NCBI GenBank assembly: GCA_964458615.1
Contig: CAYWJR010000001.1
Coordinates: 24,429-88,428 of the forward strand
Source of the DNA: an uncultured Alphaproteobacteria bacterium
Lineage (GTDB): Bacteria > Pseudomonadota > Alphaproteobacteria > SHNJ01
Reading direction: 5' to 3'
Length of the DNA: 64,000 nt
Shown: positions 1-64,000 of the stretch, piece after piece
Layout of the letters: the number at the start of each line of letters is the position of its first letter
Numbering within the stretch: position 1 is the first letter of the stretch
Notes under the pieces: model-generated
Told to the model about the DNA's origin: nothing
The model's input: the letters and a program-made list of their open reading frames with translations, nothing else
Databases searched by the model: none
Position numbers and translations under genes: made by a program

Positions 1-591
1 GCTGCCGACCGCGAACATTTCCACTTTGTCCTTGTCGACGATTTGAATGCGCAATCCTTCGGGCGTTTTATCCATCAAAAGATTTTTGGCCAGATCCTTT
101 AATTCCGGATCGGATTCGATACTTTTGCGGATTTCTTCTTCGGCCGCTTTGAATTGCGCTTCTTCTTTTTTGGCGATCAATTCTTCCAACTTTTTATCTT
201 CGGTTTCTTCGGCTGAAGACGCCGGAAAATCGTTATCCGGGCCTTCGGTTACGTCTTGGGGCGGTGTCATGGATGGCGACACAGACATCGTCGTTGTGTT
301 TTGAGTCAAAGCGCCGTCAGGGCCTGCCGTCGTGCCGCCCAATACGCCACCGGAACCGGATATATTGACTTTGGTAACGGTCACGGGGTTAAAATAGTTT
401 GCGATACCCATGCGTTGTTCCTGGCTGGTCGCATTCAACAGCCACATCAGCAAAAAAAACGCCATCATCGCGGTAACGAAGTCGGCATAAGCGACTTTCC
501 ACGCGCCGCCGTGGTGGCCATGCCCATGGCCTTTTTTTACCTTTTTGATTATGGGTTGTTTTTCGCCGGATTTGTCTTTTTTATCGGCCAT
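1..591 (-). CDS. motB: Flagellar motor stator protein MotB. Only the N-terminal part is in the window; the gene continues past the left edge.
   Basis: Reverse-strand translation from the ATG at 591 gives MADKKDKSGEKQPIIKKVKKGHGHGHHGGAWKVAYADFVTAMMAFFLLMWLLN. This is the characteristic MotB N-terminus: positively charged, then the TM helix with the conserved Asp. It lies 10 nt downstream of the motA stop. It is not in the ORF track because it runs off the window. Confidence 0.85.
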   Translation of the reverse strand, partial: MADKKDKSGEKQPIIKKVKKGHGHGHHGGAWKVAYADFVTAMMAFFLLMWLLNATSQEQRMGIANYFNPVTVTKVNISGSGGVLGGTTAGPDGALTQNTTTMSVSPSMTPPQDVTEGPDNDFPASSAEETEDKKLEELIAKKEEAQFKAAEEEIRKSIESDPELKDLAKNLLMDKTPEGLRIQIVDKDKVEMFAVGS

Positions 592-600
592 TTTTTATGC

Positions 601-1464
601 CTATAAAGTGACTTTGGAACAGGCTTCTTCGACTTCGAAGAATGATGGGCGAACGATAGACGGCAATGATTTTCTGGCCATTTCCACCGAAACGGACGGC
701 GGATAACCCTGCATATGCGCTAACAAGGCTGCCTTGATGGCAAGAAAATATTTTCCATCCATCATATGAATATTTTTCAAATGTGCCGCCATAGGGCCGA
801 AAATCCCGTATGCCAAGAACACGCCCAAAAACGTACCGACCAACGCGCCGCCGATCATTCCGCCAAGCACAGGCGGCGGCTGATCGATGGAACCCATGGT
901 CTTAATAACACCCAAAACCGCGGCGACGATCCCGATTGCGGGCAAACCGTCGGCCAAATTCTGAATGGCGCCGGATACTTGTTCTTCTTCTTGGTGGTGG
1001 GTTTCCAACTCCAAATCGATGATAGATTCCATTTCATGAGGGTTGTCGGTGCCCAATGTCCACATGCGCAAATAATCGCATAAAAAGACTGGCGCATGAT
1101 GGTCGTGCAGAAAATGCGGGAATTTTTTGAAAAATTCGCTTTCTTCCGGTTTTTCGATGTGCTGCTCGATCGATAAAATACCTTTGGTTTTGACCAGCTT
1201 GAAGATGGAATACAACAAAGTCAAAAGTTCCAAAAAACTTTCTTTGTCGTGGTGCGCGCCTTTGATGATCGCGCCGATGCCGCCACCAAATTTTTTCAAC
1301 AAAAACGTCGGATTCGCAACAATTGTGGCGCCCAATGCGACGCCGCCGATCATCAGCATCTCTTTGGGCAAAGCGTGCGCGATAATGCCGATATTGCCCC
1401 CGAACAGCACATAGGCGCCGAAGGAACAGAATATAACAATGCCAAGGCCAACGAAAATGAACAT
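601..1464 (-). CDS. motA: Flagellar motor stator protein MotA (proton channel).
   Basis: 287 aa with four TM segments and an acidic cytoplasmic loop. Full-length similarity to MotA (e.g. ...LPAIGIVAAVLGVIKTMGSIDQPP..., ...GALVGTFLGVFLAYGIFGPMA...). Followed directly by motB. Confidence 0.9.
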   Translation of the reverse strand: MFIFVGLGIVIFCSFGAYVLFGGNIGIIAHALPKEMLMIGGVALGATIVANPTFLLKKFGGGIGAIIKGAHHDKESFLELLTLLYSIFKLVKTKGILSIEQHIEKPEESEFFKKFPHFLHDHHAPVFLCDYLRMWTLGTDNPHEMESIIDLELETHHQEEEQVSGAIQNLADGLPAIGIVAAVLGVIKTMGSIDQPPPVLGGMIGGALVGTFLGVFLAYGIFGPMAAHLKNIHMMDGKYFLAIKAALLAHMQGYPPSVSVEMARKSLPSIVRPSFFEVEEACSKVTL

Positions 1465-1654
1465 AGGACAAATATTTGGAAAATAAGGGTGGTACCAGTC
1501 TTGATTATGCGGGGTAAATGGTTAAGAGATAGTAACATCCAGGGGGGAATGAGAAAAAATCGCGGGGATATGGCGGATTATCCACTGGATGCGATAATTT
1601 CACATGCCATAATACGGTTTGGTAACAATTTTTTAATTAACGGTTTCGTGTCTG

Positions 1655-2509
1655 ATGCGGGAACAAAACTATAATTTTGTCTGGAATGGCCAGCCAATGT
1701 CGCTTGGATATTTGGAATGGGGCGCGTCCGATAATCCGAAAACACTGGTTTGCGTTCACGGCCTGACGCGCAACAGCCATGATTTCGATTTTCTGGCGGA
1801 AACATTATCGGCCGATTACCGCGTATTGTCGATCGATGTCGCCGGGCGGGGGCGCAGCGCGTGGCTTGACGATAAAATGCAATACCATATCGGCACATAT
1901 GCCGCGCACATCATTCAATTTTTGATGCAGCAAAATATTCAATCGGTCGATTGGATCGGCACATCCATGGGCGGTTTGACCGCGATGATGGCAAATACGT
2001 TGAATCCGTCATTGATCCGCAAATTAATTTTAAACGATGTAGGACCGCATTTGCCGCAATTATCGTTGCAACGCATCCGTGCCTATGCCAGCCAGCGGCC
2101 AAAATTCATGCATCTGGAACATGCCAAGGGATATTTCAAAAAAAATTATCTGGCGTTCGGCATTACCGATGAACGTCATTGGGACCATTTGGCGAAATAT
2201 TCGACCCGCCCGGATCCCACAGATTCAAATGGCGGGTTGATATTGCATTACGATCCGGACATCGCGGTTCCGTTTCAACAGGCCGCCGAAAAAGGCGATC
2301 TGGATCTGTGGCCGTTATGGGACGGTATTCAATGCCCCACATTGGTTATACGCGGCAAAACATCCGATGTATTGCCGCCCCAGACCTTGCAAAGAATGCT
2401 GCAAAAAGGCGGCTTTGTCGAAACAGTGGAAATAGAAAACGCCGGACACGCGCCAGCGTTGATGGACAAGGATCAAATCGCCATGATAAAAAACTGGCTG
2501 GGAAAATAA
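1655..2509 (+). CDS. Alpha/beta-fold hydrolase.
   Basis: 284 aa. HG motif (VCVHGLTRNSHDF), nucleophile elbow GTSMGG, and C-terminal His (ENAGHAPAL). Confidence 0.75.
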   Translation: MREQNYNFVWNGQPMSLGYLEWGASDNPKTLVCVHGLTRNSHDFDFLAETLSADYRVLSIDVAGRGRSAWLDDKMQYHIGTYAAHIIQFLMQQNIQSVDWIGTSMGGLTAMMANTLNPSLIRKLILNDVGPHLPQLSLQRIRAYASQRPKFMHLEHAKGYFKKNYLAFGITDERHWDHLAKYSTRPDPTDSNGGLILHYDPDIAVPFQQAAEKGDLDLWPLWDGIQCPTLVIRGKTSDVLPPQTLQRMLQKGGFVETVEIENAGHAPALMDKDQIAMIKNWLGK

Positions 2510-2520
2510 AAGGTTTCATC

Positions 2521-3675
2521 ATGAATTTTACATTGTCGCCCGAACAAACCGCATTGCAAGAAATGGCGCGGAAATTCGCGTCGGAAAAATTATTTCCTTT
2601 CGCCGGGCAATGGGACGAACAAGAACATTTCCCGATGGACGTTTTGCGCGACGCCGCCGCGCTTGGGTTTACGGGATTATATTTGCCGGAACAATATGGC
2701 GGATCGGCGTTAACACGCCTGGATGCAGCGATCATATTCGAATCCCTGGCGGCGGGATGTGTTTCAACGACGGCGTTTTTAACCGTGCATAACATGGTGT
2801 CTTGGATAATCGAACAATATGCGCAAACGGACGTCAAAAAACATTTCTTGCCGAAAATGGCCGGGCTTCAGGCGATGGGCAGTTATTGCTTGACCGAATC
2901 GGGATCTGGGTCGGATGCCGCATCGCTGAAAACAAAAGCAATCAAGGACGGCGGCGATTACATCATAACCGGGAACAAGGTTTTCATCACCGCCGGCGGG
3001 GTCAGCGACGTATACGTTGTCATGGCCAGAACCGGGGGCGACGGCGCCGGGGGAATTTCCGCGATCTTGGTTGAAAAAGGCGCCAAGGGATTGTCGTTCG
3101 GCAAACCGGAACAGAAAATGGGTTGGCGCAACCAAGCCACCAATTCCATGAATTTGGATGGTGTGCGCGTGCCGCAAACCAATTTATTGGGCAAAGAAGG
3201 CGATGGGTTCAAAATCGCCATGCGCGCATTGGATGGCGGGCGGATCAATATCGCCGCCTGTTCATTGGGCGGCGCGCAATCCGCGCTGGATCTGGCCGGG
3301 CGGTACGTGCATGAACGCAAACAGTTCGGTAAAAAATTATCGGAATTCCAGGCATTGCAATTCAAAATCGCCAATATGGCGATTCAATTGGATGCCGCGC
3401 GGTTATTGACTTATCGCGCCGCCCAAAGTTTGGACGACGCCGATCCAAACGCCGCATTGCATTCGGCGATGGCAAAAAAATTCGCGTCCGAAGCGGCCTT
3501 TGCCATTGCCGATGAATCGTTGCAATTGCACGGCGGATATGGATATGTGCGCGAATACCAAATCGAACGGATATTCCGCGATCTGCGCGTGAACAGGATT
3601 TTAGAAGGCACCAATGAAATCATGCAACTGATCGTTGCGCGTAAAATATTGGAACAATATGCGGACGCCGCATGA
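2521..3675 (+). CDS. Acyl-CoA dehydrogenase (short/branched-chain, isobutyryl-CoA dehydrogenase-like).
   Basis: 384 aa starting at MNFTLSPEQ. ACAD motifs: CLTESGSGSDAAS, and the C-terminal QLHGGYGY...RDLRVNRILEGTNEIM with the catalytic Glu. The track ORF 2179..3675 is an unlikely upstream extension. A start at 2521 leaves an 11-nt gap after the hydrolase stop. Confidence 0.85.
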   Translation: MNFTLSPEQTALQEMARKFASEKLFPFAGQWDEQEHFPMDVLRDAAALGFTGLYLPEQYGGSALTRLDAAIIFESLAAGCVSTTAFLTVHNMVSWIIEQYAQTDVKKHFLPKMAGLQAMGSYCLTESGSGSDAASLKTKAIKDGGDYIITGNKVFITAGGVSDVYVVMARTGGDGAGGISAILVEKGAKGLSFGKPEQKMGWRNQATNSMNLDGVRVPQTNLLGKEGDGFKIAMRALDGGRINIAACSLGGAQSALDLAGRYVHERKQFGKKLSEFQALQFKIANMAIQLDAARLLTYRAAQSLDDADPNAALHSAMAKKFASEAAFAIADESLQLHGGYGYVREYQIERIFRDLRVNRILEGTNEIMQLIVARKILEQYADAA

Positions 3676-4718
3676 CCGATCCCGTTATATTGCAACATAA
3701 TTCGCCCATCGGGCACATTATATTGAACCGTCCGAACAGTTTGAATTCGCTGAATCTGGAAATGATTCAAACCATTCATGCCGCATTGGATGAATGGCGC
3801 AACGATCCCAATATCGTGGCAATTTTGGTCGAAGGCGCGGGGGAACGCGCATTTTGCGCCGGCGGCGATATACGGTTGATGCACACCCGCCGGGGCGATT
3901 TTGATTTTGGTTACGATATTTTCAAAACCGAATATACGTTGAATCATAAAATCGACAATTATCCGAAACCATATATTTCCATTATGAATGGAATCGTAAT
4001 GGGCGGCGGTATCGGCATTTCGGTATATGGCAGCCACCGCATTATGACCGCCAGCACGAAATTCGCGATGCCGGAATGCGGAATCGGACTGTTTCCCGAT
4101 GTGGGCGGCAGTTATTTTCTGCCCAAGGCGCCTGGAAAAATCGGCATTTATCACGCCCTGACCGGAACGCCAATGGATGCGGCCGATGCGATTTACGCGG
4201 GCATGGGCACGCATTATTTGACACAAAAATCATTGCATACATTCAAACACAAATTATTTTCGATTCAATCCGCCGCAGATATTGACCGGTTATTGGATGA
4301 ATTGTCGTCCAAACCGGAATCGCCGTCCAAATTGCAAAAATTCCAACCGGAAATCGATCGGCATTTTTCACACTCCTCGCTTGATGAAATTTACCGCAAT
4401 TTAGAATCAAGCGAGTGGGGGCGGGATGTCAAACAAATCATCGATAAAAATTCCCCAACCAGCATGGGCATTACATTCGAAGCATTTCGCCGTTCCCGCG
4501 GGCAAACATTGGCGCAAGTGTTGCAAACCGAATTGTTGTTAAGCCAGCAATGCATTCGCCGCGATGAATTTTTCGAAGGCGTCCGCGCCGCGGTGATCGA
4601 CAAAGACCGAAACCCAAAATGGAATCCTGGCAACATTTTTCAAATCGATTGGGACATTGTGCTCGATCATTTCAAACCCTTGCCAGGCGTGAATTGCGAC
4701 ATATTTCACCCCCAATAG
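3672..4718 (+). CDS. 3-hydroxyisobutyryl-CoA hydrolase / enoyl-CoA hydratase-isomerase family.
   Basis: 348 aa. Crotonase fold motifs (AFCAGGDI, MNGIVMGGGIGIS...) and the C-terminal extension typical of HIBCH. ATGA overlap with the preceding dehydrogenase; together a valine-catabolism pair. Confidence 0.8.
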   Translation: MTDPVILQHNSPIGHIILNRPNSLNSLNLEMIQTIHAALDEWRNDPNIVAILVEGAGERAFCAGGDIRLMHTRRGDFDFGYDIFKTEYTLNHKIDNYPKPYISIMNGIVMGGGIGISVYGSHRIMTASTKFAMPECGIGLFPDVGGSYFLPKAPGKIGIYHALTGTPMDAADAIYAGMGTHYLTQKSLHTFKHKLFSIQSAADIDRLLDELSSKPESPSKLQKFQPEIDRHFSHSSLDEIYRNLESSEWGRDVKQIIDKNSPTSMGITFEAFRRSRGQTLAQVLQTELLLSQQCIRRDEFFEGVRAAVIDKDRNPKWNPGNIFQIDWDIVLDHFKPLPGVNCDIFHPQ

Positions 4719-4933
4719 GATCTTTTAAAAATATTATTGATTTTTTGAAAAAAAACGATTATTATACGATTATTACAAAATGACAACCAAGTATGTAATA
4801 TTTATTACAGCATTTAACGTTTTCTTTACCATTTTAGTATAAAAAGAGATACGCTATATGCTAATTTAGATACAAGGCGTCTTTAAATAACAACAGCCTT
4901 CAATAAAAATTACGCATACCGGGGGTCGCATAG

Positions 4934-5302
4934 ATGGTTACGATTATGATACGGGAAAACGAACACACATCACATGGAATGATTGCCGGATCGGGGCGGG
5001 TGAATTTCAACGCGCCATTCCGACTGCCTGCATTAAAAAGCCTGTCCAAGGATCAATTGGATGAACGCGTCGACCCATTATTAGAAGCCACTACCGAAGA
5101 ATTATTGATGATGCGCGAAAAAACCTATGCGGTTTTGGATCGCATGGACGAACTCGAGGCGTCGGGGCAAAAAATCCCTGTCGTTGAATTCGAAGAAATT
5201 TTACGCGGTGCGGCCGTTATCGAACAATTTTTGGCCGAACGGATGCAAGGCATTATGCGCAGCAAAGGCGGAAAAATAACAAACAAGGCGGAGGTACTGT
5301 AA
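4934..5302 (+). CDS. Hypothetical protein (122 aa).
   Basis: ORF after a roughly 215-bp AT-rich leader (4720..4930). No recognisable family. Start uncertain; alternative ATGs at 4946 and 4979. Confidence 0.4.
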   Translation: MVTIMIRENEHTSHGMIAGSGRVNFNAPFRLPALKSLSKDQLDERVDPLLEATTEELLMMREKTYAVLDRMDELEASGQKIPVVEFEEILRGAAVIEQFLAERMQGIMRSKGGKITNKAEVL

Positions 5303-5303
5303 A

Positions 5304-5477
5304 ATGGACAGAGCAAAATTCATGAACAAAGGCGCGGTTGATCCAAGCAAAGTTTTCGGCAGTATGGGCGTGCATGAAATGCATGCAGCCGTTCACAGCG
5401 GCAGACGCGAGCCATTATTAACAGCGACCACGACATTGAATCCATTGGCAATGGCAATGTCCCGCGGTTCGCGCTAG
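5304..5477 (+). CDS. Small hypothetical protein (57 aa).
   Basis: ATG one nt after the previous stop (translational coupling). Followed by a strong intrinsic terminator. Not in the ORF track (below the length cutoff). Confidence 0.3.
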   Translation: MDRAKFMNKGAVDPSKVFGSMGVHEMHAAVHSGRREPLLTATTTLNPLAMAMSRGSR

Positions 5478-5500
5478 TAACTTGTTTGAACGTTTATAAA

Positions 5501-5536
5501 ACGCCAAGCCACATCAGGTGGCTGGCGTTTTTTTAT
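5501..5536 (+). terminator. Rho-independent terminator.
   Basis: Hairpin acgccaagccac-atcag-gtggctggcgt followed by TTTTTTTATTT. Confidence 0.6.
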
Positions 5537-5592
5537 TTATGCGGCTACGATCCGTTAATCCTAATCGATTTAACTTTAACGATCGGAATCTT

Positions 5593-6123
5593 ATGATTCG
5601 CCTCGCAAACGCATTATTCATTTGTTTTGTATTTTTTAACGCACCCGCCGCCGATGCATCGTCTATTTATGCAAAACGTAAAAATCCGGCGCAACCAGCC
5701 GCGGCACCGGAAATATCCGATTCCACAGCAAACGAACAACTGGAATTGCCCGTATCTGCCGCGCCAAATGCGCCCATACCGTCCCCAACACCATCCAACG
5801 ATCAAATGATGCAAACGGCGGTGCAATCCACCATGTCGTCATTGACGGGCGATCAATTGCAATTATTGGCCGCGTGTTTGGAAAAACATATCGATTCGGA
5901 TACCGTCAATGCGATTGTGGGCGGGGGGGATTATTCCGGTGCGGGGCAGGCGATATCGCCCGGCAGTTATCAGAATGCGCAAAATTTTATTGCAACGCCC
6001 ATGGGCAAACAGGTGATGCAAAATTGCAATGCGGAAATACAGACATTGTTGCCGCAAGTGCAACAGCAATTTCAACAGGATTTATCACAAAAACCCGCAT
6101 TAGCCCCAGCGCCAGTCCAATAA
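5593..6123 (+). CDS. Secreted hypothetical protein.
   Basis: Start chosen at MIRLANALFICFVFFNAPAADA (signal peptide) because the upstream part of track ORF 5518..6123 overlaps the terminator hairpin. Pro/Ala/Gln-rich low-complexity body. Confidence 0.5.
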   Translation: MIRLANALFICFVFFNAPAADASSIYAKRKNPAQPAAAPEISDSTANEQLELPVSAAPNAPIPSPTPSNDQMMQTAVQSTMSSLTGDQLQLLAACLEKHIDSDTVNAIVGGGDYSGAGQAISPGSYQNAQNFIATPMGKQVMQNCNAEIQTLLPQVQQQFQQDLSQKPALAPAPVQ

Positions 6124-6207
6124 AGCTGTTATAATATTCCAATATGGATTAGAATTAATGTGTGGCTGGAACAAGCCATTTCATAATACCAAAGGCACAG
6201 GTTTATC

Positions 6208-7107
6208 ATGCGTCATTTCGTTCTTATTTTGGCTTTATCGATTGCCATTGCGCCGTTTGCCGCCAGCGCGCAAACCGGATATTTCGATCCGTTCCGCGAC
6301 AAAGGCAGCCATCCCGGGTCGGATTACAATCCCGAAGTCCGCGACAGCAGGCCGAGCGTGAAAAACGACGCCAAATCGCCGTCGGTTTCCGGCAACACCG
6401 GATCCATGCGCAGCGGATTGATGGATTTGAAATTGTCCGATTACGATCAGACCATGTTCGACAATTGTAGATCCGAAGCGTTAAGCGGCGGTTCGGACAT
6501 TATGCAAATTCGCAATGCCACCAGTTTTCTAAAGGCGCCGTACCGCAACCAATCTTGCGCGAAATTTGTGGTTGAAAAAATGCTGAACGGCATGGACACC
6601 GCGATGCGCAACAATCCCGAAGCTCTGCTTGAATTTCAACGCAGCAAAGATGCCCAAAGAAAATACGACGAATTGAAAAAAGCCTATATCATACTGGGTC
6701 GCGGCAATCCTGTTGCCGCGGATAATTCCGGCGATTTTTATCCGTTTTTGTCGAACAAAACAAAAACCGAATCCAGTACGGGCGGATTCAACAGCCTAAG
6801 CGCGAATCAGTTGCTTTCCAAACCGTTTTCGGTTCCTCCCGAAGAAAGTTACGATTTAACGCCTGCCGCAAAAACCTATGTGCCCCAAGATTGGTGGTCA
6901 AAAGATTATTTGCAGGTCGATATGGCGAAAATACAGGCGCAAATCGCCAGCCGCCAGGAACATAACAACCGTGTTCTAACCCCCGAGGCATCGGGGCCGA
7001 ACCCGCTCAAATCGATCATGATGGAAGCCGAACAAAAAGGCCAATCGCAATCGAATCGCGGACGGCGCCAGGGCGGAACATTGCCATCTTTCGAACATAC
7101 CCAATAA
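6208..7107 (+). CDS. Secreted hypothetical protein (299 aa).
   Basis: Clear signal peptide MRHFVLILALSIAIAPFAASAQ. No recognisable domain. Confidence 0.55.
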   Translation: MRHFVLILALSIAIAPFAASAQTGYFDPFRDKGSHPGSDYNPEVRDSRPSVKNDAKSPSVSGNTGSMRSGLMDLKLSDYDQTMFDNCRSEALSGGSDIMQIRNATSFLKAPYRNQSCAKFVVEKMLNGMDTAMRNNPEALLEFQRSKDAQRKYDELKKAYIILGRGNPVAADNSGDFYPFLSNKTKTESSTGGFNSLSANQLLSKPFSVPPEESYDLTPAAKTYVPQDWWSKDYLQVDMAKIQAQIASRQEHNNRVLTPEASGPNPLKSIMMEAEQKGQSQSNRGRRQGGTLPSFEHTQ

Positions 7108-7125
7108 CATCTCGGCGCAAATAAA

Positions 7126-7710
7126 ATGACATTACGGCGTATTTTGATCATCGCGGCGATATTGTTGGGCGCTTGTTTGGCGTTATTGTGGAATGGCCAG
7201 ACGCAAAAAACCGATTTGGTTGAAGTGAATTTCAATCCTGAATTCGCGTTAACCGGGCATGACGGCCGCGCCATGACCGAACGGGATTTCGCTGAAAAAT
7301 ACACAATTGCATATTTTGGATTCACATCGTGCCCGGACATTTGCCCGGTGGAATTGCAAAAATTGGCCGATGCCTATGCGGCCTTGCCGGCCGCAAAACA
7401 GAAAAAATTGGCGATGATATTTATTACCATCGACCCGTCCCGCGATACCGCGGATAAATTGAAAACTTATACGGCCATTTTCAATCCAGAAATCCAGGGG
7501 CTGACCGGCACGCAAAAGGCGATCGATGCGGCAACCAAAAATTACATGGTCTATGCCAAAAAATCGGATACGGACGAAGATGGTTATTACACAGTGAACC
7601 ATACGTCGATGTTTTATCTGACCATGCCGGGGCCGAAATCCATGGGCGTCTTAAAAACCGATCTAAATGCCCAGCAACTAGCCAAAAACCTGAATATATT
7701 GATCCCGTAA
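7126..7710 (+). CDS. SCO1/SenC family copper chaperone for cytochrome c oxidase assembly (thioredoxin fold).
   Basis: N-terminal TM anchor, CxxxC motif (FTSCPDICP), and the conserved His downstream (VNHTSMFYL). Confidence 0.85.
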   Translation: MTLRRILIIAAILLGACLALLWNGQTQKTDLVEVNFNPEFALTGHDGRAMTERDFAEKYTIAYFGFTSCPDICPVELQKLADAYAALPAAKQKKLAMIFITIDPSRDTADKLKTYTAIFNPEIQGLTGTQKAIDAATKNYMVYAKKSDTDEDGYYTVNHTSMFYLTMPGPKSMGVLKTDLNAQQLAKNLNILIP

Positions 7711-7740
7711 TTTTTCTTTTATTAACGGCTTGATTTTCAT

Positions 7741-7763
7741 GGTATGTTATATTATAACATTTC
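7741..7763. promoter_or_regulatory. Zur-box-like palindrome (candidate zinc uptake regulator operator) in front of znuCBA.
   Basis: Perfect 17-bp palindrome ATGTTATA-T-TATAACAT within ggtATGTTATATTATAACATttc. It resembles the proteobacterial Zur consensus GAAATGTTATANTATAACATTTC and overlaps the first in-frame ATG (7744) of the znuC ORF. Confidence 0.55.
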
Positions 7764-7764
7764 C

Positions 7765-8514
7765 ATGACGCAAATCCTATCGATGACGCCGCAATCCGGC
7801 GCAAAGCCGAAAAACCATGCCGCCGACGACTTGATCGCCATGGACGGCGCGCATATTCATTTCGATAAACGTTGCGTTCTGCATGCGATGAATTTGCGCA
7901 TTCAAAGACAAAGCATGGTCGCGATCATGGGGCCGAACGGTGCGGGTAAAACCAGCCTGCTGCGCGCGATTGTCGGCATTTTGCCGGTAACAACCGGATC
8001 CATCGCCATCGCAGGACGGCAGAAATTGACCATTGGCTATTTGCCGCAAATTTCCGATTTCGACCGGGATTTTCCATTGCGCGTTTCGGAATTGGTCGGC
8101 ATGGGTTTAATGAAAAAGAAATTGGCTAAAACGGCCCGCAAGGAAATCGTCGATAACGCGCTGGCCGATGTGCAATTATCGGATTACGCCGACAGTTTTA
8201 TTCAGGATCTGTCGGCCGGCCAATTGAAACGCGCATTTTTGGCGCGGATTTTGGCGCAGGATGCCGATATATTTTGTTTGGATGAACCGTTCGCGGAATT
8301 GGATCAATCCAGCACCGCGCAAATCATGTCATTGTTAAAACGCGCGCAAGCGCGGGGTAAAACAATTTTGGTTGTCATTCACGATCCCGCGCTGCTGAAT
8401 CAAGGATTCGATCAGATATTGAGAATTAGCAACCAAACCGCGACTTTGGATATAAATCCACATACTTACCCGCAATCGGCTTTGCGCGGATACAAACATG
8501 CTGAACCAGCCTAA
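7765..8514 (+). CDS. znuC: Metal (zinc/manganese) ABC transporter ATP-binding protein.
   Basis: Walker A GPNGAGKTS, ABC signature LSAGQLKR, Walker B IFCLDEP. Start placed at the first ATG downstream of the palindrome (MTQILS). 7744 or 7783 are alternatives. Confidence 0.8.
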   Translation: MTQILSMTPQSGAKPKNHAADDLIAMDGAHIHFDKRCVLHAMNLRIQRQSMVAIMGPNGAGKTSLLRAIVGILPVTTGSIAIAGRQKLTIGYLPQISDFDRDFPLRVSELVGMGLMKKKLAKTARKEIVDNALADVQLSDYADSFIQDLSAGQLKRAFLARILAQDADIFCLDEPFAELDQSSTAQIMSLLKRAQARGKTILVVIHDPALLNQGFDQILRISNQTATLDINPHTYPQSALRGYKHAEPA

Positions 8515-9367
8515 TTTCCAACAAATATTTATCGATCCATTTTTGAATTACGGATTTATGCAGGCCGCCTTGGCCGCGTTAGCGTTGTTGTGTTTATCCA
8601 GCATTCCAATCGGCGCGTTTGTGGTGTTGCGCCGGATCAGTTTGGTGGGTGATACTTTATCGCACGCCGTGTTGCCCGGTGTCGCGATTGCGTATGTATT
8701 ATTCGGCTTGTCCATAACCGCCCTGATATTCGGCGCGGTGATAACCGGATTGCTTGTGGCCTTGTTCGCGGGATTTGTATCGCGTAATACCAAATTAAAA
8801 GAAGATTCCAGTTTCGCGTCGTTTTATTTGATCTCGCTGTCTTTGGGGGTTTGCCTGATCAGCACGTTTGGCGGTAATACCGATTTGCTGCATTTTTTAT
8901 TCGGCGATTTATTGACCGTGCCGGATAATTATATTTATTGGCTGATGGGGCTTGTGGCGGCATCGACAACTTTATTTTTCTTGTGTTTCCGCGCATTTAT
9001 CGCCGAATCGTTCGATCCCAGTTTTATGCGCTTAAACGGCATGGGGGGCAGCAAATATTATTTCCTGTTTTTGGCCATGTTCGTCGTCAATATCGTATTT
9101 TCGTATTTTATCCTGGGCACATTATTGTCCATGGGTTTATTTATTCTGCCCGTGATCGCCGCGCGATTTTGGGTGCGCGGGATTATCCCATTGATTGGAT
9201 TGTCGATTGCGATCGGATTGGTATTTTCCTATCTAGGATTGGTTATATCCTATCATTTCAGTTTGCCGGCCGGCGCCAGCATCGTATTATGCCTTGGCGC
9301 CGTGTATGGCATTTCATTGATTGTGCATTTCGCCAACGCCGCCCGCGCCAAATTGTCATTTCAATAA
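8498..9367 (+). CDS. znuB: Metal ABC transporter permease (ZnuB/MntC family).
   Basis: 289 aa, about 8 TM segments, conserved ...RRISLVGDTLSHAVLPGVA... motif. Overlaps the znuC stop. Confidence 0.85.
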   Translation: MLNQPNFQQIFIDPFLNYGFMQAALAALALLCLSSIPIGAFVVLRRISLVGDTLSHAVLPGVAIAYVLFGLSITALIFGAVITGLLVALFAGFVSRNTKLKEDSSFASFYLISLSLGVCLISTFGGNTDLLHFLFGDLLTVPDNYIYWLMGLVAASTTLFFLCFRAFIAESFDPSFMRLNGMGGSKYYFLFLAMFVVNIVFSYFILGTLLSMGLFILPVIAARFWVRGIIPLIGLSIAIGLVFSYLGLVISYHFSLPAGASIVLCLGAVYGISLIVHFANAARAKLSFQ

Positions 9368-9402
9368 GACTGCCTAAAACCGCTTTTCACCAGGAGAACG
9401 CC

Positions 9403-10398
9403 ATGCGTAAAATTTTATCGGTAATTTTCATCCTTGCCATGTTTTTGGTATCCGCGCCGCATGCCATGGCGCAACAAGAAACCGATGCCCCCGGCAACGC
9501 CCCAAAGCGGCTGAAAATCGTTGCCACATTCAGCATTTTATACGACATAACAAAAAATATTATCGGCGATCGGGCCGATCTTTCCACCCTGGTAGGAACG
9601 GGGCAAGACGTGCACAATTACCAATTGACGCCTGCGGCAATGCAGCAAATATCCAATGCCGACGTCATTATCAGCAACGGGATGAATTTCGAACATTGGC
9701 TGGGACGGGCGATTAAATCGGCCGATTTCAAAGGCGAAAGAATTATCGCATCGAAATCTTCGGACAAAAGCACATTAACAAAAGAACAAAAAAGAATGCG
9801 CGACAGTTACGTCGGCGAACACCCGGAAATGGCCGCGGACGAAGGCCATAAACATGACGGCAATTTGGACCCGCACGCATTCCAAAGCATCAGCAACGCC
9901 CGATTTTACGCCGCATGGATAGCCAAAGAACTTGGCCGCCTGGATCCGCCAAACGCCGATTTTTACCGCATCAATTATGAATCTTACCGCACGCAGTTGA
10001 TCGAATTGGAAAACTGGGCGAAATCGGAATTCGCCAAGGTGCAAGAATCGAAACGCAAAATGGTGACAACGCACGATTCGATGCAATATTTCGCGCAGTT
10101 TTTTAAAATTAAATCCTATAGTGCCTATGGTTTCAACACCGACCACGAACCTTCGGCGCAAGACATCGCCCGTTTGATCGACATTATCAACCGCGAAAAA
10201 ATCAAGGCCGTATTTTTTGAAAATATGGTCAGCCCGAGCATTATTAAAAAAATCAGCGATGAAACCGGCGTTACTGTCGGCGGCACATTATACACCGACG
10301 CGCTGAATAGCAAAAAAGACGAAGCCGATACATATATCGGCATGTACCGCCACAACGTGCAAACGATTGTAAGCGCCATGACCAGGGCCGGGAGTTAG
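9403..10398 (+). CDS. znuA: Metal ABC transporter periplasmic substrate-binding protein (ZnuA/TroA family).
   Basis: Signal peptide MRKILSVIFILAMFLVSAPHAMA, then the TroA-like fold with a His/acidic loop (EHPEMAADEGHKHDGNLDPH). SD-like caggag 8 nt upstream. The upstream part of track ORF 8938..10398 overlaps znuB in another frame and is rejected. Confidence 0.85.
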   Translation: MRKILSVIFILAMFLVSAPHAMAQQETDAPGNAPKRLKIVATFSILYDITKNIIGDRADLSTLVGTGQDVHNYQLTPAAMQQISNADVIISNGMNFEHWLGRAIKSADFKGERIIASKSSDKSTLTKEQKRMRDSYVGEHPEMAADEGHKHDGNLDPHAFQSISNARFYAAWIAKELGRLDPPNADFYRINYESYRTQLIELENWAKSEFAKVQESKRKMVTTHDSMQYFAQFFKIKSYSAYGFNTDHEPSAQDIARLIDIINREKIKAVFFENMVSPSIIKKISDETGVTVGGTLYTDALNSKKDEADTYIGMYRHNVQTIVSAMTRAGS

Positions 10399-10424
10399 TA
10401 GGTCAAAAGATTCACAGAATAAAC

Positions 10425-10516
10425 TGGCGGATGGAGCGAGATTCGAACTCGCGAGGGACTTACGCCCCTGCCGGTTTTCAAGACCGGTGCTTTCAACCGC
10501 TCAGCCATCCATCCGC
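10425..10516 (-). tRNA. tRNA-Ser (anticodon TGA), class II tRNA with long variable arm, CCA encoded.
   Basis: Reverse complement reads GCGGATGGATGGCTGAGCGGTTGAAAGCACCGGTCTTGAAAACCGGCAGGGGCGTAAGTCCCTCGCGAGTTCGAATCTCGCTCCATCCGCCA. Acceptor stem pairs, anticodon loop CTTGAAA, T-loop GTTCGAATC. Confidence 0.85.
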
Positions 10517-10674
10517 ATGGTTTATGTGATACCAGACAATGCGGAACGCCGTCTATCCCCGATTTGGGGCTTTGTCACCGATTTTATCAAATATATGGCA
10601 ATATTCCGCTAATCCTTGTATCACTTGGGTTGAAAAATTATAATATGGTATCAATCGTCCTTATGGTGCTTCCT

Positions 10675-11745
10675 ATGTCAAAAAATCCCGTCACCCGCCG
10701 ACCTGCCTTTCATCTGCTTTATCGTGCGTTGTTTATTGCCTGCTTGATCGGTGTATCGGCGCAAAATGCCCGGGCTGACGAAGGCGAATTTTACGCCTGG
10801 CTGAGCAATTTCCGCACCGAAGCGTATAAACAAGGCATCAGCCCCGAAAGCATCAACGATCATTTCGCGGCAATCGAATACGTTCCAGATGTGATAACCA
10901 AAGACCGCAATCAACCGGAATTCAAATTATCGTTCAAAGATTACAAACAAAAAATCGTATCGGCCGAACGTATCGCCACGGGCAAAAAATCTTTGCGCGC
11001 CAACGAAAAATATTTGAACTGGGTGGAACAAAAATCCGGCGTGCCGAAATCGATTGTTGTCGCATTATGGGGCATCGAAACGCGTTTCGGACAGGTTACC
11101 GGCGGTTATGACATCCTAAGCGCGCTGGCGACATTGTCATATGACGGCAGACGGCGCGAATATTTTACCAAGGAATTTATCACCACGTTAAAATTGATGG
11201 ATAAACATCCGTATTTGACAAAACCGTTTATGGGATCATGGGCAGGGGCGATGGGACAATGCCAATTCATGCCCAGCACGTACTGGAATTTTGCGATCGA
11301 CGGCAACAATAATGGCCGCGTGGATTTGTGGAACGAACGCGAAGACGTATTCGCATCCGCCGCGAATTATTTGATGAAATCCGGCTGGAAAAAAGGCGAG
11401 CCATGGGGAACGCCCGTTAAACTAAGCAAGCCGGTGGACATCGAACTGGCGACGCTGAACGTGCAAAAAACCGTCGCGGAATGGGGTAAAATGGGTGTTA
11501 AAACATCCGCCGGCGGCGCTATGCCCAATTCCGGCGCCAAGGCATCGTTGATTATGCCCGATGGCAAAGACGGCCCGGCGTTTTTGGTATACCGCAATTA
11601 CCGCACTATTATGGCATGGAACCGGTCGCATCATTTCGCCATCAGCGTCGGCATGTTGTCCGACCGGATCGGCGGCGTGCAAAAGCATGCGGAACAACAA
11701 CCCGACAAACCATTATCATCCGCTGTTTCGGACGATATTTTATAA
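10675..11745 (+). CDS. mltB: Lytic murein transglycosylase (MltB family).
   Basis: Signal peptide MSKNPVTRRPAFHLLYRALFIACLIGVSAQNARA. Conserved MltB motifs (ALWGIETRFG, GAMGQCQFMPSTY). Start at 10675 preferred over 10564. Confidence 0.8.
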   Translation: MSKNPVTRRPAFHLLYRALFIACLIGVSAQNARADEGEFYAWLSNFRTEAYKQGISPESINDHFAAIEYVPDVITKDRNQPEFKLSFKDYKQKIVSAERIATGKKSLRANEKYLNWVEQKSGVPKSIVVALWGIETRFGQVTGGYDILSALATLSYDGRRREYFTKEFITTLKLMDKHPYLTKPFMGSWAGAMGQCQFMPSTYWNFAIDGNNNGRVDLWNEREDVFASAANYLMKSGWKKGEPWGTPVKLSKPVDIELATLNVQKTVAEWGKMGVKTSAGGAMPNSGAKASLIMPDGKDGPAFLVYRNYRTIMAWNRSHHFAISVGMLSDRIGGVQKHAEQQPDKPLSSAVSDDIL

Positions 11746-11754
11746 TTCGATTTT

Positions 11755-12879
11755 ATGAAACGGTTCATCCGCACCATTTGCGTTTCAATTGGGGTTGCCG
11801 TGGGGCTTTCGGGCTGCGCGGAAACGCAATTTATTACGCATGCCGGTAAAATATGGGGCGACGGTTCGACGCAACAACAAACCGCCGTCAATCCGAACGT
11901 GCAATACAAAGTCGGCAAACCATATCAAATCCAAGGACGTTGGTATTATCCCAAAGAAGATTGGGGTTACAGCGAAGAAGGTTTGGCGTCTTGGTACGGC
12001 GATGAATTTCATGGCCGCAAAACCGCTAATGGCGAATCGTTCGATAAATCCGCATTGACGGCGGCGCACCGCACCTTGCCTATGCCAAGCCTGGTTCGCG
12101 TGACGAATTTGGACAATGGCCGCATTGCGGTTTTGCGGGTCAACGACCGTGGGCCATTCAAAAAAGGCCGGATCATTGATGTCTCTCACGAAGCCGCCAG
12201 GGTGTTGGGATTTGAATCCCAAGGCATGGCGCGCGTGCGGGTTGAATTATTGACCGAAGAAAGCAAACGTTTGGCCATGGCGCACGGCGCCGATTTGCCC
12301 GACGATGTCGTCCAATCGATCCCTCGTTCCGGCGACCCGATTACCATGCAACAAACAAATGGCGGCATGGGCGCACCGCCTGGCGACGGCGATGTAACGG
12401 GGCAGGGATCGTCATTTCAATCTATCCAGACCGTGGAATTAACCCCGCCAGAACCGCTTGCCCCGCAAGGCGCCAAACGCCCACAGCCTTCTTTTACCCC
12501 GCCGCCCGCGCCATACGGTTCGGCGCAATCCCCTGGATTCGGCAACCAAGAATCGGAGCCAAATGTCGGGTTCAGCCGTTCCGATCAAACAAGCGATTTT
12601 GCGCCATCGCGCGCGCAACCCCAGGCCGCAGCGCCTGTCCCCGAAACCCAAGGCAATTTGTACCTGCAAGTCGGGGCATTTTCGAACCAGCAAAATGTGG
12701 AAAGACTGCAAAATCAGTTAAAAAACCTTGGCCAAGTCCAAGTCACCCCATTAGAAAGAAATGGCAGAACGTTGTTTCGCGTCCGCCTGGGGCCGATTTC
12801 CAGTTTCGACCAAGCAACCGTATTGCAATCCCGTGTCGCCGAATTCGGAATACAGGACGCAAAAATTATTTCGGAATAA
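11755..12879 (+). CDS. rlpA: Septal ring lytic transglycosylase RlpA (lipoprotein; DPBB domain plus C-terminal SPOR domain).
   Basis: Lipobox LSGC. DPBB region ([20 protein letters not shown]...RVTNLDNGR...VNDRGP). Pro-rich linker, then a SPOR-like C-terminus ([21 protein letters not shown]...FRVRLGP). Confidence 0.85.
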
Positions 12880-12905
12880 AACTTCAAAATAACAACAGGT
12901 GTTTA

Positions 12906-14042
12906 ATGACGATTCGTAAATTGACTGCGCTGATATGCGTTTTGGCCATATTCACCTGCTGGACGATAAATGCCGCATTGGCCATGGAAACCCCGGCTCG
13001 GCAGGCGATTGTTTTCGACGCGCAAACGGGCACCATTTTGTTTGAAAAAAACGCGGATGAAAAAATGCCGCCTTCGTCCATGAGCAAATTAATGACCGCG
13101 TATGTCGTTTTCGACATGTTGAAAAACGGCAAATTGAAATTGGAAGATACGTTCAAAGTCTCACAAAAGGCCTGGTCTACCCAAGGTTCCAAAATGTTCA
13201 TCGACATTAACACCGATGTCAAAATCGAAGATTTGCTGCGCGGTATGATCATTCAATCAGGCAACGACGCGTGCGTCGCATTGGCCGAAGGCGTATCGGG
13301 CAACGAAGAATCATTTTCGGATTTGTTGAATGAAACCGCCGCCAAAATCGGCCTGACATCCAGCCAATTCCGCAATTCAAACGGATGGCCGGATCCGAAT
13401 CATTATATGACTGCGCGCGATTTGTTGACATTGGGTTTGCACCTGATCAACGATTTCCCGGAATACATGCATTATTACAAAGAAACCGAATACACCTATC
13501 ACAAGATTAAACAAGGCAACCGCAATCCGTTATTGTACGGATTTCACGGCGCGGACGGTTTAAAAACCGGCCACACCGACGAAGCCGGCTATGGATTGGT
13601 TGGAACCGCCATTCGTGACGGCAGACGATTGATTATGGTCGTCAACGGATTGAAATCCATGCAAGAACGCGCCGACGAATCCAAACGGTTGTTGGAATGG
13701 GGTTTCCGCGAATTTAAAAATTATAAAATCGCGACGCCGGGTCAAACCATGGCCGATGTCCCGATTTGGATGGGCGAAAAAGACAAAGTCGCCGTCGCGG
13801 TCAAAGACCCCGTAATATTCACATTATCGAACGCGGACAGGGGCACGGTCAACGCCAAGGTTAAATTTACCCAGCCCGTTCATGCCCCCGTATCCAAAGA
13901 TACCGCCATTGCGGTTTTAACGGTCACTGGCGCAGGCGGATTCACCAAAGATTATCCGCTTTATCCCGTCGAAAATGTTGCTAAACTAGGGTTCATAAGC
14001 CGAACAATCAAAGGCATAACCTATATTTTAACGGGCAACTGA
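12906..14042 (+). CDS. dacC: D-alanyl-D-alanine carboxypeptidase (low-MW PBP, PBP5/6 family).
   Basis: Signal peptide. SMSK (SxxK), SGN and KTG motifs. C-terminal beta-sandwich domain. Confidence 0.85.
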   Translation: MTIRKLTALICVLAIFTCWTINAALAMETPARQAIVFDAQTGTILFEKNADEKMPPSSMSKLMTAYVVFDMLKNGKLKLEDTFKVSQKAWSTQGSKMFIDINTDVKIEDLLRGMIIQSGNDACVALAEGVSGNEESFSDLLNETAAKIGLTSSQFRNSNGWPDPNHYMTARDLLTLGLHLINDFPEYMHYYKETEYTYHKIKQGNRNPLLYGFHGADGLKTGHTDEAGYGLVGTAIRDGRRLIMVVNGLKSMQERADESKRLLEWGFREFKNYKIATPGQTMADVPIWMGEKDKVAVAVKDPVIFTLSNADRGTVNAKVKFTQPVHAPVSKDTAIAVLTVTGAGGFTKDYPLYPVENVAKLGFISRTIKGITYILTGN

Positions 14043-14045
14043 TAC

Positions 14046-14714
14046 ATGAATAAACCCGCTGCGGTACCGGGGCGTTTTATCACCCTTGAAGGTGGGGAAG
14101 GCGTCGGTAAATCCACCCAATGCAAACGCCTGGCTCTGGCTTTGCAATCGTGCGGCATTAATGCCATCACCACGCGTGAACCTGGCGGCGTGCCTCAGGC
14201 CGAAGAAATCAGAAAAACGTTATTGCAAGGCAAAGACGATAAATGGCACCCAATCAGCGAGGTGTTGTTGTTGAACGCCGCGCGCAAACAACATGTCGAA
14301 AATTTGATTAAACCGGCACTGGATGCCGGCAATTGGGTAATTTGCGACCGTTTTATGGATTCCACCATGGCGTATCAAGGATATGTCAAAGGTGTTGGGC
14401 GCGAAGCCGTGCAAACAATACACCGTATGGCGTTTGACGATTTTGAACCCGATTTGACATTGATTATCGATCTGCCGACCGAAACCACATTGGAACGCGT
14501 CGATAAACGCAAAGGCAAAAAAGACCGGATTGAGGCCAGTTATCACAAAACGCACCGCATACTTCGCGGCGCGTTTTTAGACATTGCGGGCAATGCCCCC
14601 GACCGCTGCTTGGTAATCGACGGCACCGGCGATTTAAACCAAGTCACCGCCCGTTTGATCAATGCGCTGAACGCCAGATTCCATTTGCAAATGGCCATGA
14701 AAAAAGCCGGATAG
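14046..14714 (+). CDS. tmk: Thymidylate (dTMP) kinase.
   Basis: P-loop EGGEGVGKST, DRF motif (CDRFMDST), LID region. Confidence 0.9.
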   Translation: MNKPAAVPGRFITLEGGEGVGKSTQCKRLALALQSCGINAITTREPGGVPQAEEIRKTLLQGKDDKWHPISEVLLLNAARKQHVENLIKPALDAGNWVICDRFMDSTMAYQGYVKGVGREAVQTIHRMAFDDFEPDLTLIIDLPTETTLERVDKRKGKKDRIEASYHKTHRILRGAFLDIAGNAPDRCLVIDGTGDLNQVTARLINALNARFHLQMAMKKAG

Positions 14715-14717
14715 GCC

Positions 14718-15776
14718 ATGACCAGCATTATCGGACAATCCGCCGCGATCGAAGAATTCTGGAATACTTGCCGTTCCGGTAAAATCCCGCAAAGCTGGAT
14801 TTTCACAGGCCCCAAAGGCATCGGAAAATCGACATTCGCATTATACGCGGCGCGCGAATTGCTGGCCGGAACGATCAGCGCCAAGGCGATTGAAATCGCC
14901 GAAACCAAACCCACCATGTTATTCGCGGAACCCGAAGCGCCAAAAGCGCCAACTCCGGATTCCATTCACGATCCCGATCATCCATTGTACCGCAAGGTCA
15001 TGGCCGGGACGCATCCGGATTTGTTGGTAATCGACGGAAAACCCAAAGACGGCGAAAAACAAAAAAGCGAGCTTGGCGTCGATTTCATCCGCGAAGTTCC
15101 CGCATTTTTGCGCAAAGCCGCCGCCGAAGGCAGTTGGCGGATCGTGATTATCGACGATGCGGAAATGATGAACCGCAACGCATCGAACGCCATTTTAAAA
15201 ATTCTCGAAGAACCGCCGGCCAAATCATTGATTATTCTGGTCGCATCCACGTTGGGGTATTTTCCGCCGACCATCCGGTCGCGTTGCCGCGTATTGCGGT
15301 TTGCGCCATTGTCGGATTCGGCGTTGCGGGAATATATGCAAAATTATTTCCCGGCCATTCACCGCGAATCGGATCAGAACGCCTATATCGACCTGTCATC
15401 TGGCAGCATCGGCCATTTAAAATTGCTGATCGAATCCGATGCGATGGCCATTTGCGGCGAAGTTAAAAGAATGCTGGAACACATCGCCGCCAAATCCCCG
15501 GAATGGCCGCGCATGCACGATTTGGCCGAAAAATTCGGCGCAAATCCTGTTGTGGCGCAAATAATCATGAATAAAATCTGCGAAAGCGCGATCAGGCCGC
15601 ACCAACCCGATTCCCCGCAGGAATCCGATTTAAGGCCGGTTTTATTGCAAATAAAGCCGCAACAGGCATGGTTGGAATATTATGACCACATGCAAGAGCT
15701 TGTTGGAAAGCAACAATTCCTGTATCTTGACGCCAAGCAAACATGGTTGAATTTGATGGCCAAAATGGCCGCCTAA
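14718..15776 (+). CDS. holB: DNA polymerase III subunit delta-prime.
   Basis: AAA+ clamp-loader fold: Walker A-like GPKGIGKST and the SRC motif (IRSRCRVLRF). Conserved tmk-holB-metG gene order. Confidence 0.85.
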   Translation: MTSIIGQSAAIEEFWNTCRSGKIPQSWIFTGPKGIGKSTFALYAARELLAGTISAKAIEIAETKPTMLFAEPEAPKAPTPDSIHDPDHPLYRKVMAGTHPDLLVIDGKPKDGEKQKSELGVDFIREVPAFLRKAAAEGSWRIVIIDDAEMMNRNASNAILKILEEPPAKSLIILVASTLGYFPPTIRSRCRVLRFAPLSDSALREYMQNYFPAIHRESDQNAYIDLSSGSIGHLKLLIESDAMAICGEVKRMLEHIAAKSPEWPRMHDLAEKFGANPVVAQIIMNKICESAIRPHQPDSPQESDLRPVLLQIKPQQAWLEYYDHMQELVGKQQFLYLDAKQTWLNLMAKMAA

Positions 15777-15797
15777 AATATAAGGCGAGGGGAAGAC

Positions 15798-17342
15798 ATG
15801 ACCGAAAAAAATTATTACATCACAACGCCGATATATTACGTCAATGACGCGCCGCATATCGGTCACGCATATACAACATTGGCTTGTGACGTATTGGCGC
15901 GGTTTAAACGGTTGGATGGATACAATGTCCGGTTTTTGACCGGCACCGACGAACACGGACAAAAAGTGGAAAAAGCAGCGGAAAAAGCGGGCATGTCGCC
16001 AAAGGCGTTTACCGACAAAGTATCGCAAAATTTCCGCGATCTGTGCCGCACCATGAATTTTTCCGAAGACGATTTTATCCGCACAACCGAAGATCGCCAT
16101 TTGAAATGCGCGCAAAGTTTCTGGAATAAATTGGTTGAAAAGGGCGACATTTATATCGGCAAATACGCCGGATGGTACGCCGTGCGCGACGAAGCATTTT
16201 ATGCCGAATCCGAATTGGTGAATGGCAAAGCGCCGACGGGCGCCGATGTCGAATGGGTCGAAGAGCCAAGTTATTTTTTCAAATTATCCGCCTGGCAAGA
16301 CCGGTTATTGAAATTCTACGAAGAAAATCCTGGTTTCATCGCGCCGGAATCGCGCCGCAATGAGATCCTCAGTTTCGTGCGCGGCGGATTGATGGATTTG
16401 TCGGTTTCCCGCACATCGTTCAAATGGGGCGTTCCAGTTCCCAATGACGATAAACACATCATGTATGTCTGGATCGAGGCATTAAGCAATTACATCACCG
16501 CAGTTGGATACCCAGAAACCGGCGGAGATTTCAAAAAATTCTGGCCAGCCGATTTACATATGGTGGGCAAGGATATTATTCGTTTTCATTGCGTGTATTG
16601 GCCCGCATTTTTAATGGCTGCCGATTTGCCGCCGCCAAAACGCGTTTTCGCCCATGGCTGGTGGACGAACGAAGGCCAGAAAATTTCCAAATCCCTTGGC
16701 AACGTAATCGATCCTGTTGGTTTGGTTAAAAAATACGGCCTCGATGCGGTGCGTTATTTCATGATGCGCGAAGTGCCATTCGGCAATGACGGCGATTTTT
16801 CGCACGCATCGATGTTGCGCCGGATGAACACTGAACTTGCGAACGATTTCGGCAATTTGGTGCAACGCGTTGTCGCGTTTATCCATAAAAATGCCGGGGG
16901 GATTGTGCCGAAAAACAACGGCTTGCAACCACCCGATCAGGAAATGTTGAATCAGGCCTATGGGCTTTTGGACAAAATGCGCAAGGAACTAGACGCCCAA
17001 GCGATCAGCAAATCTTTGGATGTTTTTCAATCGCTGATCAGCGCCGCAAACCAATATGTCGATACCGGCGCGCCGTGGACATTGCGCAAAACCGATCCTG
17101 ACCGGATGGAAACGGTATTGTACGTATTGCTCGAAGTGATTCGTCATTTGGCATTGGCATCGCAACCATTTATGCCGGAATCGGCCGCCAAGATTTTATA
17201 TATCTTGAACGTGCCTGAATCCAAACGCGATTTTTCGCATGCCGGCGCGGCGCATGCCCTGGTTTCTGGCAATGCGTTAAATCCTGCGGTGCCCGTGTTC
17301 CCAAGATTTGTCGAAGAAGACGCGGCAAAAACCGGAACCTAA
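15798..17342 (+). CDS. metG: Methionine--tRNA ligase (short form).
   Basis: HIGH motif (PHIGHAYT) and KMSKS motif (KISKSLGN), 514 aa. Confidence 0.95.
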   Translation: MTEKNYYITTPIYYVNDAPHIGHAYTTLACDVLARFKRLDGYNVRFLTGTDEHGQKVEKAAEKAGMSPKAFTDKVSQNFRDLCRTMNFSEDDFIRTTEDRHLKCAQSFWNKLVEKGDIYIGKYAGWYAVRDEAFYAESELVNGKAPTGADVEWVEEPSYFFKLSAWQDRLLKFYEENPGFIAPESRRNEILSFVRGGLMDLSVSRTSFKWGVPVPNDDKHIMYVWIEALSNYITAVGYPETGGDFKKFWPADLHMVGKDIIRFHCVYWPAFLMAADLPPPKRVFAHGWWTNEGQKISKSLGNVIDPVGLVKKYGLDAVRYFMMREVPFGNDGDFSHASMLRRMNTELANDFGNLVQRVVAFIHKNAGGIVPKNNGLQPPDQEMLNQAYGLLDKMRKELDAQAISKSLDVFQSLISAANQYVDTGAPWTLRKTDPDRMETVLYVLLEVIRHLALASQPFMPESAAKILYILNVPESKRDFSHAGAAHALVSGNALNPAVPVFPRFVEEDAAKTGT

Positions 17343-17343
17343 T

Positions 17344-18117
17344 ATGTTCATTGATTCGCATTGCCATTTGGATTATGAACCCCTGGCCGCGGATACGGCC
17401 GGGGTTTTGGCGCGGGCGAAAAACGCCGGCGTCGATAAAATGCTGACCATCAGCACGAAATTGACCGAATGGCCAAAGGTGCTGAAACTGGCCGAAATGC
17501 ATGCAAATGTATATTGTTCCATCGGCGTTCATCCGCACAATGCCGCAACGGAAACCATGTGGCCGCGCGAAGAATTTTTAAAATATTGCGCCCATCCAAA
17601 GGTAATTGGAATCGGCGAGGCGGGATTGGATTATTACTACGATCATGCGCCGCGCGACGTACAACATAAAATTTTCCGCGACCACATCGCGATTGCCCGC
17701 GAAACGCAATTGCCGATTATCATTCACACCCGCGACGCCGACGAAGACACAGAAATGATTTTGCGCGATGAATTCGCCCGTGGCGCGTTCCCAATTTTAC
17801 TTCATTGTTTTACGGCAGGTGAAAAATTGGCGCGGGCAGGGATCGAATTGGGCGGATATATTTCTTTTTCCGGTATTTTGACATACAAAACCGCGCAAAA
17901 TTTGCGCGATATTGCCGCGCAATTGCCAATCGACCGTATTTTGATTGAAACCGATTCCCCATATCTGGCGCCTGTTCCGATGCGCGGCAAATCGAACGAA
18001 CCTGCGTTTGTCGCTCACACAGCCCAGCAATTGGCGGATGTAAGAAATCTAACCGCTGCCGAAATCGGAAAAATAACCAGCGATAATTTCCATAATCTAT
18101 TCCGGAAGGCCGCATGA
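17344..18117 (+). CDS. tatD: TatD-family metal-dependent hydrolase/DNase.
   Basis: Starts MFIDSHCHLDY (first metal-binding HxH). GEAGLDYYY and HTRDAD motifs. The track ORF start at 17308 overlaps metG and is rejected. Confidence 0.9.
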   Translation: MFIDSHCHLDYEPLAADTAGVLARAKNAGVDKMLTISTKLTEWPKVLKLAEMHANVYCSIGVHPHNAATETMWPREEFLKYCAHPKVIGIGEAGLDYYYDHAPRDVQHKIFRDHIAIARETQLPIIIHTRDADEDTEMILRDEFARGAFPILLHCFTAGEKLARAGIELGGYISFSGILTYKTAQNLRDIAAQLPIDRILIETDSPYLAPVPMRGKSNEPAFVAHTAQQLADVRNLTAAEIGKITSDNFHNLFRKAA

Positions 18118-18884
18118 AGATTACGATATTGGGATGCGGCGGATCCGGCGGCGTGCCGTTGATTGGCAATAATTGGGGCAGATGCGATCCCGCAAATCCA
18201 AAAAATACCCGCACGCGGCCGTCTATATATATAGAAGACAATGGCGTCGGTATTTTAATCGACACATCGCCGGATTTACGCACACAATTATTGGCCAACA
18301 ATATATCGCGCGTTAATGCGGTGTTATACACCCATGCGCACGCCGATCATTTGCACGGTATCGACGATATGCGGGGCATGAATCGTGTCATGCAAAAAGT
18401 TATTCCAATTTATGCCGACCGGCCAACTATGGACGAAATCGAAAAATGTTTCGGTTACGTTTTAAAAATTTTGCCGGATGGTCATGGTTTTTACCGCCCG
18501 CAATTGCAACCCAATTTGATCCAAGCCTATCAGGAATTTCAATTCGAACATTTGAAAATCATGCCGATTTTGCAAAATCACGGCTATATAAACAGTCTTG
18601 GGTTCCGTATCGGCAATTTCGCATATTGCACCGATGTGGTCGATTTTCCAGCCGAATCGTTTGAATTGTTGCGCGGCGTCGATACATGGATTGTCGATTG
18701 TTTTATCAACGAACCACACCAAAGCCACGCGCATGTCGACAAGGTTCTAGCTTGGGCGAATCAATTAAAGCCGCGCAGAACCATTTTAACGCATCTAAGC
18801 GCGCAGTTGGATTACGACAAATTGTCGGCCAAATGTCTGCCGGGAATGGAACCGGGGTTCGATGGCATGGTTATCGACGTTTAA
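18114..18884 (+). CDS. MBL-fold metallo-hydrolase (PhnP/GumP-like).
   Basis: Metallo-beta-lactamase motif YTHAHADHLHG. ATGA overlap with tatD. Conserved position after metG-tatD in alphaproteobacteria. Confidence 0.8.
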   Translation: MKITILGCGGSGGVPLIGNNWGRCDPANPKNTRTRPSIYIEDNGVGILIDTSPDLRTQLLANNISRVNAVLYTHAHADHLHGIDDMRGMNRVMQKVIPIYADRPTMDEIEKCFGYVLKILPDGHGFYRPQLQPNLIQAYQEFQFEHLKIMPILQNHGYINSLGFRIGNFAYCTDVVDFPAESFELLRGVDTWIVDCFINEPHQSHAHVDKVLAWANQLKPRRTILTHLSAQLDYDKLSAKCLPGMEPGFDGMVIDV

Positions 18885-19117
18885 AGCCTGTTGGTAATTT
18901 ACAGTTGACGGGGCATCTAAGGCCGCTATTGTTATATTCGGAATCTAAAGACATACTGTTCAACGCGTCATTATTTTCCATAATATATATACCTTAATCA
19001 ATAAGGTTAGTTACAGCAGAGGAAAACGGCGGAAAACCAAGTCTGTTTAACCACAGGATGAAACCGCCCCACTTTGCCCCTTAAACTTTCCTTTTAACCC
19101 GGTATCCAGCTTATATC

Positions 19118-19909
19118 ATGACAAACACCGACCGGCTTTTGGCAATCATGGCGCGCTTGCGCGACCCGGTTGACGGGTGCCCATGGGACATTAAACAAAC
19201 ATTCGAATCTATCGCACCTTATACCCTAGAAGAAGTCCACGAAGTTCTAGACGCCATTCGACGCGGCAACATGGCCGATTTGCGTGACGAGCTGGGCGAT
19301 TTATTGCTCCAGGTTGTGTTTCATTCCAGAATCGCCGAAGAATCGGATTATTTCAATTTTGATGATGTTGCCGGATCGATTGCAAACAAACTGGAACGGC
19401 GGCATCCGCACGTATTTGAATCGCAAAAAATCACTTCGGATACGGAATTACACCAAAACTGGAACCAAAAGAAACAAGCCGAACGGGCGGCAAAGCAGGG
19501 CGCAGATGTATCGGTTTTATCCGATATTCCGCCTGCCCTGCCTGCCCTTATGTTGGCGGTGAAATTACAAGAACGGGCGGCATCGGTTGGATTCGATTGG
19601 CCGGATCGCAACGGCCCGATGGATAAAATTCACGAAGAATTGGTAGAATTGAAAACCGAAATTCATGCCGGGGATATGGAAAAAATGGCGGATGAATTGG
19701 GCGATTTGCTTTTTTCCATCTGCAATTTGGCAAGGCATTTAAAATTGTCGCCGGAAATATGTTTACTGAACGCCGCGCAAAAATTCAAAACCCGGTTTGA
19801 ATCCGTTGAAACAAACGTAAAACGGACTGGCAAATCCATGCAATCGATGACCATCGATGAATTGGAACATTTATGGCAAAACGCCAAAAAACAATTGGAT
19901 ACTATCTAG
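19118..19909 (+). CDS. mazG: Nucleoside triphosphate pyrophosphohydrolase MazG (tandem MazG domains).
   Basis: Two EExxE/D-containing MazG repeats (TLEEVHEVLDAI...LRDELGDLLLQV and IHEELVELKTE...MADELGDLLFSI). Confidence 0.9.
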   Translation: MTNTDRLLAIMARLRDPVDGCPWDIKQTFESIAPYTLEEVHEVLDAIRRGNMADLRDELGDLLLQVVFHSRIAEESDYFNFDDVAGSIANKLERRHPHVFESQKITSDTELHQNWNQKKQAERAAKQGADVSVLSDIPPALPALMLAVKLQERAASVGFDWPDRNGPMDKIHEELVELKTEIHAGDMEKMADELGDLLFSICNLARHLKLSPEICLLNAAQKFKTRFESVETNVKRTGKSMQSMTIDELEHLWQNAKKQLDTI

Positions 19910-20447
19910 AAGGACGTGCTGGCGGCTGAGACGGTGGTTTTGCCGCCGATGGCTTTGGTGGCGGCGCAACAGTGCTTGTTGCCGTATTCGCAGGCGGTGC
20001 AACCTTTGTTGTTGCACCAGCTGTTGTATTGGATGACGCAGCCGCTGTATTTTGCTTGCCAGGAATTTCGATGGTGATACGCCCTGGCTTATTGTTCGCA
20101 GCTTCGCTTTGCAATCGCAATTTCGTCGCCTCAATTTCTTTTTTCATTTTATGGGCTTTGATACAGGAAACCACGCCTGCTGCGGCCATAATTGGCATTA
20201 CGGCCAAAATTGCCCAACCGACATTAACACCAAACGCCGTCGCGGCGGATGCCGCCTTGCCCAATAAACCTATTTTAACAGCCCCGGCCCCAATTGCCAT
20301 CAGACCCGATAAAACACAGGCGATAACGCCGATTTTCAACGCCTCGAACCGTTCGATTTCCAATGAATCGATTTTTCCGGCGCGGTGCATGCGGTCACCG
20401 GCAATTGCTATGCTGTTACCGCTTAATCGTGGGGAAGGTCTTATCAT
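19902..20447 (-). CDS. Hypothetical membrane protein with Pro/Ala/Thr-rich C-terminal tail.
   Basis: Start at MIRPSPRLSG, because the upstream 23 codons of track ORF 19902..20516 overlap a terminator hairpin. Two predicted TM helices. Confidence 0.4.
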   Translation of the reverse strand: MIRPSPRLSGNSIAIAGDRMHRAGKIDSLEIERFEALKIGVIACVLSGLMAIGAGAVKIGLLGKAASAATAFGVNVGWAILAVMPIMAAAGVVSCIKAHKMKKEIEATKLRLQSEAANNKPGRITIEIPGKQNTAAASSNTTAGATTKVAPPANTATSTVAPPPKPSAAKPPSQPPARPSR

Positions 20448-20488
20448 GGAAAAAATAATAAAACGGCGGCGCCAATAAATCAACCCAC

Positions 20489-20520
20489 TAAAAAACAAAA
20501 AACCGCATAAAATCATGCGG
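20489..20520 (-). terminator. Rho-independent terminator for the upstream minus-strand gene.
   Basis: Hairpin ccgcat-aaaatc-atgcgg, followed on the minus strand by TTTTTTGTTTTT. Confidence 0.5.
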
Positions 20521-20546
20521 TTATTATTAAATTAAAACATATTGGT

Positions 20547-20972
20547 TTAATTCAATTTTTCAGCCGTTTTGCGTAATTCCGGCGGACAATGCCGGTTATT
20601 GCGCACATAATCGTCAATAACATACAGTGAACTGGCGATCCGTTCCAATTGGCTGAATTCATATGGATTTTGTTCATAAAGCCGCGCCGCAACTTCGGTC
20701 ATTAAATGCATCGCCCGCAACCACGCCGTCGCCCTGCGATCCGGGAAAACCGTGTCGATATCGCCTTCTTCTAAACGTTGGTAATTTGCGGTTATCACGC
20801 CCAACAAAGCCTGTGGGTTATGCGACATTTGTTCCAACAATCGCCGGGATTGTTTGTAAATTTCCGTGGCGCCTGGATCAGGCAATGGAATTGCCTTGAA
20901 TTCATTTTTGCCTTGGGCATGCGGCAACGATTCGATTATATCGTGTAAATTCCCTGTCCGGTAAGAACGCAT
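20547..20972 (-). CDS. Hypothetical protein (141 aa).
   Basis: ORF with a terminator downstream. No family recognised. Confidence 0.45.
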   Translation of the reverse strand: MRSYRTGNLHDIIESLPHAQGKNEFKAIPLPDPGATEIYKQSRRLLEQMSHNPQALLGVITANYQRLEEGDIDTVFPDRRATAWLRAMHLMTEVAARLYEQNPYEFSQLERIASSLYVIDDYVRNNRHCPPELRKTAEKLN

Positions 20973-21114
20973 GGGCTTAATTATCCCTAGTTGCTCTGTG
21001 CCGATTGTATTTTTTATTATCCTTTCAGCATGTCATGAAAGGAATAAGAAAAGGTTAATGAAAATTAACTTTTATGGCAATCATCGTGCGGATTTTTAAT
21101 TTAAATACAATGCG

Positions 21115-22458
21115 TTAAATGGCATCCGACATTGATTCGTCACTATCATCGTCTTGTGCGAACAAAGGAAACTTGGCCTTGAACCGCTGCCATTCGCCAT
21201 TATTGATCGACAATTCGAGTTTGCAGCCATCTTCGGTATCTTCGCGGTTCAATATTTGCGCATGGCGGTACAACCAAGCCATCTCCTCGCCCGCCTGCCC
21301 CGGCAATGTGATTGCCTGGCGGCGCATACCTTGGGCCAATTTAGTTTCAATTTGATCGAGCAATGCGCCAATCCCCTCGCCCGTAATGGCGGAAACGGGG
21401 GCAACAAAATCCGATTTTTGCCAATCCGAACGCACGCCGCCCGGATCCAGCAGGTCGATTTTATTCCATACCTCGATCATGCGGGAACGCCAATCCGATT
21501 CTTCGATACCAAGATCGGATAAAACTTTTTCGACATCGGATTTTTGCGCGTCGGTTTCTTCGGACGATAAATCGCGCACATGCAATATCAAATCCGCTTG
21601 GCGCACTTCTTCGAGTGTCGCGCGAAACGCCGCCACCAATTGTGTCGGCAAATCCGATATAAAACCGACCGTATCGGACAACAAAATTTTTCTGCCCGAC
21701 GGCAATTTCAATGGGCGGATTGTCGGATCCAAAGTCGCGAACAACATGTCCTTGGCCAACACCTGCGCATTCGTCAGATGGTTGAACAATGTCGATTTCC
21801 CGGCGTTGGTGTAACCGACCAGGGCGACCATGGGAATGTCGTTGCGCTGCCTGGATTTACGTTGCAATGCCCGCGTACGCACAACGCCGTCCAATTCGAT
21901 TTTGATTTTTTCGATTCTCGCCTCCAGCATGCGGCGATCCAATTCCAATTGTTTTTCACCGGGGCCGCCCAAAAATCCGCGTCCGCCGCGTTGCCGTTCC
22001 AAGTGCGTCCATGATCTGACCAAACGGCTGCGTTGGAATGTCAATGCCGCCAATTCCACCTGCAACCGGCCTTCGTGCGTTTGCGCGCGGGCGCCGAAAA
22101 TTTCCAAAATCATGCCGGTGCGGTCGATGACTTTTACTTTGCAGGCGTTTTCCAAATTGCGCTGTTGCCCGGGCGTCAATGCCGCATCGACAAACAACAA
22201 TTGCACTTTGTTGTTGGTTAAATAGGATTTTAATTCGTCCGCTTTGCCCGAACCGATATAAGTTGCCGGGGAAATTTTCGACAATGCGGTGACTTCGGAT
22301 CCAAATATTTCCAGATCAATCGCTTCGGCCAATCCAACCGCCTCGGCCAAACTGGATTCGGCCGAACGGGGCGATGCAAACCGATCCGTTTTCAGAATCG
22401 GATGCAACACAAAGACCTTCGTTGGCTGAAGATCGTTCATCAACGTTGGATCAGTCAT
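21115..22458 (-). CDS. hflX: GTPase HflX.
   Basis: G-domain motifs GYTNAGKST, DTVGF, NKID. N-terminal HflX domain. Directly downstream of hfq. Confidence 0.9.
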   Translation of the reverse strand: MTDPTLMNDLQPTKVFVLHPILKTDRFASPRSAESSLAEAVGLAEAIDLEIFGSEVTALSKISPATYIGSGKADELKSYLTNNKVQLLFVDAALTPGQQRNLENACKVKVIDRTGMILEIFGARAQTHEGRLQVELAALTFQRSRLVRSWTHLERQRGGRGFLGGPGEKQLELDRRMLEARIEKIKIELDGVVRTRALQRKSRQRNDIPMVALVGYTNAGKSTLFNHLTNAQVLAKDMLFATLDPTIRPLKLPSGRKILLSDTVGFISDLPTQLVAAFRATLEEVRQADLILHVRDLSSEETDAQKSDVEKVLSDLGIEESDWRSRMIEVWNKIDLLDPGGVRSDWQKSDFVAPVSAITGEGIGALLDQIETKLAQGMRRQAITLPGQAGEEMAWLYRHAQILNREDTEDGCKLELSINNGEWQRFKAKFPLFAQDDDSDESMSDAI

Positions 22459-22477
22459 ATATGGCTATGGCAGGCAA

Positions 22478-22762
22478 TTACGGTTTTACAGCCGCATCCA
22501 AAGTAGCGCCGGCTTCGATCGTTTCGTTTTCTTTCGGATCGTACAGCGATACAGGGCCGCCAGGCATAATGGTCGAAATGGCATGTTTGTATACCAATTG
22601 CGACATCGCATCCCGGCGCAGAAGGACGCAAAAATTATCAAACCAAGTTACGATTCCCTGTAATTTGACGCCGTTGACCAAAAATACGGTCACGGGCACT
22701 TTTTGTTTCCGGATGTTATTTAAAAATACATCTTGAACATTTTGGTTTTTTTCTTGGGCCAT
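22478..22762 (-). CDS. hfq: RNA chaperone Hfq.
   Basis: Sm1/Sm2 motifs: [27 protein letters not shown]...[11 protein letters not shown]. Confidence 0.95.
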
Positions 22763-22923
22763 GTAATTTTCTCTTTATTTTATTGAAATGACCAGTATGG
22801 ACGGACAACTACATAATCTAATTAATAGGTAATGTAAATAACCAATATCAACCAGGAATTGTAATATTATAACAAGTTAAAAAAATTTAAGCAAAGGCAA
22901 AAAATATGCAGCAACAAACTGGT

Positions 22924-24183
22924 TTAACGGGAATCTCTAGCCCCCCTTAATCGCATAAGTTGCACCACATTGTCGTAAAAGAACGATACGGCAATACCAG
23001 TCATTAGCCACATTGTGAATCCCATGGGATAATTAGACTTGTTGGTATTGATGGTTAAAGCGGATGCAATAGTCGCTGAGAAAGCGGTAACAAAAGCGCT
23101 ACTCCCTACCCCCAACCATGTAGCCATCACAGAAGGCGGATTCATAGCAAGGTCTAATTCAACAGGATCCGGAAGTTCGTATTTTACCGCTGTGCTAGAA
23201 CCTGTATTGGCGGGTTGATATTCCACGGTTGGCACTGGCTTGGGTTGTGGCTGCGGAATGTTGCGTGGATTGGGTGTTACACTCGGTCTGCCATTTTTGC
23301 CCCTGGGTTGACGAGGCGCGAATTTTCCGCTGCCTGCGCAGCGCACCGTAATTTGCGCAGTCGCAGTTTCGGTTTCAACCAAATCCGTATGAATTCGATC
23401 AGCCAGTTTATGTAATTTTCCGTCTTCCGACGCCGGTACAATTTGTGAAATATGCGATTGAATTAAACGGCTAACTTGCGCCTTGCCTTGAACAGAAAAA
23501 GGAATTGCGAAATAATTACGCATCCCATTATGGCCTAATGGCGGACAATTTTCCTCTATCTTCCACAAACGGCATAAAAACAACAAATCATTTTTGAAAT
23601 CCGGATTTTTATTTAACAAACTTTGCAACCGCTCTGCTGCTTGGGATTCGCTTTTAATCCCGTAAAAATTTACGGCAACCTGCGCAAGACGCAAACTCAA
23701 CGCCTTTCTTTGCGGAAATTCCAGTAATTCTAAATAGGAATTTGGCAAAACATAATCGCGCTTGTTAATTCTGTCATTATTCGAATCCGCGATTGCGGCA
23801 GTGCCCGAATTCACACCCTGTTCCGATTTTGCCTTATAGGAAGGATGCAGAGTAAATGACCCGCGCATGGCATCGGTAACAAACCCTTGCGATACCAATG
23901 TGCTGGCTATTTTGCGAACCGCTTGGGGGTCCAATTTCGTGTTGGCTGCCGACGAAACAGGGCTGCTAAACATAACCACAACCGGATCATGACCCCGGTT
24001 TGCAAAAGAAATTTTTCCGCCATGCGCGGTATCTTCTGCAGCAAGGCCAAAAAAATCCAACGCGATTGCCAGTTCCGATACGGTAAAATCCAGCGGTACC
24101 GGTTTATGGAAAAGCCTCTCCAGTGCGGAAATTTGCTTGCGGTTTAAATTGACAGTCCGATTTACTGTTGCCGTTTTACTCAT
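22924..24183 (-). CDS. Hypothetical protein (419 aa) with two C-terminal TM helices; lineage-specific insertion.
   Basis: No recognisable domain. Pro-rich segment (PNPRNIPQPQPKPVPT). Flanked by AT-rich spacers (22763..22923, 24184..24295). Occupies the slot between ntrX and hfq where trkA usually sits in alphaproteobacteria. Confidence 0.5.
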   Translation of the reverse strand: MSKTATVNRTVNLNRKQISALERLFHKPVPLDFTVSELAIALDFFGLAAEDTAHGGKISFANRGHDPVVVMFSSPVSSAANTKLDPQAVRKIASTLVSQGFVTDAMRGSFTLHPSYKAKSEQGVNSGTAAIADSNNDRINKRDYVLPNSYLELLEFPQRKALSLRLAQVAVNFYGIKSESQAAERLQSLLNKNPDFKNDLLFLCRLWKIEENCPPLGHNGMRNYFAIPFSVQGKAQVSRLIQSHISQIVPASEDGKLHKLADRIHTDLVETETATAQITVRCAGSGKFAPRQPRGKNGRPSVTPNPRNIPQPQPKPVPTVEYQPANTGSSTAVKYELPDPVELDLAMNPPSVMATWLGVGSSAFVTAFSATIASALTINTNKSNYPMGFTMWLMTGIAVSFFYDNVVQLMRLRGARDSR

Positions 24184-24295
24184 ACCCTTGCCTTTTATTT
24201 ATGTTTTTTGGCAAAGTATCTATACAGCACACAAACGTCAAGACCCATTCTGTTAAGAATGGGTCCTAAACATTTGTAATATAATTATATTAAAC

Positions 24296-25786
24296 TTAGC
24301 TCGCTTGCGCCTTCGTCTCCGGCAACAACTCCCCCGCTTCGTTCGCGGCTCCGGATGTGTTGACACCAAGCGACTTCAACTTGCGGTGCAAGGCCGAACG
24401 TTCCATCCCGATAAAGGCCGCCGTGCGGGAAATATTGCCGCCAAAACGCGTGACTTGCGCCAACAAATATTCGCGTTCGAATACTTCGCGCGCATCCCGC
24501 AACGGCAATGTCATAATTTCAGCCGAGCGATCATGACGCATAATATCCGGCGTTGCCTGGGAAATGTCTGGTGGCAATAAATCCGCGCCGATCGGTTCCG
24601 ATGTCGCGCCGCCAGCCATGATCAAAACCCATTCAATCACGTTACGCAATTGGCGAACGTTGCCCGGCCAATCATAGGCCTGCAATGCCGCCAATGCATC
24701 GTCCGACAAACGGCGGGATGGCAAACCGGATGTTTCAGCCGCCCGTTCCATAAACGCCTTGGCAAGATCCGGAATATCCTCGCGCCGCAACGACAATGGA
24801 GGCACCTGAATCGGCACGACATTCAAACGGTAATACAAATCCTGGCGGAAACGGCCCTGCGCCATCAAATCCTGCAAATTGCGGTTGGTCGACGCAATCA
24901 CCCGTAAATCGACGCGGATCGGCGTATTGCCGCCGACGCGTTGGAACGTTTGATCCTGTAGCGCGCGGACGATTTTGCCTTGGGTTTCCAGCGGCATATC
25001 GGCTACTTCGTCTAAAAACAACGTGCCGGAATGCGCCATTTCTAAAACGCCGACTTTGCGGCTGACCTGGCCGGTTTCGGAATCTTTGCGGACTTCGGAA
25101 CCGAACAATTCGACTTCCAATCTGTCGGGACGCATCGTTGCGCAATTCAAAGCCACAAATGGCCCTGTGGCGCGGCGCGATTTTTGATGCAACATGCGCG
25201 CAACGACTTCTTTACCGGACCCGGCGGGGCCAGTGATCAACACACGGCTGTTGGTTGGGGCAACGCGTTCGATCGTTTGGCGAACCGTTTGAATAGTTTG
25301 TGATTTACCGGTTAATTCCGATTCCTTGGTATTATACTGGCGCAATTCTTCGATTTCACGGGTCATTTGCGCCGCCTGCAAGGCGTTGCGCACAACCAAC
25401 GACAAACGATCGGAATTGAACGGTTTGGAAATGAAATCATATGCGCCGATTTTTGTCGAACGAACCGCAGCTTCAATCGATCCATGCCCGGAAATCATCA
25501 CCGCAGGCAATGTAGGGTGTTCGCGTTTAATTTGTTCCAGCAATTGAATACCGTCCAATTTGCTGCCCTGAAGCCAAATATCCAAAATAACCAAAGACGG
25601 GCGTTTTTCACGAATCGCCTTGATCGCGTCGGTGTCGGTGCCAACGGTTCTGACGATATATTTTTTGTCTTTCTCGTCTTCAAGAACGCCCTTGATGCTT
25701 TCGCGAATATCCGCTTCGTCATCCACCACCAAAATATCGGGTTGAATGCCGGAATTGTCGTTTACGAATTCTAAATCGTCGCTCAT
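24296..25786 (-). CDS. ntrX: Sigma-54-dependent response regulator NtrX (REC, AAA+, Fis-type HTH).
   Basis: Receiver (ILVVDDEADIRE...LDIWL). AAA+ with Walker A GPAGSGKE and the sigma-54 interaction region. C-terminal HTH (GNISRTAAFIGMERSALHRKLKSLGV). Confidence 0.85.
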   Translation of the reverse strand: MSDDLEFVNDNSGIQPDILVVDDEADIRESIKGVLEDEKDKKYIVRTVGTDTDAIKAIREKRPSLVILDIWLQGSKLDGIQLLEQIKREHPTLPAVMISGHGSIEAAVRSTKIGAYDFISKPFNSDRLSLVVRNALQAAQMTREIEELRQYNTKESELTGKSQTIQTVRQTIERVAPTNSRVLITGPAGSGKEVVARMLHQKSRRATGPFVALNCATMRPDRLEVELFGSEVRKDSETGQVSRKVGVLEMAHSGTLFLDEVADMPLETQGKIVRALQDQTFQRVGGNTPIRVDLRVIASTNRNLQDLMAQGRFRQDLYYRLNVVPIQVPPLSLRREDIPDLAKAFMERAAETSGLPSRRLSDDALAALQAYDWPGNVRQLRNVIEWVLIMAGGATSEPIGADLLPPDISQATPDIMRHDRSAEIMTLPLRDAREVFEREYLLAQVTRFGGNISRTAAFIGMERSALHRKLKSLGVNTSGAANEAGELLPETKAQAS

Positions 25787-25877
25787 GATTCACCACCTTG
25801 GGTCTGATCGTTCACATTAAGAAACGTTAATCTTTATAAAGCTTAATAGAGTTTAACGGTCTTACTTACTGTGTCTT

Positions 25878-28061
25878 TTACGCCGCGTCGGCGTGATTTT
25901 CTTGTCCTAAATTTACACCCTGTTGTGCAAAGAACACAAGAGTAACTTTTGCACCACCTGAAATACTATCCCCAAGAAATAATTCGCCATGATGGTCTTC
26001 GACGATTTTTTTTACGATCGCCAAACCCAATCCGGTTCCTTTGGCGCGCGTTGTAACATACGGTTCAATCAAGCGTTCCCGGCCTTCTTTGGGGAAACCT
26101 TTGCCGTTGTCCGACACGATCAATGTGGTTTTATTTTCATCCGCCAAAATTTCGATATTTATTTTACCAGGTTCAGGCGAAACATTATCCACAGAATCTT
26201 TTGCCTCGATTGCTTCGGCGGCATTCTTCAAAAGATTGTTCAACGCCTGGCGCATCAAACTGGCATCGCAAACCAACTGCGCGCTGGATAAATCATGCGC
26301 ATCGACTTGGAATTGAATATTTTGATGCGCATTTTTTTGCAACAGCACCGAATCGCGTATAATCGCCAGCAGATTTTCCGATTTCATAACCGGGGTAGGC
26401 ATGCGCGCAAAAGACGAAAATTCGTCCAGCATACGCCCCAAATCTTCGACATGGCGAACGATGGTATCGGTGCAACTGACGAATGTTTCCGGGTCTTCGG
26501 CAATCTGCTTTAAATACTTGCGTTTTAACCGTTCCGCCGACAATTGGATCGGCGTCAATGGGTTGCGGATTTCATGCGCCAAACGCCGCGCCACATCCGC
26601 CCAAGCCGAGCTACGCTGTGCGATCAGCAATTGGGTAATATCGTCGAATGTCACGACCATGCCGCGAATGTCGTTTTCCGCCGTATCCATGCTGACACGC
26701 AACAATAACGTTCTGGTTTGACCGTCGTCCAGCGTCAGTTGAATTTGTTTTTCAAACGGCTTGTCGCGCCTTGTATTGTGCAAAACGCTTTCCAACGCTT
26801 CGTCCCATTCCGGCAAAACCAAACTTAGATTTTCGCCGATGTTTTTTTCAAGATCTACGTTCAACAATTCCGATGCGCGTTTATTCGGATATTGAATCCG
26901 CCCTTCGGAATCAAGACCGATCACCCCGGCGCTGACGCCGGATAAAACGACTTCGGTAAAACGGCGGCGCGCGTCGATTTGCCGGTTCGCTTCGATCAAC
27001 TCTCGGCGCTGTGTATCCAATTGATTGGTCATGCGGTTAAACGCCTTGGACAACAAACCGATTTCGTTGCTGCCCGGGGTTGGTTCCACCCGGACCGATA
27101 AATCGCCGGCCGCCACGCGTTCCGAAGCTTCGATCAAATCGCCCACGGGTTTGACCAATTTATTGGCGATATTCAATCCAACGCCGATCGCGCCGAATAA
27201 TAACAATAATGCGACCACCAAATAAATAATGGCGAATAATGCCTGCAAATCGTTGCGTTGGCCCGATAATTGTTCGAACGATTCGGCCGCTTCGCGGGTT
27301 TTTTCCATATGGCTAAGCACTGCGGAATCGATCAATCGCCCGACATACAAATACGCGCCAGGAATATTTTCCAATCGTACGATAGCGCGAACGCGGTCTT
27401 CGGTGTCATTGGTGAAAATCGCGACATCGCCCTGCTCCGCCTTGTCGATTATGTCTTTTGGAATGGGTTCGAATTCCAGGGAAAAAGTCAACGAAGACCG
27501 GGCATATACCCGGCCATTCGGATCGAATACAATCGCTTCGGCCAACGAACGCAACGCCGCGTGCGTTTCCAGAAATTTATTGAAAAAGGCCGTGTCGCCC
27601 AACAATTCGGTCGCCTCGCGGTTGATGTCGCCAGCCATGGTTTGAATATCCGCGCGAATGACTTCTTGGTGTTCGCGCAAATACGCCTCGGCCACGCTGC
27701 GCGATTCCAAAAGCGCGGTGTTGACTCTTTCGCTGAACCAGGCTTCGACGCCAAGATTGAAAAACACGGCGGAAAATCCAGCGACAAAAATTGTCGGCAC
27801 GACCGCAAGAAATCCAAGCAGCACCACAAGACGGGTGTGCAAACGCGATCCGGCCGGGTTGCGGCGGCGCGCCACCATCAATGTGGCAAGGCCGCGATAA
27901 ACGAAAAATCCAAGCACCAACAATATGCCCGCATTGATGGTCATCAATACTTTTACTTTGTATGGGTCCGGGCCATATGGCGGATTGCTGGTCAATGTGA
28001 CATAGGTCAAAACGCCGCTGGCCAGGGCTGCGAACGCGACGATCCAGCTTAGTTTGCGCAT
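25878..28061 (-). CDS. ntrY: Sensor histidine kinase NtrY (TM, HAMP, PAS, HisKA, HATPase).
   Basis: N-terminal TM helices. H-box LAHEIRNPLTPIQLSAERL. N/G boxes (NLLKNAAEA, DNGKGFP, GTGLGLAIVKKIVEDHHG). Start placed at MRKLSW (28061); 28124 is possible. Confidence 0.85.
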   Translation of the reverse strand: MRKLSWIVAFAALASGVLTYVTLTSNPPYGPDPYKVKVLMTINAGILLVLGFFVYRGLATLMVARRRNPAGSRLHTRLVVLLGFLAVVPTIFVAGFSAVFFNLGVEAWFSERVNTALLESRSVAEAYLREHQEVIRADIQTMAGDINREATELLGDTAFFNKFLETHAALRSLAEAIVFDPNGRVYARSSLTFSLEFEPIPKDIIDKAEQGDVAIFTNDTEDRVRAIVRLENIPGAYLYVGRLIDSAVLSHMEKTREAAESFEQLSGQRNDLQALFAIIYLVVALLLLFGAIGVGLNIANKLVKPVGDLIEASERVAAGDLSVRVEPTPGSNEIGLLSKAFNRMTNQLDTQRRELIEANRQIDARRRFTEVVLSGVSAGVIGLDSEGRIQYPNKRASELLNVDLEKNIGENLSLVLPEWDEALESVLHNTRRDKPFEKQIQLTLDDGQTRTLLLRVSMDTAENDIRGMVVTFDDITQLLIAQRSSAWADVARRLAHEIRNPLTPIQLSAERLKRKYLKQIAEDPETFVSCTDTIVRHVEDLGRMLDEFSSFARMPTPVMKSENLLAIIRDSVLLQKNAHQNIQFQVDAHDLSSAQLVCDASLMRQALNNLLKNAAEAIEAKDSVDNVSPEPGKINIEILADENKTTLIVSDNGKGFPKEGRERLIEPYVTTRAKGTGLGLAIVKKIVEDHHGELFLGDSISGGAKVTLVFFAQQGVNLGQENHADAA

Positions 28062-28110
28062 GACGTTATTGCGGCGTACCCACAATAAAAAGGACAGGAA
28101 GGAGGATGTT

Positions 28111-28428
28111 TTATGAATGGCCATGGTTTTTCTTTCTGACCGGAATGTTTAAAGCTTTGATCTTTTTGTGCAAGGTGTTGCGATTGATCCCAAGCATTTT
28201 TGCGGCGCGAATCCGGTTGCCGCGGCATTCCCGCAACGCATACATAATCAGCGGGCGTTCCACCTGCTGGATAACTTGGTCATAAAGCCCGCCATTTTCC
28301 GCCGGCGTGTTTTGATTGCTGGCGCCGCGCACGAAAAATTCAATCATGTCCCGCCATTCGTTTTGGTGCAGGGATTTTATCCCGTCATCGGATTCTATCG
28401 CCATCGCAACGGTGCTGTCTTGGGTCAT
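28111..28428 (-). CDS. Small Fis-family DNA-binding protein (105 aa; Fis/NtrC-C-terminal-type HTH).
   Basis: C-terminus LYDQVIQQVERPLIMYALRECRGNRIRAAKMLGINRNTLHKKIKALNI aligns with Fis ([47 protein letters not shown]) and the NtrC C-terminus. The ATG overlaps the dusB stop as TAATG. The upstream 43 codons of track ORF 28111..28557 lie inside dusB and are rejected. Confidence 0.6.
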   Translation of the reverse strand: MTQDSTVAMAIESDDGIKSLHQNEWRDMIEFFVRGASNQNTPAENGGLYDQVIQQVERPLIMYALRECRGNRIRAAKMLGINRNTLHKKIKALNIPVRKKNHGHS

Positions 28429-29456
28429 TATGCGGCCTGTTTGGACAATAACGGTTCGAAGAAATCGTCGATCATTTGCAATACCGCGTCCGGATCGGCC
28501 GACACATTCACCTTTGCCCGGAAATCGGCGGAATCGGGCAATCCCTTGCTGTACCATCCCAAATGTTTGCGCGCGATTTTCAATCCCGTGCCGATGCCGT
28601 AATGCGACAACATATCCTGATAATGGGTTTTAATAATCGCATATTTTTCATGCAATGGCGGATCGGGCAGTTTTTCGCCAGTTCGCCAATAATGAATGAC
28701 CTGATTTAAAAACCATGGCCGCCCATACGCCCCCCGCCCGATCATAACGCCGTCCGCCCCCGACGCATTCAATGCATTGTCGACATCGTCGAACGTGCAA
28801 ATATCGCCGTTGGCGATGACCGGCAATTTGGTCGCGCTTTTGACGGTTTGAATAAATGGCCAGTTTGCCTCGCCATTATAAAATTGGCATCGCGTGCGGC
28901 CATGCACGGTTATCATTTTAATCCCGGACTCTTCGGCGATTTTTGCGAATTTGGGCGCATTCAAATTGGTATCGTCCCAACCCATGCGCATTTTCATCGT
29001 CACCGGCAATTTCACCGCCCGCACGGTTTCTTCCATAATTTTACCGGCCAAAACTTCGTCGCGCATCAAATGGGATCCGGCATATCCATTAACCACTTTT
29101 TTCGCCGGGCAACCGAAATTAATATCGATAATCGCCGCGCCCGAATCCTCGTTCAATTTGGCGGCATCGGCCATCACATCCGGTTCGCACCCCGCCAATT
29201 GAACGGACATCGGAAATTCTTCGGGCAGATTTTTTGCCATCAATTGCGATTTGCGGCATTCGCGGATCATCGCCTGGCTGGCGATCATTTCCGATACCAC
29301 AAGCCCCGCACCCTGGCGTTTTACCAATTTACGGAATGGCAGATCGGTAACGCCCGACATCGGCGCCAAAATGACCGGATTCGAAATTTGAACCGATCCT
29401 ATGTTGAACCCAGGTAATTTCGTGCCCGGATTGATATTGTTGGTTTTTTCAGTCAT
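28428..29456 (-). CDS. dusB: tRNA-dihydrouridine synthase B (NifR3 family).
   Basis: TIM-barrel Dus motifs (LAPMSGVTDLPFR, DINFGCPAKKV with the catalytic Cys, MITVHGRTR). Confidence 0.9.
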   Translation of the reverse strand: MTEKTNNINPGTKLPGFNIGSVQISNPVILAPMSGVTDLPFRKLVKRQGAGLVVSEMIASQAMIRECRKSQLMAKNLPEEFPMSVQLAGCEPDVMADAAKLNEDSGAAIIDINFGCPAKKVVNGYAGSHLMRDEVLAGKIMEETVRAVKLPVTMKMRMGWDDTNLNAPKFAKIAEESGIKMITVHGRTRCQFYNGEANWPFIQTVKSATKLPVIANGDICTFDDVDNALNASGADGVMIGRGAYGRPWFLNQVIHYWRTGEKLPDPPLHEKYAIIKTHYQDMLSHYGIGTGLKIARKHLGWYSKGLPDSADFRAKVNVSADPDAVLQMIDDFFEPLLSKQAA

Positions 29457-29530
29457 TAATTGCCCAATTTTTAGGCATAATAGATAATTATCGTTTATTT
29501 TGCAAGCATTTATGGTAAACCCCTAAATCT

Positions 29531-30697
29531 GTGAAAATGACCAAAAAATCAACCATAGCGGCCCTTATCGTGGCCGGTGGATCAAGCCAGCGTTTGGCCA
29601 CAGCCGTGCCCAAACCCTATCATGTCCTGGCTGGCAAACCGATATTGAATTGGGCATTGGCGCCCTTTACCGCAAACGATTCGATTGGCGTTATCATGGT
29701 CGTCATTCGCCCACAAGACGCGGCATTGGTTGCAAATTGCAAGTTGCCCAAAAATATTCGAACCTGTCACGGCGGCACAACGCGCCAGGAATCGGTTCGT
29801 TTGGGGCTTGATGCGTTACAATCGGCAAATCCGGATTTTGTATTAATTCATGACGCCGCGCGCGCCAATTTATCCGCAACCGATCTTGATGCGATCATAT
29901 CCGCCATGCTGGCAAACCCAACAAATGGTCATGCCTTGGGTAAGAAAATCACCGATACAATCCACCGCCAGAATGACAATGGAACAATCGATGTTTTGTC
30001 CCGCGACGGATTATGGGGCGTTGAAACACCCCAAGCCTTTTCTTTCAAAGCGATTAATAATGCGCATCAATCGCAAAAATCCCTTTCTGCCAGCGATGAT
30101 TTAACCATTGCCGCCGCATGCGGAATGACCGTAAAATTGATCGAAAGTACTAGCGATAATTTCAAAATCACCCATCCCCAAGACCTAACGAAATTTGCCC
30201 AAATGAAAACCGCATCGATTCCCCGCACCGGTTATGGATATGACGTTCACCAATTGGTTTCTGGAAATGAAATCGTTCTTGGCGGGGTGCGGATTCCGCA
30301 TGACCGGAAATTATCCGGCCATTCCGATGCGGACGTCGTTTTGCACGCCGTAACCGATGCGTTGCTGGGCACTTGCGGCGGCGGCGACATTGGCTTGCAT
30401 TTCCCGCCAACCGACGATCGCTGGAAAAATGCCCCGTCGGCAATTTTTGTCAAAAAAGCCCTGGATATTGTCGCCGAACGCGGCGGAACGATTTCCAATA
30501 TCGACATCACCATTTTGGCGGAAGAACCCAAAATCGCGCCGCACCGAACCGATATGCAATTTAATATCGCCGCCATTTTAAATATCGGCGCAGATTGCGT
30601 GAACATCAAGGCGACGACGTCTGAGAAAATGGGATTTGTCGGGCGCGGCGAAGGAATCGCCGCCCATGCCATAGCCACTGTATTGTATAAATCGTAA
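29531..30697 (+). CDS. ispDF: Bifunctional 2-C-methyl-D-erythritol 4-phosphate cytidylyltransferase / 2-C-methyl-D-erythritol 2,4-cyclodiphosphate synthase.
   Basis: N-terminal IspD (AALIVAGGSSQRL...). C-terminal IspF (GYGYDVHQLVSGNEIVLGGVRIPHDRKLSGHSDADVVLHAVTDALLG). The fusion is typical of alphaproteobacteria. Confidence 0.9.
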   Translation: MKMTKKSTIAALIVAGGSSQRLATAVPKPYHVLAGKPILNWALAPFTANDSIGVIMVVIRPQDAALVANCKLPKNIRTCHGGTTRQESVRLGLDALQSANPDFVLIHDAARANLSATDLDAIISAMLANPTNGHALGKKITDTIHRQNDNGTIDVLSRDGLWGVETPQAFSFKAINNAHQSQKSLSASDDLTIAAACGMTVKLIESTSDNFKITHPQDLTKFAQMKTASIPRTGYGYDVHQLVSGNEIVLGGVRIPHDRKLSGHSDADVVLHAVTDALLGTCGGGDIGLHFPPTDDRWKNAPSAIFVKKALDIVAERGGTISNIDITILAEEPKIAPHRTDMQFNIAAILNIGADCVNIKATTSEKMGFVGRGEGIAAHAIATVLYKS

Positions 30698-30713
30698 CAT
30701 CAAAGGAATAGTC

Positions 30714-31169
30714 ATGCAAAAATTGGCCACACAAATCGCAAGCGGTTTCGGCACGGGTTATTTGCCAAAGGCGCCTGGCACATGGGCGTCTTTATACACG
30801 GCTGCTATCGTATTTTTGCTGCAAATATATCTTGGACAAACCGCATTGTTTTTATTTTTCGCCGCCGCTTGCTTGCTGTCGATCTGGTCTGTCGATGTCA
30901 TTTTAAAAAGCGATTCATCGTCCAAAGATCCTTCGTGGATTGTAATCGACGAAGTCGCCGGACAAACATTGGTGTTTTTCTATGTATTCGATCATGAATT
31001 ATGGCTGGCGATTTTGGCGTTTTTGGCATTCCGCGCGTTCGACATCATCAAACCTTGGCCAATATCGTATGTCGAAAAAAGATTCCAAAATTCTTTTGGC
31101 GTATTGGCCGACGATATTTTGGCCGGAATCCTTGCGGGCGTAGTCGTATTCATCGCGCAAGCAATATAA
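30714..31169 (+). CDS. pgpA: Phosphatidylglycerophosphatase A.
   Basis: GFGTGYLPKAPGTWASL motif. 151 aa integral membrane protein. Confidence 0.85.
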   Translation: MQKLATQIASGFGTGYLPKAPGTWASLYTAAIVFLLQIYLGQTALFLFFAAACLLSIWSVDVILKSDSSSKDPSWIVIDEVAGQTLVFFYVFDHELWLAILAFLAFRAFDIIKPWPISYVEKRFQNSFGVLADDILAGILAGVVVFIAQAI

Positions 31170-31181
31170 ACAGGTTACATA

Positions 31182-31679
31182 ATGTTCGATCAAAAATCAT
31201 TATACCGCGCCCGATTATTGGTCGACGCCATGGCCAAATTGAAATTGCGCGTCGGCATTGCCGAATCATGCACAGGCGGGCTTTTATCCGCATTGATCAC
31301 CGCAATCCCGGGTTCGTCGGCGGTTTTGCAATTCGGACACGTCACTTATTCCAACGAATCCAAAATCGAATTTTTGGGCGTATTGCCCGAAACATTGGCA
31401 AACTTTGGCGCCGTATCCGGCGAAATCGCGGGCGAAATGTGCGCTGGATTGATTCAAAAACACGGCAATTTGGATTTTGCAATATCCATCACCGGAATCG
31501 CGGGTCCCAGCGGCGGCACCAAGGACAAACCCGTTGGTCTTGTTTATATCGGCATTGGGCGAAAGGATATGCCGCCCATGGTTACGCGAAACGTATACAG
31601 CGGTGAACGCCAATCGGTACGCATGCAAGCGGCCATCGACGCCATCGAATTGTTACTGCAAATATTGAATATAGAATAA
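31182..31679 (+). CDS. CinA-family protein (C-terminal domain; nicotinamide-nucleotide amidohydrolase PncC-like).
   Basis: GIAESCTGGLLSALIT motif. Conserved ispDF-pgpA-cinA order. Confidence 0.85.
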   Translation: MFDQKSLYRARLLVDAMAKLKLRVGIAESCTGGLLSALITAIPGSSAVLQFGHVTYSNESKIEFLGVLPETLANFGAVSGEIAGEMCAGLIQKHGNLDFAISITGIAGPSGGTKDKPVGLVYIGIGRKDMPPMVTRNVYSGERQSVRMQAAIDAIELLLQILNIE

Positions 31680-32363
31680 TTTCAACAGCGCCAAATGCGC
31701 CGGGTAAAAAGCATAATAAAAATATCTGGGCAATCGTTTGATCGATACGTTCCATGACGCCACAAGCCATATCAACGGATAAGACAAAAGCGCGAATATA
31801 GAAAAGAATTGAAAAAAATTGCCCGCCATCGTGGCCAGCAATACCGTGAATAAAATCAAATCATCTTTATGCCGCAACCACAACACGATACATGGAATTA
31901 AAATTATTCCCGCCTGATAATAATCGGCAAAATATCCAACCGCGCCGAATAACACAACGATCAGCAACCAAATCAACGCCCTGAAAATTGGATTGAACCG
32001 GCCAAATAATAATTGTCTTTTATCGTAAATCCAAATCGCCAGAACGCCTAAACCCAGGGTAAAAAAGACGTTCAATTGCATATTGTCCATTGCCCAGGAA
32101 TAAAATGGCTGGCTGACAATTCCGAATCCGAACAACAACATCAAATATTTTTTGATATGACGCACATGATATTCGTAATTATAGGCCGCAACAAAGCAGA
32201 ACAACGGAAATGCCATGCGCCCGATGCACATCATCCATAATAATTCACGGCCGTAAATGATCGAATTGATATGGTCGATCGCCATAAACGCAACCGCCAG
32301 CAATTTCAACAATTCGATTTGGCCTGGTTTCAATTGCAAAATCTGATCCGTTTCAGTCCGCAT
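31653..32363 (-). CDS. TraX-family membrane protein (putative acetyltransferase-like, conjugative TraX/TrbP family).
   Basis: About 7 TM helices. N-terminal ...LKLLAVAFMAIDHI... resembles the TraX family signature. Assigned by motif only. Confidence 0.45.
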   Translation of the reverse strand: MRTETDQILQLKPGQIELLKLLAVAFMAIDHINSIIYGRELLWMMCIGRMAFPLFCFVAAYNYEYHVRHIKKYLMLLFGFGIVSQPFYSWAMDNMQLNVFFTLGLGVLAIWIYDKRQLLFGRFNPIFRALIWLLIVVLFGAVGYFADYYQAGIILIPCIVLWLRHKDDLILFTVLLATMAGNFFQFFSIFALLSYPLIWLVASWNVSIKRLPRYFYYAFYPAHLALLKLFYIQYLQ

Positions 32364-32814
32364 ATAATTCCTTTGCCCGTTTTTCGAATGCGTGAATCAT
32401 CGATTTTACCGCGGGATTGAACAATGGCCCGATAATCGTTTCCATCACATGCGACCGGAATTCGAAATCCACCATAAAGTCGATCCGGGTTTTATTTTTG
32501 CCAACCGGCGTGAAACGCCATTCATTATGCAGATAACGGAACGGACCATCTTTGTATTCCACCGTGATCAAATCGTGCGGGTGCAGATGAACGTGGCTTG
32601 TGAAACTTTCGCGGATTACTTTCCATCCGATAATCAAATCCGCAACAATGTGATTGGCCGATTGATCGCGCAACCGCACGGCGATGCACCATGGCAAATA
32701 TTCGGGATATTTTGCAACGTCCGCAACCATGTCGTACATTTGCGTTTGCGAATAATTCGTGATGCGTGAATCGGTAAATTTCGGCATGCGCCAAAATTTA
32801 TCCAAACGCGGCAA
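32353..32814 (-). CDS. SRPBCC/START-domain protein (RatA / Coq10 ubiquinone-binding family).
   Basis: 153 aa polyketide-cyclase-like fold. Conserved N-terminal region (...ITNYSQTQMYDMVADVAKYPEYLPWC...). Confidence 0.7.
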   Translation of the reverse strand: MPRLDKFWRMPKFTDSRITNYSQTQMYDMVADVAKYPEYLPWCIAVRLRDQSANHIVADLIIGWKVIRESFTSHVHLHPHDLITVEYKDGPFRYLHNEWRFTPVGKNKTRIDFMVDFEFRSHVMETIIGPLFNPAVKSMIHAFEKRAKELYAD

Positions 32815-32825
32815 AAGTCAACAGA

Positions 32826-33398
32826 TTAATCGGAAATGACTTGCGGCGCCGCTCTCATAACGACTTGAGGCGGAGGTGGCGGCGGCGGTGGTGGCGGTGG
32901 AGGCGGTGAAGCAACAGCTGTTGTCACTTTTACAGTATGCGTGACAGTTGCCGTTTGGCTTGGTGTCGATGGTGCTGGCGCCGAATAACTAGGCGTAGGC
33001 GACGGAATTACGGGAGTTACAGAAGATACCGTTGTCGTTGGCGCCGAATTACCAGTGGTAGGTCTTGTCGCAGTAACAACTGGCCTTACTGGCCGAACCA
33101 CGGCTGCGGATGCGCGTTGTAAATTGTTGTTATATGCATATGACGATTTCGATGGCGCGATCTTGCTAAAAGATATATTGCGCCCCTGCACTTCGGATAC
33201 TGCGCCCGATTGGTCGCCTGTGCTTGAATTCATTAATCGGCGCAACGGGTTTTGCGCAGCCTGATTGACGCCCGAATTCCGGTTATTGCGGTAATTTGTT
33301 GAATAATAATTTTGATCTTGCTGTGCATAGGCATCGGCGATTGGCGATAAAATCAATACCGCCATAATCAAAATTAGATGTCTCATAACCCTGTTCAT
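32826..33398 (-). CDS. Secreted low-complexity protein with a poly-proline (~P13) tract.
   Basis: Signal peptide MRHLILIMAVLILSPIADAYA. Asn/Ser/Thr/Pro-rich. C-terminal ...ASPPPPPPPPPPPPPQVVM encoded by a GGN/CCN simple repeat at about 32868..32906. Confidence 0.6.
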   Translation of the reverse strand: MNRVMRHLILIMAVLILSPIADAYAQQDQNYYSTNYRNNRNSGVNQAAQNPLRRLMNSSTGDQSGAVSEVQGRNISFSKIAPSKSSYAYNNNLQRASAAVVRPVRPVVTATRPTTGNSAPTTTVSSVTPVIPSPTPSYSAPAPSTPSQTATVTHTVKVTTAVASPPPPPPPPPPPPPQVVMRAAPQVISD

Positions 33399-33647
33399 TG
33401 CATCTCTACTGATTTTTATGCGATTTAATCGCTGTTAGTAACTATCGTATCATAATATTATTATTTGTCAATATCTTATATAGTAATATTATGTCAACAC
33501 AGTGCAATTTTCTTTCTAATTATATTGTATCAACCAATTGTTCCAGTTTTCTTACAGTTTTTACAAATATTTAAAAACTAACAGGCAAAATAAAAAAATT
33601 GCCAAATAATCAATAGTTAGCGCACACCCCGGTATGGCCGGTATGGA

Positions 33648-36362
33648 ATGAGCAGATCCAGGCTTCCAGCAGCAATCGAAAAAAAAGATTGCGGTTTATT
33701 GCCGCCCCGAATTTTTGATAATTCCGGGATCGTTGCCGTTGTAACAGATTCCGAAAATATAATTACCGATTGCAATCAAGCCGCCACCGATTTTTTCTCG
33801 CAAAATCATAACGACTTAGCAGGGGAAAATTTGCTGGCTCTGATCGACAATGGCGACAGAATATTTATCGAAAGCCTGGCCGCCAAAATAATCGATGGAA
33901 GCAAAAAAAATATCCAGTTAGAAAAACCGGTAATGGTTATATCCGAATCCGGATTCCAGGAAAAATGGATCCGCATCGATTGCAATATTTATGGATCAGA
34001 CAATAAATATCTTATCTATTTAATTCAGGATATTACCGCGCAACAAAAATCCGCAATCAAAGAAAAACAAACGGAAAAGAATCTAAACAATATTTTGTCC
34101 GCCATGGCGGATGGTTTTTTATTATTCGACTCCAACGGCCAATTGTTGGATTTCAGCCCGTCTATACACGATCTGTTTCCGCAAGTGCAGCAAAGCCTGA
34201 TCCCCAAAATGCATATCGCCGAGGTGTATAGCAAAATTATATACTCGCAAAATATAATTGACGCGCTTGATAACGAACAAACTTATTTACAAGAATGGCA
34301 AACCAAACAGATAACCGGGTCGTACAAATTATTTTTCAAACATAAAAATCAGAAAAATTATCTGCTGCAATACCACCAATCTCCGAACCAATCTATTTTA
34401 ACATTTACCGACGTCACGATGATCCGGGAAAAAGAAACGTTGCTGGCCACATTGGCGTCGGAAAATTCGCATTTGTCCAAAGCGGTCGACGCCACCCAGG
34501 TCGGCATCGCCATTTGCGATGCGCGATTGCCGTTAAAACCAATTATATATTTCAACCACGCCTTTCATACAATCGTCGGGCACGCCGCCGAGAAAGTAAT
34601 CGGCGAGAATATCGGTGTTTTATTCAATGCCGAAAGCGACCAAACGGCGATACGGCAAATCGAATCAGCATTGGAAAACAACGCCGTCGCGGACGTTGAA
34701 ACGAAAGCGGTCGACGCAGGCCACCGGACATTTTGGTGCCATATTCAAATCAATCCGATTATCGACGTAACGGGAATTTGCACCCATTTTGTTTTGATGC
34801 TGACCGACATCAGCCGGCGCAAAAATCAAGAACAGGAATTGATTCAGGCAAAGCGCGCCGCCGATGAGGCAAACAAGGCGAAATCCCAATTCCTTGCGAT
34901 TATGAGCCATGAAATCAAAACACCTATCAATGGCGTTATGGGCATGGTCGATTTATTGATGACATCGAATCCAAATGAAAAGCAGCAGCAATTTTTATCC
35001 ACGGCGAAAGAATCAGCCGGAAAATTGCTTGGACTTGTAAACGATATTCTGGATTATTCGGATTTGGAATCGAACCATTTGGCCATAAAACCGAAACCGG
35101 TGGATTTAAACGAATTGATACGCCGGTCATTGGCCGACATCAAAGAAGACGCGTTTAAAAAGAATCTAAGCCTGCAATTTTTGCTGGATCCCAAAATACC
35201 CAAAAAATTGTATGGCGACCCGGATCGTATTGCCCAAATCGTGCGCAATATTGTCGGAAATTCAATTAAATTTACCGAACGCGGCCATATCGAAGTACAT
35301 CTAAATCTGCTTTCGGAAACAAACAAAACGGCAAAATTGCAATTGAAAATCATCGATACAGGAATTGGAATTGCGCCGGACAAACTAAATTCCATTTTCG
35401 ATCCGTTTCACCAAATCGATTTATCGTTTACCAGAAAATACAGCGGCACCGGTCTTGGGCTTGCGATCTGCAAAAAACTGCTACAATTGATGCACGGCGA
35501 CATCAGCGCCAAAAGCACGCTTGGATCAGGCACAACGATCAATTGCACGCTGTCCCTGCCCCTGCACCCGCCGGAACATAGTGTAAATGGAAATTCAGAA
35601 GGCAAAACAACCAATAAAAAGAAAATATTGATTGTCGACGACAGCATGACAAACCGTATGATCCCGGCCAGCTTGCTGCGACCTTATGGATTTGAAATTC
35701 ACGAAGCCGATGGCGGAAAAAAAGCCATCGATCTGGCATCGACCCACGATTACGATTTGATATTGATGGATATTGCCATGCCCGAAATCGACGGCATCGC
35801 GGCGACACGCGCCATTATATCCGCAAAACCTGGGCGCCAGGTAAAAATAATCGCCATTACCGCGCATTCGTCGGAACAGGAAAAAACCAAATGCATTCGC
35901 GCCGGGATGATCGATTATTTAACCAAACCGGTTGATAAAGAAAAGTTATTGGCGGCCTGTTTTAACGTTATGAATATTTCATTTAAAAACGGTGGTGTCA
36001 TGGAAAACAAAAATATGTTGGATGAAACGATATTGCACCAATTGGAAAACGATATTGGCGATAAAACATTGCGAACATTGCTGGATGCGTTTATCGAAGA
36101 AACCGTGGAGCGGTTAAAATTGATCCGCCAATTCAGCCGCGAACAAAAATGGGAATATTTGGGCCGCGAAGGCCACACGTTAAAATCCACCAGTGGCAGT
36201 TTCGGACTTATGACGTTATGCGATAAATCATCGCAATTGGATGAATTGTGCCGCACGCAAAATTACATCCAGGCTGAACTGACCGCGGCGGAAATCGCCA
36301 ATATGGGCGGCGAATGCATCGGAACATTGCGCAAATGGATGGTGGAAAAACTGCCTAATTAA
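33648..36362 (+). CDS. Hybrid sensor histidine kinase/response regulator with PAS domains, HisKA, HATPase, receiver and C-terminal Hpt domain (tripartite ArcB/BarA/TorS-like architecture).
   Basis: H-box LAIMSHEIKTPINGV. G boxes (DTGIGIA, GTGLGLAICKKL). REC (ILIVDDSMTNR...LILMDIAMPEIDG...TKP). Hpt (HTLKSTSGSFG). Confidence 0.85.
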   Translation: MSRSRLPAAIEKKDCGLLPPRIFDNSGIVAVVTDSENIITDCNQAATDFFSQNHNDLAGENLLALIDNGDRIFIESLAAKIIDGSKKNIQLEKPVMVISESGFQEKWIRIDCNIYGSDNKYLIYLIQDITAQQKSAIKEKQTEKNLNNILSAMADGFLLFDSNGQLLDFSPSIHDLFPQVQQSLIPKMHIAEVYSKIIYSQNIIDALDNEQTYLQEWQTKQITGSYKLFFKHKNQKNYLLQYHQSPNQSILTFTDVTMIREKETLLATLASENSHLSKAVDATQVGIAICDARLPLKPIIYFNHAFHTIVGHAAEKVIGENIGVLFNAESDQTAIRQIESALENNAVADVETKAVDAGHRTFWCHIQINPIIDVTGICTHFVLMLTDISRRKNQEQELIQAKRAADEANKAKSQFLAIMSHEIKTPINGVMGMVDLLMTSNPNEKQQQFLSTAKESAGKLLGLVNDILDYSDLESNHLAIKPKPVDLNELIRRSLADIKEDAFKKNLSLQFLLDPKIPKKLYGDPDRIAQIVRNIVGNSIKFTERGHIEVHLNLLSETNKTAKLQLKIIDTGIGIAPDKLNSIFDPFHQIDLSFTRKYSGTGLGLAICKKLLQLMHGDISAKSTLGSGTTINCTLSLPLHPPEHSVNGNSEGKTTNKKKILIVDDSMTNRMIPASLLRPYGFEIHEADGGKKAIDLASTHDYDLILMDIAMPEIDGIAATRAIISAKPGRQVKIIAITAHSSEQEKTKCIRAGMIDYLTKPVDKEKLLAACFNVMNISFKNGGVMENKNMLDETILHQLENDIGDKTLRTLLDAFIEETVERLKLIRQFSREQKWEYLGREGHTLKSTSGSFGLMTLCDKSSQLDELCRTQNYIQAELTAAEIANMGGECIGTLRKWMVEKLPN

Positions 36363-38488
36363 GGCGTTTGAACTATTGTTCGTTCTTTGGGCATGTGGAT
36401 CGTAACCTTGGTTCCTTGATTCAGTCCGCTTTCCAAAATAATCGTGCCGCCGTGCATTTCCACCAGCGATTTGGTAATCGGCAACCCAAGCCCTGTTCCT
36501 TTGTATCTGCGGCTAATTTGGCTGTCGACTTGAATGAACGGCTCCATGGCGCGCGCAATGCTGTCGGGTTCCATGCCCACGCCATGATCCTGTATCGAAA
36601 CCGAAATCCCCATATCTTCGCGCAGCCAAAATTTAATTTCTATGCTGCCGCCGTCGCTGCTGAATTTTACCGCATTCGATACCAAATTGGTGAATATTTG
36701 CGTCATCGCGCGTTCATCCGCGTTCAATTTCGGCAAATTCTGCGGCATATCGATAAACAACTGAATGCCCGCGTTTTGCATTTCAATTTCAACGAAACTT
36801 TGTACCCGCGCCAATATATCGCTTAGAACCAATGGCGTGCTATTCAAATCCAGCTTGCCTTCTTCCATTTTGGACAGATCCAGAATGTCTTTGATCAAAT
36901 TCAACAAATGCTGACCGCTTTTGAAAATATGTTCCGAATATTCGACATATTTCGCATTGCCCAATGCGCCTAAAATTTGCGTTTGCATCGCTTCGGAAAA
37001 ACCCATAATGGCGTTTAACGGCGTGCGCAATTCATGGCTTACATTGGCCAGAAACCGGGATTTCGTCTTACTGGCCATCAACGCCGCATCTTTGGCCGTA
37101 CGCATTTCCTTGACCGCCTTTTCCCGTTTTTGGGTTTCGGAATTGAATTTATCAAGGATCATATTGTATTGCATGGCGATCGTGCCCGCCTCTGTTTCCT
37201 GCTCGACATCGACAGGGCGAGTAAAATCGCCCTCTTGGCGTTGGCGTTCCATTTCCTGCAATAATTTAAACAACGACGTATTCGCGCCATGTTCCGCCAC
37301 GTTTAATCCGATGCGTTCGGATTCGGGGTCGACGCGCAGCGCGAAAAACCGGTCGATTACCGCCAAACAAATGAATCCGACGGTGAAAGAATATGCACCG
37401 ATACTGACGATACCCAAAAATTGTACGCCCAATTGTTCCATGCGGGTAAGGCCGGAATCGAATGCCGTTGTCGGCGCGAATAACGCAACCGCCAACGTAC
37501 CCCAAATCCCCGCGAATAAATGCGCGGGAACGGCATTGATAACATCGTCGATTTGCAATTTTAACAATAATTCGCAGCCCGCATAACACACCATCGCGCC
37601 GATCATGCCGATAATGATCGCTGCATATGGCGTAATAACATGCGCGCATGCCGATATACTAACCAATCCAGCGACAACGCAACTGATCGATCGGATGACG
37701 TTTGGCCGGCCTTTAAAATGCCAAGATAACGCCAATGCGGTCAAACCGCCAATCGCGCCGCCCAATGCCGTATTCAAAATAACCAATGGCACATCGCCGG
37801 TGAATTGGGGCAACGACCCGCCGGTAAATCCGAACCAGCCCACCCACAACAACATCAATCCCAATGTCGCTTTGGGTAAATCGCTGCCTTCGATTTCGGT
37901 GCCTTGCGGGCCGAACCGGCCGATGCGCGGCCCGATAATAATCAATGCCGCCAGCGCCATCCAGCCGCCGACCGAGTGAACCACGGTCGATCCCGCGAAA
38001 TCGATGAATCCCAAACTGACCAGCCAGCCGGAACTGGTATCCGGAATCGACCCCCCCCACGCCCAATGGCCGGCGACGGGATAAATCAATCCTGATAAGA
38101 TGCAGGAACAAAACACATAACCGGTAAAACGGATCCGTTCGGCCACAGCGCCCGAAACGATGGTGGTGGCAATGGCGCAAAACGCCATCTGGAAAAGAAA
38201 GAAAGAATACAGCCACGAAGATGCGGTATCGCCGAATACAAAATAACTTCCGCCTATTATGCCGTTTTGGCTGGCGCCAAACATAATGCCAAACCCAAAC
38301 AGCCAGAATAACAAAGACGCGATACAAAAATCGACGACGTTCTTACCGGCGACATGGATGCTGTTTTTCGCGCGCACCAATCCGCTTTCAAGGCAAGTAA
38401 AACCCGCCTGCATCATGATGACCAGAATGGCGCAGAAAACCAGCCAGAAAATATCGAAATATTCGGATAAACCTTCTACCAAAATCAA
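36359..38488 (-). CDS. Ammonium transporter (Amt) domain fused to a histidine kinase (Amt-HK sensor).
   Basis: N-terminal ~400 aa is a typical Amt/MEP channel (about 11 TM helices; ...DFAGSTVVHSVGGWMALAALIIIGPRIGRF...). This is followed by an H-box (LANVSHELRTPLNAIMGFSE) and an HATPase_c domain (GTGLGLPITKSLVEMHGG). No receiver domain. 4-nt convergent overlap with the hybrid kinase. Confidence 0.8.
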   Translation of the reverse strand: MILVEGLSEYFDIFWLVFCAILVIMMQAGFTCLESGLVRAKNSIHVAGKNVVDFCIASLLFWLFGFGIMFGASQNGIIGGSYFVFGDTASSWLYSFFLFQMAFCAIATTIVSGAVAERIRFTGYVFCSCILSGLIYPVAGHWAWGGSIPDTSSGWLVSLGFIDFAGSTVVHSVGGWMALAALIIIGPRIGRFGPQGTEIEGSDLPKATLGLMLLWVGWFGFTGGSLPQFTGDVPLVILNTALGGAIGGLTALALSWHFKGRPNVIRSISCVVAGLVSISACAHVITPYAAIIIGMIGAMVCYAGCELLLKLQIDDVINAVPAHLFAGIWGTLAVALFAPTTAFDSGLTRMEQLGVQFLGIVSIGAYSFTVGFICLAVIDRFFALRVDPESERIGLNVAEHGANTSLFKLLQEMERQRQEGDFTRPVDVEQETEAGTIAMQYNMILDKFNSETQKREKAVKEMRTAKDAALMASKTKSRFLANVSHELRTPLNAIMGFSEAMQTQILGALGNAKYVEYSEHIFKSGQHLLNLIKDILDLSKMEEGKLDLNSTPLVLSDILARVQSFVEIEMQNAGIQLFIDMPQNLPKLNADERAMTQIFTNLVSNAVKFSSDGGSIEIKFWLREDMGISVSIQDHGVGMEPDSIARAMEPFIQVDSQISRRYKGTGLGLPITKSLVEMHGGTIILESGLNQGTKVTIHMPKERTIVQTP

Positions 38489-38546
38489 CTCTCCCGTGAT
38501 TGGTATTATATTGGCTTTTTACATCCGGGTCGCGCAAATAACGGTT

Positions 38547-39533
38547 TTAAGCCGTTTTTTTAAATTTTTCATTCCTGGCTTGTTGCAGTTTAACAAAATC
38601 GTCGCCAGCATGGTACGAAGAACGGGTCAATGGCGACGATGAAATCATCAAAAATCCTTTGCCCCTGCCCGCTTGCGCCAGCGATTCGAATTCATCCGGC
38701 GTGACAAAACGGTCAACGGCAATATGTTTTACGGTCGGTTGCAAATATTGCCCGATCGTCATGAAATCGACATCGGCGGCGCGCAAATCGTCCATCACCT
38801 GGCCGACTTCTTCCTTGGTTTCACCCAACCCGACCATGATGCCGGATTTGGTGAATATCGTCGGATCGATTTCTTTTACCCGCGACAGCAATTGCAAGCT
38901 GGCGAAATACCGCGCGCCGGGACGAACGGTTGGGTATAAGCGCGGCACGGTTTCCAAATTATGGTTGAACACATCGGGTTTGGCGCGGGCGACAATTTCA
39001 ATCGCTCCTTCTTTGCGCAAAAAATCGGGCGTTAAGATTTCAATCGTGGTTTTAGGCGACAACATGCGGATTTTGCGGATCGTTTGGGCAAAATGTTCCG
39101 CGCCGCCATCATCCAAATCGTCGCGATCCACAGATGTTACCACCACATGGCTAAGCCCCAGTTTTTGAACAGCCAACGCGACATTGTCCGGTTCATGCGG
39201 ATCCAATTTATCCGGCCGGCCAGTCGCCACGTTGCAAAATGAACAAGCACGCGTGCAAACCGATCCCAAAATCATAAACGTCGCATGTTTTTGCGACCAG
39301 CATTCGCCGATATTCGGGCACGCGGCTTCTTCGCAAACGGTGCGCAAATTCAAATCGCGCATCAATTCCTTGGTTTCATGATAAGTTTTCGATGTCGGCG
39401 CCTTTACACGGATCCAATCGGGTTTGCGTTGGATCGGATTGTCCGGGCGATGCGCTTTTTCTGGATGGCGCAGTGCAGCCTTGTTTGGCTCGGATTCAGG
39501 ACTGGAATCGGTAATTTTATTGTCAAATGTCAT
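38547..39533 (-). CDS. lipA: Lipoyl synthase.
   Basis: Radical-SAM CxxxCxxC (CTRACSFC) plus the N-terminal auxiliary cluster cysteines ([12 protein letters not shown]). Confidence 0.95.
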
Positions 39534-39644
39534 GCAGGTAATTTAGCACCCAACCACGATTAGAACAAGGGGACAGTGTTTTAAAAATGATTGGAAATTA
39601 ATGGGTTGGGCGCGCAAAAACCGCTAACGCCTTATTATCCCCTG

Positions 39645-40166
39645 TTATCTTAATAAGAAATAATGCCCGGCGATGAATCCAATCGGCGCACCGATCAACG
39701 GCCACCCCAAAATGACCCCCGCCCAAAGATCGCTTAGGAAAAATGCAAACCATTGTTGGGGCAACAACAAACTGAATATCAAGGCGAAGGATGCGATAAT
39801 TGCCGGGCAAAACGCAACCATCATCGTACTGATGGATAATGTGCGTATAATTTCACGTATTGGTTTGTGGCGCGTCACATATACAGATGGAATTAAAAAT
39901 ACCGCCACAACAAAAACACCGACGAAAAAACCGCCCACGAACCACATCAAATTGGATTCCATCAATTTCCAAGTCGCGCTTAGCGTTCCATAAAAACCGG
40001 GTTCAATCGATATAGATGGATCGAATATTTCCGCAATCGCGCTGCCCAGCGTATAAGGAACATACGCGATAAACCCGGCCAAAAACGATCCCCAAACCAA
40101 TCCAACAATGTAACGGCCAATATATTTTTTGGCGTCAGCGATTGTAATGTTGGGATTAATTGACAT
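39645..40166 (-). CDS. Hypothetical membrane protein (about 4 TM).
   Basis: Hydrophobic 173-aa ORF between lipA and lpdA. No family recognised. Confidence 0.45.
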   Translation of the reverse strand: MSINPNITIADAKKYIGRYIVGLVWGSFLAGFIAYVPYTLGSAIAEIFDPSISIEPGFYGTLSATWKLMESNLMWFVGGFFVGVFVVAVFLIPSVYVTRHKPIREIIRTLSISTMMVAFCPAIIASFALIFSLLLPQQWFAFFLSDLWAGVILGWPLIGAPIGFIAGHYFLLR

Positions 40167-40168
40167 TG

Positions 40169-41572
40169 TTAAAAATGAATCACCTTGCCGAATGCGTCCA
40201 ATGTCGATTCATGCATCATTTCCGACAATGTCGGATGCGGGAATATGGTGTGCATCAATTCGGCTTCGGTCAACTCGCCGGTCTTGGCGATGCCGAATCC
40301 TTGGATCATTTCGGTTACTTCGGCGCCGATCATGTGCGCGCCCAGCAATTCGCCGCTTTTTGCATCAAAAATAGTTTTCACCAAACCTTCGGGTTCGCCC
40401 AATGCAATCGCCTTGCCGTTACCCATGAACGGGAATCGCCCGACGCGTATTTCACGGCCCGATTCTTTGGCTTTTTTCTCGGTCCACCCGATGCTGGCGA
40501 TTTGCGGCATCGAATAGGTACAGCCCGGAATATTTTGTACATTCAACGGATGCACATCGTTCAGTCCGGCAATTTTTTCAACGCAAATTACGCCTTCGTG
40601 GCTGGCTTTGTGCGCAAGCCATGGCGCGCCGGTCAAATCGCCGATGGCGTATACGCCGGCCTCGGCGGTTTGCGCCCATTCATTGACGACGATATGAGTT
40701 TTTTCGACCTTGATTTTGGTATTTTCAATGCCCAAATTTTCGACATTCCCGACAATCCCGACGGCGGAAATCAAACGTTCCGCTTTTATTTCTTGGGATT
40801 TTCCGCCGACATCGACAGTCACGGAAACATCGTTTGTGGATTTTTTAACGCCCTTAACCGCAGCGCCCGTTAAAATCTTGATGCCTTGCTTTTCAAATTG
40901 CTTGCGCGCCATTTGGCTGATTTCTTCGTCTTCGGCCGGCAAAATCCGATCGACCATTTCAACCACTGTTACATCGCAACCAAGATTGCGGTAAAAACTG
41001 GCGAATTCGATACCAATCGCACCAGACCCGACGACCACAATCGATTTCGGCAAAGTTGTTGGCACCATCGCCTCGCGATACGACCAAATCAATTTTCCAT
41101 CCGGTTCCATTCCCGGAATGACCCGCGCCCGCGCGCCGGTCGCCAAAATGATGTGTTTTGCCTGCAAAGTCGCAACCGGTTTATTATCTTTGGAAACGGC
41201 CACAACTCCCTTGCCGGCCAATTTGCCGAATCCGTCAAAAACGGTTACTTTATTTTTTTTCAGCAAATGACCGATACCGCCGGATAATTTTTTCGCAACA
41301 TCGCGCGAACGGGCGACGATTTTTGTTATATCGACGGAAATTTTGCCCTCGATCTTGATGCCAAAATCGGCCGCATGCTGAATCATATGATGGGCTTCGG
41401 AACTGCGTAACAGTGCCTTGGTCGGGATACAGCCCCAGTTCAAACAAATGCCACCCAGGTGATTGGCCTCTACCAATGCGACTTTCATTTTCAGCTGGCT
41501 GGCGCGAATCGCCGCCACATACCCGCCGGGTCCGCCGCCAATTACAATCAGATCGAAATTATGTTCAGCCAT
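40169..41572 (-). CDS. lpdA: Dihydrolipoyl dehydrogenase (E3).
   Basis: FAD motif GGGPGGYVAA. Redox-active disulfide GGICLNWGCIPTK. NAD-binding GSGAIGIE. C-terminal HPTLSE. Confidence 0.9.
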   Translation of the reverse strand: MAEHNFDLIVIGGGPGGYVAAIRASQLKMKVALVEANHLGGICLNWGCIPTKALLRSSEAHHMIQHAADFGIKIEGKISVDITKIVARSRDVAKKLSGGIGHLLKKNKVTVFDGFGKLAGKGVVAVSKDNKPVATLQAKHIILATGARARVIPGMEPDGKLIWSYREAMVPTTLPKSIVVVGSGAIGIEFASFYRNLGCDVTVVEMVDRILPAEDEEISQMARKQFEKQGIKILTGAAVKGVKKSTNDVSVTVDVGGKSQEIKAERLISAVGIVGNVENLGIENTKIKVEKTHIVVNEWAQTAEAGVYAIGDLTGAPWLAHKASHEGVICVEKIAGLNDVHPLNVQNIPGCTYSMPQIASIGWTEKKAKESGREIRVGRFPFMGNGKAIALGEPEGLVKTIFDAKSGELLGAHMIGAEVTEMIQGFGIAKTGELTEAELMHTIFPHPTLSEMMHESTLDAFGKVIHF

Positions 41573-41575
41573 AGA

Positions 41576-42730
41576 TTACATCGCCCCTGTTAAATATTCG
41601 TATTTGCCGTTATTCCATTGATACATTTTGAAAAACGGAAATTTTAAATCGCCTTTTTCGTCGAATTCGATTTGTCCCAAAACGGTTTTAAATTTACCAT
41701 CCCGCAAAGCCGCGATAATTTTCGCGCTGTCCGATGCATTCGCCGATTTTGCAATCGCCTGCGCCGCCAATTGCACATTCGCATAAGAATATAATGTGAA
41801 TATTTCAGGCTTTATTTTACGGGACTGAAGCGATTTTATAACCGCGCCAGATGCCTTATCCTTGGTTGGATCCAAAGGCCCGGACATGACAAATCCATTG
41901 GCCGTTTTATTCGCAACCGACCAAAATTCCTGAACCATTGCGGCATCGCCGCCAATAAATTTTATTTTTAATTTGGCGTCCGCCGACTGACGGATGATCG
42001 AACCCGCCTCGATGGGGAATGTCGCGATCAACGCAACCGTGATTCCCTTGGATTTCAATTTGGTAACAAGCGATGAAAAATCTTTTTCGCCGGTCGAAAT
42101 CGTATCGTAAATGACTTCTTTGATTCCAGCCGCAGCCAGGTGTCCGCGCACGGCATCCGCCAATCCTTTGCCCCATGTCGTTTTATCGTGAATGATCGCG
42201 ATTTTTTCATCGGTCGTGTATTTACCCACGTAATCTTTGCCCGCATGCGATTCGCCCGGGGTTGCGAATTTTTTCAATATATAGGCGGCCAAAACCTCGC
42301 CTTGCTGATCGTCGCGGCCATAGGGGCGAAAAATATTTTTCATGCCGCGCTCGGTAATTTCCGGGTTGCTGGCAGTGGGTGTAATATTGGCGATGCCTTC
42401 ATCCGCTGTAACGCCCGAAGCCGCCATAAACGCGCCGGAACATGCAGGCCCGATGATTAACGCAGGCGATGCGCCAACCAACCGGTTGATGGCCAAAACC
42501 GCCTGTTTTGGATCGCACGCATCGTCTTCCAATTTGATGGCCAATTTTTCGCCCAAAACGCCACCCGATGCATTGATGTCGTCAACCGCGGCCTTGATCC
42601 CAGCCAAACTTTGTTCGCCCAAACTGGCGGCTGGCCCTGTCATGGGCAATGATACGCCGATTGTAATATCGGCGTGTGCGGAACAGACAAAAGCAAAAGA
42701 TAAAATTACGCCGATAATAAATTTTTTCAT
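41576..42730 (-). CDS. Branched-chain amino acid ABC transporter substrate-binding protein (LivJ/LivK family); orphan.
   Basis: Signal peptide MKKFIIGVILSFAFVCSAHA. PBP type-I fold motifs (GVSLPMTGPAASLG...IGPACSG). Start at 42730 chosen (TAATG junction with the upstream paralog). No cognate permease or ATPase genes nearby. Confidence 0.8.
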   Translation of the reverse strand: MKKFIIGVILSFAFVCSAHADITIGVSLPMTGPAASLGEQSLAGIKAAVDDINASGGVLGEKLAIKLEDDACDPKQAVLAINRLVGASPALIIGPACSGAFMAASGVTADEGIANITPTASNPEITERGMKNIFRPYGRDDQQGEVLAAYILKKFATPGESHAGKDYVGKYTTDEKIAIIHDKTTWGKGLADAVRGHLAAAGIKEVIYDTISTGEKDFSSLVTKLKSKGITVALIATFPIEAGSIIRQSADAKLKIKFIGGDAAMVQEFWSVANKTANGFVMSGPLDPTKDKASGAVIKSLQSRKIKPEIFTLYSYANVQLAAQAIAKSANASDSAKIIAALRDGKFKTVLGQIEFDEKGDLKFPFFKMYQWNNGKYEYLTGAM

Positions 42731-43827
42731 TACAACCCGCCATTCATCAATTGATAATCGCCGTCGATCCATTGATAAAATTTCCACAAAGGTTTAGTCA
42801 TATCGCCGTTTTTATCGAACGACACGGGACCAATCAAAGTATCGAATTCGGATGAATGCAGCGCAGCTACGATTTTAGACGATTCCGCCGACCCCGCCTT
42901 TTCTATGGCTTGTGCCATAACCTGCATCGAAGCGTACATATATAGCGTATATAATTCTGCCTTGCCTTTTTGCGCTTCGATTTGCTCGACCGCCTTGCGT
43001 CCGGCGTCATTTTGCCGTGGATCGAAAGGGCCGCTGAACACAACGCCCTCACCCAGTTTTCCAGCGACTTTCCAGAAATCGGCGTTTAGCAACGCATCGC
43101 CACCAATAAAAGCCGATTGCAGTTTTTGTTCCCGCGCCTGGCGCACCATCAATCCGGCTTCGACCGGAAACAGGCCCATGACCACCACGTCGATTTTTTC
43201 TTTTTTCATCCGGCTGATAGTGGCGCTGAAATCCTTGTCACCCAAATTCACGCTGTCGATCAAAACCGGTTTCACGCCGGATTTGACCAGCGCTGCGCGC
43301 ACATTATCGGTTAGGCTTTTGCCCCAGGCCTGTTTATCGTGCAATAGCGCGATACGTTTACCGGGATGGGTTTTCTGGATATATTGGTAGATAAATTCCG
43401 CCTGCTGGCTATCGCGGCCGTTCAATCTGGCCAGATTTTTCAACCCCCGCCCTGTCACGTCGGAATGGGTGGAAATCGTTACCTCGGGCAAGCCTTCCTC
43501 GGCGAAAATTTCCGATGCCGGGATTGTCGCCATGGAACATAGTGGCCCCAAAATCCCAGTCACGCCTAAAGACACCAAACGGTTCGCCGCTGCTACGCCT
43601 TGCTTGGCGTCGCACGCATCGTCTTCGTATACGACCTTGATTTTTTGGCCGCCTAGAACACCGGTTTTGTTGATTTCGGCAAGCGCGGCTTTGATCCCTT
43701 CCCGCGATTGTTCCCCAAATGCCGCCGCGCTTCCGGTCAATGGCGTGGAAACGCCGATCAAAATATCGGCTGAGGCTGGCGTGCATAGAAGAGAGAGCAA
43801 TAAGGTGGCGAATAGAATCTTTTTCAT
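42730..43827 (-). CDS. Branched-chain amino acid ABC transporter substrate-binding protein (LivJ/LivK family); paralog of the previous gene.
   Basis: Signal peptide MKKILFATLLLSLLCTPASA. Same family motifs (GVSTPLTGSAAAFG...LGPLCS). Tandem paralog. Confidence 0.8.
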   Translation of the reverse strand: MKKILFATLLLSLLCTPASADILIGVSTPLTGSAAAFGEQSREGIKAALAEINKTGVLGGQKIKVVYEDDACDAKQGVAAANRLVSLGVTGILGPLCSMATIPASEIFAEEGLPEVTISTHSDVTGRGLKNLARLNGRDSQQAEFIYQYIQKTHPGKRIALLHDKQAWGKSLTDNVRAALVKSGVKPVLIDSVNLGDKDFSATISRMKKEKIDVVVMGLFPVEAGLMVRQAREQKLQSAFIGGDALLNADFWKVAGKLGEGVVFSGPFDPRQNDAGRKAVEQIEAQKGKAELYTLYMYASMQVMAQAIEKAGSAESSKIVAALHSSEFDTLIGPVSFDKNGDMTKPLWKFYQWIDGDYQLMNGGL

Positions 43828-43857
43828 AAACAGCTCCTTGTCCGTGACAGTGAACGG

Positions 43858-44754
43858 TTAAACCATCATCAAAAACGGCTCTTCGATAAAGCCTTTGAAT
43901 GCTTGCAACCATTCCGCGCCAACCGAACCGTCAATCGCCCTGTGGTCAACCGACAACGTGCATGTCATTACCGTCGCAACGGTCAATTCGCCATCGCGCA
44001 CGATTGGGCGTTGTTCGCCCTGCCCAACGGCCAAAATTGCAGCCTGCGGCGGATTGATGATCGCGGCAAAATCCTTGATGCCGAACATGCCCAAATTCGA
44101 AATGCTGAATGAACCGCCGGTATATTCTTCGGGCATCAATTTTCCGGCCTTGGCGCGTTCAGCCAGGGATTTCATTTCTACCGAAATATCCTTGAATCCC
44201 TTGCGGTCTGCGGCGCGAATAATCGGCGTGATCAGGCCGCCGGGAATTGCCACCGCAACCGAAATATCGGCCTGATTATATTTCAACATGCCTTCGTCCG
44301 ACCAGGACACATTGGCATTCGGCACCTTGATCAACGCGCTGGCGCAGGCCTTGATGATCAAATCGTTGACCGATAATTTGACGCCGTCGGATTCCAGTTT
44401 TTTATTCAAACGCACGCGCATGTCCAGCAACGCATCCAATTGACAATCCACGGTCAGATAAAAATGCGGTACGGTTTGTTTCGATTCGGTCAGGCGTTTG
44501 GCAATCACCTTGCGCATCATCGAATGCGGTTCAACGGTAAATGCCGCCTGCGGCAAATTACCGGGCGCGGACATTACCAGCGATTTATTTTGCGCGATTG
44601 GCGATGCGCCGCCGCGCGCGGATTCGACATCATGGCGCACAATGCGCCCGCGCGGACCCGTGCCGGTGATGCCGGATAAATCCACGCCCATTTGTTTGGC
44701 CAAACGTTTGGCCAGGGGCGATGCGATGATGCGTTGTTGGTTGGAATGCAACAT
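43858..44754 (-). CDS. pdhC: Dihydrolipoamide acyltransferase E2 core of the pyruvate dehydrogenase complex, apparently lacking an N-terminal lipoyl domain.
   Basis: Begins directly with the peripheral subunit-binding domain (IIASPLAKRLAKQMGVDLSGITGTGPRGRIVRHDVE), then the 2-oxoacid dehydrogenase acyltransferase catalytic domain (...SVDHRAIDGS...). The ATG is 1 nt after the pdhB stop, so no room for a lipoyl domain. Confidence 0.75.
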   Translation of the reverse strand: MLHSNQQRIIASPLAKRLAKQMGVDLSGITGTGPRGRIVRHDVESARGGASPIAQNKSLVMSAPGNLPQAAFTVEPHSMMRKVIAKRLTESKQTVPHFYLTVDCQLDALLDMRVRLNKKLESDGVKLSVNDLIIKACASALIKVPNANVSWSDEGMLKYNQADISVAVAIPGGLITPIIRAADRKGFKDISVEMKSLAERAKAGKLMPEEYTGGSFSISNLGMFGIKDFAAIINPPQAAILAVGQGEQRPIVRDGELTVATVMTCTLSVDHRAIDGSVGAEWLQAFKGFIEEPFLMMV

Positions 44755-44755
44755 G

Positions 44756-46135
44756 TTATTTCCCCAAAACTTGTTTCACGGCGTCGATTACATCCGAAAC
44801 TTGCGGCAGGCTCATCGCCTCTAAATTCGCGGCATATGGCAATGGCACATCCTTGCCCGTCACACGAATCAATGGCGCGTCCAGTTCATCGAACGCTTGT
44901 TCCATAATCACGGCGGCGATTTCGGAACCGATCCCGGCATATGGCCAGCCTTCTTCCAATGAAATAATATGATTGGTTTTACGCACCGATTCGATAATCG
45001 TCGCGGTATCCAGCGGACGCAACGTGCGCAGATTGATAACTTCGCAACTAATCCCTTCGGATTCCAATTGCTCGGCGGCTTTTAATGCCAAACCGACGGG
45101 ACGCGAGAATGCAATGATGGTTACATGTTGACCCACGCGTTCGATTTTCGCCTGGCCGATTGGAACAGTGAAATCCTTGTCGGTAGGGCATGGGAATGAT
45201 TGGCCGTACATAATTTCGTTTTCCAAAACCACAACCGGATTCGGATCGCGGATGGCCGATTTCATCAAACCTTTCGCGTCTTCGGCGGAATAAGGCGCGA
45301 CGACTTTTAATCCTGGGCAATGCGCATACCATGACGCATAACATTGCGAATGCTGCGCCCCCACGCGCGCGGCGGCGCCATTTGGGCCGCGAAACACAAT
45401 CGGGCAACCCAATTGGCCGCCCGACATATATAACGTTTTCGCAGCGGAGTTAATGATTTGATCGATCGCCTGCATCGAAAAATTCATGGTCATGAATTCG
45501 ACAATCGGTTTCAATCCCAAAAAGGCCGAGCCGACCGCAAGACCCGCGAATCCATGTTCGGTGATTGGCGTGTCGATCACGCGTTTTGCGCCGAATTCAT
45601 CCAACAATCCTTGGGATACTTTGTACGCGCCATTATATTCCGCGACTTCCTCGCCCATCAAAAATACTTTTTCATCGGCACGCATTTCCTCCGCCATCGC
45701 TTCGCGCAATGCCTCTCGCACGGTTTTGATTTCGGTCGGGCCGGTATAGGCGCTTGGCGCCGGTGCGGCGGCAACCGTTTGTTTCGGCGCGGATGATGCG
45801 GATTTATTCACAACAATATCGGATTTTGGCGCCTGGGTAGCCGGTTTTGGCGCGGCATGCGTGCCATTGGTTTTAATCGCGCCGGCGTCTTCGCCTTCTT
45901 CCAATAACACCGCAATAGGCGTGTTCACCGCAACGCCTTGGGATCCGGCATTGATCAGGATTTTACCGATTACGCCTTCATCGACTGCCTCGACTTCCAT
46001 AGTCGCTTTGTCGGTTTCGATTTCCGCGATCACTTCGCCGGGCTTTACCTTGTCGCCCTCTTTTTTATGCCATTTGGCCAGGTTTCCCTCGGTCATGGTT
46101 GGCGATAATGCAGGCATTAAAATTTGGATGGGCAT
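44756..46135 (-). CDS. pdhB: Pyruvate dehydrogenase E1 beta subunit with N-terminal lipoyl domain (alphaproteobacterial type).
   Basis: N-terminal lipoyl domain ([22 protein letters not shown]...[10 protein letters not shown]), Ala/Pro linker, then the transketolase-like E1-beta body. Confidence 0.9.
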
Positions 46136-46147
46136 TTATTATTTTCC

Positions 46148-46585
46148 TTATCTTGCTAAATAATTTCTGCTGGCGTCTGGTGTTAAAAAACTGAGGCGTA
46201 CAATTTTTTCATCAGGATTAGGCACACGAGCAAATTTAATCGCGGTTGTTGCAACAACAGGCGGCGCTATGATTGCTACGCCGCCTCCCGAATCCTCATG
46301 GGCTTCATCCGGGCACTCAGTTATTATATGCTCATCTTGATCATCTAAATCGGCTAAAAACTGACCTATGGGAACGTGACTAATATCGAAGTCTGCCTCT
46401 GCCAATTCTACCCATACCGTTACTTTTTGCCCGTTATCACGGTTCAAAAAAGATAATGAGCCGGGAAAACTACTTGCGAATTTAGCCGCGTCTGGAAACA
46501 ATTCCGCATGAAGATGAAATACGGTTTTTGATCCAGCCGCAATCGAATCGAATATTTCTCTTCCTACGGAAAAAGCCACTGCCAT
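46148..46585 (-). CDS. Hypothetical acidic protein (145 aa) inserted between pdhA and pdhB.
   Basis: ORF tightly packed in the operon (start 4 nt before the pdhA stop). No family recognised. Confidence 0.45.
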   Translation of the reverse strand: MAVAFSVGREIFDSIAAGSKTVFHLHAELFPDAAKFASSFPGSLSFLNRDNGQKVTVWVELAEADFDISHVPIGQFLADLDDQDEHIITECPDEAHEDSGGGVAIIAPPVVATTAIKFARVPNPDEKIVRLSFLTPDASRNYLAR

Positions 46586-46588
46586 ATG

Positions 46589-47617
46589 TTACGCAGCCTC
46601 CACTAAAATATCGGTATATAATTCGCTGGCATCCGGTTCCGGCGAAGTTTGCGCGAAATCGGCGGCATCGTTGACGATGATTTTGATCTCCGCTTCGATT
46701 TTTTTGAAATCGGCTTCGGTCGCCATTTTATTTTTTTCCAGATAATTACGCAAATTGCCGATCGGATCGTTTTTGTCACGATAAGATTCGACTTCTTCTT
46801 TGCTGCGGTATTTTCCGGGATCCGACATCGAATGGCCGCGGTAACGGTATGTGACCATTTCCATCAAATATGGCCCCTTGCCGCTGCGCACATGTTCGAC
46901 TGCCTTTAATCCCGCTTCGCGCACGGCCATAACATTCATACCATCGACCGACACGCCGGGAATTCCGTATCCATAACCGCGTTGCGCCAACCCCGGCCCC
47001 GCCGCCGCGCGAGCGCACGACGTGCCCATGCCATATTTATTATTTTCGATAATATACAAAACCGGCAATTTCCAAAGTGCGGCCATATTGAATGCCTCGT
47101 ACACCTGCCCTTGGTTTGCGGCGCCATCGCCCATGTAACAAACATTGATGCCGCCATCGTCGTTATATTTATGCGCGAACGCCAAACCGGTACCCAGCGG
47201 CACTTGTGCCCCAACGATACCGTGGCCGCCGTAAAATCCTTTTTCTTTCGAAAACATATGCATCGATCCGCCCTTGCCCTTGGAATAACCGCCGATGCGC
47301 CCGGTTAATTCTGCCATCACGCCGCGCGATTCCATACCGCAAGCCAACATGTGACCATGATCGCGGTACGCGGTAATCACTGTGTCTTGCGGTTTCTGAC
47401 AAGATTGCAAACCGACCACCACGGCTTCTTGGCCAATATATAAATGACAGAAACCGCCGATTAAACCCATGCCGTATAACTGGCCGGATTTTTCTTCGAA
47501 CCGCCGGATCAACAACATGTCGCGGTAAAATTGCATTAACATTTTTTTGTCCGGCGTTTTGGACGAAACGGATGCCGGTTTGGAATTGGTTTTGGATTTA
47601 TTTTTATTCTTAGCCAT
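46589..47617 (-). CDS. pdhA: Pyruvate dehydrogenase E1 alpha subunit.
   Basis: TPP-binding fold (GDGAANQG). Phosphorylation-loop-like YRYRGHSMSDPG motif. Confidence 0.9.
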   Translation of the reverse strand: MAKNKNKSKTNSKPASVSSKTPDKKMLMQFYRDMLLIRRFEEKSGQLYGMGLIGGFCHLYIGQEAVVVGLQSCQKPQDTVITAYRDHGHMLACGMESRGVMAELTGRIGGYSKGKGGSMHMFSKEKGFYGGHGIVGAQVPLGTGLAFAHKYNDDGGINVCYMGDGAANQGQVYEAFNMAALWKLPVLYIIENNKYGMGTSCARAAAGPGLAQRGYGYGIPGVSVDGMNVMAVREAGLKAVEHVRSGKGPYLMEMVTYRYRGHSMSDPGKYRSKEEVESYRDKNDPIGNLRNYLEKNKMATEADFKKIEAEIKIIVNDAADFAQTSPEPDASELYTDILVEAA

Positions 47618-47769
47618 TGGAAACCTTGGATAAAGGGATAATTCGGAACGACAATTACTAGCCCAAAACCGGCGAAATGTAAAAATAATTTCTATTGTTG
47701 CGGGTGCGAACTGTTATGGCTTGTGAAAGAATAATATGGTTTTACAGGGATTTCAGGCGAAATCCCATT

Positions 47770-48582
47770 TTATCCGAATAACCGAACGCGATCATGCGGG
47801 TTATCGGATCTTCCGGCAATTGGCTGTCTTGTTTGAAACATTGCCAAACAATCCCATTTTGCGTAATCGGCGTCTATTGGCGCGCTCAAGACATCGTGGA
47901 TCTTAATGATGTCTTGCAACGATTCGAACGCCGCATAACACAATGCCTTTATTCCCGCTGGCGCGATTGTATTTTCAACCTGCCAAATCGATTTTAATTC
48001 GCCGGATCTTTTATTCAAACTGACCGAATCCAAAGCAGGCGGGCGGTATTCCGTGATTGGGTCCAGTATTTTCCAGCTATCGGCGTAATCACCCGCCCTG
48101 CCAGTCATGCAATGACGATACAAATCCGCCTGAATCTGCTTTATTGATGCAATTCTTTGCCCTGCCAAATCGAATGTATCTATCCATTTCGGTACAACCG
48201 CATCGACCAATTCAGAATCTTTGGCCGAGGTTTTGGACAAAGTATTATCATGATCCGACAGATATTCCGCCCCAACCATGACATAACGCACGGCGCGATT
48301 CATAAAATTGATCATTTCCGGCGAATATGCCGCGCCGGTTTGCGTATGGCGTTGCCGCAGATGCAAAATAGTTGCGGCGCAAGCGGAAATCAATTGACCA
48401 TGTTCGTAGTCATGCAAGGCCGACGATTCAAAATCAGTAATTAAATTTTCAAGATTCGCGAAAATAATCGGCGGAACATCATTTTTAGAAAACAATTGGG
48501 CATAAGCCAATTGAAATGAAAATCCCAAATTGTTGTACGCTTGGTCGATTGTTTCAGATGGTGTGCGCGCCCGCCCGGTCAT
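47770..48582 (-). CDS. Hypothetical protein (270 aa).
   Basis: ORF; second gene of a two-gene minus-strand unit. No family recognised. Confidence 0.5.
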   Translation of the reverse strand: MTGRARTPSETIDQAYNNLGFSFQLAYAQLFSKNDVPPIIFANLENLITDFESSALHDYEHGQLISACAATILHLRQRHTQTGAAYSPEMINFMNRAVRYVMVGAEYLSDHDNTLSKTSAKDSELVDAVVPKWIDTFDLAGQRIASIKQIQADLYRHCMTGRAGDYADSWKILDPITEYRPPALDSVSLNKRSGELKSIWQVENTIAPAGIKALCYAAFESLQDIIKIHDVLSAPIDADYAKWDCLAMFQTRQPIAGRSDNPHDRVRLFG

Positions 48583-48594
48583 CGGCCAAATCCT

Positions 48595-49368
48595 TTATGC
48601 GGCGCGGCGGCGCCATGATGGTTTGATTTCCAGCAATACAACAGGCGGCAATTGCAATTCAGCGCGCTGTAAATTTTTTGGCAACGGCGATGCAACCGAT
48701 TGTTCCATGCGCAATACCGCTCCCGCCGCCTCGGTGACATAATAAGCCACCAAACGAAACGGTTCCGCCGCCGCGTTTTCAATTGGAAAAATATTTTTTG
48801 CCGATTGCATCAATTCAACAAAATCATTGTTCTTGGCCGCGTCCGACAATGTCACAGATCCCATATACCGCATATGTTCAACAGTTTGAAATTCCGCGTC
48901 ATTCAATCGCGCCACAATCGATGTGCCGACGCCGTTGGCCGCCTTTAATGCCAAATCCAGACGGAAAAACGTACCGCGTTGCGGCCAGTCGGGCAAGGAT
49001 TCGGAAATTTGTTTCATCGCGCGGTCGATTTTCAATTGATGTTTGGTCGGCATATGTCCGTTTTGACTGGCGCGTTCGGCAATCGATTCCACCATGGCAT
49101 AGGCCGCATCCATCAAAACCAAGGATCGAAAACTGACTGGTTTGGCATTGCGGCGGCGCGCCAAAATAAATTCCGAACACGCCTGCGCCAGATTACCCAT
49201 GGATGCCGCCGAAAATTGATCCGGGAATTCTTCGGCGCGTTGCGTAATATCGCGTATGGTCTTTAAATGACGGCTTGCGGGCGGGCTAAAACTGCCTGGA
49301 TTGGTTTTTCCTGCCTGTTCGGTTAAAAACATCAATGCGTTTTCAAATATTTCCATCTTGCCCCTCAA
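48595..49368 (-). CDS. Hypothetical protein (257 aa).
   Basis: ORF; first gene of a two-gene minus-strand unit, 12-nt gap to the next gene. No family recognised. Confidence 0.5.
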   Translation of the reverse strand: MRGKMEIFENALMFLTEQAGKTNPGSFSPPASRHLKTIRDITQRAEEFPDQFSAASMGNLAQACSEFILARRRNAKPVSFRSLVLMDAAYAMVESIAERASQNGHMPTKHQLKIDRAMKQISESLPDWPQRGTFFRLDLALKAANGVGTSIVARLNDAEFQTVEHMRYMGSVTLSDAAKNNDFVELMQSAKNIFPIENAAAEPFRLVAYYVTEAAGAVLRMEQSVASPLPKNLQRAELQLPPVVLLEIKPSWRRRAA

Positions 49369-49495
49369 ATATCGGATCCATTATGGATAAATTTTTACTA
49401 AAATCAAGCTTTTTCAAAAGCAATAAAATTTCAATTAACGCTGAATAATCAATAAATTAGCTGATTATATTGACAAATTACTTTATTGAATTAGG

Positions 49496-50149
49496 GTGCG
49501 TAAAATCAGAAAACAGAGGGATTCATACATGTTTGAACCAAATACAAAATTTGAATTGGCCACATATAACACAGTAAAAAATGAATGGGAGAAAATGCCA
49601 CCCGAGGTCAATGGCGGCAAAATTGAATTTTCAGATCCCATAGAGGCAACAAGCGCATTAACCAATCATTACACTAGTTGCGATCGGACATTTCAATTAA
49701 TCGACCCGGTTTTATTTCTTCCAAAAAACGAAACGGAAACTCCATTAAACGGTGCTATGACATTATTAATCTGCGCGCCAGGCGGGGAAAAGCGCCCGAT
49801 ATCGGAACAAGAATACAATGCACTACATGCTCTAACATTAACCTATGAATTTGCAATCGCAACCCCAAACGGCAATTTGGTGCCTTGCAATGAATTGGCA
49901 ACAGACAATCATGATCCAAGCCCCTTAAGCGCATCGGCAATGTCAACGATACTGCAACAACCACTGGGGCGGTCATGGATACCGGAACATCCTCCGCGTC
50001 AATTAGCCAATACATCAACAGCAACCAGATTTCATGGTGTATCAGCGATGCCAATGACGATTTTGGTAAATCAACCCGGCAAAAAAACTGCCCCGATCTC
50101 GCCTGATCAATTGGCGGCGTTACGGGCATTGTGCCGCGCTAGCGCCTAA
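49496..50149 (+). CDS. Hypothetical protein (217 aa) with an internal sequence repeat.
   Basis: Divergent from the two-gene unit across a 127-bp AT-rich spacer. Internal repeat: GGEKRPISEQEYNALHALTLTY versus PGKKTAPISPDQLAALRALCRA. Confidence 0.5.
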   Translation: MRKIRKQRDSYMFEPNTKFELATYNTVKNEWEKMPPEVNGGKIEFSDPIEATSALTNHYTSCDRTFQLIDPVLFLPKNETETPLNGAMTLLICAPGGEKRPISEQEYNALHALTLTYEFAIATPNGNLVPCNELATDNHDPSPLSASAMSTILQQPLGRSWIPEHPPRQLANTSTATRFHGVSAMPMTILVNQPGKKTAPISPDQLAALRALCRASA

Positions 50150-50171
50150 TAAATACGCGTGATAAATACAA

Positions 50172-50217
50172 GGCGGCTTGGATCAAACACGTATTGAATC
50201 TAAGCCGCCAATTTTTC
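50172..50217. terminator. Convergent (bidirectional) intrinsic terminator between the hypothetical gene and mfd.
   Basis: Stem ggcggctt...aagccgcc with an extended imperfect lower stem, followed by ATTTTTC on the plus strand. Overlaps the last codons of mfd. Confidence 0.5.
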
Positions 50218-53200
50218 AATGTCGTTCATAAATGTTTTGACGCCTTGGATTTTCGCCTGGCTGTCGCCCCATCCACGCATTAAAACCAATTTTTGATCGG
50301 GACGGATTTTGACCGTTCCGGATTGCGATTGAATATACCGGATCAATGATTCAGGGTTGGTGAATTTATTCTGATAGAACGATATTACCGCGCCTTTTGG
50401 CCCGGCGTCGATTTTTTCAATTCCCACGCGCAGGCACATATTTTTAATCGATACCACGGTCAACAAATTTTCAACCGGCTGCGGCAATGGGCCAAACCGG
50501 TCTACCATTTCCGCCGCCAGCGATTCCAATTCCTGATCTTGCTTCAAATTGCTGATACGGCGGTAAAAATTCATCCGCGTACCCAGATCCTGGATATAGT
50601 CTTCTGGAATCAATACCGGGATGCCTAAATTGATTTGCGGGCTGAATGCCGCGGTGATGCCGCCCGATGTCTTATTGGCGGATGCGCCATCGCGCGCCGC
50701 CATTACCGCCTCTTGCAATAAATGTTGATACAGTTCGATACCGACCTCGCGCACATGGCCGGATTGTTCTTCGCCCAACAAATTACCGGCGCCGCGAATA
50801 TCCATATCGTGGCTGGCCACCGAAAACCCGGCGCCCAAATGATCCAATGTTTGCATGACTTGCAAACGTTTTTGCGCGATTTCAGTCGGAACGCGCCGTT
50901 CAGGTATCGTTAAATACGCATAAGCGCGGATTTTGGTGCGCCCCACCCGGCCACGCAATTGATATAATTGCGCCAAACCGAACATATCCGAACGGTGAAT
51001 AATAATGGTATTGGCCGACGGAATATCCAAACCCGATTCGATAATATTGGTCGAAACCAAAATATCGTATTTCTGATCGACGAAATCGGTCATTATTTGT
51101 TCAAGCGAAGTCGGCGGCAATTGTCCATGCGCGACCGCCAGGCGTATATCGGGGATCAATTGGCGCAATTGCGTTGAAATTTCGGTTAAATCCTCGATTC
51201 TTGGACAGACATAAAAACTTTGTCCGCCACGGTGGCGTTCGCGCAAAATCGCCTCGCGGATAATCATCGGATCGTACGGCATAACGTGGGTTTGCACCGC
51301 ATGCCGGTCGACAGGCGGCGTTGCGATAATCGACAAATCCCGCACGCCGGTTAACGACATTTGCAACGTGCGCGGGATCGGCGTTGCCGACAATGTCAAC
51401 ACATGCACATTCGATTGTAATTCTTTCAATCTTTCTTTTTGCGCGACGCCGAAATGTTGTTCTTCGTCCACGATCACCAACCCCAGATTGGCGAATTGAA
51501 TATTTTTCGACAACAACGCATGCGTTCCAACAGCGATTCCAACCCGGCCATCGGCCAAATCGGCTTTTGTCTTTGCCGCATCCACAGATGAGACCATGCG
51601 CGATAATTGCGCGATATTGATGCCGAATCCTTGGAATCTTCGGGAAAAATTGTGAAAATGCTGGCGCGCCAACAATGTCGTCGGCGTCACAACCGCGACT
51701 TGCGCGCCGTGGCTGGCGGCGATAAACGCCGCGCGCAACGCTACCTCGGTTTTGCCGAACCCGACATCGCCGCATACCAAACGATCCATTGGCCGCCCGA
51801 TCGATAAATCGCGTATTGTATCGTCGATTGCGCGCATCTGATCGCCCGTTTCGACATATGGAAACGCGGAACAAAAACGATGATATGATTCCGGTTTTTC
51901 GAAAACATCGCCTTGTTTTGTTTGGCGCACCGCCGCCAAACGGATCAATTGTTCGGCAATTTCGCGAATACGTTCTTTGACCCGCGCCTTGCGCGATTGC
52001 CACCCGATACCGCCCAATTTATCCAAACTGACGATGGAATCCGATGCGCCATAACGCGACAGCAATTCAATATTTTCAACCGGAACGTATAATTTATCGC
52101 CGCCGGAATATTCCAGGCACAAACAATCATGATCGGCTCCCGCCGCTTGAATTTTCTCAAGCCCCAGAAACCGGCCAACGCCATGGTCGATATGCACGAC
52201 ATAATCGCCCGCATTCAAACTGGATGCTTCGAATAAAACATCTTCGGCTTTGCGTTCTTTTTTCGCCGTCCTGGATAAACGGTCGCCCAATAAATCTTGT
52301 TCCGACACAATCGCGTAATCGGACGTGGAAAATCCATGTTCGATTGGCAAAACAAATGTAAAAACGCGGTTGCCGCTGGATTCGATAAAATCTTGGTATG
52401 AATCTACTTGGTGGGATTCAATTCCAAAATCTTTCAATAGTTTTTTAATGCGATCCAACGATCCATCGGAATAACACGCTATGCCGGCCAATTTTTTATC
52501 CAAATTCAGTTGATGGATAAAATTTTTGAATTCTTCGAACAATTTTTCCGACATGCCCAATTTGGCGTATGCCTTGCTTTCAATCAGGCGGGCAAGCGGT
52601 TTGGCGCCGATATCGATTGATATTTCGTGACCGGGCGGCGTGCTTGGGGAAATTTTAATGCGATTTTTTCCGGTTACGATTTCTTTCCATATATCGGAAC
52701 TGAAATACAATTGTTCTTTGGGAACTGGACGGTAACTGCCTAAATCCTTGGCGGCTTTGGATCCTAAAAATTCAACCCTGGCGTTGTAATAATCGTCGAC
52801 TTCTTGTTGGCGCGCGGTAAAGGCCAAATCGATTCCCGCGCCTTCGATAATTACGGCATCCGGCATATAATCGAAAATAGTCGAAAGTTCGCCATAAAAG
52901 AACGGCAGGAAATGTTCCATTCCCGCATGGCGCCGCCCGGCGGTTACAGATTCATAAATTGCGTCATTCATAGCGTCCGCGCCGAACGATTCGCGGTAAA
53001 ATGAACGAAAACGGGAAATCGACGATTGATCCAGCAATATTTCCTGTGCCGGGCACAATTCGATTTTGCGCGTGATGGGCGAACCGTTTTTACGTTGGGT
53101 TACTGGGTCGAAATAATGAACCGATTCGACATTATCGCCAAACAGATCGATCCGAATTGGGTTTTCGGATTGCGGCGGAAACAAATCGATCAAATGCCCG

Positions 53201-53688
53201 CGAATCGCATAATCGCCCACCTCGCGCACTGTGCCGACGCGCTGATACCCGTTCAAATTTAAATATGCGGTCAATTGATCGATATTCAATGATTTCCCGG
53301 CGACAAAATCCTGATGCTGTTTGGATATAATATCGGGCGGCATCAATTTTTGCGTCACCGCCGCGACGCTTGCCAAAACAAAAACTTTTTCATTGGGCGA
53401 CAATATCCGCGCCAACGCGGATAAACGCTGCGCCATTACATCGCTGCTGGGCGAAATGCGGTCATATGGCAAACAATCCCATGCGGGCAAAACGATCAAC
53501 GGCAAGTCGGGGGCAAAAAATCGAATCGACGCGGCCGCCTGATCCAGCAAAAAATCATCGGCTACTACATATAAAAAATTCCGCGCGGTCTTTTTAAAAT
53601 AATGCGCAAGCGCAAGCCCATCCGCGCCAGGCGGGCAATGCGCGAACGTTACGTGGGAATTTTGATTGAAATCGATCGGCGGGAACAT
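50200..53688 (-). CDS. mfd: Transcription-repair coupling factor.
   Basis: 1162 aa. UvrB-homology N-terminus, RNAP-interaction domain, superfamily-2 helicase motifs (GDVGFGKTEVALRAA, DEEQHFGV), TRG motif and C-terminal domain. Confidence 0.95.
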   Translation of the reverse strand: MFPPIDFNQNSHVTFAHCPPGADGLALAHYFKKTARNFLYVVADDFLLDQAAASIRFFAPDLPLIVLPAWDCLPYDRISPSSDVMAQRLSALARILSPNEKVFVLASVAAVTQKLMPPDIISKQHQDFVAGKSLNIDQLTAYLNLNGYQRVGTVREVGDYAIRGHLIDLFPPQSENPIRIDLFGDNVESVHYFDPVTQRKNGSPITRKIELCPAQEILLDQSSISRFRSFYRESFGADAMNDAIYESVTAGRRHAGMEHFLPFFYGELSTIFDYMPDAVIIEGAGIDLAFTARQQEVDDYYNARVEFLGSKAAKDLGSYRPVPKEQLYFSSDIWKEIVTGKNRIKISPSTPPGHEISIDIGAKPLARLIESKAYAKLGMSEKLFEEFKNFIHQLNLDKKLAGIACYSDGSLDRIKKLLKDFGIESHQVDSYQDFIESSGNRVFTFVLPIEHGFSTSDYAIVSEQDLLGDRLSRTAKKERKAEDVLFEASSLNAGDYVVHIDHGVGRFLGLEKIQAAGADHDCLCLEYSGGDKLYVPVENIELLSRYGASDSIVSLDKLGGIGWQSRKARVKERIREIAEQLIRLAAVRQTKQGDVFEKPESYHRFCSAFPYVETGDQMRAIDDTIRDLSIGRPMDRLVCGDVGFGKTEVALRAAFIAASHGAQVAVVTPTTLLARQHFHNFSRRFQGFGINIAQLSRMVSSVDAAKTKADLADGRVGIAVGTHALLSKNIQFANLGLVIVDEEQHFGVAQKERLKELQSNVHVLTLSATPIPRTLQMSLTGVRDLSIIATPPVDRHAVQTHVMPYDPMIIREAILRERHRGGQSFYVCPRIEDLTEISTQLRQLIPDIRLAVAHGQLPPTSLEQIMTDFVDQKYDILVSTNIIESGLDIPSANTIIIHRSDMFGLAQLYQLRGRVGRTKIRAYAYLTIPERRVPTEIAQKRLQVMQTLDHLGAGFSVASHDMDIRGAGNLLGEEQSGHVREVGIELYQHLLQEAVMAARDGASANKTSGGITAAFSPQINLGIPVLIPEDYIQDLGTRMNFYRRISNLKQDQELESLAAEMVDRFGPLPQPVENLLTVVSIKNMCLRVGIEKIDAGPKGAVISFYQNKFTNPESLIRYIQSQSGTVKIRPDQKLVLMRGWGDSQAKIQGVKTFMNDIEKLAA

Positions 53689-53694
53689 TGAATA

Positions 53695-53964
53695 TTAAAA
53701 ACAACCTTTGATATTTTTGACCAAATCGGCATATTTTTCTGGATAATCGGTTTCACCCCGCACCAACCAGGCATACATATCCTGATCCGTTTCGTTTAAA
53801 AACGCGTTATACAAATCCATATCCGCCGCATCCATATTATCAAGGTATTTTTGGGCAAAACGGGTCAACATAATATCGTTTTCCTTGGTGCCGCGGTGGG
53901 CGCTTTGGAAATATAGTTTTTTACGCAATAACGGCAAATCGGACATAATCGGATACTCTTTCAC
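53695..53964 (-). CDS. sdhE: Succinate dehydrogenase flavinylation assembly factor SdhE (DUF339 family).
   Basis: 89 aa with the RGxxE motif (SAHRGTKENDIML) and the conserved ...DLY..FL... region. Conserved neighbourhood with mfd/recG. Confidence 0.75.
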   Translation of the reverse strand: MKEYPIMSDLPLLRKKLYFQSAHRGTKENDIMLTRFAQKYLDNMDAADMDLYNAFLNETDQDMYAWLVRGETDYPEKYADLVKNIKGCF

Positions 53965-54007
53965 TTTTTTATTCCATTAGCAGATTTTTACGGCACAATA
54001 CAGCCCC

Positions 54008-56113
54008 ATGCTGTCTAAAAAATCGCCATTGCAGCCCATTTTCGCGCCGATTTCCTCGATCAAGGGAATCGGGCCGCGTTATGCCGCACTGTTGGCCAAT
54101 TTAACCGGCCCGCTGATTAGGGATTTATTATGGCACCTGCCCGCAGGCATTATCGACCGCCGCAATCAGCCCAAAATAGCAGAACTTAGTAAATTTCACG
54201 GCCAAACGGTAACGTTGGATGTGCTTGTGGTCAAACACATCAAATCCGGCCGGCGCGGATTGCCGTTCAAGGTGACGGTTCAAGACGCAACCGGAACGAT
54301 GGACATCGTATTTTTCAAAGGCAAAGAGCAATTTTGGCAAAAATCCCTGCCAATCGCGACCCAAAAAATCATCAGCGGCAAGGTCGAATTTTTTAAAAAC
54401 ACCGCGCAAATGGTTCACCCCGATTACATCGGCAACCCGCAAGATGTAAATGCCATTCGCGGGATAGAGGCTGTGTACCCGCTGACCTATGGCGTTACCA
54501 ATAAATTTTTGCGCAAAATGACCGCCATCGCGCTTGGCGTTGTATCGAAAATGCAACCCTGGCCTGATTGGATAGACGCGAATTTGTGTAAAACCCGCAA
54601 TTGGCCGGATTGGGGGGACGCCATGATCGCGGTTCACAATCCCACACAAGAATCCGATTTTTCACCCGCCCAACCGGCGCGGCAACGATTGGCGTATGAC
54701 GAAATATTATCACATCAATTGGCATTAACGTTGGTGCGTAATATTCAGCGCGCAAAACGCACCAATCGCAATATCAAACCGGATTTCACCCTGCGCCGCA
54801 AATTGCTGGATGCATTGCCATTCCAACTAACCGATGCGCAGTTGCAAACATTGGATGAAATCGACGCCGACATGCAATCCAATCAACCGATGTTGCGGTT
54901 ATTACAAGGCGATGTCGGCAGCGGTAAAACCATTGTCGCCATGCTTGCAATGATAAATGCCATCGAATCCGGCGGCCAGGCCGCGATTATGGCGCCAACC
55001 GAAATACTGGCGCGGCAGCACGAACACACAATCCGGCCATTGGCCGAAAAAATCGGCTTGAAAACCGTCACATTGACCGGCCGGGACAAAGGAAAATCCC
55101 GCGCGGAATTGATCCGTCAAATCAAAGACGGCGAAGCCCAAATCGTAATCGGCACGCACGCAATATTAGAAGACAATATCGAATTCCGCCGCCTAGGTTG
55201 CGTTGTTATCGACGAACAACACCGTTTTGGCGTCGAACAACGCCTTGGGTTAATGCACAAAGGCGAAATGGTCGATACATTGGTGATGACCGCAACCCCT
55301 ATTCCACGCAGTCTTTTTCTGGCGCTTTATGGCGATTTGGACACGTCCCGCATTACGCAAAAACCGCCCGGACGGAAACCGATCGATACCCGCACAATCG
55401 CAACCGACCGCATCGACGAAGTGATTGACGGGCTTGCCCGCGCAGTTGCCGAAGGGCGGCAAATTTATTGGGTTTGTCCATTGGTTGCGGAATCCGAAAT
55501 ACTGGATTTAGCCGCAGCCGAAGAACGATACGAAAAATTGAAAAAAATATTCGGGGCAAAAACAGGAATTGTGCATGGCAAAATGAAGGCTGCGGACAAA
55601 GACCGCGTCATGCAATCATTCGCCAAGGATGAAATAAAGATACTGGTATCCACCACAGTCATCGAAGTCGGCGTGAATGTGCCCAACGCCAGCATTATGG
55701 TCATCGACCACGCCGAAAGGTTTGGATTGTCGCAATTGCACCAATTGCGCGGGCGCGTCGGGCGGGGTGAAAAGCAATCCACGTGCCTGTTGTTGTTTTC
55801 AGCCAATTTATCGCAAACCGCCAAATCGCGGTTGGCGATCATGCGGGAAACCGAAGATGGATTCCGTATCGCCGAAGAAGATTTGAAATTGCGCGGCGCC
55901 GGTGAAATTTTAGGCACACGCCAAAGCGGATTGCCCGATTTTAAATTGGCCAATTTTTTCGCGCACCAGGATTTATTTAAAATCGCCCAGGCCGATGTAA
56001 AATTGATTTTGGAAAAAGACCCGCATTTAATGAATTCGCGCGGCCAGTCGTTGCGGATATTGCTGGAATTGTTCAGCCGAGATCAAGCAATTGAATATTT
56101 AGGCAGCGGTTGA
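54008..56113 (+). CDS. recG: ATP-dependent DNA helicase RecG.
   Basis: Wedge domain. Helicase motifs (GDVGSGKTIVA, DEQHRFGV, TATPIPRS) and TRG motif. Confidence 0.95.
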   Translation: MLSKKSPLQPIFAPISSIKGIGPRYAALLANLTGPLIRDLLWHLPAGIIDRRNQPKIAELSKFHGQTVTLDVLVVKHIKSGRRGLPFKVTVQDATGTMDIVFFKGKEQFWQKSLPIATQKIISGKVEFFKNTAQMVHPDYIGNPQDVNAIRGIEAVYPLTYGVTNKFLRKMTAIALGVVSKMQPWPDWIDANLCKTRNWPDWGDAMIAVHNPTQESDFSPAQPARQRLAYDEILSHQLALTLVRNIQRAKRTNRNIKPDFTLRRKLLDALPFQLTDAQLQTLDEIDADMQSNQPMLRLLQGDVGSGKTIVAMLAMINAIESGGQAAIMAPTEILARQHEHTIRPLAEKIGLKTVTLTGRDKGKSRAELIRQIKDGEAQIVIGTHAILEDNIEFRRLGCVVIDEQHRFGVEQRLGLMHKGEMVDTLVMTATPIPRSLFLALYGDLDTSRITQKPPGRKPIDTRTIATDRIDEVIDGLARAVAEGRQIYWVCPLVAESEILDLAAAEERYEKLKKIFGAKTGIVHGKMKAADKDRVMQSFAKDEIKILVSTTVIEVGVNVPNASIMVIDHAERFGLSQLHQLRGRVGRGEKQSTCLLLFSANLSQTAKSRLAIMRETEDGFRIAEEDLKLRGAGEILGTRQSGLPDFKLANFFAHQDLFKIAQADVKLILEKDPHLMNSRGQSLRILLELFSRDQAIEYLGSG

Positions 56114-56740
56114 TTGCGTGTTGTTGCTGATAAGGCCGCTGGACAAAATCAATTTCCACGCGTCTTCGACCGGTAAATCGACATATCTTACATCCGAAGA
56201 CGGGTAATACATCAACAATCCCGCCGTGGGCACGGGCGATAAGGGAACTAAAACCGCCACCATGTCTTTGCCCAAAGATTTTTCAATCGATTTATGAGGG
56301 GTTTCAGATACAAACCCGATAACCCAACTGGTTTTATGCGGATAAGGCACCATCACAACCTGACGGAACGCCTGGGTTTTTTCGCCGAACAGCATTTTCG
56401 CGGTCTGTTTGATTGGCGTATATAATCCGCGAATAATCGGCATCCGGCCCAATATCGCATCGCCAAGCCCAACGAAAAATTGCCCCAAATAATTGGCCGT
56501 AATCGCGCCCAACAAGGTTAACATAACCAATAAAAAAATCAAACCGAATCCGGGGAAATCGGTCGGCAATATCGGGATCAACGGCGCGACTTGTTCATCC
56601 GCGTACCGAATAACCGACCAGGCGATATAAATCGTAACGCCAATCGGCGCCGCCACCAAAACGCCCGCGAAAAAGTAATTCCGCAATTTGCGCCCGGCGC
56701 GGTCCAGCAATCCAATATTCTGCTGTTTATTGTCTGTCAT
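56099..56740 (-). CDS. DUF502-family membrane protein.
   Basis: 213 aa. N-terminal RKLRNYFFAGVLVAAPIGVTIYIAWSV signature and a second TM helix. 15-nt convergent overlap with recG. Confidence 0.65.
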   Translation of the reverse strand: MTDNKQQNIGLLDRAGRKLRNYFFAGVLVAAPIGVTIYIAWSVIRYADEQVAPLIPILPTDFPGFGLIFLLVMLTLLGAITANYLGQFFVGLGDAILGRMPIIRGLYTPIKQTAKMLFGEKTQAFRQVVMVPYPHKTSWVIGFVSETPHKSIEKSLGKDMVAVLVPLSPVPTAGLLMYYPSSDVRYVDLPVEDAWKLILSSGLISNNTQSTAA

Positions 56741-56747
56741 AAATTAT

Positions 56748-58094
56748 TTACCGTTCCGTCAGGGCATTATGTTTTGCTTTGAAAAACGGTTTCAACAAAT
56801 AATCCAAAACCGTTTTCGATCCCGTCAACACGTCCACCTGGGCGGTCATGCCGGGAATAATAGGCAGGCTTTTGGTGTTGCCCTTGAACGTGTTGCCATA
56901 GGTACGCAATTTTACCAGATAAAAACTTTCCCCGCGTTCGTCGACGATAGTATCGGGGGAAATATGTTCTACTTTTGCTTTTAAACCGCCATAAATCGAA
57001 AAATCATAAGCGGTAATTTTCACCATGGCTTCTTGATCCGGGCGGATAAAGGCGATGTCGGATGGGCGGATTTTCGCCTCGACCAGCAAATTATCTTCGA
57101 TCGGAACGACCTCGACCAAATCTTCGCCGGGCTTTATGACGCCGCCGACGGTGTTAATTTTGATTTGTTTAACGGTTCCTTTTAATGGGGAACGCACTTC
57201 GGTTCTGGCCACCCGGTCGCGCGATGCCGTTATGCTTTGGGTCAATGCGTTTAACTCGCCGCGCTTTTGATTCAATTCATTCGATACTTCGGAACGGAAA
57301 GTTTGTTTTTTATCCTCTACCCTTTGGCGCGCTTCTTCCATCGCAACGCGGGCGCGCGGTTGCGCTGCCTTGGCCTGGTTCATGCGCGATTCCAATTCGG
57401 TAATTTCGCGTTCGATGCTTAGCAGTTCCATACGCGATGTAACGCCTTGTTGCACGCCCTTGCTGGCGATTTCTTTTTGTTGATACGCAACATCCAGGGA
57501 TTTTTTGGTGCTCTCGGCGCTGGTGTATAATTCGGACAATTCCTGTTGTTTCTGTGAAACCTGCGATTGGAAAATATCCAACTGGCCGCGCAATTGCGAT
57601 TGGCGCGATTGGTAAAGCGCCATTTCGCTTTTTACCGCATCGGATGCTTCGTCAATAACTTCTTTTGGGAATGCCAATGGCTTGCCTTCGTATTCCGCGT
57701 TCAGGCGCGATATAGTCGCAATCAACGACAAATATTTGCTGCGCGCCGTTTTATAATCCGCCTGCGCATAGGTATTGTCGATGATCAGCATCACTTCGTC
57801 TTTTTCGACCATCTGGCCTTCGCGAACCAGGATTTTGTTGATAATGCCGCCCTCCAGGTTCGATACGACCTGAATATGGCTCGAGGTGATGATTTTCCCC
57901 TGCCCGCGCGTTACTTCGTCGACGCTGGCAAAAGCAGCCCACAGCAAGAACACCACAAAGAATAAACTGATACACAAAAGCAATATATGCGAAGCCATGC
58001 GCGCGCCGCGATGCGATGCCGCGAATCTCTCCGGCATAAAATCGGTTTCTTCTTCGTGCACCCGCAAATATTCTTTGGCAATTTCTTTTAACAT
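56748..58094 (-). CDS. hlyD: Type I secretion system membrane fusion protein (HlyD family).
   Basis: N-terminal TM anchor, long coiled-coil, lipoyl-like and beta-barrel regions typical of HlyD. Immediately downstream of the ABC exporter. Confidence 0.85.
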   Translation of the reverse strand: MLKEIAKEYLRVHEEETDFMPERFAASHRGARMASHILLLCISLFFVVFLLWAAFASVDEVTRGQGKIITSSHIQVVSNLEGGIINKILVREGQMVEKDEVMLIIDNTYAQADYKTARSKYLSLIATISRLNAEYEGKPLAFPKEVIDEASDAVKSEMALYQSRQSQLRGQLDIFQSQVSQKQQELSELYTSAESTKKSLDVAYQQKEIASKGVQQGVTSRMELLSIEREITELESRMNQAKAAQPRARVAMEEARQRVEDKKQTFRSEVSNELNQKRGELNALTQSITASRDRVARTEVRSPLKGTVKQIKINTVGGVIKPGEDLVEVVPIEDNLLVEAKIRPSDIAFIRPDQEAMVKITAYDFSIYGGLKAKVEHISPDTIVDERGESFYLVKLRTYGNTFKGNTKSLPIIPGMTAQVDVLTGSKTVLDYLLKPFFKAKHNALTER

Positions 58095-58116
58095 TCTATT
58101 CCTCGGTTTCCGACCG

Positions 58117-60339
58117 TTAGGTGGACTTTACTTCGCCGTCTTTAAGGGAATTCAAAACTTGGTCGCGCGGCCCGTCGGCAACGACCTTGCCATCGCTCAT
58201 CACAATCAACCGATCGACAATCGATAACATCGATGCGCGGTGTGTGACCACAATGACTGTTTTATCTTTCATAACCTGCGCCAAACGCGCCTTGAAACGA
58301 TTTTCCGAACCGGGATCCATGGAACTGGTCGGTTCATCCAAAACCAAAATCGGCGGATCCAGCAACAAAGAACGCGCCAAGGCAATCGATTGGCGTTGAC
58401 CACCCGAAAGCCCTTCACCGCGCTCGCCGATATTCAAATCATAACCCAACGGATGATGGCGCAGGAAATCGGTAACACCGGCCATTGTTCCCGCGGTCAA
58501 TAACGCGCGGTCATCGGCGCCCGTTCGGCCCATGATGATATTTTCCTTTACCGTGCCGTAAAATAAAAATACGTCCTGCGGGCAAATGCCGATATTACGC
58601 CGTAAATCCGCCGGATCGATTTGGCGAACATCGGTGCCGTCGATCGTTACAGAACCTTCTTGGGGTTCGTACAAAGCCATCATCAATTTTTCAAGCGTGG
58701 TTTTACCCGATCCAATCGGCCCGATAATGCCGACTTTTTCACCCGGTTCGATCCGGAAATTGCATTGGTTCAGCGCCTTTGTCCGTTGGCCTGGATACGC
58801 AAACGTGACGTTACGGAATTCGATTTGGCCGCGCAAATGCGGACGGCTTAGGAATGCTTTGCCAGCCGGGCGTTCGACCGGCAATTGCATAAATTCATCC
58901 AATGTTTCAAGCGCCGATTCGCTTTGGTGAAAACGGGTCAATAATCCGGCGATTTGCCCCAAAGGCGCAGTTGCGCGCCCCGCCAAAATAACCGCCGCGA
59001 TCAGGGCGCCGGTTGTAATCGACCCAGCCGCAACCAAATATGCGCCGACAATAACGATCATGACCGTTACCATGTAGTTGGCAAACACGGTGAAATTCAA
59101 AACCGCCGAAGACAGGCTGTGCGCATGCATGGCGGATTTGGATGTTTTACCGACGAAACTTTCCCATAAACGCTGCATATATCCTTCGGCACCCATCTTT
59201 TTAATCGTTTCAAGGCCGGTAATGGATTCCACAAGCAACGCGCTTTTTTGCGACGATTCACGGAAAGTTTCTTTGACGATGCGATTCAGTGGACGTTGCA
59301 TGTAAAACGCGACGCCCATAATGATCGGAATGGCGATCAACGGAACCAATGCCAGCCATCCGCCGATTAATGCGATTACCAAAATATACAAAAACAAAAA
59401 TGGCAAATCGACCAATGTGACCAATGTGGCCGAAGTATAAAATTCCCGCAAATGTTCGAATTCGCGCAAATGCCCGGCCAATGCGCCGGCCGATGGCGGG
59501 CGCGATTCCATTTTCATGCCCAGCAATTGTTCGAACAGTTTACTGGAAATCAATGTGTCCGCACCGCGTCCGGTTAAATCCAAAAAATATGCGCGCAGCG
59601 ATCGGATAATAAAATCGAAAACAAATACGATCATCACGCCAACCGCCAAAACCCACAACGTTTCCATGGCATTGTTGGGGATAACGCGGTCATACACGTT
59701 CATCGTGAATAATGGTGCCGCCAGCGCGAATAAATTGATCATCAATGCCGCAAAGGCGACTTCGACATACATGCTTTTGAAACGGCGCAAGGTGCCCCAG
59801 AACCAGCCCGCTTTTTCCGGTTCTTCCAAACCTTGTGCGCGCGGGTCGTAACGGAATTCGGGTTTGGCAAAAATGGCGTATCCTGTGAACGAAGATTCCA
59901 AATCGCGCATGGCGATTTGCTGAACCCCGCCGGTTTCAGGCAAAATAATTTCCGCCTTATCGCCGATAACGCCAACATAAACGCATGAACGGCGATCTTT
60001 TAACAACAATATGCACGGCAGCAACATCGGATTAATATCCGGCAAATTGCGCACCATCAGCCGCGCGGAAATACCTGCGCGTTGTGCCGAACGGATAAAC
60101 AACGCGGGCGACATGCCCATTTCCGAAATCGGCAATCCGGCCGCCAACGCCTCGCGCGATTGCGGGCGATCCAGCAATTTACAAATAATATGCAGACAAT
60201 TTAGCAGAACGTCTTCGGCATTGCTGACCGACGGGGTAACGCGCCAAACTTGGCGCGCCGAATCGCCGCTGTCTTTGGATTGATCGGACGGCTGGTTGCC
60301 GGAAAAAGATGGGTCTTTATTTGAATCGCCAGATTGCAC
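58117..60339 (-). CDS. hlyB: Type I secretion system permease/ATPase (HlyB family) with N-terminal C39-like domain.
   Basis: C39-like domain (CLHIICKLLDRP...). Six TM helices. ABC module with Walker A GPIGSGKTT, signature LSGGQRQ, Walker B ILVLDEPTS. Confidence 0.9.
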   Translation of the reverse strand: MQSGDSNKDPSFSGNQPSDQSKDSGDSARQVWRVTPSVSNAEDVLLNCLHIICKLLDRPQSREALAAGLPISEMGMSPALFIRSAQRAGISARLMVRNLPDINPMLLPCILLLKDRRSCVYVGVIGDKAEIILPETGGVQQIAMRDLESSFTGYAIFAKPEFRYDPRAQGLEEPEKAGWFWGTLRRFKSMYVEVAFAALMINLFALAAPLFTMNVYDRVIPNNAMETLWVLAVGVMIVFVFDFIIRSLRAYFLDLTGRGADTLISSKLFEQLLGMKMESRPPSAGALAGHLREFEHLREFYTSATLVTLVDLPFLFLYILVIALIGGWLALVPLIAIPIIMGVAFYMQRPLNRIVKETFRESSQKSALLVESITGLETIKKMGAEGYMQRLWESFVGKTSKSAMHAHSLSSAVLNFTVFANYMVTVMIVIVGAYLVAAGSITTGALIAAVILAGRATAPLGQIAGLLTRFHQSESALETLDEFMQLPVERPAGKAFLSRPHLRGQIEFRNVTFAYPGQRTKALNQCNFRIEPGEKVGIIGPIGSGKTTLEKLMMALYEPQEGSVTIDGTDVRQIDPADLRRNIGICPQDVFLFYGTVKENIIMGRTGADDRALLTAGTMAGVTDFLRHHPLGYDLNIGERGEGLSGGQRQSIALARSLLLDPPILVLDEPTSSMDPGSENRFKARLAQVMKDKTVIVVTHRASMLSIVDRLIVMSDGKVVADGPRDQVLNSLKDGEVKST

Positions 60340-60446
60340 GTAATTCTCCCTATCCTATTGAATATAGAGAAAACACCCCAAATTGGTAAGAAGGAAGTAG
60401 CAATTGGGTGCAATAGCCAAAATATAGTTTCCTAATTGCTACTGAA

Positions 60447-60480
60447 CAATACAAAGAAAGAGCACCGCTTTCGCGGTGCT
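60447..60480 (-). terminator. Intrinsic terminator downstream of the RTX gene.
   Basis: Hairpin agcaccgc-tttc-gcggtgct, followed on the minus strand by CTTTCTTTGTATTG. Confidence 0.45.
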
Positions 60481-60508
60481 GAGGTAGGTTCGGTAGAGAA
60501 AACTTGGA

Positions 60509-63421
60509 TTACGCAATCACAACATCGTTCATGGTTACGCCGCCGCCCGCAAAGGTGACGTTGTTCAATTGCGCCATATTGACGAAATTCGATCCGTTTG
60601 CCAAACCGTCAATATCGACTTGCATCATGGTAAATCCGCCGCCATCCACAAAACGGACGAAATCCGACAATGGGGTGGTTCCGGAAACATAACCGCTTAA
60701 TACATCTTCCAATCGAATCGTATCCGATCCGGTTTGGAAATCTTGAATGACTTCGGATGCCGAACCTTCGCTGACATCGCGATAAACAAAAGCATCCGCG
60801 CCCGCGCCGCCGACCAAATGATCGTTGCCGGCGCCGCCGTAAATGACATCATTGCCGTTTTCGCCGTACAATCTGTCGTTGCCACTGCCACCGTCAAGAT
60901 TGTCGTTGCCGTCACGCGAGTAAATGACATCGTCTCCGGCGCCACCTAAAATCGTATCGTTGCCTGCGTTGGTGAAAACATAATCGTTGCCATTGCCAGC
61001 ATCGACATCGACGTCGACATTGTATGAAAAACGGCTGCTCAACAAATGCAACACGTCATTGCCGTCGCCAAGATCGAAATGTTCGACGTCTTTGATCAAC
61101 TGTGTATCCAAAATTGACGCATCGATTTGCGGTGTTTCGATACCTGCGATAATAGATACCGCCCGGCCATCAATGATAAACACATCCGCACCGGCGGTTC
61201 CAAGAACCGAATCGTAACCGTCGCCGCCATCGTAAACGTCTTGATATATAATCTTTCCTTGGATAGGCGCGTTGTGCCCATACGAATTTAAAACGTTGCC
61301 AACGGTCGCAGCAGGCGACAACCATGTGCCGTCGCCTTGATCGTTAAAGAACATATCGTTGCCAGCGCCGCCGCGGATAACATCAATACCCAAGCCACCG
61401 GTTAAAATGTCATGGCCATCGCCACCATCGATTAAATCGTTGCCAGTGCCGCCATAAACCAAATCGTCGCCCGCGCCCGAAGAAATAACGTCGCGTCCCG
61501 CGCCGCCATCTATCGAATCATGGCCGTCTTGTGTCCAAATCACGTCGTTGCCGTTGCCCGCATCGACAATAACGTCGTCGAACGAAACCGTCGCACTGCG
61601 CATGTCTAAAATATCGTTGCCATCGCCCAGAACAAATTCTTCGATGCCAAGCAATCTGGATTCACCAGGAACCGGAGATGGATTGACGTTATCATCCGCC
61701 AAAATCCAATCATTGCCGGATGTCGCGGTCAAAGTATCGAAACCGTTGCCGCCCAAATAAATGTCATGCGACATATTCATGGTGGTGTTCACCATGCTGC
61801 GCACGGCATATGCGTCCAACGATGCGATATTTTCAATCGCAGTCGGCAACAACCATGTGCCCGGAGGCGTGATCGAACCCGAATTGGTCCAAACCGCATC
61901 GACACTGTAACGCAACGTATCGTTGCCGTCGCCGCCGAACAATAAATCCACGCCGGTGCCGCCATCCAAAATATCGTTGCCCGCGCCGCCATTGATAATG
62001 TCGTCGCCTGCATTGCCGTTCAATACATCGTCGCCGTCTTCGGCATCGTCGCCGATAATATCGTCGCCGTCGCCGCCGTTAATCACATCATTGCCGGCAT
62101 CGCCGAATAAATAATCGTCGCCGGAATCGCCATCGATATTGTCGTTGCCCAGGCCGCCTTCGATTAAATCGCTGCCTGCGCCGCCGGAAATATTATCGTT
62201 GCCATCGTTACCGGCAATATCGTCGTCGCCGTCGTCGCCGAACAACATATCGTCGCCAGCGCCGCCGAATACAACGTCGTTACCCGAACCGCCACGAATG
62301 GTATCGTTACCATCATTGCCTTCGATGTAATCGTTGCCATCGTCACCGTTAATGGTGTCGTTACCGGCATCGCCGTATAAATTGTCATCGTCCGCGCCGC
62401 CGGAAATATTGTCGTTGCCGTCGCCGCCGGAAATTGTATCCATGCCGCCGTTGCCGGACAATTGATCGTTGCCAGCATCGCCGTCGATTAAATCGTTCAA
62501 GCTGCCGCCAACGACCGTGTCATTGCCAGCGCCTGCGTGGAATGTGAATGTTGGATCAAAACCCGCAGCAGTAGCGGCGGCCAAACTGTCGGCCAAAATT
62601 ACCACGTCATCGCCGTTCAATGCGTCATATTGAGTACCAGCCAAATAAGTACCGGCCACAACGTTATTGAAATTCACCGTGTCGTTTTGCTCCGTAAACA
62701 AGCCGTTTGGTGGCGGCGGCGGAGGTGGCGGCGGAGGTGGCGGCGGCGGAGGTGGCGGCGGTGGCGGCGGCGGAGGTGGTGGTGGCGGTGGCGGAGGTGG
62801 TGGTGGCGGCGGTGGCGGTGGTGGTGGTGCCACATCTCCGGCTTGAGCTACAACCAAAACCGAACGCTCCAATCTGTCGCCTGCTCCCGCAGATCCCAAA
62901 CCGTCGTCTTGTGCCAATCCAATCGCACGAACGCCTGGCAATGTGCCAGCATCTTCAAAACGCGAAAAAGCCGAACCGCTATTTGCTTCGGATCCGCCTT
63001 CTGCTGTTTGGATTAAACCGATTCTGTTCAATAATGCTTCTAAATCTGGGCCGGATATATCGCCGTTATCGGCCAATTTCAAATGCGGAGGATTCGATTC
63101 TTTCGATGTCTTAAAGAAATCGACCAAAACCGTTTCTTTGCCGCTTGCGTCTTTGATGATTAAATTTTGTCCATCAACCGTCATTTTGGAATCCGACAAG
63201 TTGATCTTGCTTAGATCGATATTTTTGTTGGTGTTGGTATCGATTAAGGTTTTTTCAGGAATAGCGGCCAGTTTAGGCGATACTTTTTGTGCGGTATCGA
63301 CAACTTTTTTCGCTTGTTTGTGAGAGGCATCGACAGATTTGTCGGCGACAACTTTGGCTTTTGCAGTGGATTTAACCGCTGATTTTTTGATGCCGGTGTC
63401 GCATTTTGGATCTACAGCCAT
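60509..63421 (-). CDS. Large RTX-type calcium-binding repeat protein (T1SS substrate), 970 aa, with a ~40-residue homopolymeric proline tract.
   Basis: Dozens of GGxGxDxUx nonapeptide repeats (e.g. GGAGNDILDGGTGVDLLFGGDGNDTL) arranged in two duplicated modules. Lys-rich N-terminal region. Pro tract encoded at 62707..62826. C-terminus ...GGGVTMNDVVIA fits an uncleaved T1SS signal. Lies between tolC and hlyB. Confidence 0.85.
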   Translation of the reverse strand: MAVDPKCDTGIKKSAVKSTAKAKVVADKSVDASHKQAKKVVDTAQKVSPKLAAIPEKTLIDTNTNKNIDLSKINLSDSKMTVDGQNLIIKDASGKETVLVDFFKTSKESNPPHLKLADNGDISGPDLEALLNRIGLIQTAEGGSEANSGSAFSRFEDAGTLPGVRAIGLAQDDGLGSAGAGDRLERSVLVVAQAGDVAPPPPPPPPPPPPPPPPPPPPPPPPPPPPPPPPPPPPPPPPNGLFTEQNDTVNFNNVVAGTYLAGTQYDALNGDDVVILADSLAAATAAGFDPTFTFHAGAGNDTVVGGSLNDLIDGDAGNDQLSGNGGMDTISGGDGNDNISGGADDDNLYGDAGNDTINGDDGNDYIEGNDGNDTIRGGSGNDVVFGGAGDDMLFGDDGDDDIAGNDGNDNISGGAGSDLIEGGLGNDNIDGDSGDDYLFGDAGNDVINGGDGDDIIGDDAEDGDDVLNGNAGDDIINGGAGNDILDGGTGVDLLFGGDGNDTLRYSVDAVWTNSGSITPPGTWLLPTAIENIASLDAYAVRSMVNTTMNMSHDIYLGGNGFDTLTATSGNDWILADDNVNPSPVPGESRLLGIEEFVLGDGNDILDMRSATVSFDDVIVDAGNGNDVIWTQDGHDSIDGGAGRDVISSGAGDDLVYGGTGNDLIDGGDGHDILTGGLGIDVIRGGAGNDMFFNDQGDGTWLSPAATVGNVLNSYGHNAPIQGKIIYQDVYDGGDGYDSVLGTAGADVFIIDGRAVSIIAGIETPQIDASILDTQLIKDVEHFDLGDGNDVLHLLSSRFSYNVDVDVDAGNGNDYVFTNAGNDTILGGAGDDVIYSRDGNDNLDGGSGNDRLYGENGNDVIYGGAGNDHLVGGAGADAFVYRDVSEGSASEVIQDFQTGSDTIRLEDVLSGYVSGTTPLSDFVRFVDGGGFTMMQVDIDGLANGSNFVNMAQLNNVTFAGGGVTMNDVVIA
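62707..62826. repeat. 120-bp GGN/CCN trinucleotide simple-sequence repeat encoding the poly-Pro tract.
   Basis: 40 consecutive NGG triplets on the plus strand (ggtggcggcggcggaggt...). The antisense frames give spurious Arg/Trp-rich and Ala/Val-rich ORFs (62537..63016, 62707..63114). Confidence 0.9.
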
Positions 63422-63545
63422 ATTCTACCTCTACCTAGTTCGAACAATTATTAACTTTTTATTTGCATTTATTAATGCTTGTTTAATGATCGTAACTTAA
63501 AAAGAGACGATTTGCAACAAGAAAATTTGTAATTTGTTAATAACT

Positions 63546-63592
63546 AAGGGCTCTTATCTTGAATGATAAGAGCCCTTTAACTAATTGTTTTT
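63546..63592. terminator. Perfect 13-bp inverted repeat hairpin (bidirectional terminator) between tolC and the RTX gene.
   Basis: AAGGGCTCTTATC-ttgaat-GATAAGAGCCCTT, followed by taactaattgttttt. Confidence 0.5.
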
Positions 63593-63602
63593 AATAGTAT
63601 TT

Positions 63603-64000
63603 TTAGTAAGAAGCGACTTTTTGAATCTCTGGAACTTTAACCCCAAGATTGCTGTTCAAAACGCCCATAACCGACATTAACCGGTAAGCGCCGAACAAAG
63701 CCGTATATTCCGCAGTGACCAAATCGCTGCGAGCCAAGAACAATTCGTTTTCCGAATCCAACAAATCCAGCAAGCTGCGTTGACCCAATTCGAATTGTTT
63801 CAGGTACGCATCGCGAACGCGTTCGTTCGCCCCGGTAACGTTACGCAAAGTAACAACCCGTTCCCGCGCCGACGCCATAGCGTTCCAGGCAAAACGGGCT
63901 TGTTCCGATTGAATTCTTTCAACGCGCGATACGACATCGCGGGCGCGCGAACGGCGCAACAATGCGCTTTCTTTGCGCGCATCGTCGGATCCGCCCTTGA
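63603..64000 (-). CDS. tolC: TolC-family outer membrane efflux protein. Only the C-terminal part is in the window; the gene continues past the right edge.
   Basis: C-terminal TolC helices (YLKQFELGQRSLLDLLDSENELFLARSDLVTAEY). The reading frame stays open to the window edge (…KGGSDDARKESALLRRSR…). The 'M' in the track ORF is an internal TTG. Confidence 0.75.
   Translation of the reverse strand, partial: KGGSDDARKESALLRRSRARDVVSRVERIQSEQARFAWNAMASARERVVTLRNVTGANERVRDAYLKQFELGQRSLLDLLDSENELFLARSDLVTAEYTALFGAYRLMSVMGVLNSNLGVKVPEIQKVASY

Follow-up and report, generated by a model that had tools for sequence, protein, structure and literature searches.

Why do three genes that can be placed in no known family lie between mfd and pdhA, and do they form one unit? 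The question arises in the window, by which we mean the whole 64-kb stretch of DNA that was analysed. A preliminary description had treated the block as a candidate lineage-specific cassette between two conserved core modules, made of three independent hypotheticals. The first part has stood up well, since relatives carry the block at the same mfd-pdhA position. The second has not, because two of the three proteins are paralogues when compared by hhalign.

Gene models and flanks

The genes and the hairpins that bound them are as follows.

47770..48582, minus strand: gene A, an ORF of 270 aa, the second gene of the B-A operon
48595..49356, minus strand: gene B, an ORF of 253 aa from ATG, the first gene of the B-A operon
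49529..50149, plus strand: gene C, an ORF of 206 aa from ATG, divergent from B-A
47747..47766, minus strand: hairpin 4 nt past the A stop codon (dG -12.9 kcal/mol, z -3.45)
50172..50209, no single strand: convergent (bidirectional) terminator hairpin between C and mfd, an inverted repeat (dG -25.6 kcal/mol, z -4.55)

Two co-oriented ORFs of 257 and 270 aa and a divergent one of 217 aa had been described. Their coordinates and orientations are correct, but B and C have to be shortened. The longest B frame is 48595..49368 on the minus strand (257 aa from TTG) and the longest C frame is 49496..50149 on the plus strand (217 aa from GTG). The likely B start is the ATG at 49356, with a GAGGGG Shine-Dalgarno site at 49361..49366, and the likely C start is the ATG at 49529, preceded by AGAGGGA. 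We moved both starts because the N-termini of orthologues and the public gene calls (253 and 206 aa) agree on them; the GTG at 49496 falls within the inferred -10 of the C promoter. The spacer between the longest ORFs is AT-rich as described (127 bp, 23% GC), but with the revised starts it becomes 172 bp at 28% GC. B and A form a two-gene operon, and the 12-nt gap between them, AGGATTTGGCCG, is exactly as reported and has an AGGA Shine-Dalgarno inside it.

The convergent terminator proposed before mfd is also there. Its hairpin is followed by AAUUUUU on the plus strand in the RNA fold, and its 3' arm overlaps the mfd stop codon. The hairpin past A is probably the end or an attenuator of the B-A transcript, before pdhA; no clean U-tract follows it on the minus strand. 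An Rfam scan of the block found no RNA family. Further out, at 6-13 kb from the block, are a 970-aa RTX protein and a type I secretion system, and the window's one tRNA is at 10.4 kb.

It is important to establish that these genes are genuine. One could point to how divergent the proteins are, to the atypical codon usage of C and to the shrunken A of one relative, and argue for chance frames or decaying pseudogenes without function. We find this very hard to believe. Synonymous divergence is saturated, yet orthologues of similar length remain full-length and in frame; the motifs, Shine-Dalgarno sites and promoters are conserved, and independent assemblies give identical gene calls. The block is recovered in relatives, which settles the worry that the ORFs are spurious.

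Two helical paralogues and a tandem-domain protein

Scans of A, B, C, their orthologues and the other genes of the slot against Pfam, NCBIfam, PADLOC and PHROGs returned sub-threshold noise only (TetR_C at 17 bits, MRP-L20, matches in single family members), apart from one weak partial E1-E2 match in a neighbouring membrane protein of the relative L016. The statement that no family motif can be recognised is therefore well founded. In PADLOC-DB 2.0, A, B and the orthologues of the three had no match and C had one partial match of 9.6 bits (E 0.045). Profile searches of the PDB with the three families gave designed helical proteins or noise, and Foldseek gave nothing with E below 0.4 for the bundle-type matches of B. 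None of the three showed a recognisable DNA-binding domain or known fold, no homologue of known housekeeping function turned up in any library searched, and literature searches for the accessions found nothing.

Judged by their profiles, A and B are distant paralogues of one helical protein family. Pairwise BLASTP of A against B is negative and profiles were required to reveal the relationship: hhalign of the A family against the B family gives a probability of 94.3% and an E of 1.1e-7 over 172 collinear columns. The homologue L014_271 bridges the two, having BLASTP matches to both families. A is soluble and acidic (pI 5.6) with no transmembrane segment, and B is soluble, basic (pI 9.0) and helical; the pI of B is about 9 in 4 of the 7 lineages that have it. 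The AF2 model of B (pLDDT 62.8) has a confident helical bundle as its N-terminal half. The family alignment of B contains an invariant motif of the type LPxWPxxGxF, a conserved Arg-rich helix (FILARRQN) and a conserved basic tail at the C-terminus (RRRAA). The Ala-Ala terminus was considered as a special degron and rejected, as about 20% of this lineage's proteins end in AA. The invariant columns of the B family are P, G, F and L. Those of the A family include a single S, within a motif that resembles a helix, but neither C nor H. With Cys and His invariant in neither family and the sole invariant Ser so placed, both proteins look non-enzymatic, and on the alignments they probably are.

The TetR-family regulators were considered as a class for B. 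TetR_C_22 (PF17928) and TetR_C_30 (PF17939) are all-helical like B and match weakly in 3 of the 7 members of the B family, all below the Pfam gathering threshold (best E 0.0064, 17 bits). We reject this assignment: there is no TetR_N in B or in 7 family members even at E up to 1, and only about 25 residues precede the TetR_C-like region. Rop-like bundles, Csp copper-storage bundles and designed helical repeats share 3-14% identity with B and have unrelated functions, and the Cys-rich core of the Csp proteins is missing from B. Structural matches of this kind are typical for any helical bundle.

The third protein has a different architecture, laid out below.

49529..49837, plus strand: C domain copy 1, aa 1-103, from the half-to-half alignment and HMM
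49838..50146, plus strand: C domain copy 2, aa 104-206, from the half-to-half alignment and HMM
49754..49834, plus strand: repeat core copy 1, AMTLLICAPGGEKRPISEQEYNALHAL, 12/27 residues identical to copy 2
50051..50131, plus strand: repeat core copy 2, PMTILVNQPGKKTAPISPDQLAALRAL, 12/27 residues identical to copy 1

C is soluble and acidic (pI 5.4). It consists of one new domain of about 100 aa, duplicated in tandem. Over 70 residues the two halves share 30% identity (E 8e-6), and an HMM of the domain unit matches aa 1-103 and aa 105-204 separately. The repeat of about 24 residues noticed earlier is real (residues 76-102 against 175-201 of the 206) but is merely the best-conserved end of this larger duplicated domain. 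Within the core, TLLVxxPxGxKRPITxxEL is conserved throughout the C family. Homologues with a single domain exist (L014_122 and L017_104). The AF2 model of C from a single sequence has a pLDDT of 33.

An effector or immunity-like role had also been suggested for the block. Nothing we found speaks for it directly: A, B and C have no toxin, nuclease, ATPase, secretion or defence domain, no transmembrane segment and no HemolysinCabind repeats of the sort the neighbouring RTX protein has. A Sec or Tat signal was sought and no hydrophobic N-terminus was seen, the maximum Kyte-Doolittle 19-residue window being below 1.2 in all three. The codon usage of A (z -0.7) and B (z +1.0) is normal as well; that of C is atypical (GC3 0.39, z -2.4). 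A type II toxin-antitoxin or effector-immunity pair finds no support as a class, since no Pfam or NCBIfam domain is present in A, B, C or their orthologues.

Inheritance and divergence of the block

Every relative recovered, all of them related uncultured Alphaproteobacteria, has this same block in the mfd-pdhA interval. L003 has orthologues of A, B and C in the same order. B is the best-conserved member and the core of the module. It is the sole gene found in every lineage, retained at one fixed position in 7/7, and a profile search of 1.84 billion representative proteins returned six clusters of its family, all between mfd and pdhA. The B orthologue P0003 is 58% identical, and B of the window and of L016 are 27% identical. 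A is 37% identical in L003, at the same place, and is partial or a remnant in L010 and L016 (74 aa in L016). The C orthologues of L003 and L016 are 32-34% identical. L023, the one relative that is closer, matches L003 exactly. Word-indexed protein searches with A and C gave self-matches only, scans of GTDB genomes and of metagenomes gained no further lineages, and tblastn of all three gave no match in 72,556 plasmid and 50,697 phage records. SRA runs with the locus include SRR9107545, SRR8466248, SRR27901409/10 and DRR350542. The block has no integrase or tRNA beside it and no link to a mobile element. Cargo of a mobile island, prophage or plasmid was rejected on the lack of plasmid and phage homologues, the constant position in relatives and the fact that C alone is atypical in codon usage. 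We conclude that the block is vertically inherited and fast-evolving, and that it is restricted to a single uncultured alphaproteobacterial clade.

How fast is clear from the neighbourhood. A, B and C are 27-58% identical between relatives against 56-97% for neighbouring proteins, and their dN is 0.35-0.80 against 0.02-0.23, the highest rates locally. The slot itself turns over too: there are paralogue duplications, the remnant of A, an extra one-domain C and, in L016 and L017, extra membrane-protein paralogues. The pdhA-pdhB interval is a second variable slot. Such rates and turnover are what would be expected if an arms race drove the divergence of a conflict-type module (immunity, anti-phage, competition or host effectors) in a variable hotspot of the core genome, and the RTX protein and type I secretion system at 6-13 kb and the conserved basic tail of B could be read the same way. 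However, the genes of the slot are empty of defence, phage or domain matches bar the weak E1-E2 hit in L016, a signal peptide and any toxin, nuclease or ATPase domain are lacking, and B has stayed at one fixed position in all seven lineages with no integrase, tRNA or mobile element beside it. Because dS is saturated, dN/dS is uninformative and positive selection cannot be shown. The comparison with immunity and toxin-antitoxin pairs is similarly divided: the block shares their tandem paralogues, rapid divergence and variable genomic slot, but it has no toxin partner or defence-family match, its proteins are larger (206-270 aa), and it occupies a fixed chromosomal site with no mobile-element signature. 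We consider a conflict-type module unlikely, if worth keeping in mind. A bolder version, in which the mfd-pdhA and pdhA-pdhB slots are a hotspot for an undescribed conflict or host-interaction module with two new folds (A/B and C), under an arms race and with a frozen, palindrome-controlled promoter, strikes us as more doubtful still.

The fixed position raises another idea, that B, together with A, works as an accessory or regulatory subunit tied to the pyruvate dehydrogenase operon downstream or to Mfd upstream. B is co-oriented with and upstream of pdhA and downstream of mfd in 7/7 lineages, and a hairpin without a clear U-tract after A makes read-through into pdhA possible. Yet gene order is conserved clade-wide, so adjacency is little informative, and opposite-strand genes part B from pdhA in L016 and L019. 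PdhA, PdhB and PdhC are 84-97% identical where B is 25-60%, a mismatch unexpected for a tight partner. The six B clusters belong to this clade only, whereas pdh and mfd are widespread core genes. We regard such a subunit as improbable.

The control region and its palindrome

The spacer between B and C contains the following.

49357..49528, no single strand: bidirectional control region B/C, 172 bp, 28% GC, from alignments to L003 and L016
49376..49388, no single strand: perfect 13-bp palindrome ATCCATAATGGAT (ATCCAT-A-ATGGAT), candidate operator, overlapping the CATAAT -10 of B-A
49380..49407, minus strand: sigma70-type promoter of B-A (TTGATT, 16 nt, CATAAT), from the consensus scan
49470..49497, plus strand: inferred C promoter (TTGACA, 16 nt, TAGGGT), read from sequence and alignment

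The proteins on either side are only 27-58% identical, and the control region is about 71% identical to its counterparts in L003 and L016. Four-fold degenerate sites are 46-62% identical in the neighbouring genes and 38% in B, against 71% for the spacer. The B-A promoter hexamers recur at 16-17 nt spacing in L003, L016 and L010. The consensus scan did not call the C promoter. Its TTGACA is the same in the window, in L003 and in L016, and its -10 keeps the form TAnnnT (TAATGT in L003, TACTTT in L016). From the two promoters, transcription would be expected to begin near 49373 on the minus strand and near 49504 on the plus strand. The palindrome sits in a block with 24/24 bases conserved against L003. 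It has its sole exact match in the 64-kb window here, and each of the window-, L003- and L016-type loci (20 kb each) has one exact copy, in each case immediately before B. The L010 version has one mismatch. A stable RNA hairpin was rejected as its explanation (fold z +0.67).

A conserved palindrome over the core promoter, exact in three lineages, is what a repressor-operator arrangement would look like. The earlier suggestion of a regulatory module gains indirect backing from the strongly conserved bidirectional control region and its operator-like palindrome; no DNA-binding domain was recognised in the three proteins. Our preferred reading, a tentative one, is a fast-evolving, vertically inherited three-gene module under local regulation. 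The palindrome would be the operator where a dimeric or pseudodimeric protein represses B-A, with C as the best candidate binder, and B and A would act jointly as a hetero-oligomeric binding or adaptor pair and not as enzymes. C is favoured for its divergent orientation and because a protein with two such domains might act as a built-in dimer. Against C as the binder stand its acidity, its low-confidence model and the lack of a recognised DNA-binding domain. Palindrome and two-domain C occur together in just three lineages, and these are not independent. In L014 a one-domain C is present and the palindrome is absent; L010 has the near-palindrome and no recognisable C.

The palindrome might instead be bound by B and/or A in autoregulation, or by a regulator encoded elsewhere, leaving C as a co-located structural partner. 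B is basic, has its Arg-rich helix and basic tail and is present in every lineage, and L010 retains a near-identical promoter and palindrome with no recognisable C. The rate of change in B is hard to square with this, since the window and L016 share all 13 bases of the palindrome but only 27% identity in B, and the sub-threshold TetR_C matches come with no TetR N-terminal helix-turn-helix. A palindrome found once in 64 kb and once per 20-kb locus argues against a global regulon. We think binding by B, A or an outside regulator rather unlikely, about on a level with the conflict-type module. The conserved spacer block could also stem from promoter constraint alone, or from a regulator encoded elsewhere.

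The proposed repression of B-A by C is familiar in outline from cassettes of the tetR-tetA type. These too have a short AT-rich spacer with sigma70-type promoters back to back, an operon promoter whose -10 is overlapped by a perfect palindrome, and a small gene divergent from a two-gene operon. The block differs in that A, B and C have no recognisable helix-turn-helix and the candidate regulator is a tandem-domain protein. If our reading holds, there would be two new families, the helical A/B and the tandem-domain C, for which Pfam, NCBIfam, PDB, PADLOC and PHROGs contain no relative. A little-studied lineage of Alphaproteobacteria would also offer a compact regulatory unit, a conserved promoter overlain by a 13-bp palindrome. 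The newness is that A, B and C cannot be placed in any known family, and we make no claim of new biology. Metagenome-assembled genomes contain many orphan gene clusters, and until these genes are given a function their practical value is modest. A near-frozen control region beside hyper-divergent proteins may be a useful mark by which to recognise modules of the conflict or adaptor type in slots of the core genome.

The three genes and their inheritance

The preliminary description placed three ORFs, here A, B and C, between pdhA and mfd, and all three are present as described, apart from the starts of B and C, which have since been corrected. The longest ORFs and the hairpins at either end of the block are as follows.

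47747..47766, smaller hairpin after the stop codon of A
47770..48582, - strand, gene A, 270-aa ORF
48595..49368, - strand, gene B, longest ORF, 257 aa from TTG
49496..50149, + strand, gene C, longest ORF, 217 aa from GTG
50172..50209, convergent terminator hairpin (-25.6 kcal/mol, z -4.55), then AAUUUUU on the + strand

The convergent terminator already proposed between the block and mfd is real, given its hairpin fold and AAUUUUU run; the 3' arm of the hairpin overlaps the stop codon of mfd. The 12-nt gap between A and B holds an AGGA Shine-Dalgarno site. B most likely starts at ATG 49356 (253 aa, GAGGGG Shine-Dalgarno upstream) and C at ATG 49529 (206 aa, AGAGGGA upstream). The N-termini of the orthologues coincide exactly with these codons, independent public gene calls also give 253 and 206 aa, and GTG 49496, the start of the longer C ORF, lies within the -10 inferred for the C promoter. 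The spacer between the longest B and C ORFs is 127 bp with 23% GC; with the revised starts it is 172 bp with 28% GC.

In a word-indexed search of 5.8 billion proteins, A and C matched only themselves, and B had a single relative, P0003, with 58% identity. P0003 is encoded on L003, a 42-kb contig (JACCDG010819312.1), and on the near-identical contig L009. The gene order there is recG, sdh5, mfd, a 205-aa gene (-), a 255-aa gene (+), a 275-aa gene (+) and pdhA, so this is the same block in the same place. The L003 orthologues are 37% (A), 58% (B) and 32% (C) identical to the window proteins. Against 1.84 billion representative proteins, a profile search finds just six clusters in the B family, every one of them between mfd and pdhA, which bears out the earlier suggestion of a lineage-specific cassette. 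The block has been inherited vertically within a narrow clade. Plasmids and phages yielded no homologue of A, B or C by tblastn, there is no tRNA or Rfam element in or adjoining the block, and nothing found places it among mobile islands.

Identity to the window across homologous loci
PdhA, 84-94%
Mfd, 64-82%
Neighbours overall, 56-97%
B, 25-60%
A, B and C against L003 and L016 (another homologous locus), 27-58%

Protein evolution of the block is very fast, with dN of 0.35-0.80 against 0.02-0.23 in the neighbours (dS is saturated). A, B and C are thus kept as constant-length proteins that evolve much faster than anything around them; the idea that the ORFs are spurious is refuted, and we give it practically no weight. 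Codon usage relative to the window is normal in A (z -0.7) and B (z +1.0) and atypical in C (GC3 0.39, z -2.4). The position of the block could be read as making it an accessory of PDH or Mfd. However, adjacency is uninformative where synteny extends across the whole clade, and the rates of evolution differ greatly, so we regard this as quite improbable.

Duplications and protein families

B and A form an operon of paralogous soluble proteins; no transmembrane segment or signal peptide was predicted in A, B or C. Pairwise BLASTP finds no match between A and B. They are nevertheless an old tandem duplication. A 271-aa protein encoded upstream of B at the related locus L014 matches both families, and profile-profile comparison aligns the A family (n=4) with the B family (n=7) across 172 collinear columns at 94.3% probability (E 1.1e-7). 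Both families also carry a helix motif (LAxxCxxFILARRQ in B, SAxAAxxLHLRQ in A) and an (L/M)PxWP loop. The A-like copy precedes B in L014, and all that is left of A in L016 is a decayed C-terminal piece of 74 aa.

C, too, is a duplication. Over 70 residues its two halves share 30% identity (E 8e-6), a domain-unit HMM matches each half on its own, and one-domain homologues exist in L014 (122 aa) and L017 (104 aa). The internal repeat noticed previously in C is genuine (12/27 identical) and represents the conserved end of the duplicated domain (TLLVxxPxGxKRPITxxEL). At L019, another related locus, a 110-aa ORF between B and pdhA (2483..2815, - strand) looks C-domain-like by eye, ITILGRERTGMVMPIDRDVYARLL vs TLLICAPGGEKRPISEQEYNAL; the HMM of the C domain does not pick it up (E 0.82).

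Searches of Pfam, NCBIfam, PADLOC and PHROGs with A, B, C, their orthologues and the other genes of the mfd-pdhA slot gave nothing above threshold or recurring, and PDB sequence profiles gave nothing above threshold or recurring across family members. The proteins have pI values of 5.6 (A), 9.0 (B) and 5.4 (C). The invariant positions of B are P, G, F and L, and those of A include a single Ser, with no Cys or His, which argues against an enzyme. The AF2 model of B (pLDDT 62.8) is confident over residues 1-130 and predicts an up-and-down helical bundle for the N-terminal half; Foldseek against PDB and BFVD returned nothing at E < 0.4. The single-sequence model of C has pLDDT 33. The A/B family and the C domain are new only in the limited sense that they fit no described family. 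The block is a clean, testable orphan module, though metagenome-assembled genomes commonly contain orphan clusters.

A conflict, immunity or effector module would fit the fast evolution of the block and the turnover of its slot, but all domain tests are negative, which leaves the proposed "effector or immunity" role unsupported and in our opinion unlikely. Nothing found places the block among defence systems, toxin-antitoxin or immunity pairs, or Sec or type I secretion substrates.

The control region between B and C

The most informative new feature of the block is the B/C spacer. Its 172 bp are ~71% identical between the window and L003, and likewise between the window and L016; four-fold degenerate sites are 46-62% identical in the neighbouring genes and only 38% in B. 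Conserved blocks within the spacer delimit two promoters.

49407..49380, - strand, sigma70-type B-A promoter: TTGATT, 16-17 nt, CATAAT; present in L010 (a further related locus) too
49470..49475, invariant TTGACA of the inferred C promoter; 16 nt, then TAnnnT
49376..49388, perfect palindrome ATCCAT-A-ATGGAT, over the -10 of the B-A promoter

C is a divergent tandem-domain gene, and the back-to-back promoters and the palindrome over the B-A -10 are conserved. The palindrome sits inside a block of 24/24 bases conserved with L003, and has no second exact copy in 64 kb. Each locus of the window, L003 and L016 types carries exactly one copy, in every case just upstream of B, and the L010 variant contains one mismatch. 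It forms no stable RNA hairpin (z +0.67), so its most likely role is in the DNA itself, as an operator bound by a dimeric protein. Within the palindrome region (49376..49392), the conserved TTATCCATA is one position off the DnaA-box consensus, TTATCCACA. A GANTC (CcrM-type) site arises in the L016 and L010 versions of the palindrome region and is absent from the window version.

An inverted repeat at 49449..49489 (TCAATAAATTA ... TACTTTATTGA, two 11-nt arms with 19 nt between them) brackets the TTGACA -35 of C. L003 and L016 retain it only in part, and it may represent either a second operator or simply the AT-rich surroundings of a promoter.

We suggest that the palindrome would be a repressor site and that C would be its most likely binder, since C is divergently encoded and its two domains would make a built-in pseudo-dimer fitting a two-fold symmetric site. 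B and A would then act as a hetero-oligomeric binding or adaptor pair. We hold this full model tentatively, as one that may well be wrong. C is acidic and has no recognisable DNA-binding fold, and the link between the palindrome and a two-domain C comes from three related lineages. Two loci fit imperfectly: L014 lacks the palindrome and its C has one domain, and L010 combines a near-palindrome with the absence of a recognisable C. Autoregulation by B/A, or an outside regulator, is a rather doubtful alternative. For the "regulatory" option raised at the outset, the conserved operator-like palindrome provides indirect support. The locus resembles a divergent repressor-operon cassette in architecture, but its proteins differ from TetR, with no helix-turn-helix and a C-terminal match below threshold.

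Neighbouring genes and protein ends

The pdh operon has a variable slot of its own. In the window a 145-aa ORF lies between pdhA and pdhB (46148..46585, - strand), tightly packed with gaps of 3 and 12 nt, with strongly atypical codon usage (GC3 0.33, z -4.6) and no family match. L003 has an unrelated 237-aa ORF there (12778..13491) and L016 has none.

The mfd-pdhA slot of L016 (GCA_004295055.1 lineage) also holds two predicted membrane proteins, paralogues of 226 and 269 aa (8075..8755 and 11042..11851, both - strand; 26% identical). L017, which is related to L016, carries its one-domain C homologue as an extra gene (region 5869..6930). None of these three has a Pfam match.

Between 56748 and 63421 (- strand), 6-13 kb from the block, a 970-aa RTX (HemolysinCabind) protein lies beside a type I secretion pair, a C39-peptidase ABC exporter and an HlyD/AprE-type adaptor; these assignments are per-gene Pfam calls on the orthologous L003 genes.

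Unrelated slot proteins end in a basic C-terminal tail plus a small residue (RRRAA, KRRAA, RGRGAA, RYRDAG, RGRDAA, RERAA, RNRQA, SRKRA, RGARA). The tails could serve as a common tag recognised in proteolysis or export, or could follow from a lineage-wide bias toward AA endings. Ala-Ala ends occur in 10/54 window ORFs of at least 100 aa, where ~1% is expected (binomial p ~1e-9), including Mfd (KLAA), PdhA (VEAA), NtrY (ADAA) and B (RRAA). With 4/16 genes in L003 and 4/17 in L016 ending likewise, the bias at protein C-termini seems to run through the lineage.

Follow-up and report, generated by a model that had tools for sequence, protein, structure and literature searches.

The window analysed here, a stretch of 64,000 nucleotides from an uncultured alphaproteobacterium, carries at its end a type I secretion (T1SS) gene cluster. 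This cluster is interpreted as a chromosomally fixed, vertically inherited and clade-core system of the Lap/Lss subclass, representing a variant of the two-step "tethered adhesin" scheme, a reading to which a probability of about 0.58 is assigned. The locus itself is genuine, although as a type I secretion gene cluster it is fairly ordinary. The following genes and domains were assigned:

63603..64000, minus strand: 3' end (last ~131 codons) of a TolC-family outer-membrane channel gene (TIGR01844, E 2.7e-25, model positions 287-413 of 414; Pfam OEP, E 2.1e-10)
60509..63421, minus strand: RTX substrate gene, intact, 970 aa, single open reading frame (HemolysinCabind, E 1.6e-75, 13 stretches; 20 strict GGxGxD nonapeptides)
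58117..60339, minus strand: T1SS ABC permease/ATPase of the LssB/LapB class (ABC_membrane, ABC_tran and a weak Peptidase_C39 match; TIGR03375, 959 bits)
59851..60222, minus strand: non-catalytic C39-like domain of the ABC exporter, aa about 40-163 (best solved match 3B79, E 4.6e-14)
56748..58094, minus strand: HlyD/LapC-type periplasmic adaptor gene (TIGR01843, type_I_hlyD, 399.5 bits, cut-off 208.65)
56099..56740, minus strand: DUF502 membrane-protein gene (PF04367, E 9.6e-30), 7 nt after hlyD

The preliminary description of this DNA as a type I secretion locus was confirmed regarding the HlyD adaptor, the RTX gene with its C-terminal target domain and the neighbouring genes DUF502, recG, sdhE and mfd. 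Its "complete four-gene" arrangement applies to the common minus-strand orientation of the tolC end, RTX substrate, ABC exporter and adaptor genes but not to completeness, since tolC runs off the window edge at 64000. Compared with the full-length TolC proteins of the related lineages L086 (451 aa) and L083 (446 aa), the tolC end present matches their ends with 84% and 80% identity, respectively. Overlooked in that description were a run of 40 prolines, the retention-type N-terminus of the substrate and conserved promoter-like and 3'-UTR elements. Furthermore, the gap between hlyD and the DUF502 gene measures 0-9 nt in all relatives, including lineage L090, in which recG is not adjacent, and DUF502 adjoins recG without any T1SS in distant Alphaproteobacteria. 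The DUF502 gene is probably co-transcribed with hlyD, and its product probably lies outside the secretion machine.

[quoted passage not shown] With Lap, the locus shares an LssB/LapB-class ABC exporter featuring a non-catalytic N-terminal domain, the HlyD adaptor and a dedicated TolC. The exporter passes the LssB model TIGR03375 (cut-off 693.1), whereas it reaches 453.5 bits in the HlyB model TIGR01846 (cut-off 725.55), and the previously given label "hlyB" was therefore rejected. The C39-like domain noted earlier on the exporter was recovered, with Val at the catalytic Cys position and Cys at the His position. Like the E. coli HlyA/HlyB/HlyD/TolC system that had served as model, the locus encodes a three-component T1SS whose ABC protein bears a C39-like domain; likewise, its RTX substrate carries the signal at the C-terminus, and a terminator separates the substrate and ABC genes. 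In contrast to that system, it lacks both an acyltransferase (HlyC) gene and a pore-forming hydrophobic domain, TolC is encoded in the locus and the substrate N-terminus is of the retention type. Retention-module adhesins are exported by the LssB/LapB-like ABC subclass (10.1101/198937). The secretion system is hence of the Lap/Lss type and not of the HlyB type, and both the passing of the LssB model and the non-catalytic C39-like domain argue for a tethered adhesin.

The locus had also been regarded as accessory cargo at a synteny breakpoint, a view weighed here as that of a horizontally acquired island at recG encoding a strain-variable host-interaction factor. In agreement with this view, a T1SS beside recG-DUF502 is absent from all 28 loci of distant Alphaproteobacteria (RecG 45-56% identical), the upstream boundary varies, with tolC and the protease gene described below absent in L081 and L082, and the substrate gene evolves fast (38-62% identity). 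However, the T1SS is missing at this place only in such very distant Alphaproteobacteria (RecG at most 56% identical). The order substrate-ABC-HlyD-DUF502-recG-sdhE-mfd is retained in place in six related lineages whose RecG is just 60-78% identical to that of the window, which contradicts an island within the clade. The exporter genes (LssB 78-88%, HlyD 72-83%) are even more conserved than RecG or Mfd (58-71%). Moreover, GC content (0.487-0.520), GC3 and synonymous codon usage (log-likelihood) of the locus lie inside the distribution of the window core, and a search near the locus for an integrase, tRNA or flanking repeats revealed none, the only tRNA of the window being located at 10428..10514. 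An island origin is accordingly considered barely credible; the locus is clade-core and vertically inherited, not mobile cargo.

The substrate protein was divided into the following segments:

63023..63253, minus strand: N-terminal beta-rich domain and helix, aa 57-133, candidate periplasmic retention domain and protease-targeting helix (AF2)
62996..63007, minus strand: invariant TAEG, aa 139-142 (alignments; TAAG/PAAG, the LapG scissile motif, in the same column of distant homologues)
62828..62995, minus strand: predicted disordered segment, aa 143-198, candidate channel-threading segment (pLDDT <50 over 139-198)
62708..62827, minus strand: run of 40 consecutive proline codons (P40), aa 199-238 (mixed CCA/CCG/CCT codons; AF2 pLDDT 83-90)
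60752..62701, minus strand: RTX beta-roll blocks, aa about 241-890, beginning with a conserved LFTxxNDTVxFN cap
60512..60751, minus strand: C-terminal type I secretion target domain of the VCA0849 (CraA) type (TIGR03661, 34.7 bits, cut-off 17.6, aa 891-962)

In the AF2 model, strands span residues 57-123 and the helix residues 124-133 (pLDDT about 80-85), while predicted disorder begins exactly at TAEG (residue 139). Published LapG substrates are ordered as retention domain, targeting helix, cleavage site and unstructured segment (PMC13090378), and the N-terminus is read as retention-type because its beta domain, helix, short conserved motif and disordered segment follow this order, as in Lap. 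The disordered segment corresponds to the flexible LapA segment that was modelled through LapE/TolC (10.1101/198937). An exhaustive HMMER search with the N-terminal module retrieved full-length module homologues featuring canonical LapG sites (E 5e-6 to 7e-4), in which "DP..VAPAAG" or "STAAG" is found exactly at the TAEG column of this clade. TAEG is unchanged in six TAEG-type sequences, although the module of the others is just 24-69% identical to that of the window. Salmonella BapA and related adhesins with a BapA prefix-like domain (PF22783, NF033677), likewise T1SS-secreted, provide the only family-level sequence signal for the N-terminal domain: Pfam BapA_N matches three orthologues at E 2e-4 to 0.03 and distant homologues reach 25-31 bits against a cut-off of 35. 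All these scores lie below curated thresholds, and unlike BapA the substrate carries no Ig-like repeats; the matches are consistent with a retention module. At the other end, the C-terminal signal points in the same direction, since it belongs to the type of VCA0849 (CraA), a validated LapG substrate (PMC6890996), and is shared with Lap.

A classical one-step T1SS was weighed against this interpretation. In that case the RTX protein would be fully released (S-layer-, NodO-, bacteriocin- or toxin-like), the N-terminal domain would serve a functional or binding role instead of acting as a plug, and the neighbouring C93 protease would have an unrelated target. Full release would fit the small passenger, which at 970 aa consists almost purely of RTX blocks, its only adhesion repeats (the published search required >1000 aa); Ig-like, vWA and lectin adhesion domains are absent from it. 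Furthermore, in NCBIfam the substrate comes closest to released RTX proteins and a calcium-binding repeat protein, with scores that in every case fall well short of the cut-offs. TAEG also differs from the canonical LapG motif [T/A/P]AA[G/V] (10.1101/198937, PMC13090378) by lacking the defining di-alanine and placing Glu at P1'. AA-to-RR mutants and the degenerate AAAIG motif of PA1874 are uncleaved by known LapGs. On the other hand, an LssB/LapB-class exporter (neither HlyB nor PrtD class), a CraA-type C-terminus, module homology to proteins with TAAG/PAAG at the aligned site and the invariance of TAEG within a diverged module all speak against one-step release.

The adjacent genes in relatives bear on the same question. 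A Peptidase_C93 protein with a signal peptide and an invariant Cys/His/Asp triad is encoded directly upstream of tolC in L083, L086 and L093, a position that lies beyond the edge of the present window. Its homologues include Legionella LapG (4FGO, E 9.2e-18) and the LapG family NF045674 (E 1e-20 to 1e-24), although with 72-85 bits it stays far short of the NCBIfam LapG equivalog cut-off (320). As in Lap, a LapG-family periplasmic Cys protease is thus part of the locus in relatives, and this C93-tolC-substrate adjacency in three lineages supports tethering over one-step release. The lineage L081, by contrast, has neither C93 protease nor tolC beside its substrate gene. Different from Lap, no LapD was found, as GGDEF and EAL motifs are missing from the window and from every related locus (regex search, <=20 kb per genome), which fits full release as well. 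The alphaproteobacterial BTLCP HvyA of Caulobacter is reported to act on the capsule and not on an adhesin (PMC4241560), so that other roles are possible for such proteases. Considering both sides, one-step release is regarded as rather unlikely and the tethered-adhesin reading is preferred.

Between disordered segment and beta-roll, the tract of 40 prolines, which is very unusual for bacteria, may form a rigid polyproline-II rod of about 12 nm. CCC, with a background of 22%, does not occur among its codons (P = 5.6e-5), and C-runs reach a length of 2 at most. Proline-rich rigid spacers are known from envelope proteins, such as the Pro-rich region of TonB or the wall-spanning Pro-rich regions of Gram-positive surface proteins. 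The tract would resemble these as a polyproline-II rod acting as fixed-length spacer across or above an envelope layer, but it is a pure 40-Pro homopolymer in a T1SS substrate, where it separates a periplasmic-type plug from a beta-roll; Lap adhesins have poly-glycine linkers instead. Alternatively, polyproline might mimic a eukaryotic ligand (of profilin, EVH1, SH3 or WW domains), in which case the protein would act on host cells as the effector or adhesin of a symbiont or pathogen. The rarity of such runs, given that PPP alone accounts for 91% of the polyproline motifs in E. coli (PMC4218817), and a weak compositional match of the substrate to the actin-nucleating BimA would agree with this. 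However, the position is hypervariable among orthologues: the linker preceding the beta-roll is P40 in the window and one relative, (PPVVV)n in another and missing in a third, so that the orthologues do not share a specific function as polyproline ligand. Moreover, the surrounding genes (pyruvate dehydrogenase, NtrY, an Amt-kinase fusion) belong to core metabolism of the free-living type, and a P13 run in a second envelope protein of the window points to a habit of structural spacers. Host mimicry is therefore deemed very unlikely.

Regarding expression, the following signals were recorded:

63546..63577, minus strand: hairpin right after the tolC stop codon (13-bp perfect stem, 6-nt loop)
63489..63517, minus strand: promoter-like TTGCAA-N17-TACGAT upstream of the substrate gene, both hexamers and spacing conserved in five lineages
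63429..63435, minus strand: GGTAGAG at the ribosome-binding region of the substrate gene, invariant in five lineages
60482..60500, minus strand: conserved 3'-UTR element TTCTCTACCGAACCTACCT between substrate stop codon and terminator
60461..60480, minus strand: intrinsic terminator after the substrate gene (hairpin folding; 8-bp G+C-rich stem, GAAA loop, T-tract)
60396..60443, no strand: inverted repeat (13-nt arms, 92% complementary, 22-nt loop), 7 nt upstream of the -35-like hexamer of the ABC gene
60361..60389, minus strand: promoter-like TTACCA-N17-TATATT upstream of the ABC gene (promoter scan), with conserved -10 box

The terminator proposed after the RTX gene was verified, and each relative likewise forms a hairpin followed by a T-run there, with one compensated C-G to U-A pair and one wholly different stem among them. 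After tolC the hairpin exists, but a clean T-run is missing in this window; L086, L083 and L093 carry another hairpin sequence at this place, followed by a T-run. The inverted repeat reported in the RTX-ABC spacer is likewise present, yet it is not conserved in relatives. The element TTGCAA-N17-TACGAT is also conserved in L081, which lacks tolC upstream; it was not listed by the promoter scan because just 8 of 12 sigma-70 consensus positions fit. Before the ABC gene, the -10 box TATA[AT]T is invariant in seven lineages. Within the 3'-UTR element, the core TTCTCTACC is invariant in six lineages, unique in the window and present once per related locus, and its CTCTACC is the exact reverse complement of GGTAGAG. 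In the icaR mRNA of Staphylococcus aureus, a 3'-UTR anti-SD sequence pairs with the SD in the 5'-UTR. In the present element, the core is likewise exactly complementary to the gene's own ribosome-binding heptamer, but here the relation is seen from complementarity and conservation without covariation. The differential expression suggested earlier is in line with these data, and separate transcription units are plausible because both hairpins are conserved and the substrate and ABC genes have promoter-like elements of their own.

Based on family membership, the ABC exporter, HlyD adaptor and dedicated TolC are predicted to export the 970-aa RTX protein C-terminus first. The protein would probably not be released; its N-terminal beta domain may fold in the periplasm as a plug, while the disordered segment would thread the TolC channel. 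The proline rod could lie in or extend this thread, or hold the Ca2+-folded beta-roll off the outer membrane. Release would then follow from cleavage at or near TAEG by the periplasmic LapG-family Cys protease. At least three expression units, (protease-)tolC, substrate and ABC-adaptor(-DUF502), each with a conserved promoter-like element and/or terminator, are proposed, an arrangement that would allow much more substrate than machinery. The substrate looks like a small, surface-tethered, calcium-binding adhesin.

All genes of the secretion locus lie on the minus strand and are transcribed in the order tolC, RTX, ABC, HlyD and DUF502, as follows:

Genes of the type I secretion locus
63603..64000, minus strand, 3' end of a TolC-family gene (131 residues; positions 287-413 of 414 of TIGR01844, E 2.7e-25; Pfam OEP)
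60509..63421, minus strand, RTX substrate (970 aa; 13 HemolysinCabind stretches, E 1.6e-75)
58117..60339, minus strand, ABC permease/ATPase (740 aa; ABC_membrane and ABC_tran domains)
56748..58094, minus strand, HlyD-family adaptor (448 aa; TIGR01843, 399.5 bits, cut-off 208.65)
56099..56740, minus strand, DUF502 gene, beginning 7 nt past hlyD and overlapping convergently with the 3' end of recG

The preliminary description of a complete four-gene locus holds for the RTX, ABC and HlyD genes, which are whole, the RTX gene being a single undisrupted 970-aa ORF, but not for tolC, which is cut by the window edge. Because of this truncation the TolC fragment scores under the whole-protein cut-off of TIGR01844; full-length tolC genes (446-451 aa) were found at the matching position in the related metagenomic loci L083, L086 and L093. 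Apart from the truncated tolC, the locus is a genuine and intact type I secretion system (T1SS). In its substrate, 20 strict GGxGxD nonapeptides were counted, and the C-terminus matched TIGR03661 ("T1SS_VCA0849") with 34.7 bits (cut-off 17.6). The ABC and HlyD genes are separated by 22 nt, and DUF502 probably shares a transcript with these two.

The ABC protein passes TIGR03375, the model of the LssB/LapB subfamily (959 bits, cut-off 693.1), and fails TIGR01846, the HlyB model (453.5 bits, cut-off 725.55), so that the name hlyB used initially had to be given up. The N-terminal domain matched PF03412 (E 1.1e-6), with 3B79 as the best solved match (E 4.6e-14). In alignments including ComA, the catalytic Cys position is occupied by Val and the His position by Cys; hence, this C39-like domain, correctly recognized as such at the outset, lacks the catalytic residues and is non-catalytic.

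The locus had also been regarded as accessory cargo at a synteny breakpoint beside recG. In a RecG scan covering one genome per GTDB species, the top matches, among them a Micavibrio sp. MAG and Nisaea, did not exceed 56% identity. A large number of these distant Alphaproteobacteria retain mfd-sdhE-recG with the convergent DUF502 gene, and none of them carries a T1SS beside recG-DUF502; there, DUF502 adjoins recG without it. Closer metagenomic relatives were reached via proteins 78-88% identical to the ABC exporter. The arrangement substrate-ABC-HlyD-DUF502-recG-sdhE-mfd is exactly that of the window in six lineages (L081/82/97, L083/84/95, L087, L088/89, L094 and the window itself). In a further locus, L090, T1SS and DUF502 are kept together, with serS next in place of recG. 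The gap between hlyD and DUF502 is 0-9 nt in every related lineage, L090 included.

Identity of proteins from relatives to those of the window
LssB (the ABC exporter), 78-88%
HlyD, 72-83%
RecG, 60-78%
Mfd, 58-71%
Substrate, 38-62%

Furthermore, the three T1SS genes that are complete were compared with the rest of the window for GC, GC3 and codon usage, and their composition is native.

Base and codon composition, complete T1SS genes (three) versus core genes (mean ± sd)
GC, T1SS genes 0.487-0.520, core 0.488 ± 0.027
GC3, T1SS genes 0.54-0.57, core 0.531 ± 0.060
Synonymous-codon log-likelihood, T1SS genes -1.00 to -1.03, core -1.036 ± 0.090

No integrase or tRNA flanks the locus in the window. 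The upstream side alone is plastic, L081/L082 carrying a thioesterase and a gyrB-like gene where others carry tolC. Since the locus lies at the same position in relatives, what had been named in advance as the mark of a core locus is found within this clade. With an identical position in six lineages, native composition and no mobility genes, the locus is an old, clade-defining and non-mobile acquisition under strong purifying selection, i.e., clade-core, and the idea of an accessory island should be dropped.

Elsewhere in the window, atypical codon usage (log-likelihood -1.30, GC3 0.43) was observed for a gene at 32826..33398 (minus strand), which encodes a predicted secreted protein of 190 aa that is rich in Pro, Thr and Ser, with an N-terminal signal peptide and a run of 13 prolines near the C-terminus. 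A 709-aa fusion of an Amt ammonium transporter with a histidine kinase (HisKA and HATPase_c) is encoded at 36359..38488 (minus strand), adjoined at 33648..36362 (plus strand) by a PAS/hybrid histidine kinase gene with an Hpt domain and a low GC of 0.436. Moreover, three ORFs (270, 257 and 217 aa) without a Pfam match lie at 47770..50149 between the pyruvate-dehydrogenase genes and mfd, where relatives have an ORF of 268-275 aa, likewise without a Pfam match.

Orthologues of the substrate range from 839 to 1288 aa, and both ends align well. An AlphaFold2 run on residues 1-330 of the substrate predicted the following order:

Predicted N-terminal architecture of the substrate
aa 1-53, disordered, Lys/Ala-rich
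aa 57-123, beta-rich domain, pLDDT about 80-85
aa 124-133, helix
aa 139-198, disordered, with its onset exactly at the invariant TAEG (139-142)
aa 199-238, forty prolines forming a confident extended rod, pLDDT 83-90
from aa ~248, beta-roll

LapG substrates have been described as consisting of a beta retention domain, a targeting helix, the motif [T/A/P]AAG and an unstructured segment spanning the membrane conduit (PMC13090378; 10.1101/198937), an order that the predicted substrate N-terminus appears to follow. An exhaustive HMMER search with the N-terminal module recovered 17 proteins; a word-indexed search with the module profile recovered one, P0123. The whole-module matches P0130, P0131 and P0139 bear "(N/D)P..V(A/V)PAAG" and P0133 bears "STAAG", and these PAAG/TAAG motifs share their alignment column with the TAEG that is invariant in the window clade and is also present in the homologues P0124 and P0138. 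Screening of the module against Pfam and NCBIfam yielded BapA prefix-like matches, all of them sub-threshold; fold searches gave no informative match, and the designed "Pizza" repeat proteins retrieved in a PDB profile search were dismissed as spurious. The C-terminal domain family takes its name from VCA0849, also known as CraA and validated as a substrate of LapG (PMC6890996).

In three related loci (L083, L086 and L093), a gene encoding a Peptidase_C93 protein of 230-242 aa lies directly upstream of tolC. These proteins are homologous to the LapG proteases of Legionella (4FGO, E 9.2e-18) and P. fluorescens (4U65); their catalytic residues (Cys in GDCED, His in DHAV, Asp in ILDNN) are invariant, and a signal peptide is present, Tat-like in L083. 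They matched NF045674 with E-values of 1e-20 to 1e-24, yet with 72-85 bits against an equivalog cut-off of 320. The closest relatives of the window are L086 and L093/L094 (LssB 86-87% identical), and its TolC fragment is 84% identical to TolC of L086. Judging from these relatives, a Peptidase_C93 protein is most likely encoded immediately beyond window position 64000. A regex search of six-frame translations of the window and loci L081-L093 detected no GG[DE]EF or DDFGTG-type motif, and therefore no obvious gene for LapD, the inner-membrane c-di-GMP receptor with HAMP, GGDEF and EAL domains, is present there. On the short contigs that encode the distant module homologues P0130 and P0138, neither LapG nor LapD came into view.

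The Lap subclass is indicated by four independent features, namely the subfamily of the ABC protein, the type of C-terminal signal, an N-terminal architecture whose motif aligns with the LapG site and, in relatives, a LapG-family gene next to tolC. LapA-like LapG substrates have been defined by an N-terminal [T/A/P]AA[G/V] motif, a length of more than 1000 aa and C-terminal RTX repeats (10.1101/198937), whereas the substrate analyzed here carries TAEG and comprises 970 aa, with RTX repeats present. Strict Lap membership is weakened by the missing di-alanine, by the protein length below 1000 aa and by the lack of a LapD finding in the window and related loci. Overall, the locus is best classed with the Lap/Lss "two-step" systems.

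Within the substrate, variation is greatest in the segment that separates the module from a conserved "LFTxxNDTVxFN" cap:

Linker segment in the window and related sequences
Window, 62708..62827, minus strand, 40 prolines
L086/L087, 40 prolines, encoded by synonymous codons unlike those of the window
L093 and L094, at least 30 prolines if the contigs are joined (10 at one contig end, 20 at the other)
L083/L095, (PPVVV), about 9 units
P0138, rich in PPV/PPI
L081, none

The closest full-length orthologue, that of L086, also has exactly 40 prolines in another synonymous pattern. The tract of the window comprises 17 CCA, 18 CCG, 5 CCT and 0 CCC codons, and its longest C-run is 2; in 29 other genes, CCC accounts for 22% of Pro codons (P = 5.6e-5 for its absence from the tract). 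Avoidance of CCC, together with equal tract length in two lineages with substrates only 62% identical, is suggestive of selection keeping the tract stable and its length fixed.

A polyproline-II helix extends by ~3.1 Å per residue, and the TolC channel measures roughly 14 nm. As calculated from these general figures, forty prolines in this conformation would reach ~12 nm, comparable to the channel. However, the 56 disordered residues preceding the tract could span the TolC distance alone, and L081 dispenses with any linker; both observations make the channel-filling rod the less favoured explanation, and an extracellular stalk is favoured instead.

In bacteria, long runs of proline are uncommon (PMC4218817), and that of the substrate would need EF-P. 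The end of the L093 contig (~10624) and the start of the L094 contig, both from one metagenome assembly (JACCDG01...), lie inside the polyproline tract, and the contigs of L088, L090 and L091 begin right past the linker. Short-read assemblies thus break at the tract, so that databases and gene callers hold mostly truncated copies of this substrate family. A profile search with the post-linker cap returned short fragments and generic RTX proteins only and was useless as a linker census.

Regarding expression, TTGCAA-N17-TACGAT was found upstream of the substrate gene in five lineages, the tolC-less L081 among them, and GGTAGAG at the ribosome-binding site (63429..63435, minus strand) is invariant in these. 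A sigma-28 reading of this promoter was rejected by eye for its poor -35 match. A TATA[AT]T box located 20-27 nt ahead of the ABC start codon is common to seven lineages. The terminator reported past the RTX gene was confirmed at 60461..60480 (8-bp GC-rich stem, GAAA loop, T-tract), and a hairpin with a T-run follows the substrate gene in every lineage when each sequence is folded singly. RNAalifold counted one compensated pair (C-G/U-A), since the MAFFT alignment misregisters the stems; the stem of L088 is wholly different. Likewise, the hairpin past tolC is present (63546..63577, perfect 13-bp stem), and hairpins follow tolC in each of the four lineages whose spacer is visible. The proposal of separately expressed units is therefore backed by conserved promoter-like elements and by hairpins or terminators between the genes. 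The inverted repeat in the spacer does exist (60396..60443); as a conserved regulatory element it was discarded, being specific to the window and not kept in relatives. Rfam searches of the intergenic spacers gave sub-threshold noise only and no riboswitch. In L081, the substrate-ABC spacer (9700..9960) is ~200 nt longer and contains a pair of strong hairpins rich in GC, GGATTCCGGCTTACGCCGGAATG and CATCCCGACGCAAGTCGGGATC, which resemble REP/MITE-like insertions.

A further conserved feature is located between the stop codon of the substrate gene and the terminator:

60482..60500, minus strand, 19-nt 3'-UTR element TTCTCTACCGAACCTACCT

The core of this element does not change across six lineages, in contrast to the final codons of the gene and to the terminator stem, and the element occurs once in the window and once per related locus. 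CTCTACC within it is the exact reverse complement of GGTAGAG in the 5' UTR of the same gene. RNAduplex paired the two in all four lineages tested, the fractions of shuffles reaching the observed energy being 0.000, 0.064, 0.076 and 0.43. As a lead only, and with no covariation, the element may take part in pairing between the 5' and 3' UTRs as in icaR, or may provide the seed for an sRNA derived from the 3' UTR.

As a T1SS the locus is routine; it is distinguished by a small RTX substrate, a variant cleavage-site motif and a polyproline rod. These features can be combined in the reading of a LapD-independent tethered-adhesin T1SS, which jointly requires a shift in protease specificity, a proline ruler and a 3'-UTR limit on translation and to which we assign a probability of roughly one in five. 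Under these assumptions, the cognate LapG-like protease would have shifted to a TA|EG site, and the tract, held at exactly 40 prolines, would serve as the molecular ruler of the tether, reaching through the TolC channel or else fixing how far the beta-roll stands off from the outer membrane. Furthermore, the 3'-UTR element would act as an anti-SD sequence pairing with the ribosome-binding site, by which the substrate mRNA would limit its own translation. If functional, the element would be a further case of bacterial 5'-3' UTR cross-talk. The linker series, from two tracts of 40 prolines over a contig-broken tract and (PPVVV)n to no linker, represents a natural experiment on the segment between plug and surface domain and could be a source of rigid spacers, each with a defined length, when Lap-based surface display is engineered. 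Published searches demand a di-alanine and more than 1000 aa in a LapG substrate (10.1101/198937); they also demand a nearby LapD and would miss the substrate family found here. Tethered T1SS proteins may therefore be commoner in Alphaproteobacteria, and smaller, than these search rules suggest.

Follow-up and report, generated by a model that had tools for sequence, protein, structure and literature searches.

Ribosomes stall at consecutive prolines and require EF-P there, and a review that calls a 20-proline construct "artificially long" gives four residues as the longest proline run of B. subtilis (PMC12856214). What, then, are 40 uninterrupted prolines doing in a gene of the 64,000-nucleotide stretch of DNA analyzed here (the window), which comes from a freshwater alphaproteobacterium? 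The original prediction took the tract for a slippage-prone microsatellite, and thereby for a possible contingency locus, in a secreted RTX protein that might show an N-terminal head on a proline rod.

The gene encodes a predicted RTX type I secretion substrate with 40 consecutive prolines

The open reading frame at 60509..63421 (stop codon included; minus strand, as for all features located below unless stated otherwise) encodes 970 residues, and its identity as an RTX type I secretion substrate, with predicted secretion, is supported by Pfam and TIGR03661 matches. PF00353 (HemolysinCabind) scores 248.9 bits over 13 stretches of the product, and we counted 30 matches to the RTX-type GGxGxD motif. 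These RTX nonapeptide beta-roll blocks (aa 314-890, 60752..62482), delineated by Pfam, AF2 and Foldseek, include two homologous non-canonical inserts and are duplicated as had been predicted, the alignment of aa ~520-690 with aa ~697-876 scoring 306 against 55 +/- 9 for shuffled sequences. AF2 modeled the part that follows the proline tract as a beta-roll (mean pLDDT 83.4, pTM 0.79), and the best Foldseek matches for the predicted extracellular part were the CyaA RTX domain and serralysin beta-rolls; Pfam, AF2 and Foldseek revealed only an RTX beta-roll after the tract, with no tandem extender repeats or ligand-binding domains. The roll is preceded by an N-terminal cap module (aa 239-313, 62483..62707) with a conserved 'NGLFTEQNDTVNFNNV...' sequence, which is kept in the relatives L002, L011, P0123, P0136, P0030 and P0012 and is repeatedly preceded by Pro-rich sequence. 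The roll is followed by a C-terminal type I secretion target domain of the VCA0849/CraA class (aa 891-970, 60512..60751), which TIGR03661 (T1SS_VCA0849) recognizes at aa 891-962 with 34.7 bits (cutoff 17.6); the last residues of the protein, ...NDVVIA, agree with the VVIA-type secretion signal originally proposed. Neither the 970-residue product nor a product starting from the GTG after the tract is on record. Two opposite-strand ORFs over the tract, at 62537..63016 (Trp/Arg-rich) and 62707..63114 (Ala/Val/Glu-rich), were rejected as shadows of the main frame.

Translation and codon counting gave exactly 40 residues for the longest proline run of this protein (aa 199-238), the number that the prediction implied, encoded at 62708..62827, one base away from the 62707..62826 first assigned to it. 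Since the longest proline run in the 33 other ORFs of the window is 3, chance can be excluded as its origin. The tract is far longer than usual proline runs in bacteria, no polyproline tract of an RTX protein or type I secretion adhesin came up in a literature search, and none of 139 related proteins inspected has a homopolymeric proline spacer. Its codons are CCG (18), CCA (17) and CCT (5), while CCC is missing from all 40 positions as against 21% of the proline codons in the 33 other genes (P = 7e-5), and the longest run of C within the tract is 2. As CCG and CCA are the faster proline codons (PMC12856214), the codons of the tract appear to have been chosen against the frameshift-prone and slowly decoded CCC. 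That translation of the tract depends on EF-P is a reasonable inference; a tblastn search with an approximate E. coli EF-P query gave no efp match in the 64-kb window, which is too small for this to be informative. The trinucleotide microsatellite originally described is repetitive but not pure: no exact period-3 run exceeds 8 nt, and exact repeats 20-26 nt long recur with periods of 12-27 nt. Evolution of the tract by repeat slippage is supported.

The length of the proline tract is the same in a diverged orthologue

The orthologue at locus L011 has the same architecture, with 62% identity over the N-terminal part and 66.5% over the C-terminal part, and its tract also counts exactly 40 prolines. 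Its codons are reshuffled relative to those of the window, a common 44-nt block being offset by 30 nt while both totals are 120 nt, and the number of RTX repeats and the length of the N-terminal tail vary in this same alignment. L002, which has at least 30 prolines at the same junction, is a close relative of L011, and yet the internal codon order of the tract differs greatly between the two. Because the diverged orthologue has exactly 40 prolines despite this codon turnover, the comparison, in which length conservation is read from two complete tracts (window and L011), favors selection on tract length over a hypervariable contingency locus. Assemblies broken at the tract may nevertheless hold longer or heterogeneous alleles, which would be an ascertainment bias: in L001, L002 and perhaps L012 the contigs are interrupted at the tract or close to it and, with breaks at the tract in at least two assemblies, length heterogeneity within populations is possible. 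The L001 contig runs through 10 proline codons into unrelated sequence, with a stop shortly after, and then ends. When we looked for further copies of the window's own allele, its adaptor protein was found only on contigs of at most 6.3 kb, none of which reaches the tract, and a metagenome scan with a profile of the N-terminal part returned the L001 contig as its sole match.

The N-terminal part most likely is a distant retention module

The protein starts with a Lys/Ala-rich low-complexity tail (aa 1-55, 63257..63421) whose length differs among orthologues and whose conserved DKCDTGI motif holds the sole cysteine of the protein; as predicted, lysines are concentrated there, with 12 in the first 55 residues against 11 in the remaining 915. 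It is followed by a beta-strand module (aa 56-123, 63053..63256) for which AF2 predicted seven strands (pLDDT 76-86). PF22783 (BapA_N) matches this region of the window protein below its cutoff (E 0.0076, 16.4 bits, cutoff 27), but the same model matches 9 of 10 family members (best E 2e-8) and NF033677 matches 7 of the 10, while the NCBIfam model for LapA-type retention modules matches none of them at E <= 1. Fold searches with the module returned weak similarity to beta-roll caps only, and PDB sequence searches, with the single sequence or with a profile, returned nothing meaningful. Word-indexed searches with the N-terminal 198 residues or with a six-sequence profile found P0001 and P0122 only; an exhaustive HMMER search reached the informative relatives, and N-terminal homologues found by profile carry DP...PAAG or TAAG at the aligned position.

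This position is occupied in the window protein by TAEG (aa 139-142, 62996..63007), a conserved variant of the [T/A/P]AAG motif cut by LapG and a putative cleavage site. TAEG is invariant in six subfamily members and reads PAEG in P0030. A helix predicted by AF2 (PDLEALLNRI, aa 124-133, 63023..63052) directly precedes it, at the place of the LapG "targeting helix" defined in earlier work (PMC13090378), and a Gly/Ala/Ser/Asp-rich segment predicted to be disordered (aa 143-198, 62828..62995; pLDDT 40-51) follows it up to the 40 prolines; together they would form a variant of the unstructured LapA-type linker, which is a polyglycine in LapA (PMC10990149), and the disordered segment is a candidate for spanning the channel. 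The published anatomy of retention modules is a retention domain, a targeting helix, a cleavage site and an unstructured segment that spans the conduit (PMC13090378), and the matching order of beta module, helix and disorder in the window protein counts in favor of a LapA-type reading. We therefore consider that the N-terminal part is most likely a distant BapA-prefix/LapA-type retention module. Cleavage at TAEG by a LapG-like protease is tentative, since the canonical site combines a DP motif with the [T/A/P]AAG di-alanine (PMC13090378), whereas the window protein reads I-Q-T-A-E-G there, with AE for AA and I-Q for DP.

The spacing between this site and the cap module falls into two classes, a long one of 98, 97 and 102 residues and a short one of 53 and 62 residues in homologues that have no proline tract. 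An independent relative, P0136, has a 45-residue Pro/Ile/Ala-rich segment at the position of the tract. P0123, from a freshwater metagenome (locus L013), has the same N-terminal module and TAEG but neither a LapG nor a TolC gene next to its own and no proline tract; the tract is therefore an add-on that is dispensable to the family. For the other relatives, which stem from metagenome assemblies, no association with a host is recorded.

The substrate gene lies in a type I secretion locus

The genes of a type I secretion system surround the substrate gene on the same strand: an LssB-type ABC transporter with a C39-like domain (58117..60339; TIGR03375, 959 bits for a cutoff of 693; also Pfam), a HlyD-family periplasmic adaptor (56748..58094; TIGR01843, 399.5 bits) and the 3' end of a TolC-family outer-membrane channel gene (63603..64000; TIGR01844, E 2e-22), which is cut by the end of the window and whose product is 84.6% identical to the TolC-like protein of L011. 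A DUF502 membrane protein gene (56099..56740) starts 2-8 nt past the adaptor gene in the window, L002, L011 and L013 and is apparently co-operonic, its membership of the system being uncertain; a literature search found no report on the function of DUF502. The remaining genes around the system are ordinary housekeeping genes. Upstream of the substrate gene, a conserved block, TTGCAA-17 nt-TACGAT (63489..63517), is near-invariant in five orthologous loci and is best read as a candidate promoter, although it is too weak for a consensus scan, and it is followed by an invariant Shine-Dalgarno-like AGGTAGAGG (63428..63436). A terminator-like hairpin lies between the substrate and transporter genes (60461..60480). 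Rfam detected no riboswitch or RNA element near the substrate gene and one tRNA elsewhere in the window.

In the orthologous loci L001, L011, L012 and L015/L016, a LapG-like Peptidase_C93 gene sits directly upstream of the TolC gene. Its product matches the LapG structures 4FGO (E 9e-18) and 4U65_E (E 1e-14), and its Cys (in GDCEDFAI), His and Asp align with the LapG triad. All these loci carry [T/P]AEG substrates. By synteny, the window locus would have such a protease gene as well, beyond the TolC-like gene in which the window ends. No LapD-type c-di-GMP receptor gene was found within 7-10 kb in L001, L011, L012, L013 and L015, nor downstream in the window.

Discussion

Type I secretion substrates leave the cell C-terminus first. 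Combined with N-terminal homology to a retention plug, this makes it likely that the topology first proposed has to be reversed, the rod presenting the C-terminal beta-roll rather than an N-terminal head: what had been taken for the head resembles a LapA/BapA plug with a helix and a LapG-like site, and the structure prediction recommended for this domain gave a beta module, a helix and disorder. We favor, as probable though by no means assured, a two-step type I secretion substrate that is plugged in the outer-membrane channel and displays its C-terminal beta-roll, with LapA as the model. In this model, the LssB-type transporter, the HlyD adaptor and the TolC-like channel would export the protein C-terminus first, and its C-terminal ~730 residues would fold outside, in the presence of Ca2+, as a long RTX beta-roll. 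The beta-strand module near the N-terminus (aa ~56-123) would fold before export ends and, unable to pass the channel, would tether the protein to the surface until a LapG-like periplasmic cysteine protease cuts TAEG behind plug and helix and releases it. Plug and beta-roll would be connected by the ~56-residue disordered segment and the 40 prolines, which, as a rigid polyproline-II helix of 3.1 A per residue, would form a thin, non-folding rod of ~12.4 nm. This rod could line the ~14 nm duct of a TolC-type channel or, more likely since relatives manage with 53-62 residues there, project the beta-roll past the lipopolysaccharide layer; stabilizing selection on its length would make it a ruler. 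Both the surface retention and the topology of the rod are deduced from the architecture and the homologies described above.

How does this model compare with other explanations? The one closest to the original prediction, a freely secreted RTX exoprotein whose tract is a slipped-strand contingency locus and a variable spacer presenting an N-terminal head, could draw on the higher-order repeats of 12-27 nt, on the codon order that differs between L011 and L002 and indicates that slippage or turnover does occur, and on contig breaks that would fit population heterogeneity. We nevertheless judge it unlikely: both complete tracts hold exactly 40 prolines at about 35% protein divergence, perfect period-3 runs are short, CCC and C-runs are avoided, and the N-terminal module looks like a periplasmic plug rather than a displayed head. 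Moreover, triplet length changes stay in frame, so that no on/off switching by the tract is expected. Less likely still is a role in translation itself, in which an extreme EF-P-dependent stall would throttle surface-protein synthesis or couple it to the translational state, any structural role being secondary. The known stalling at consecutive prolines, in a tract that exceeds even the 20 prolines regarded as artificial and lies early in the ORF, would suit such a role. However, three to five prolines are enough for stalling, which leaves a conserved number of 40 unexplained, the preference for the faster codons CCG and CCA over CCC suggests selection that eases translation, and the corresponding spacer of P0136, Pro-rich and about as long but not homopolymeric, argues for a structural role.

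Profilin is bound by runs of 10 or more prolines, and the sole non-RTX NCBIfam match to the tract is the proline-rich region of BimA (E 1e-4, low-complexity). A eukaryotic ligand mimic, in which poly-L-proline would recruit profilin or SH3, WW or EVH1 proteins of a host or grazer in the manner of formin FH1, BimA or ActA, is still highly improbable, given that Pfam, AF2 and Foldseek showed no WH2, actin-binding or other eukaryote-like modules, that the neighboring genes are ordinary, that the relatives come from freshwater or from assemblies with no recorded host, and that a tract-less relative keeps the remaining architecture. Finally, an assembly artefact or collapsed repeat, the true gene being interrupted or different, is hardly credible: short-read assemblers do break at the tract and the L001 contig does end in unrelated sequence with a stop, but an in-frame proline run stands at the same junction in four independent assemblies (window, L011, L002 and L001), and the two complete copies have conserved sequence on either side of it.

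The plugged and displayed substrate that we favor has its closest model in LapA of Pseudomonas fluorescens, which works with LapBCE, LapG and LapD. Both are type I substrates that combine RTX repeats with a C-terminal secretion domain, both have the same order of N-terminal beta-rich module, helix, short conserved motif and unstructured linker, and the loci orthologous to that of the window link a BTLCP/LapG-family protease gene to a TolC-like gene. LapA, however, has ~5000 residues against 970, and the window protein has neither tandem extender repeats nor adhesion domains; TAAG and DP in LapA contrast with TAEG and no DP here, no LapD is found near the orthologous loci, the polyglycine linker of LapA contrasts with one supplemented by the 40-proline rod, and the likeness of the N-terminal modules is detectable only via intermediate sequences. 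The C-terminal secretion domain is of the class named after VCA0849 of Vibrio cholerae, which is the LapG-regulated adhesin CraA; like FrhA, CraA has a retention module and is a LapG substrate, and both tolerate variation at the first motif position (PAAG, AAAG) (PMC6890996). They differ from the window protein in being large, with an intact di-alanine and multiple repeat domains, and in that their genes are not linked to lapG. A precedent for a Lap-like system outside Gammaproteobacteria, with a divergent LapG and no recognizable LapD, is DvhA/DvhG/DvhD of Desulfovibrio vulgaris (PMC10990149, PMC13090378), although DvhA keeps the AA site, has 3038 residues with vWF and beta-repeat domains, and has its regulator DvhD encoded in the operon. 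Adhesins with the BapA prefix (PF22783/NF033677) belong to the same N-terminal module family by transitive profile matches, but carry long arrays of Ig-like repeats.

Outside this group, the Pro-rich, polyproline-II-like spacer of TonB is a rigid segment of ~10 nm that sets a distance across an envelope compartment. TonB thus resembles the window protein as an envelope protein with a rigid Pro-rich distance-setting segment, but this segment is (Glu-Pro)n(Lys-Pro)m and reaches across the periplasm from an anchor in the inner membrane, and TonB is no type I substrate. RsaA, the S-layer protein of Caulobacter crescentus, is likewise alphaproteobacterial, Ca2+-dependent, beta-rich, exported by a type I system and held at the surface by its N-terminus; its Foldseek match to the window protein is weak (E 1.8e-4, TM ~0.2), and it differs by its non-covalent O-antigen anchoring and its lattice and by having no retention-module/protease logic and no proline tract.

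A bolder joint reading, which we regard as doubtful but worth stating, is that the tract is a length-selected ruler in an undescribed LapD-less branch of Lap-type systems. The 12.4-nm rod, exactly 40 prolines despite slippage turnover, would set the distance from plug to beta-roll to match the TolC duct or the lipopolysaccharide, the protease would have shifted from Ala|Ala to Ala|Glu, and it might be regulated by the co-operonic DUF502 protein instead of LapD.

A natural run of 40 prolines is an extreme case for bacterial translation and offers a physiological substrate, ready for use, on which EF-P and its backup factors could be tested. Because the tract breaks assemblies and gene calls, as in L011, where the annotation splits the orthologue into a truncated protein and a spurious poly-Gly ORF, databases under-count such proteins. 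The conserved TAEG beside a LapG-like protease suggests, from these alignments, that such proteases may include an unrecognized specificity class. If the model is true, the 970-residue protein would be a minimal and tractable relative of the giant Lap adhesins, in which the segment that threads or leaves the channel would be a rod of defined length, and the geometry of plugging and display would become testable through the number of prolines.

A 40-residue proline tract in a predicted type I secreted RTX protein

The RTX gene of the window (60509..63421, minus strand) is an ORF encoding a 970-residue protein, whose longest proline run counts exactly 40 residues (residues 199-238; 62708..62827, minus strand). 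The uninterrupted run of about 40 prolines announced by the original prediction thus stood, its coordinates being offset by one base. Since the longest proline run in the 33 other ORFs of the window is three, a chance origin of the tract was set aside. Its codons are CCG (18), CCA (17) and CCT (5), while CCC, which makes up 21% of the proline codons of the other window genes, is absent (0 of 40, P = 7e-5), and runs of C never exceed two. CCC and CCU are the proline codons known to be slow and frameshift-prone (PMC12856214). Synthesis of the RTX protein would be expected to depend on EF-P. The earlier description of this DNA as a GGN/CCN microsatellite did not hold, as it is not a pure trinucleotide repeat: exact period-3 runs are at most 8 nt long, and exact repeats of 20-26 nt occur at periods of 12-27 nt.

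Downstream of the tract, the RTX character of the protein is clear. Pfam HemolysinCabind matches 13 stretches of the protein (248.9 bits), residues 891-962 match NCBIfam TIGR03661 above its cutoff (type I secretion C-terminal target domain, VCA0849 class), and the proposed duplication of RTX blocks is real, with a self-alignment score of 306 against 55 +/- 9 for shuffles. The AlphaFold2 model of residues 239-970 (mean pLDDT 83.4, pTM 0.79) confidently predicts beta-roll blocks followed by a C-terminal sandwich. Foldseek searches with this model returned RTX structures only (the CyaA RTX domain at E 1.6e-9, serralysins and lipases), with weak matches to RsaA and to the M. primoryensis ice-binding region, and neither the model nor Foldseek revealed an enzymatic or known adhesin domain in residues 239-970. 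At the other end, 12 of the 23 lysines of the protein lie within its first 55 residues. Its sole cysteine is part of a DKCDTGI motif (residues 3-9; 63395..63415, minus strand) that is kept near the N-terminus of three orthologues of the Pro-tract clade (window, L001 and L011) and missing from the related proteins P0122 and P0123.

Tract length appears to be kept while the sequence turns over

Syntenic loci of uncultured Alphaproteobacteria were obtained by scanning genome assemblies for the ABC transporter and by homologue look-up. One of them, L011, is complete on a 230-kb contig, with an intact ORF at 9296..12265 of SHNJ01000007.1. Its 989-residue product is 62% (N-terminal part) and 66.5% (C-terminal part) identical to the window protein and has exactly 40 prolines at the same junction. 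The L002 contig starts within the tract (1..92, at least 30 Pro codons), the L001 contig ends about 60 nt past 10 Pro codons (10558..10643) and the L012 contig ends about 20 codons short of the expected tract (10500..10554), so that short-read assemblers fail at or beside the tract in these three metagenome-derived contigs. The L001 contig runs into unrelated sequence, where a stop follows the 10 Pro codons, and its end is probably chimeric. Since the L011, L002 and L001 orthologues have Pro runs, the tract is real and kept in the window's clade; an assembly artefact, a risk that the original prediction had itself raised, is excluded because four independent assemblies hold the tract. Among the other 138 related proteins inspected, only P0001, a shortened orthologue, has a Pro run of at least eight, and our literature search found no report of a polyproline spacer in RTX or type I secretion adhesins.

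The window and L011 tracts are 120 nt each, a comparison that involves two complete tracts only and is subject to ascertainment bias, as longer or heterogeneous tracts would break assemblies. When they are compared position by position, their third codon positions match at chance level, and a 44-nt block identical in both is shifted by 30 nt, lying further along in the window tract, which implies gain and loss of codons on both sides. Judged from these sequences, the tract evolves by slippage-like turnover. In the protein alignment that includes the tract, the two orthologues differ in how many RTX repeats they have and in how long their Lys-rich tail is.

Such turnover, together with the breaking of contigs at the tract, favours a slipped-strand contingency locus, as originally proposed; however, length changes are in-frame, the repeat is imperfect, CCC is avoided and tract length is identical in two species, which makes this proposal unlikely apart from the slippage-like turnover. 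As for a role in binding eukaryotic profilin or SH3 domains, the protein has no module to support it and no host association is on record. A translational throttle is likewise disfavoured, since stalling requires neither 40 residues nor fast codons.

The N-terminal part resembles a retention module

Word-indexed searches with the N-terminal part found almost no relatives; an exhaustive profile search found 19, in three groups. P0123 (1288 residues) has the module together with IGALQTAEG but lacks a Pro tract, in P0136 IKTAEG precedes a 45-residue Pro/Ile/Ala/Val-rich segment in the tract's place, and P0127, P0128, P0137 and P0131 carry EEFDPSQVAPAAG or DISTAAG at the aligned site position, which corresponds to the published LapG recognition pattern of a helix, DP and then [T/A/P]AAG (PMC13090378). 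Pfam BapA_N matches nine of ten aligned N-termini (best E 2e-8) and NF033677 seven of the ten, the window protein itself scoring below threshold with BapA_N (E 0.0076). In the AlphaFold2 model of residues 45-198, seven beta strands and then a helix (residues 124-133) are predicted at pLDDT 76-86, with disorder from TAEG (residues 139-142) onwards, matching the published order of retention domain, targeting helix, site and unstructured conduit-spanning segment (PMC13090378, PMC10990149). Fold searches with the module gave weak similarity to RTX capping structures only. Its homologues and predicted order of parts identify the N-terminal part as a putative retention-module relative, rather than the displayed head that had been envisaged.

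A conserved cap module (NGLFTEQNDTVNFNNV...) directly follows the Pro tract (residues 239-313). Elsewhere, it is preceded by PPPPP in P0012, TFNP in P0030 and LKP in P0123. P0012 has this module ('LFxxGNDxxDFAQV...') twice (residues 36-95 and 292-350), directly after PQPPQP and PPPPP, respectively; because both copies adjoin Pro-rich stretches, a short Pro stretch before the cap may be ancestral and have been lengthened to 40 in the clade of the window. Site and cap are 98 residues apart in the window protein, 97 in L011 and 102 in P0136. Since this spacing is only 53 in P0123 and 62 in P0030, about 55-60 flexible residues seem enough to cross a TolC-type duct of about 14 nm.

A LapG-like protease is encoded beside related secretion loci

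Five same-strand genes follow each other in the order TolC-family channel, RTX protein, ABC transporter, HlyD-type adaptor and DUF502 protein, all on the minus strand. The channel gene is represented by its 3' end, being cut at 64000, the end of the window; its product shares 84.6% identity with its L011 counterpart. Between the channel gene and the RTX gene lie a terminator hairpin and a conserved promoter-like element, and a terminator-like hairpin separates the RTX and transporter genes. The transporter is LssB-type with a C39-like domain (TIGR03375, 959 bits), and the adaptor matches TIGR01843 (399.5 bits). Upstream of the RTX gene, the promoter-like TTGCAA-17-TACGAT (63489..63517, minus strand) and an invariant AGGTAGAGG before the start codon (63428..63436, minus strand) recur in conserved form at five loci, among them L013, the locus of P0123, despite its different upstream gene, suggesting that the substrate gene has its own conserved expression signals.

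The DUF502 gene (56099..56740), encoding a membrane protein with two transmembrane helices, begins 8 nt past the adaptor gene. This spacing is 2-8 nt in four loci (window; L002, 6127..6768; L011, 16023..16655; L013, 17832..18503), and in a distant fifth, L015, the gene lies two genes further on (16729..17406). DUF502 is apparently a recurrent, co-transcribed partner of the secretion system, and none of these five loci shows a LapD.

RecG and Mfd genes come after it, and elsewhere in the window are housekeeping genes usual for Alphaproteobacteria, among them NtrYX, HflX, the pyruvate dehydrogenase complex and MetRS. An ammonium-transporter domain fused to a histidine kinase (36359..38488, minus strand; Ammonium_transp + HisKA + HATPase_c, 709 residues) and a PAS-kinase-receiver-Hpt hybrid sensor (33648..36362, plus strand) are encoded tail to tail, their 3' ends overlapping by a few bases. 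The sole Rfam match within the window is a tRNA gene (10428..10514, minus strand).

A Peptidase_C93 gene lies directly upstream of the TolC-like gene in L001, L011, L012 and the more distant L015/L016, and at each of them the substrate has TAEG or PAEG. The L011 protease matches solved LapG structures (4FGO, E 9e-18; 4U65_E, E 1.2e-14), with which the Cys of GDCEDFAI, the His and the Asp are aligned. Since the window ends within the TolC-like gene, we infer from this synteny that its genome also has a LapG-like protease gene. The P0123 locus has no adjacent protease or TolC gene, and no LapD-type receptor was found in any locus flank examined. In L015/L016 (4024..10652), the order is LapG-like protease, TolC-like channel, flagellin, RTX substrate (with a retention module and PAEG), LssB and HlyD, a flagellin gene thus standing between the channel and substrate genes.

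A proposed variant of two-step secretion with a probable proline stalk

Type I secretion substrates exit the cell C-terminus first. The beta-roll would then fold outside the cell with Ca2+, whereas the N-terminal module, by folding early, would not pass through the TolC-like channel and would leave the protein tethered until a LapG-like protease cuts at TAEG and releases it. Such surface retention and cleavage would make the protein function in the manner of LapA, CraA, FrhA and DvhA, which are Lap-type two-step type I secretion adhesins. However, it lacks their di-alanine and DP motif, two defining sequence features, as well as their giant repeat architecture, and there is no nearby LapD; for these reasons, the system is a variant of the Lap-type class and not a member of it.

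Because about 55-60 flexible residues seem to suffice for the duct, the extra residues, about 40, which as a polyproline-II helix would extend over 12.4 nm (3.1 A per residue), are most plausibly a thin, rigid stalk that raises the beta-roll above the surface of the outer membrane. In the alternative arrangement, the Pro rod itself would line the duct. Conservation of length while the sequence turned over suggests that the tract is a ruler.

The deposited annotation of L011 begins its product (P0002, 754 residues) at a GTG 3' of the tract and places a 119-residue poly-Gly ORF across the tract on the opposite strand. Such failures of gene callers at Pro tracts conceal N-terminal modules of this kind from protein databases.
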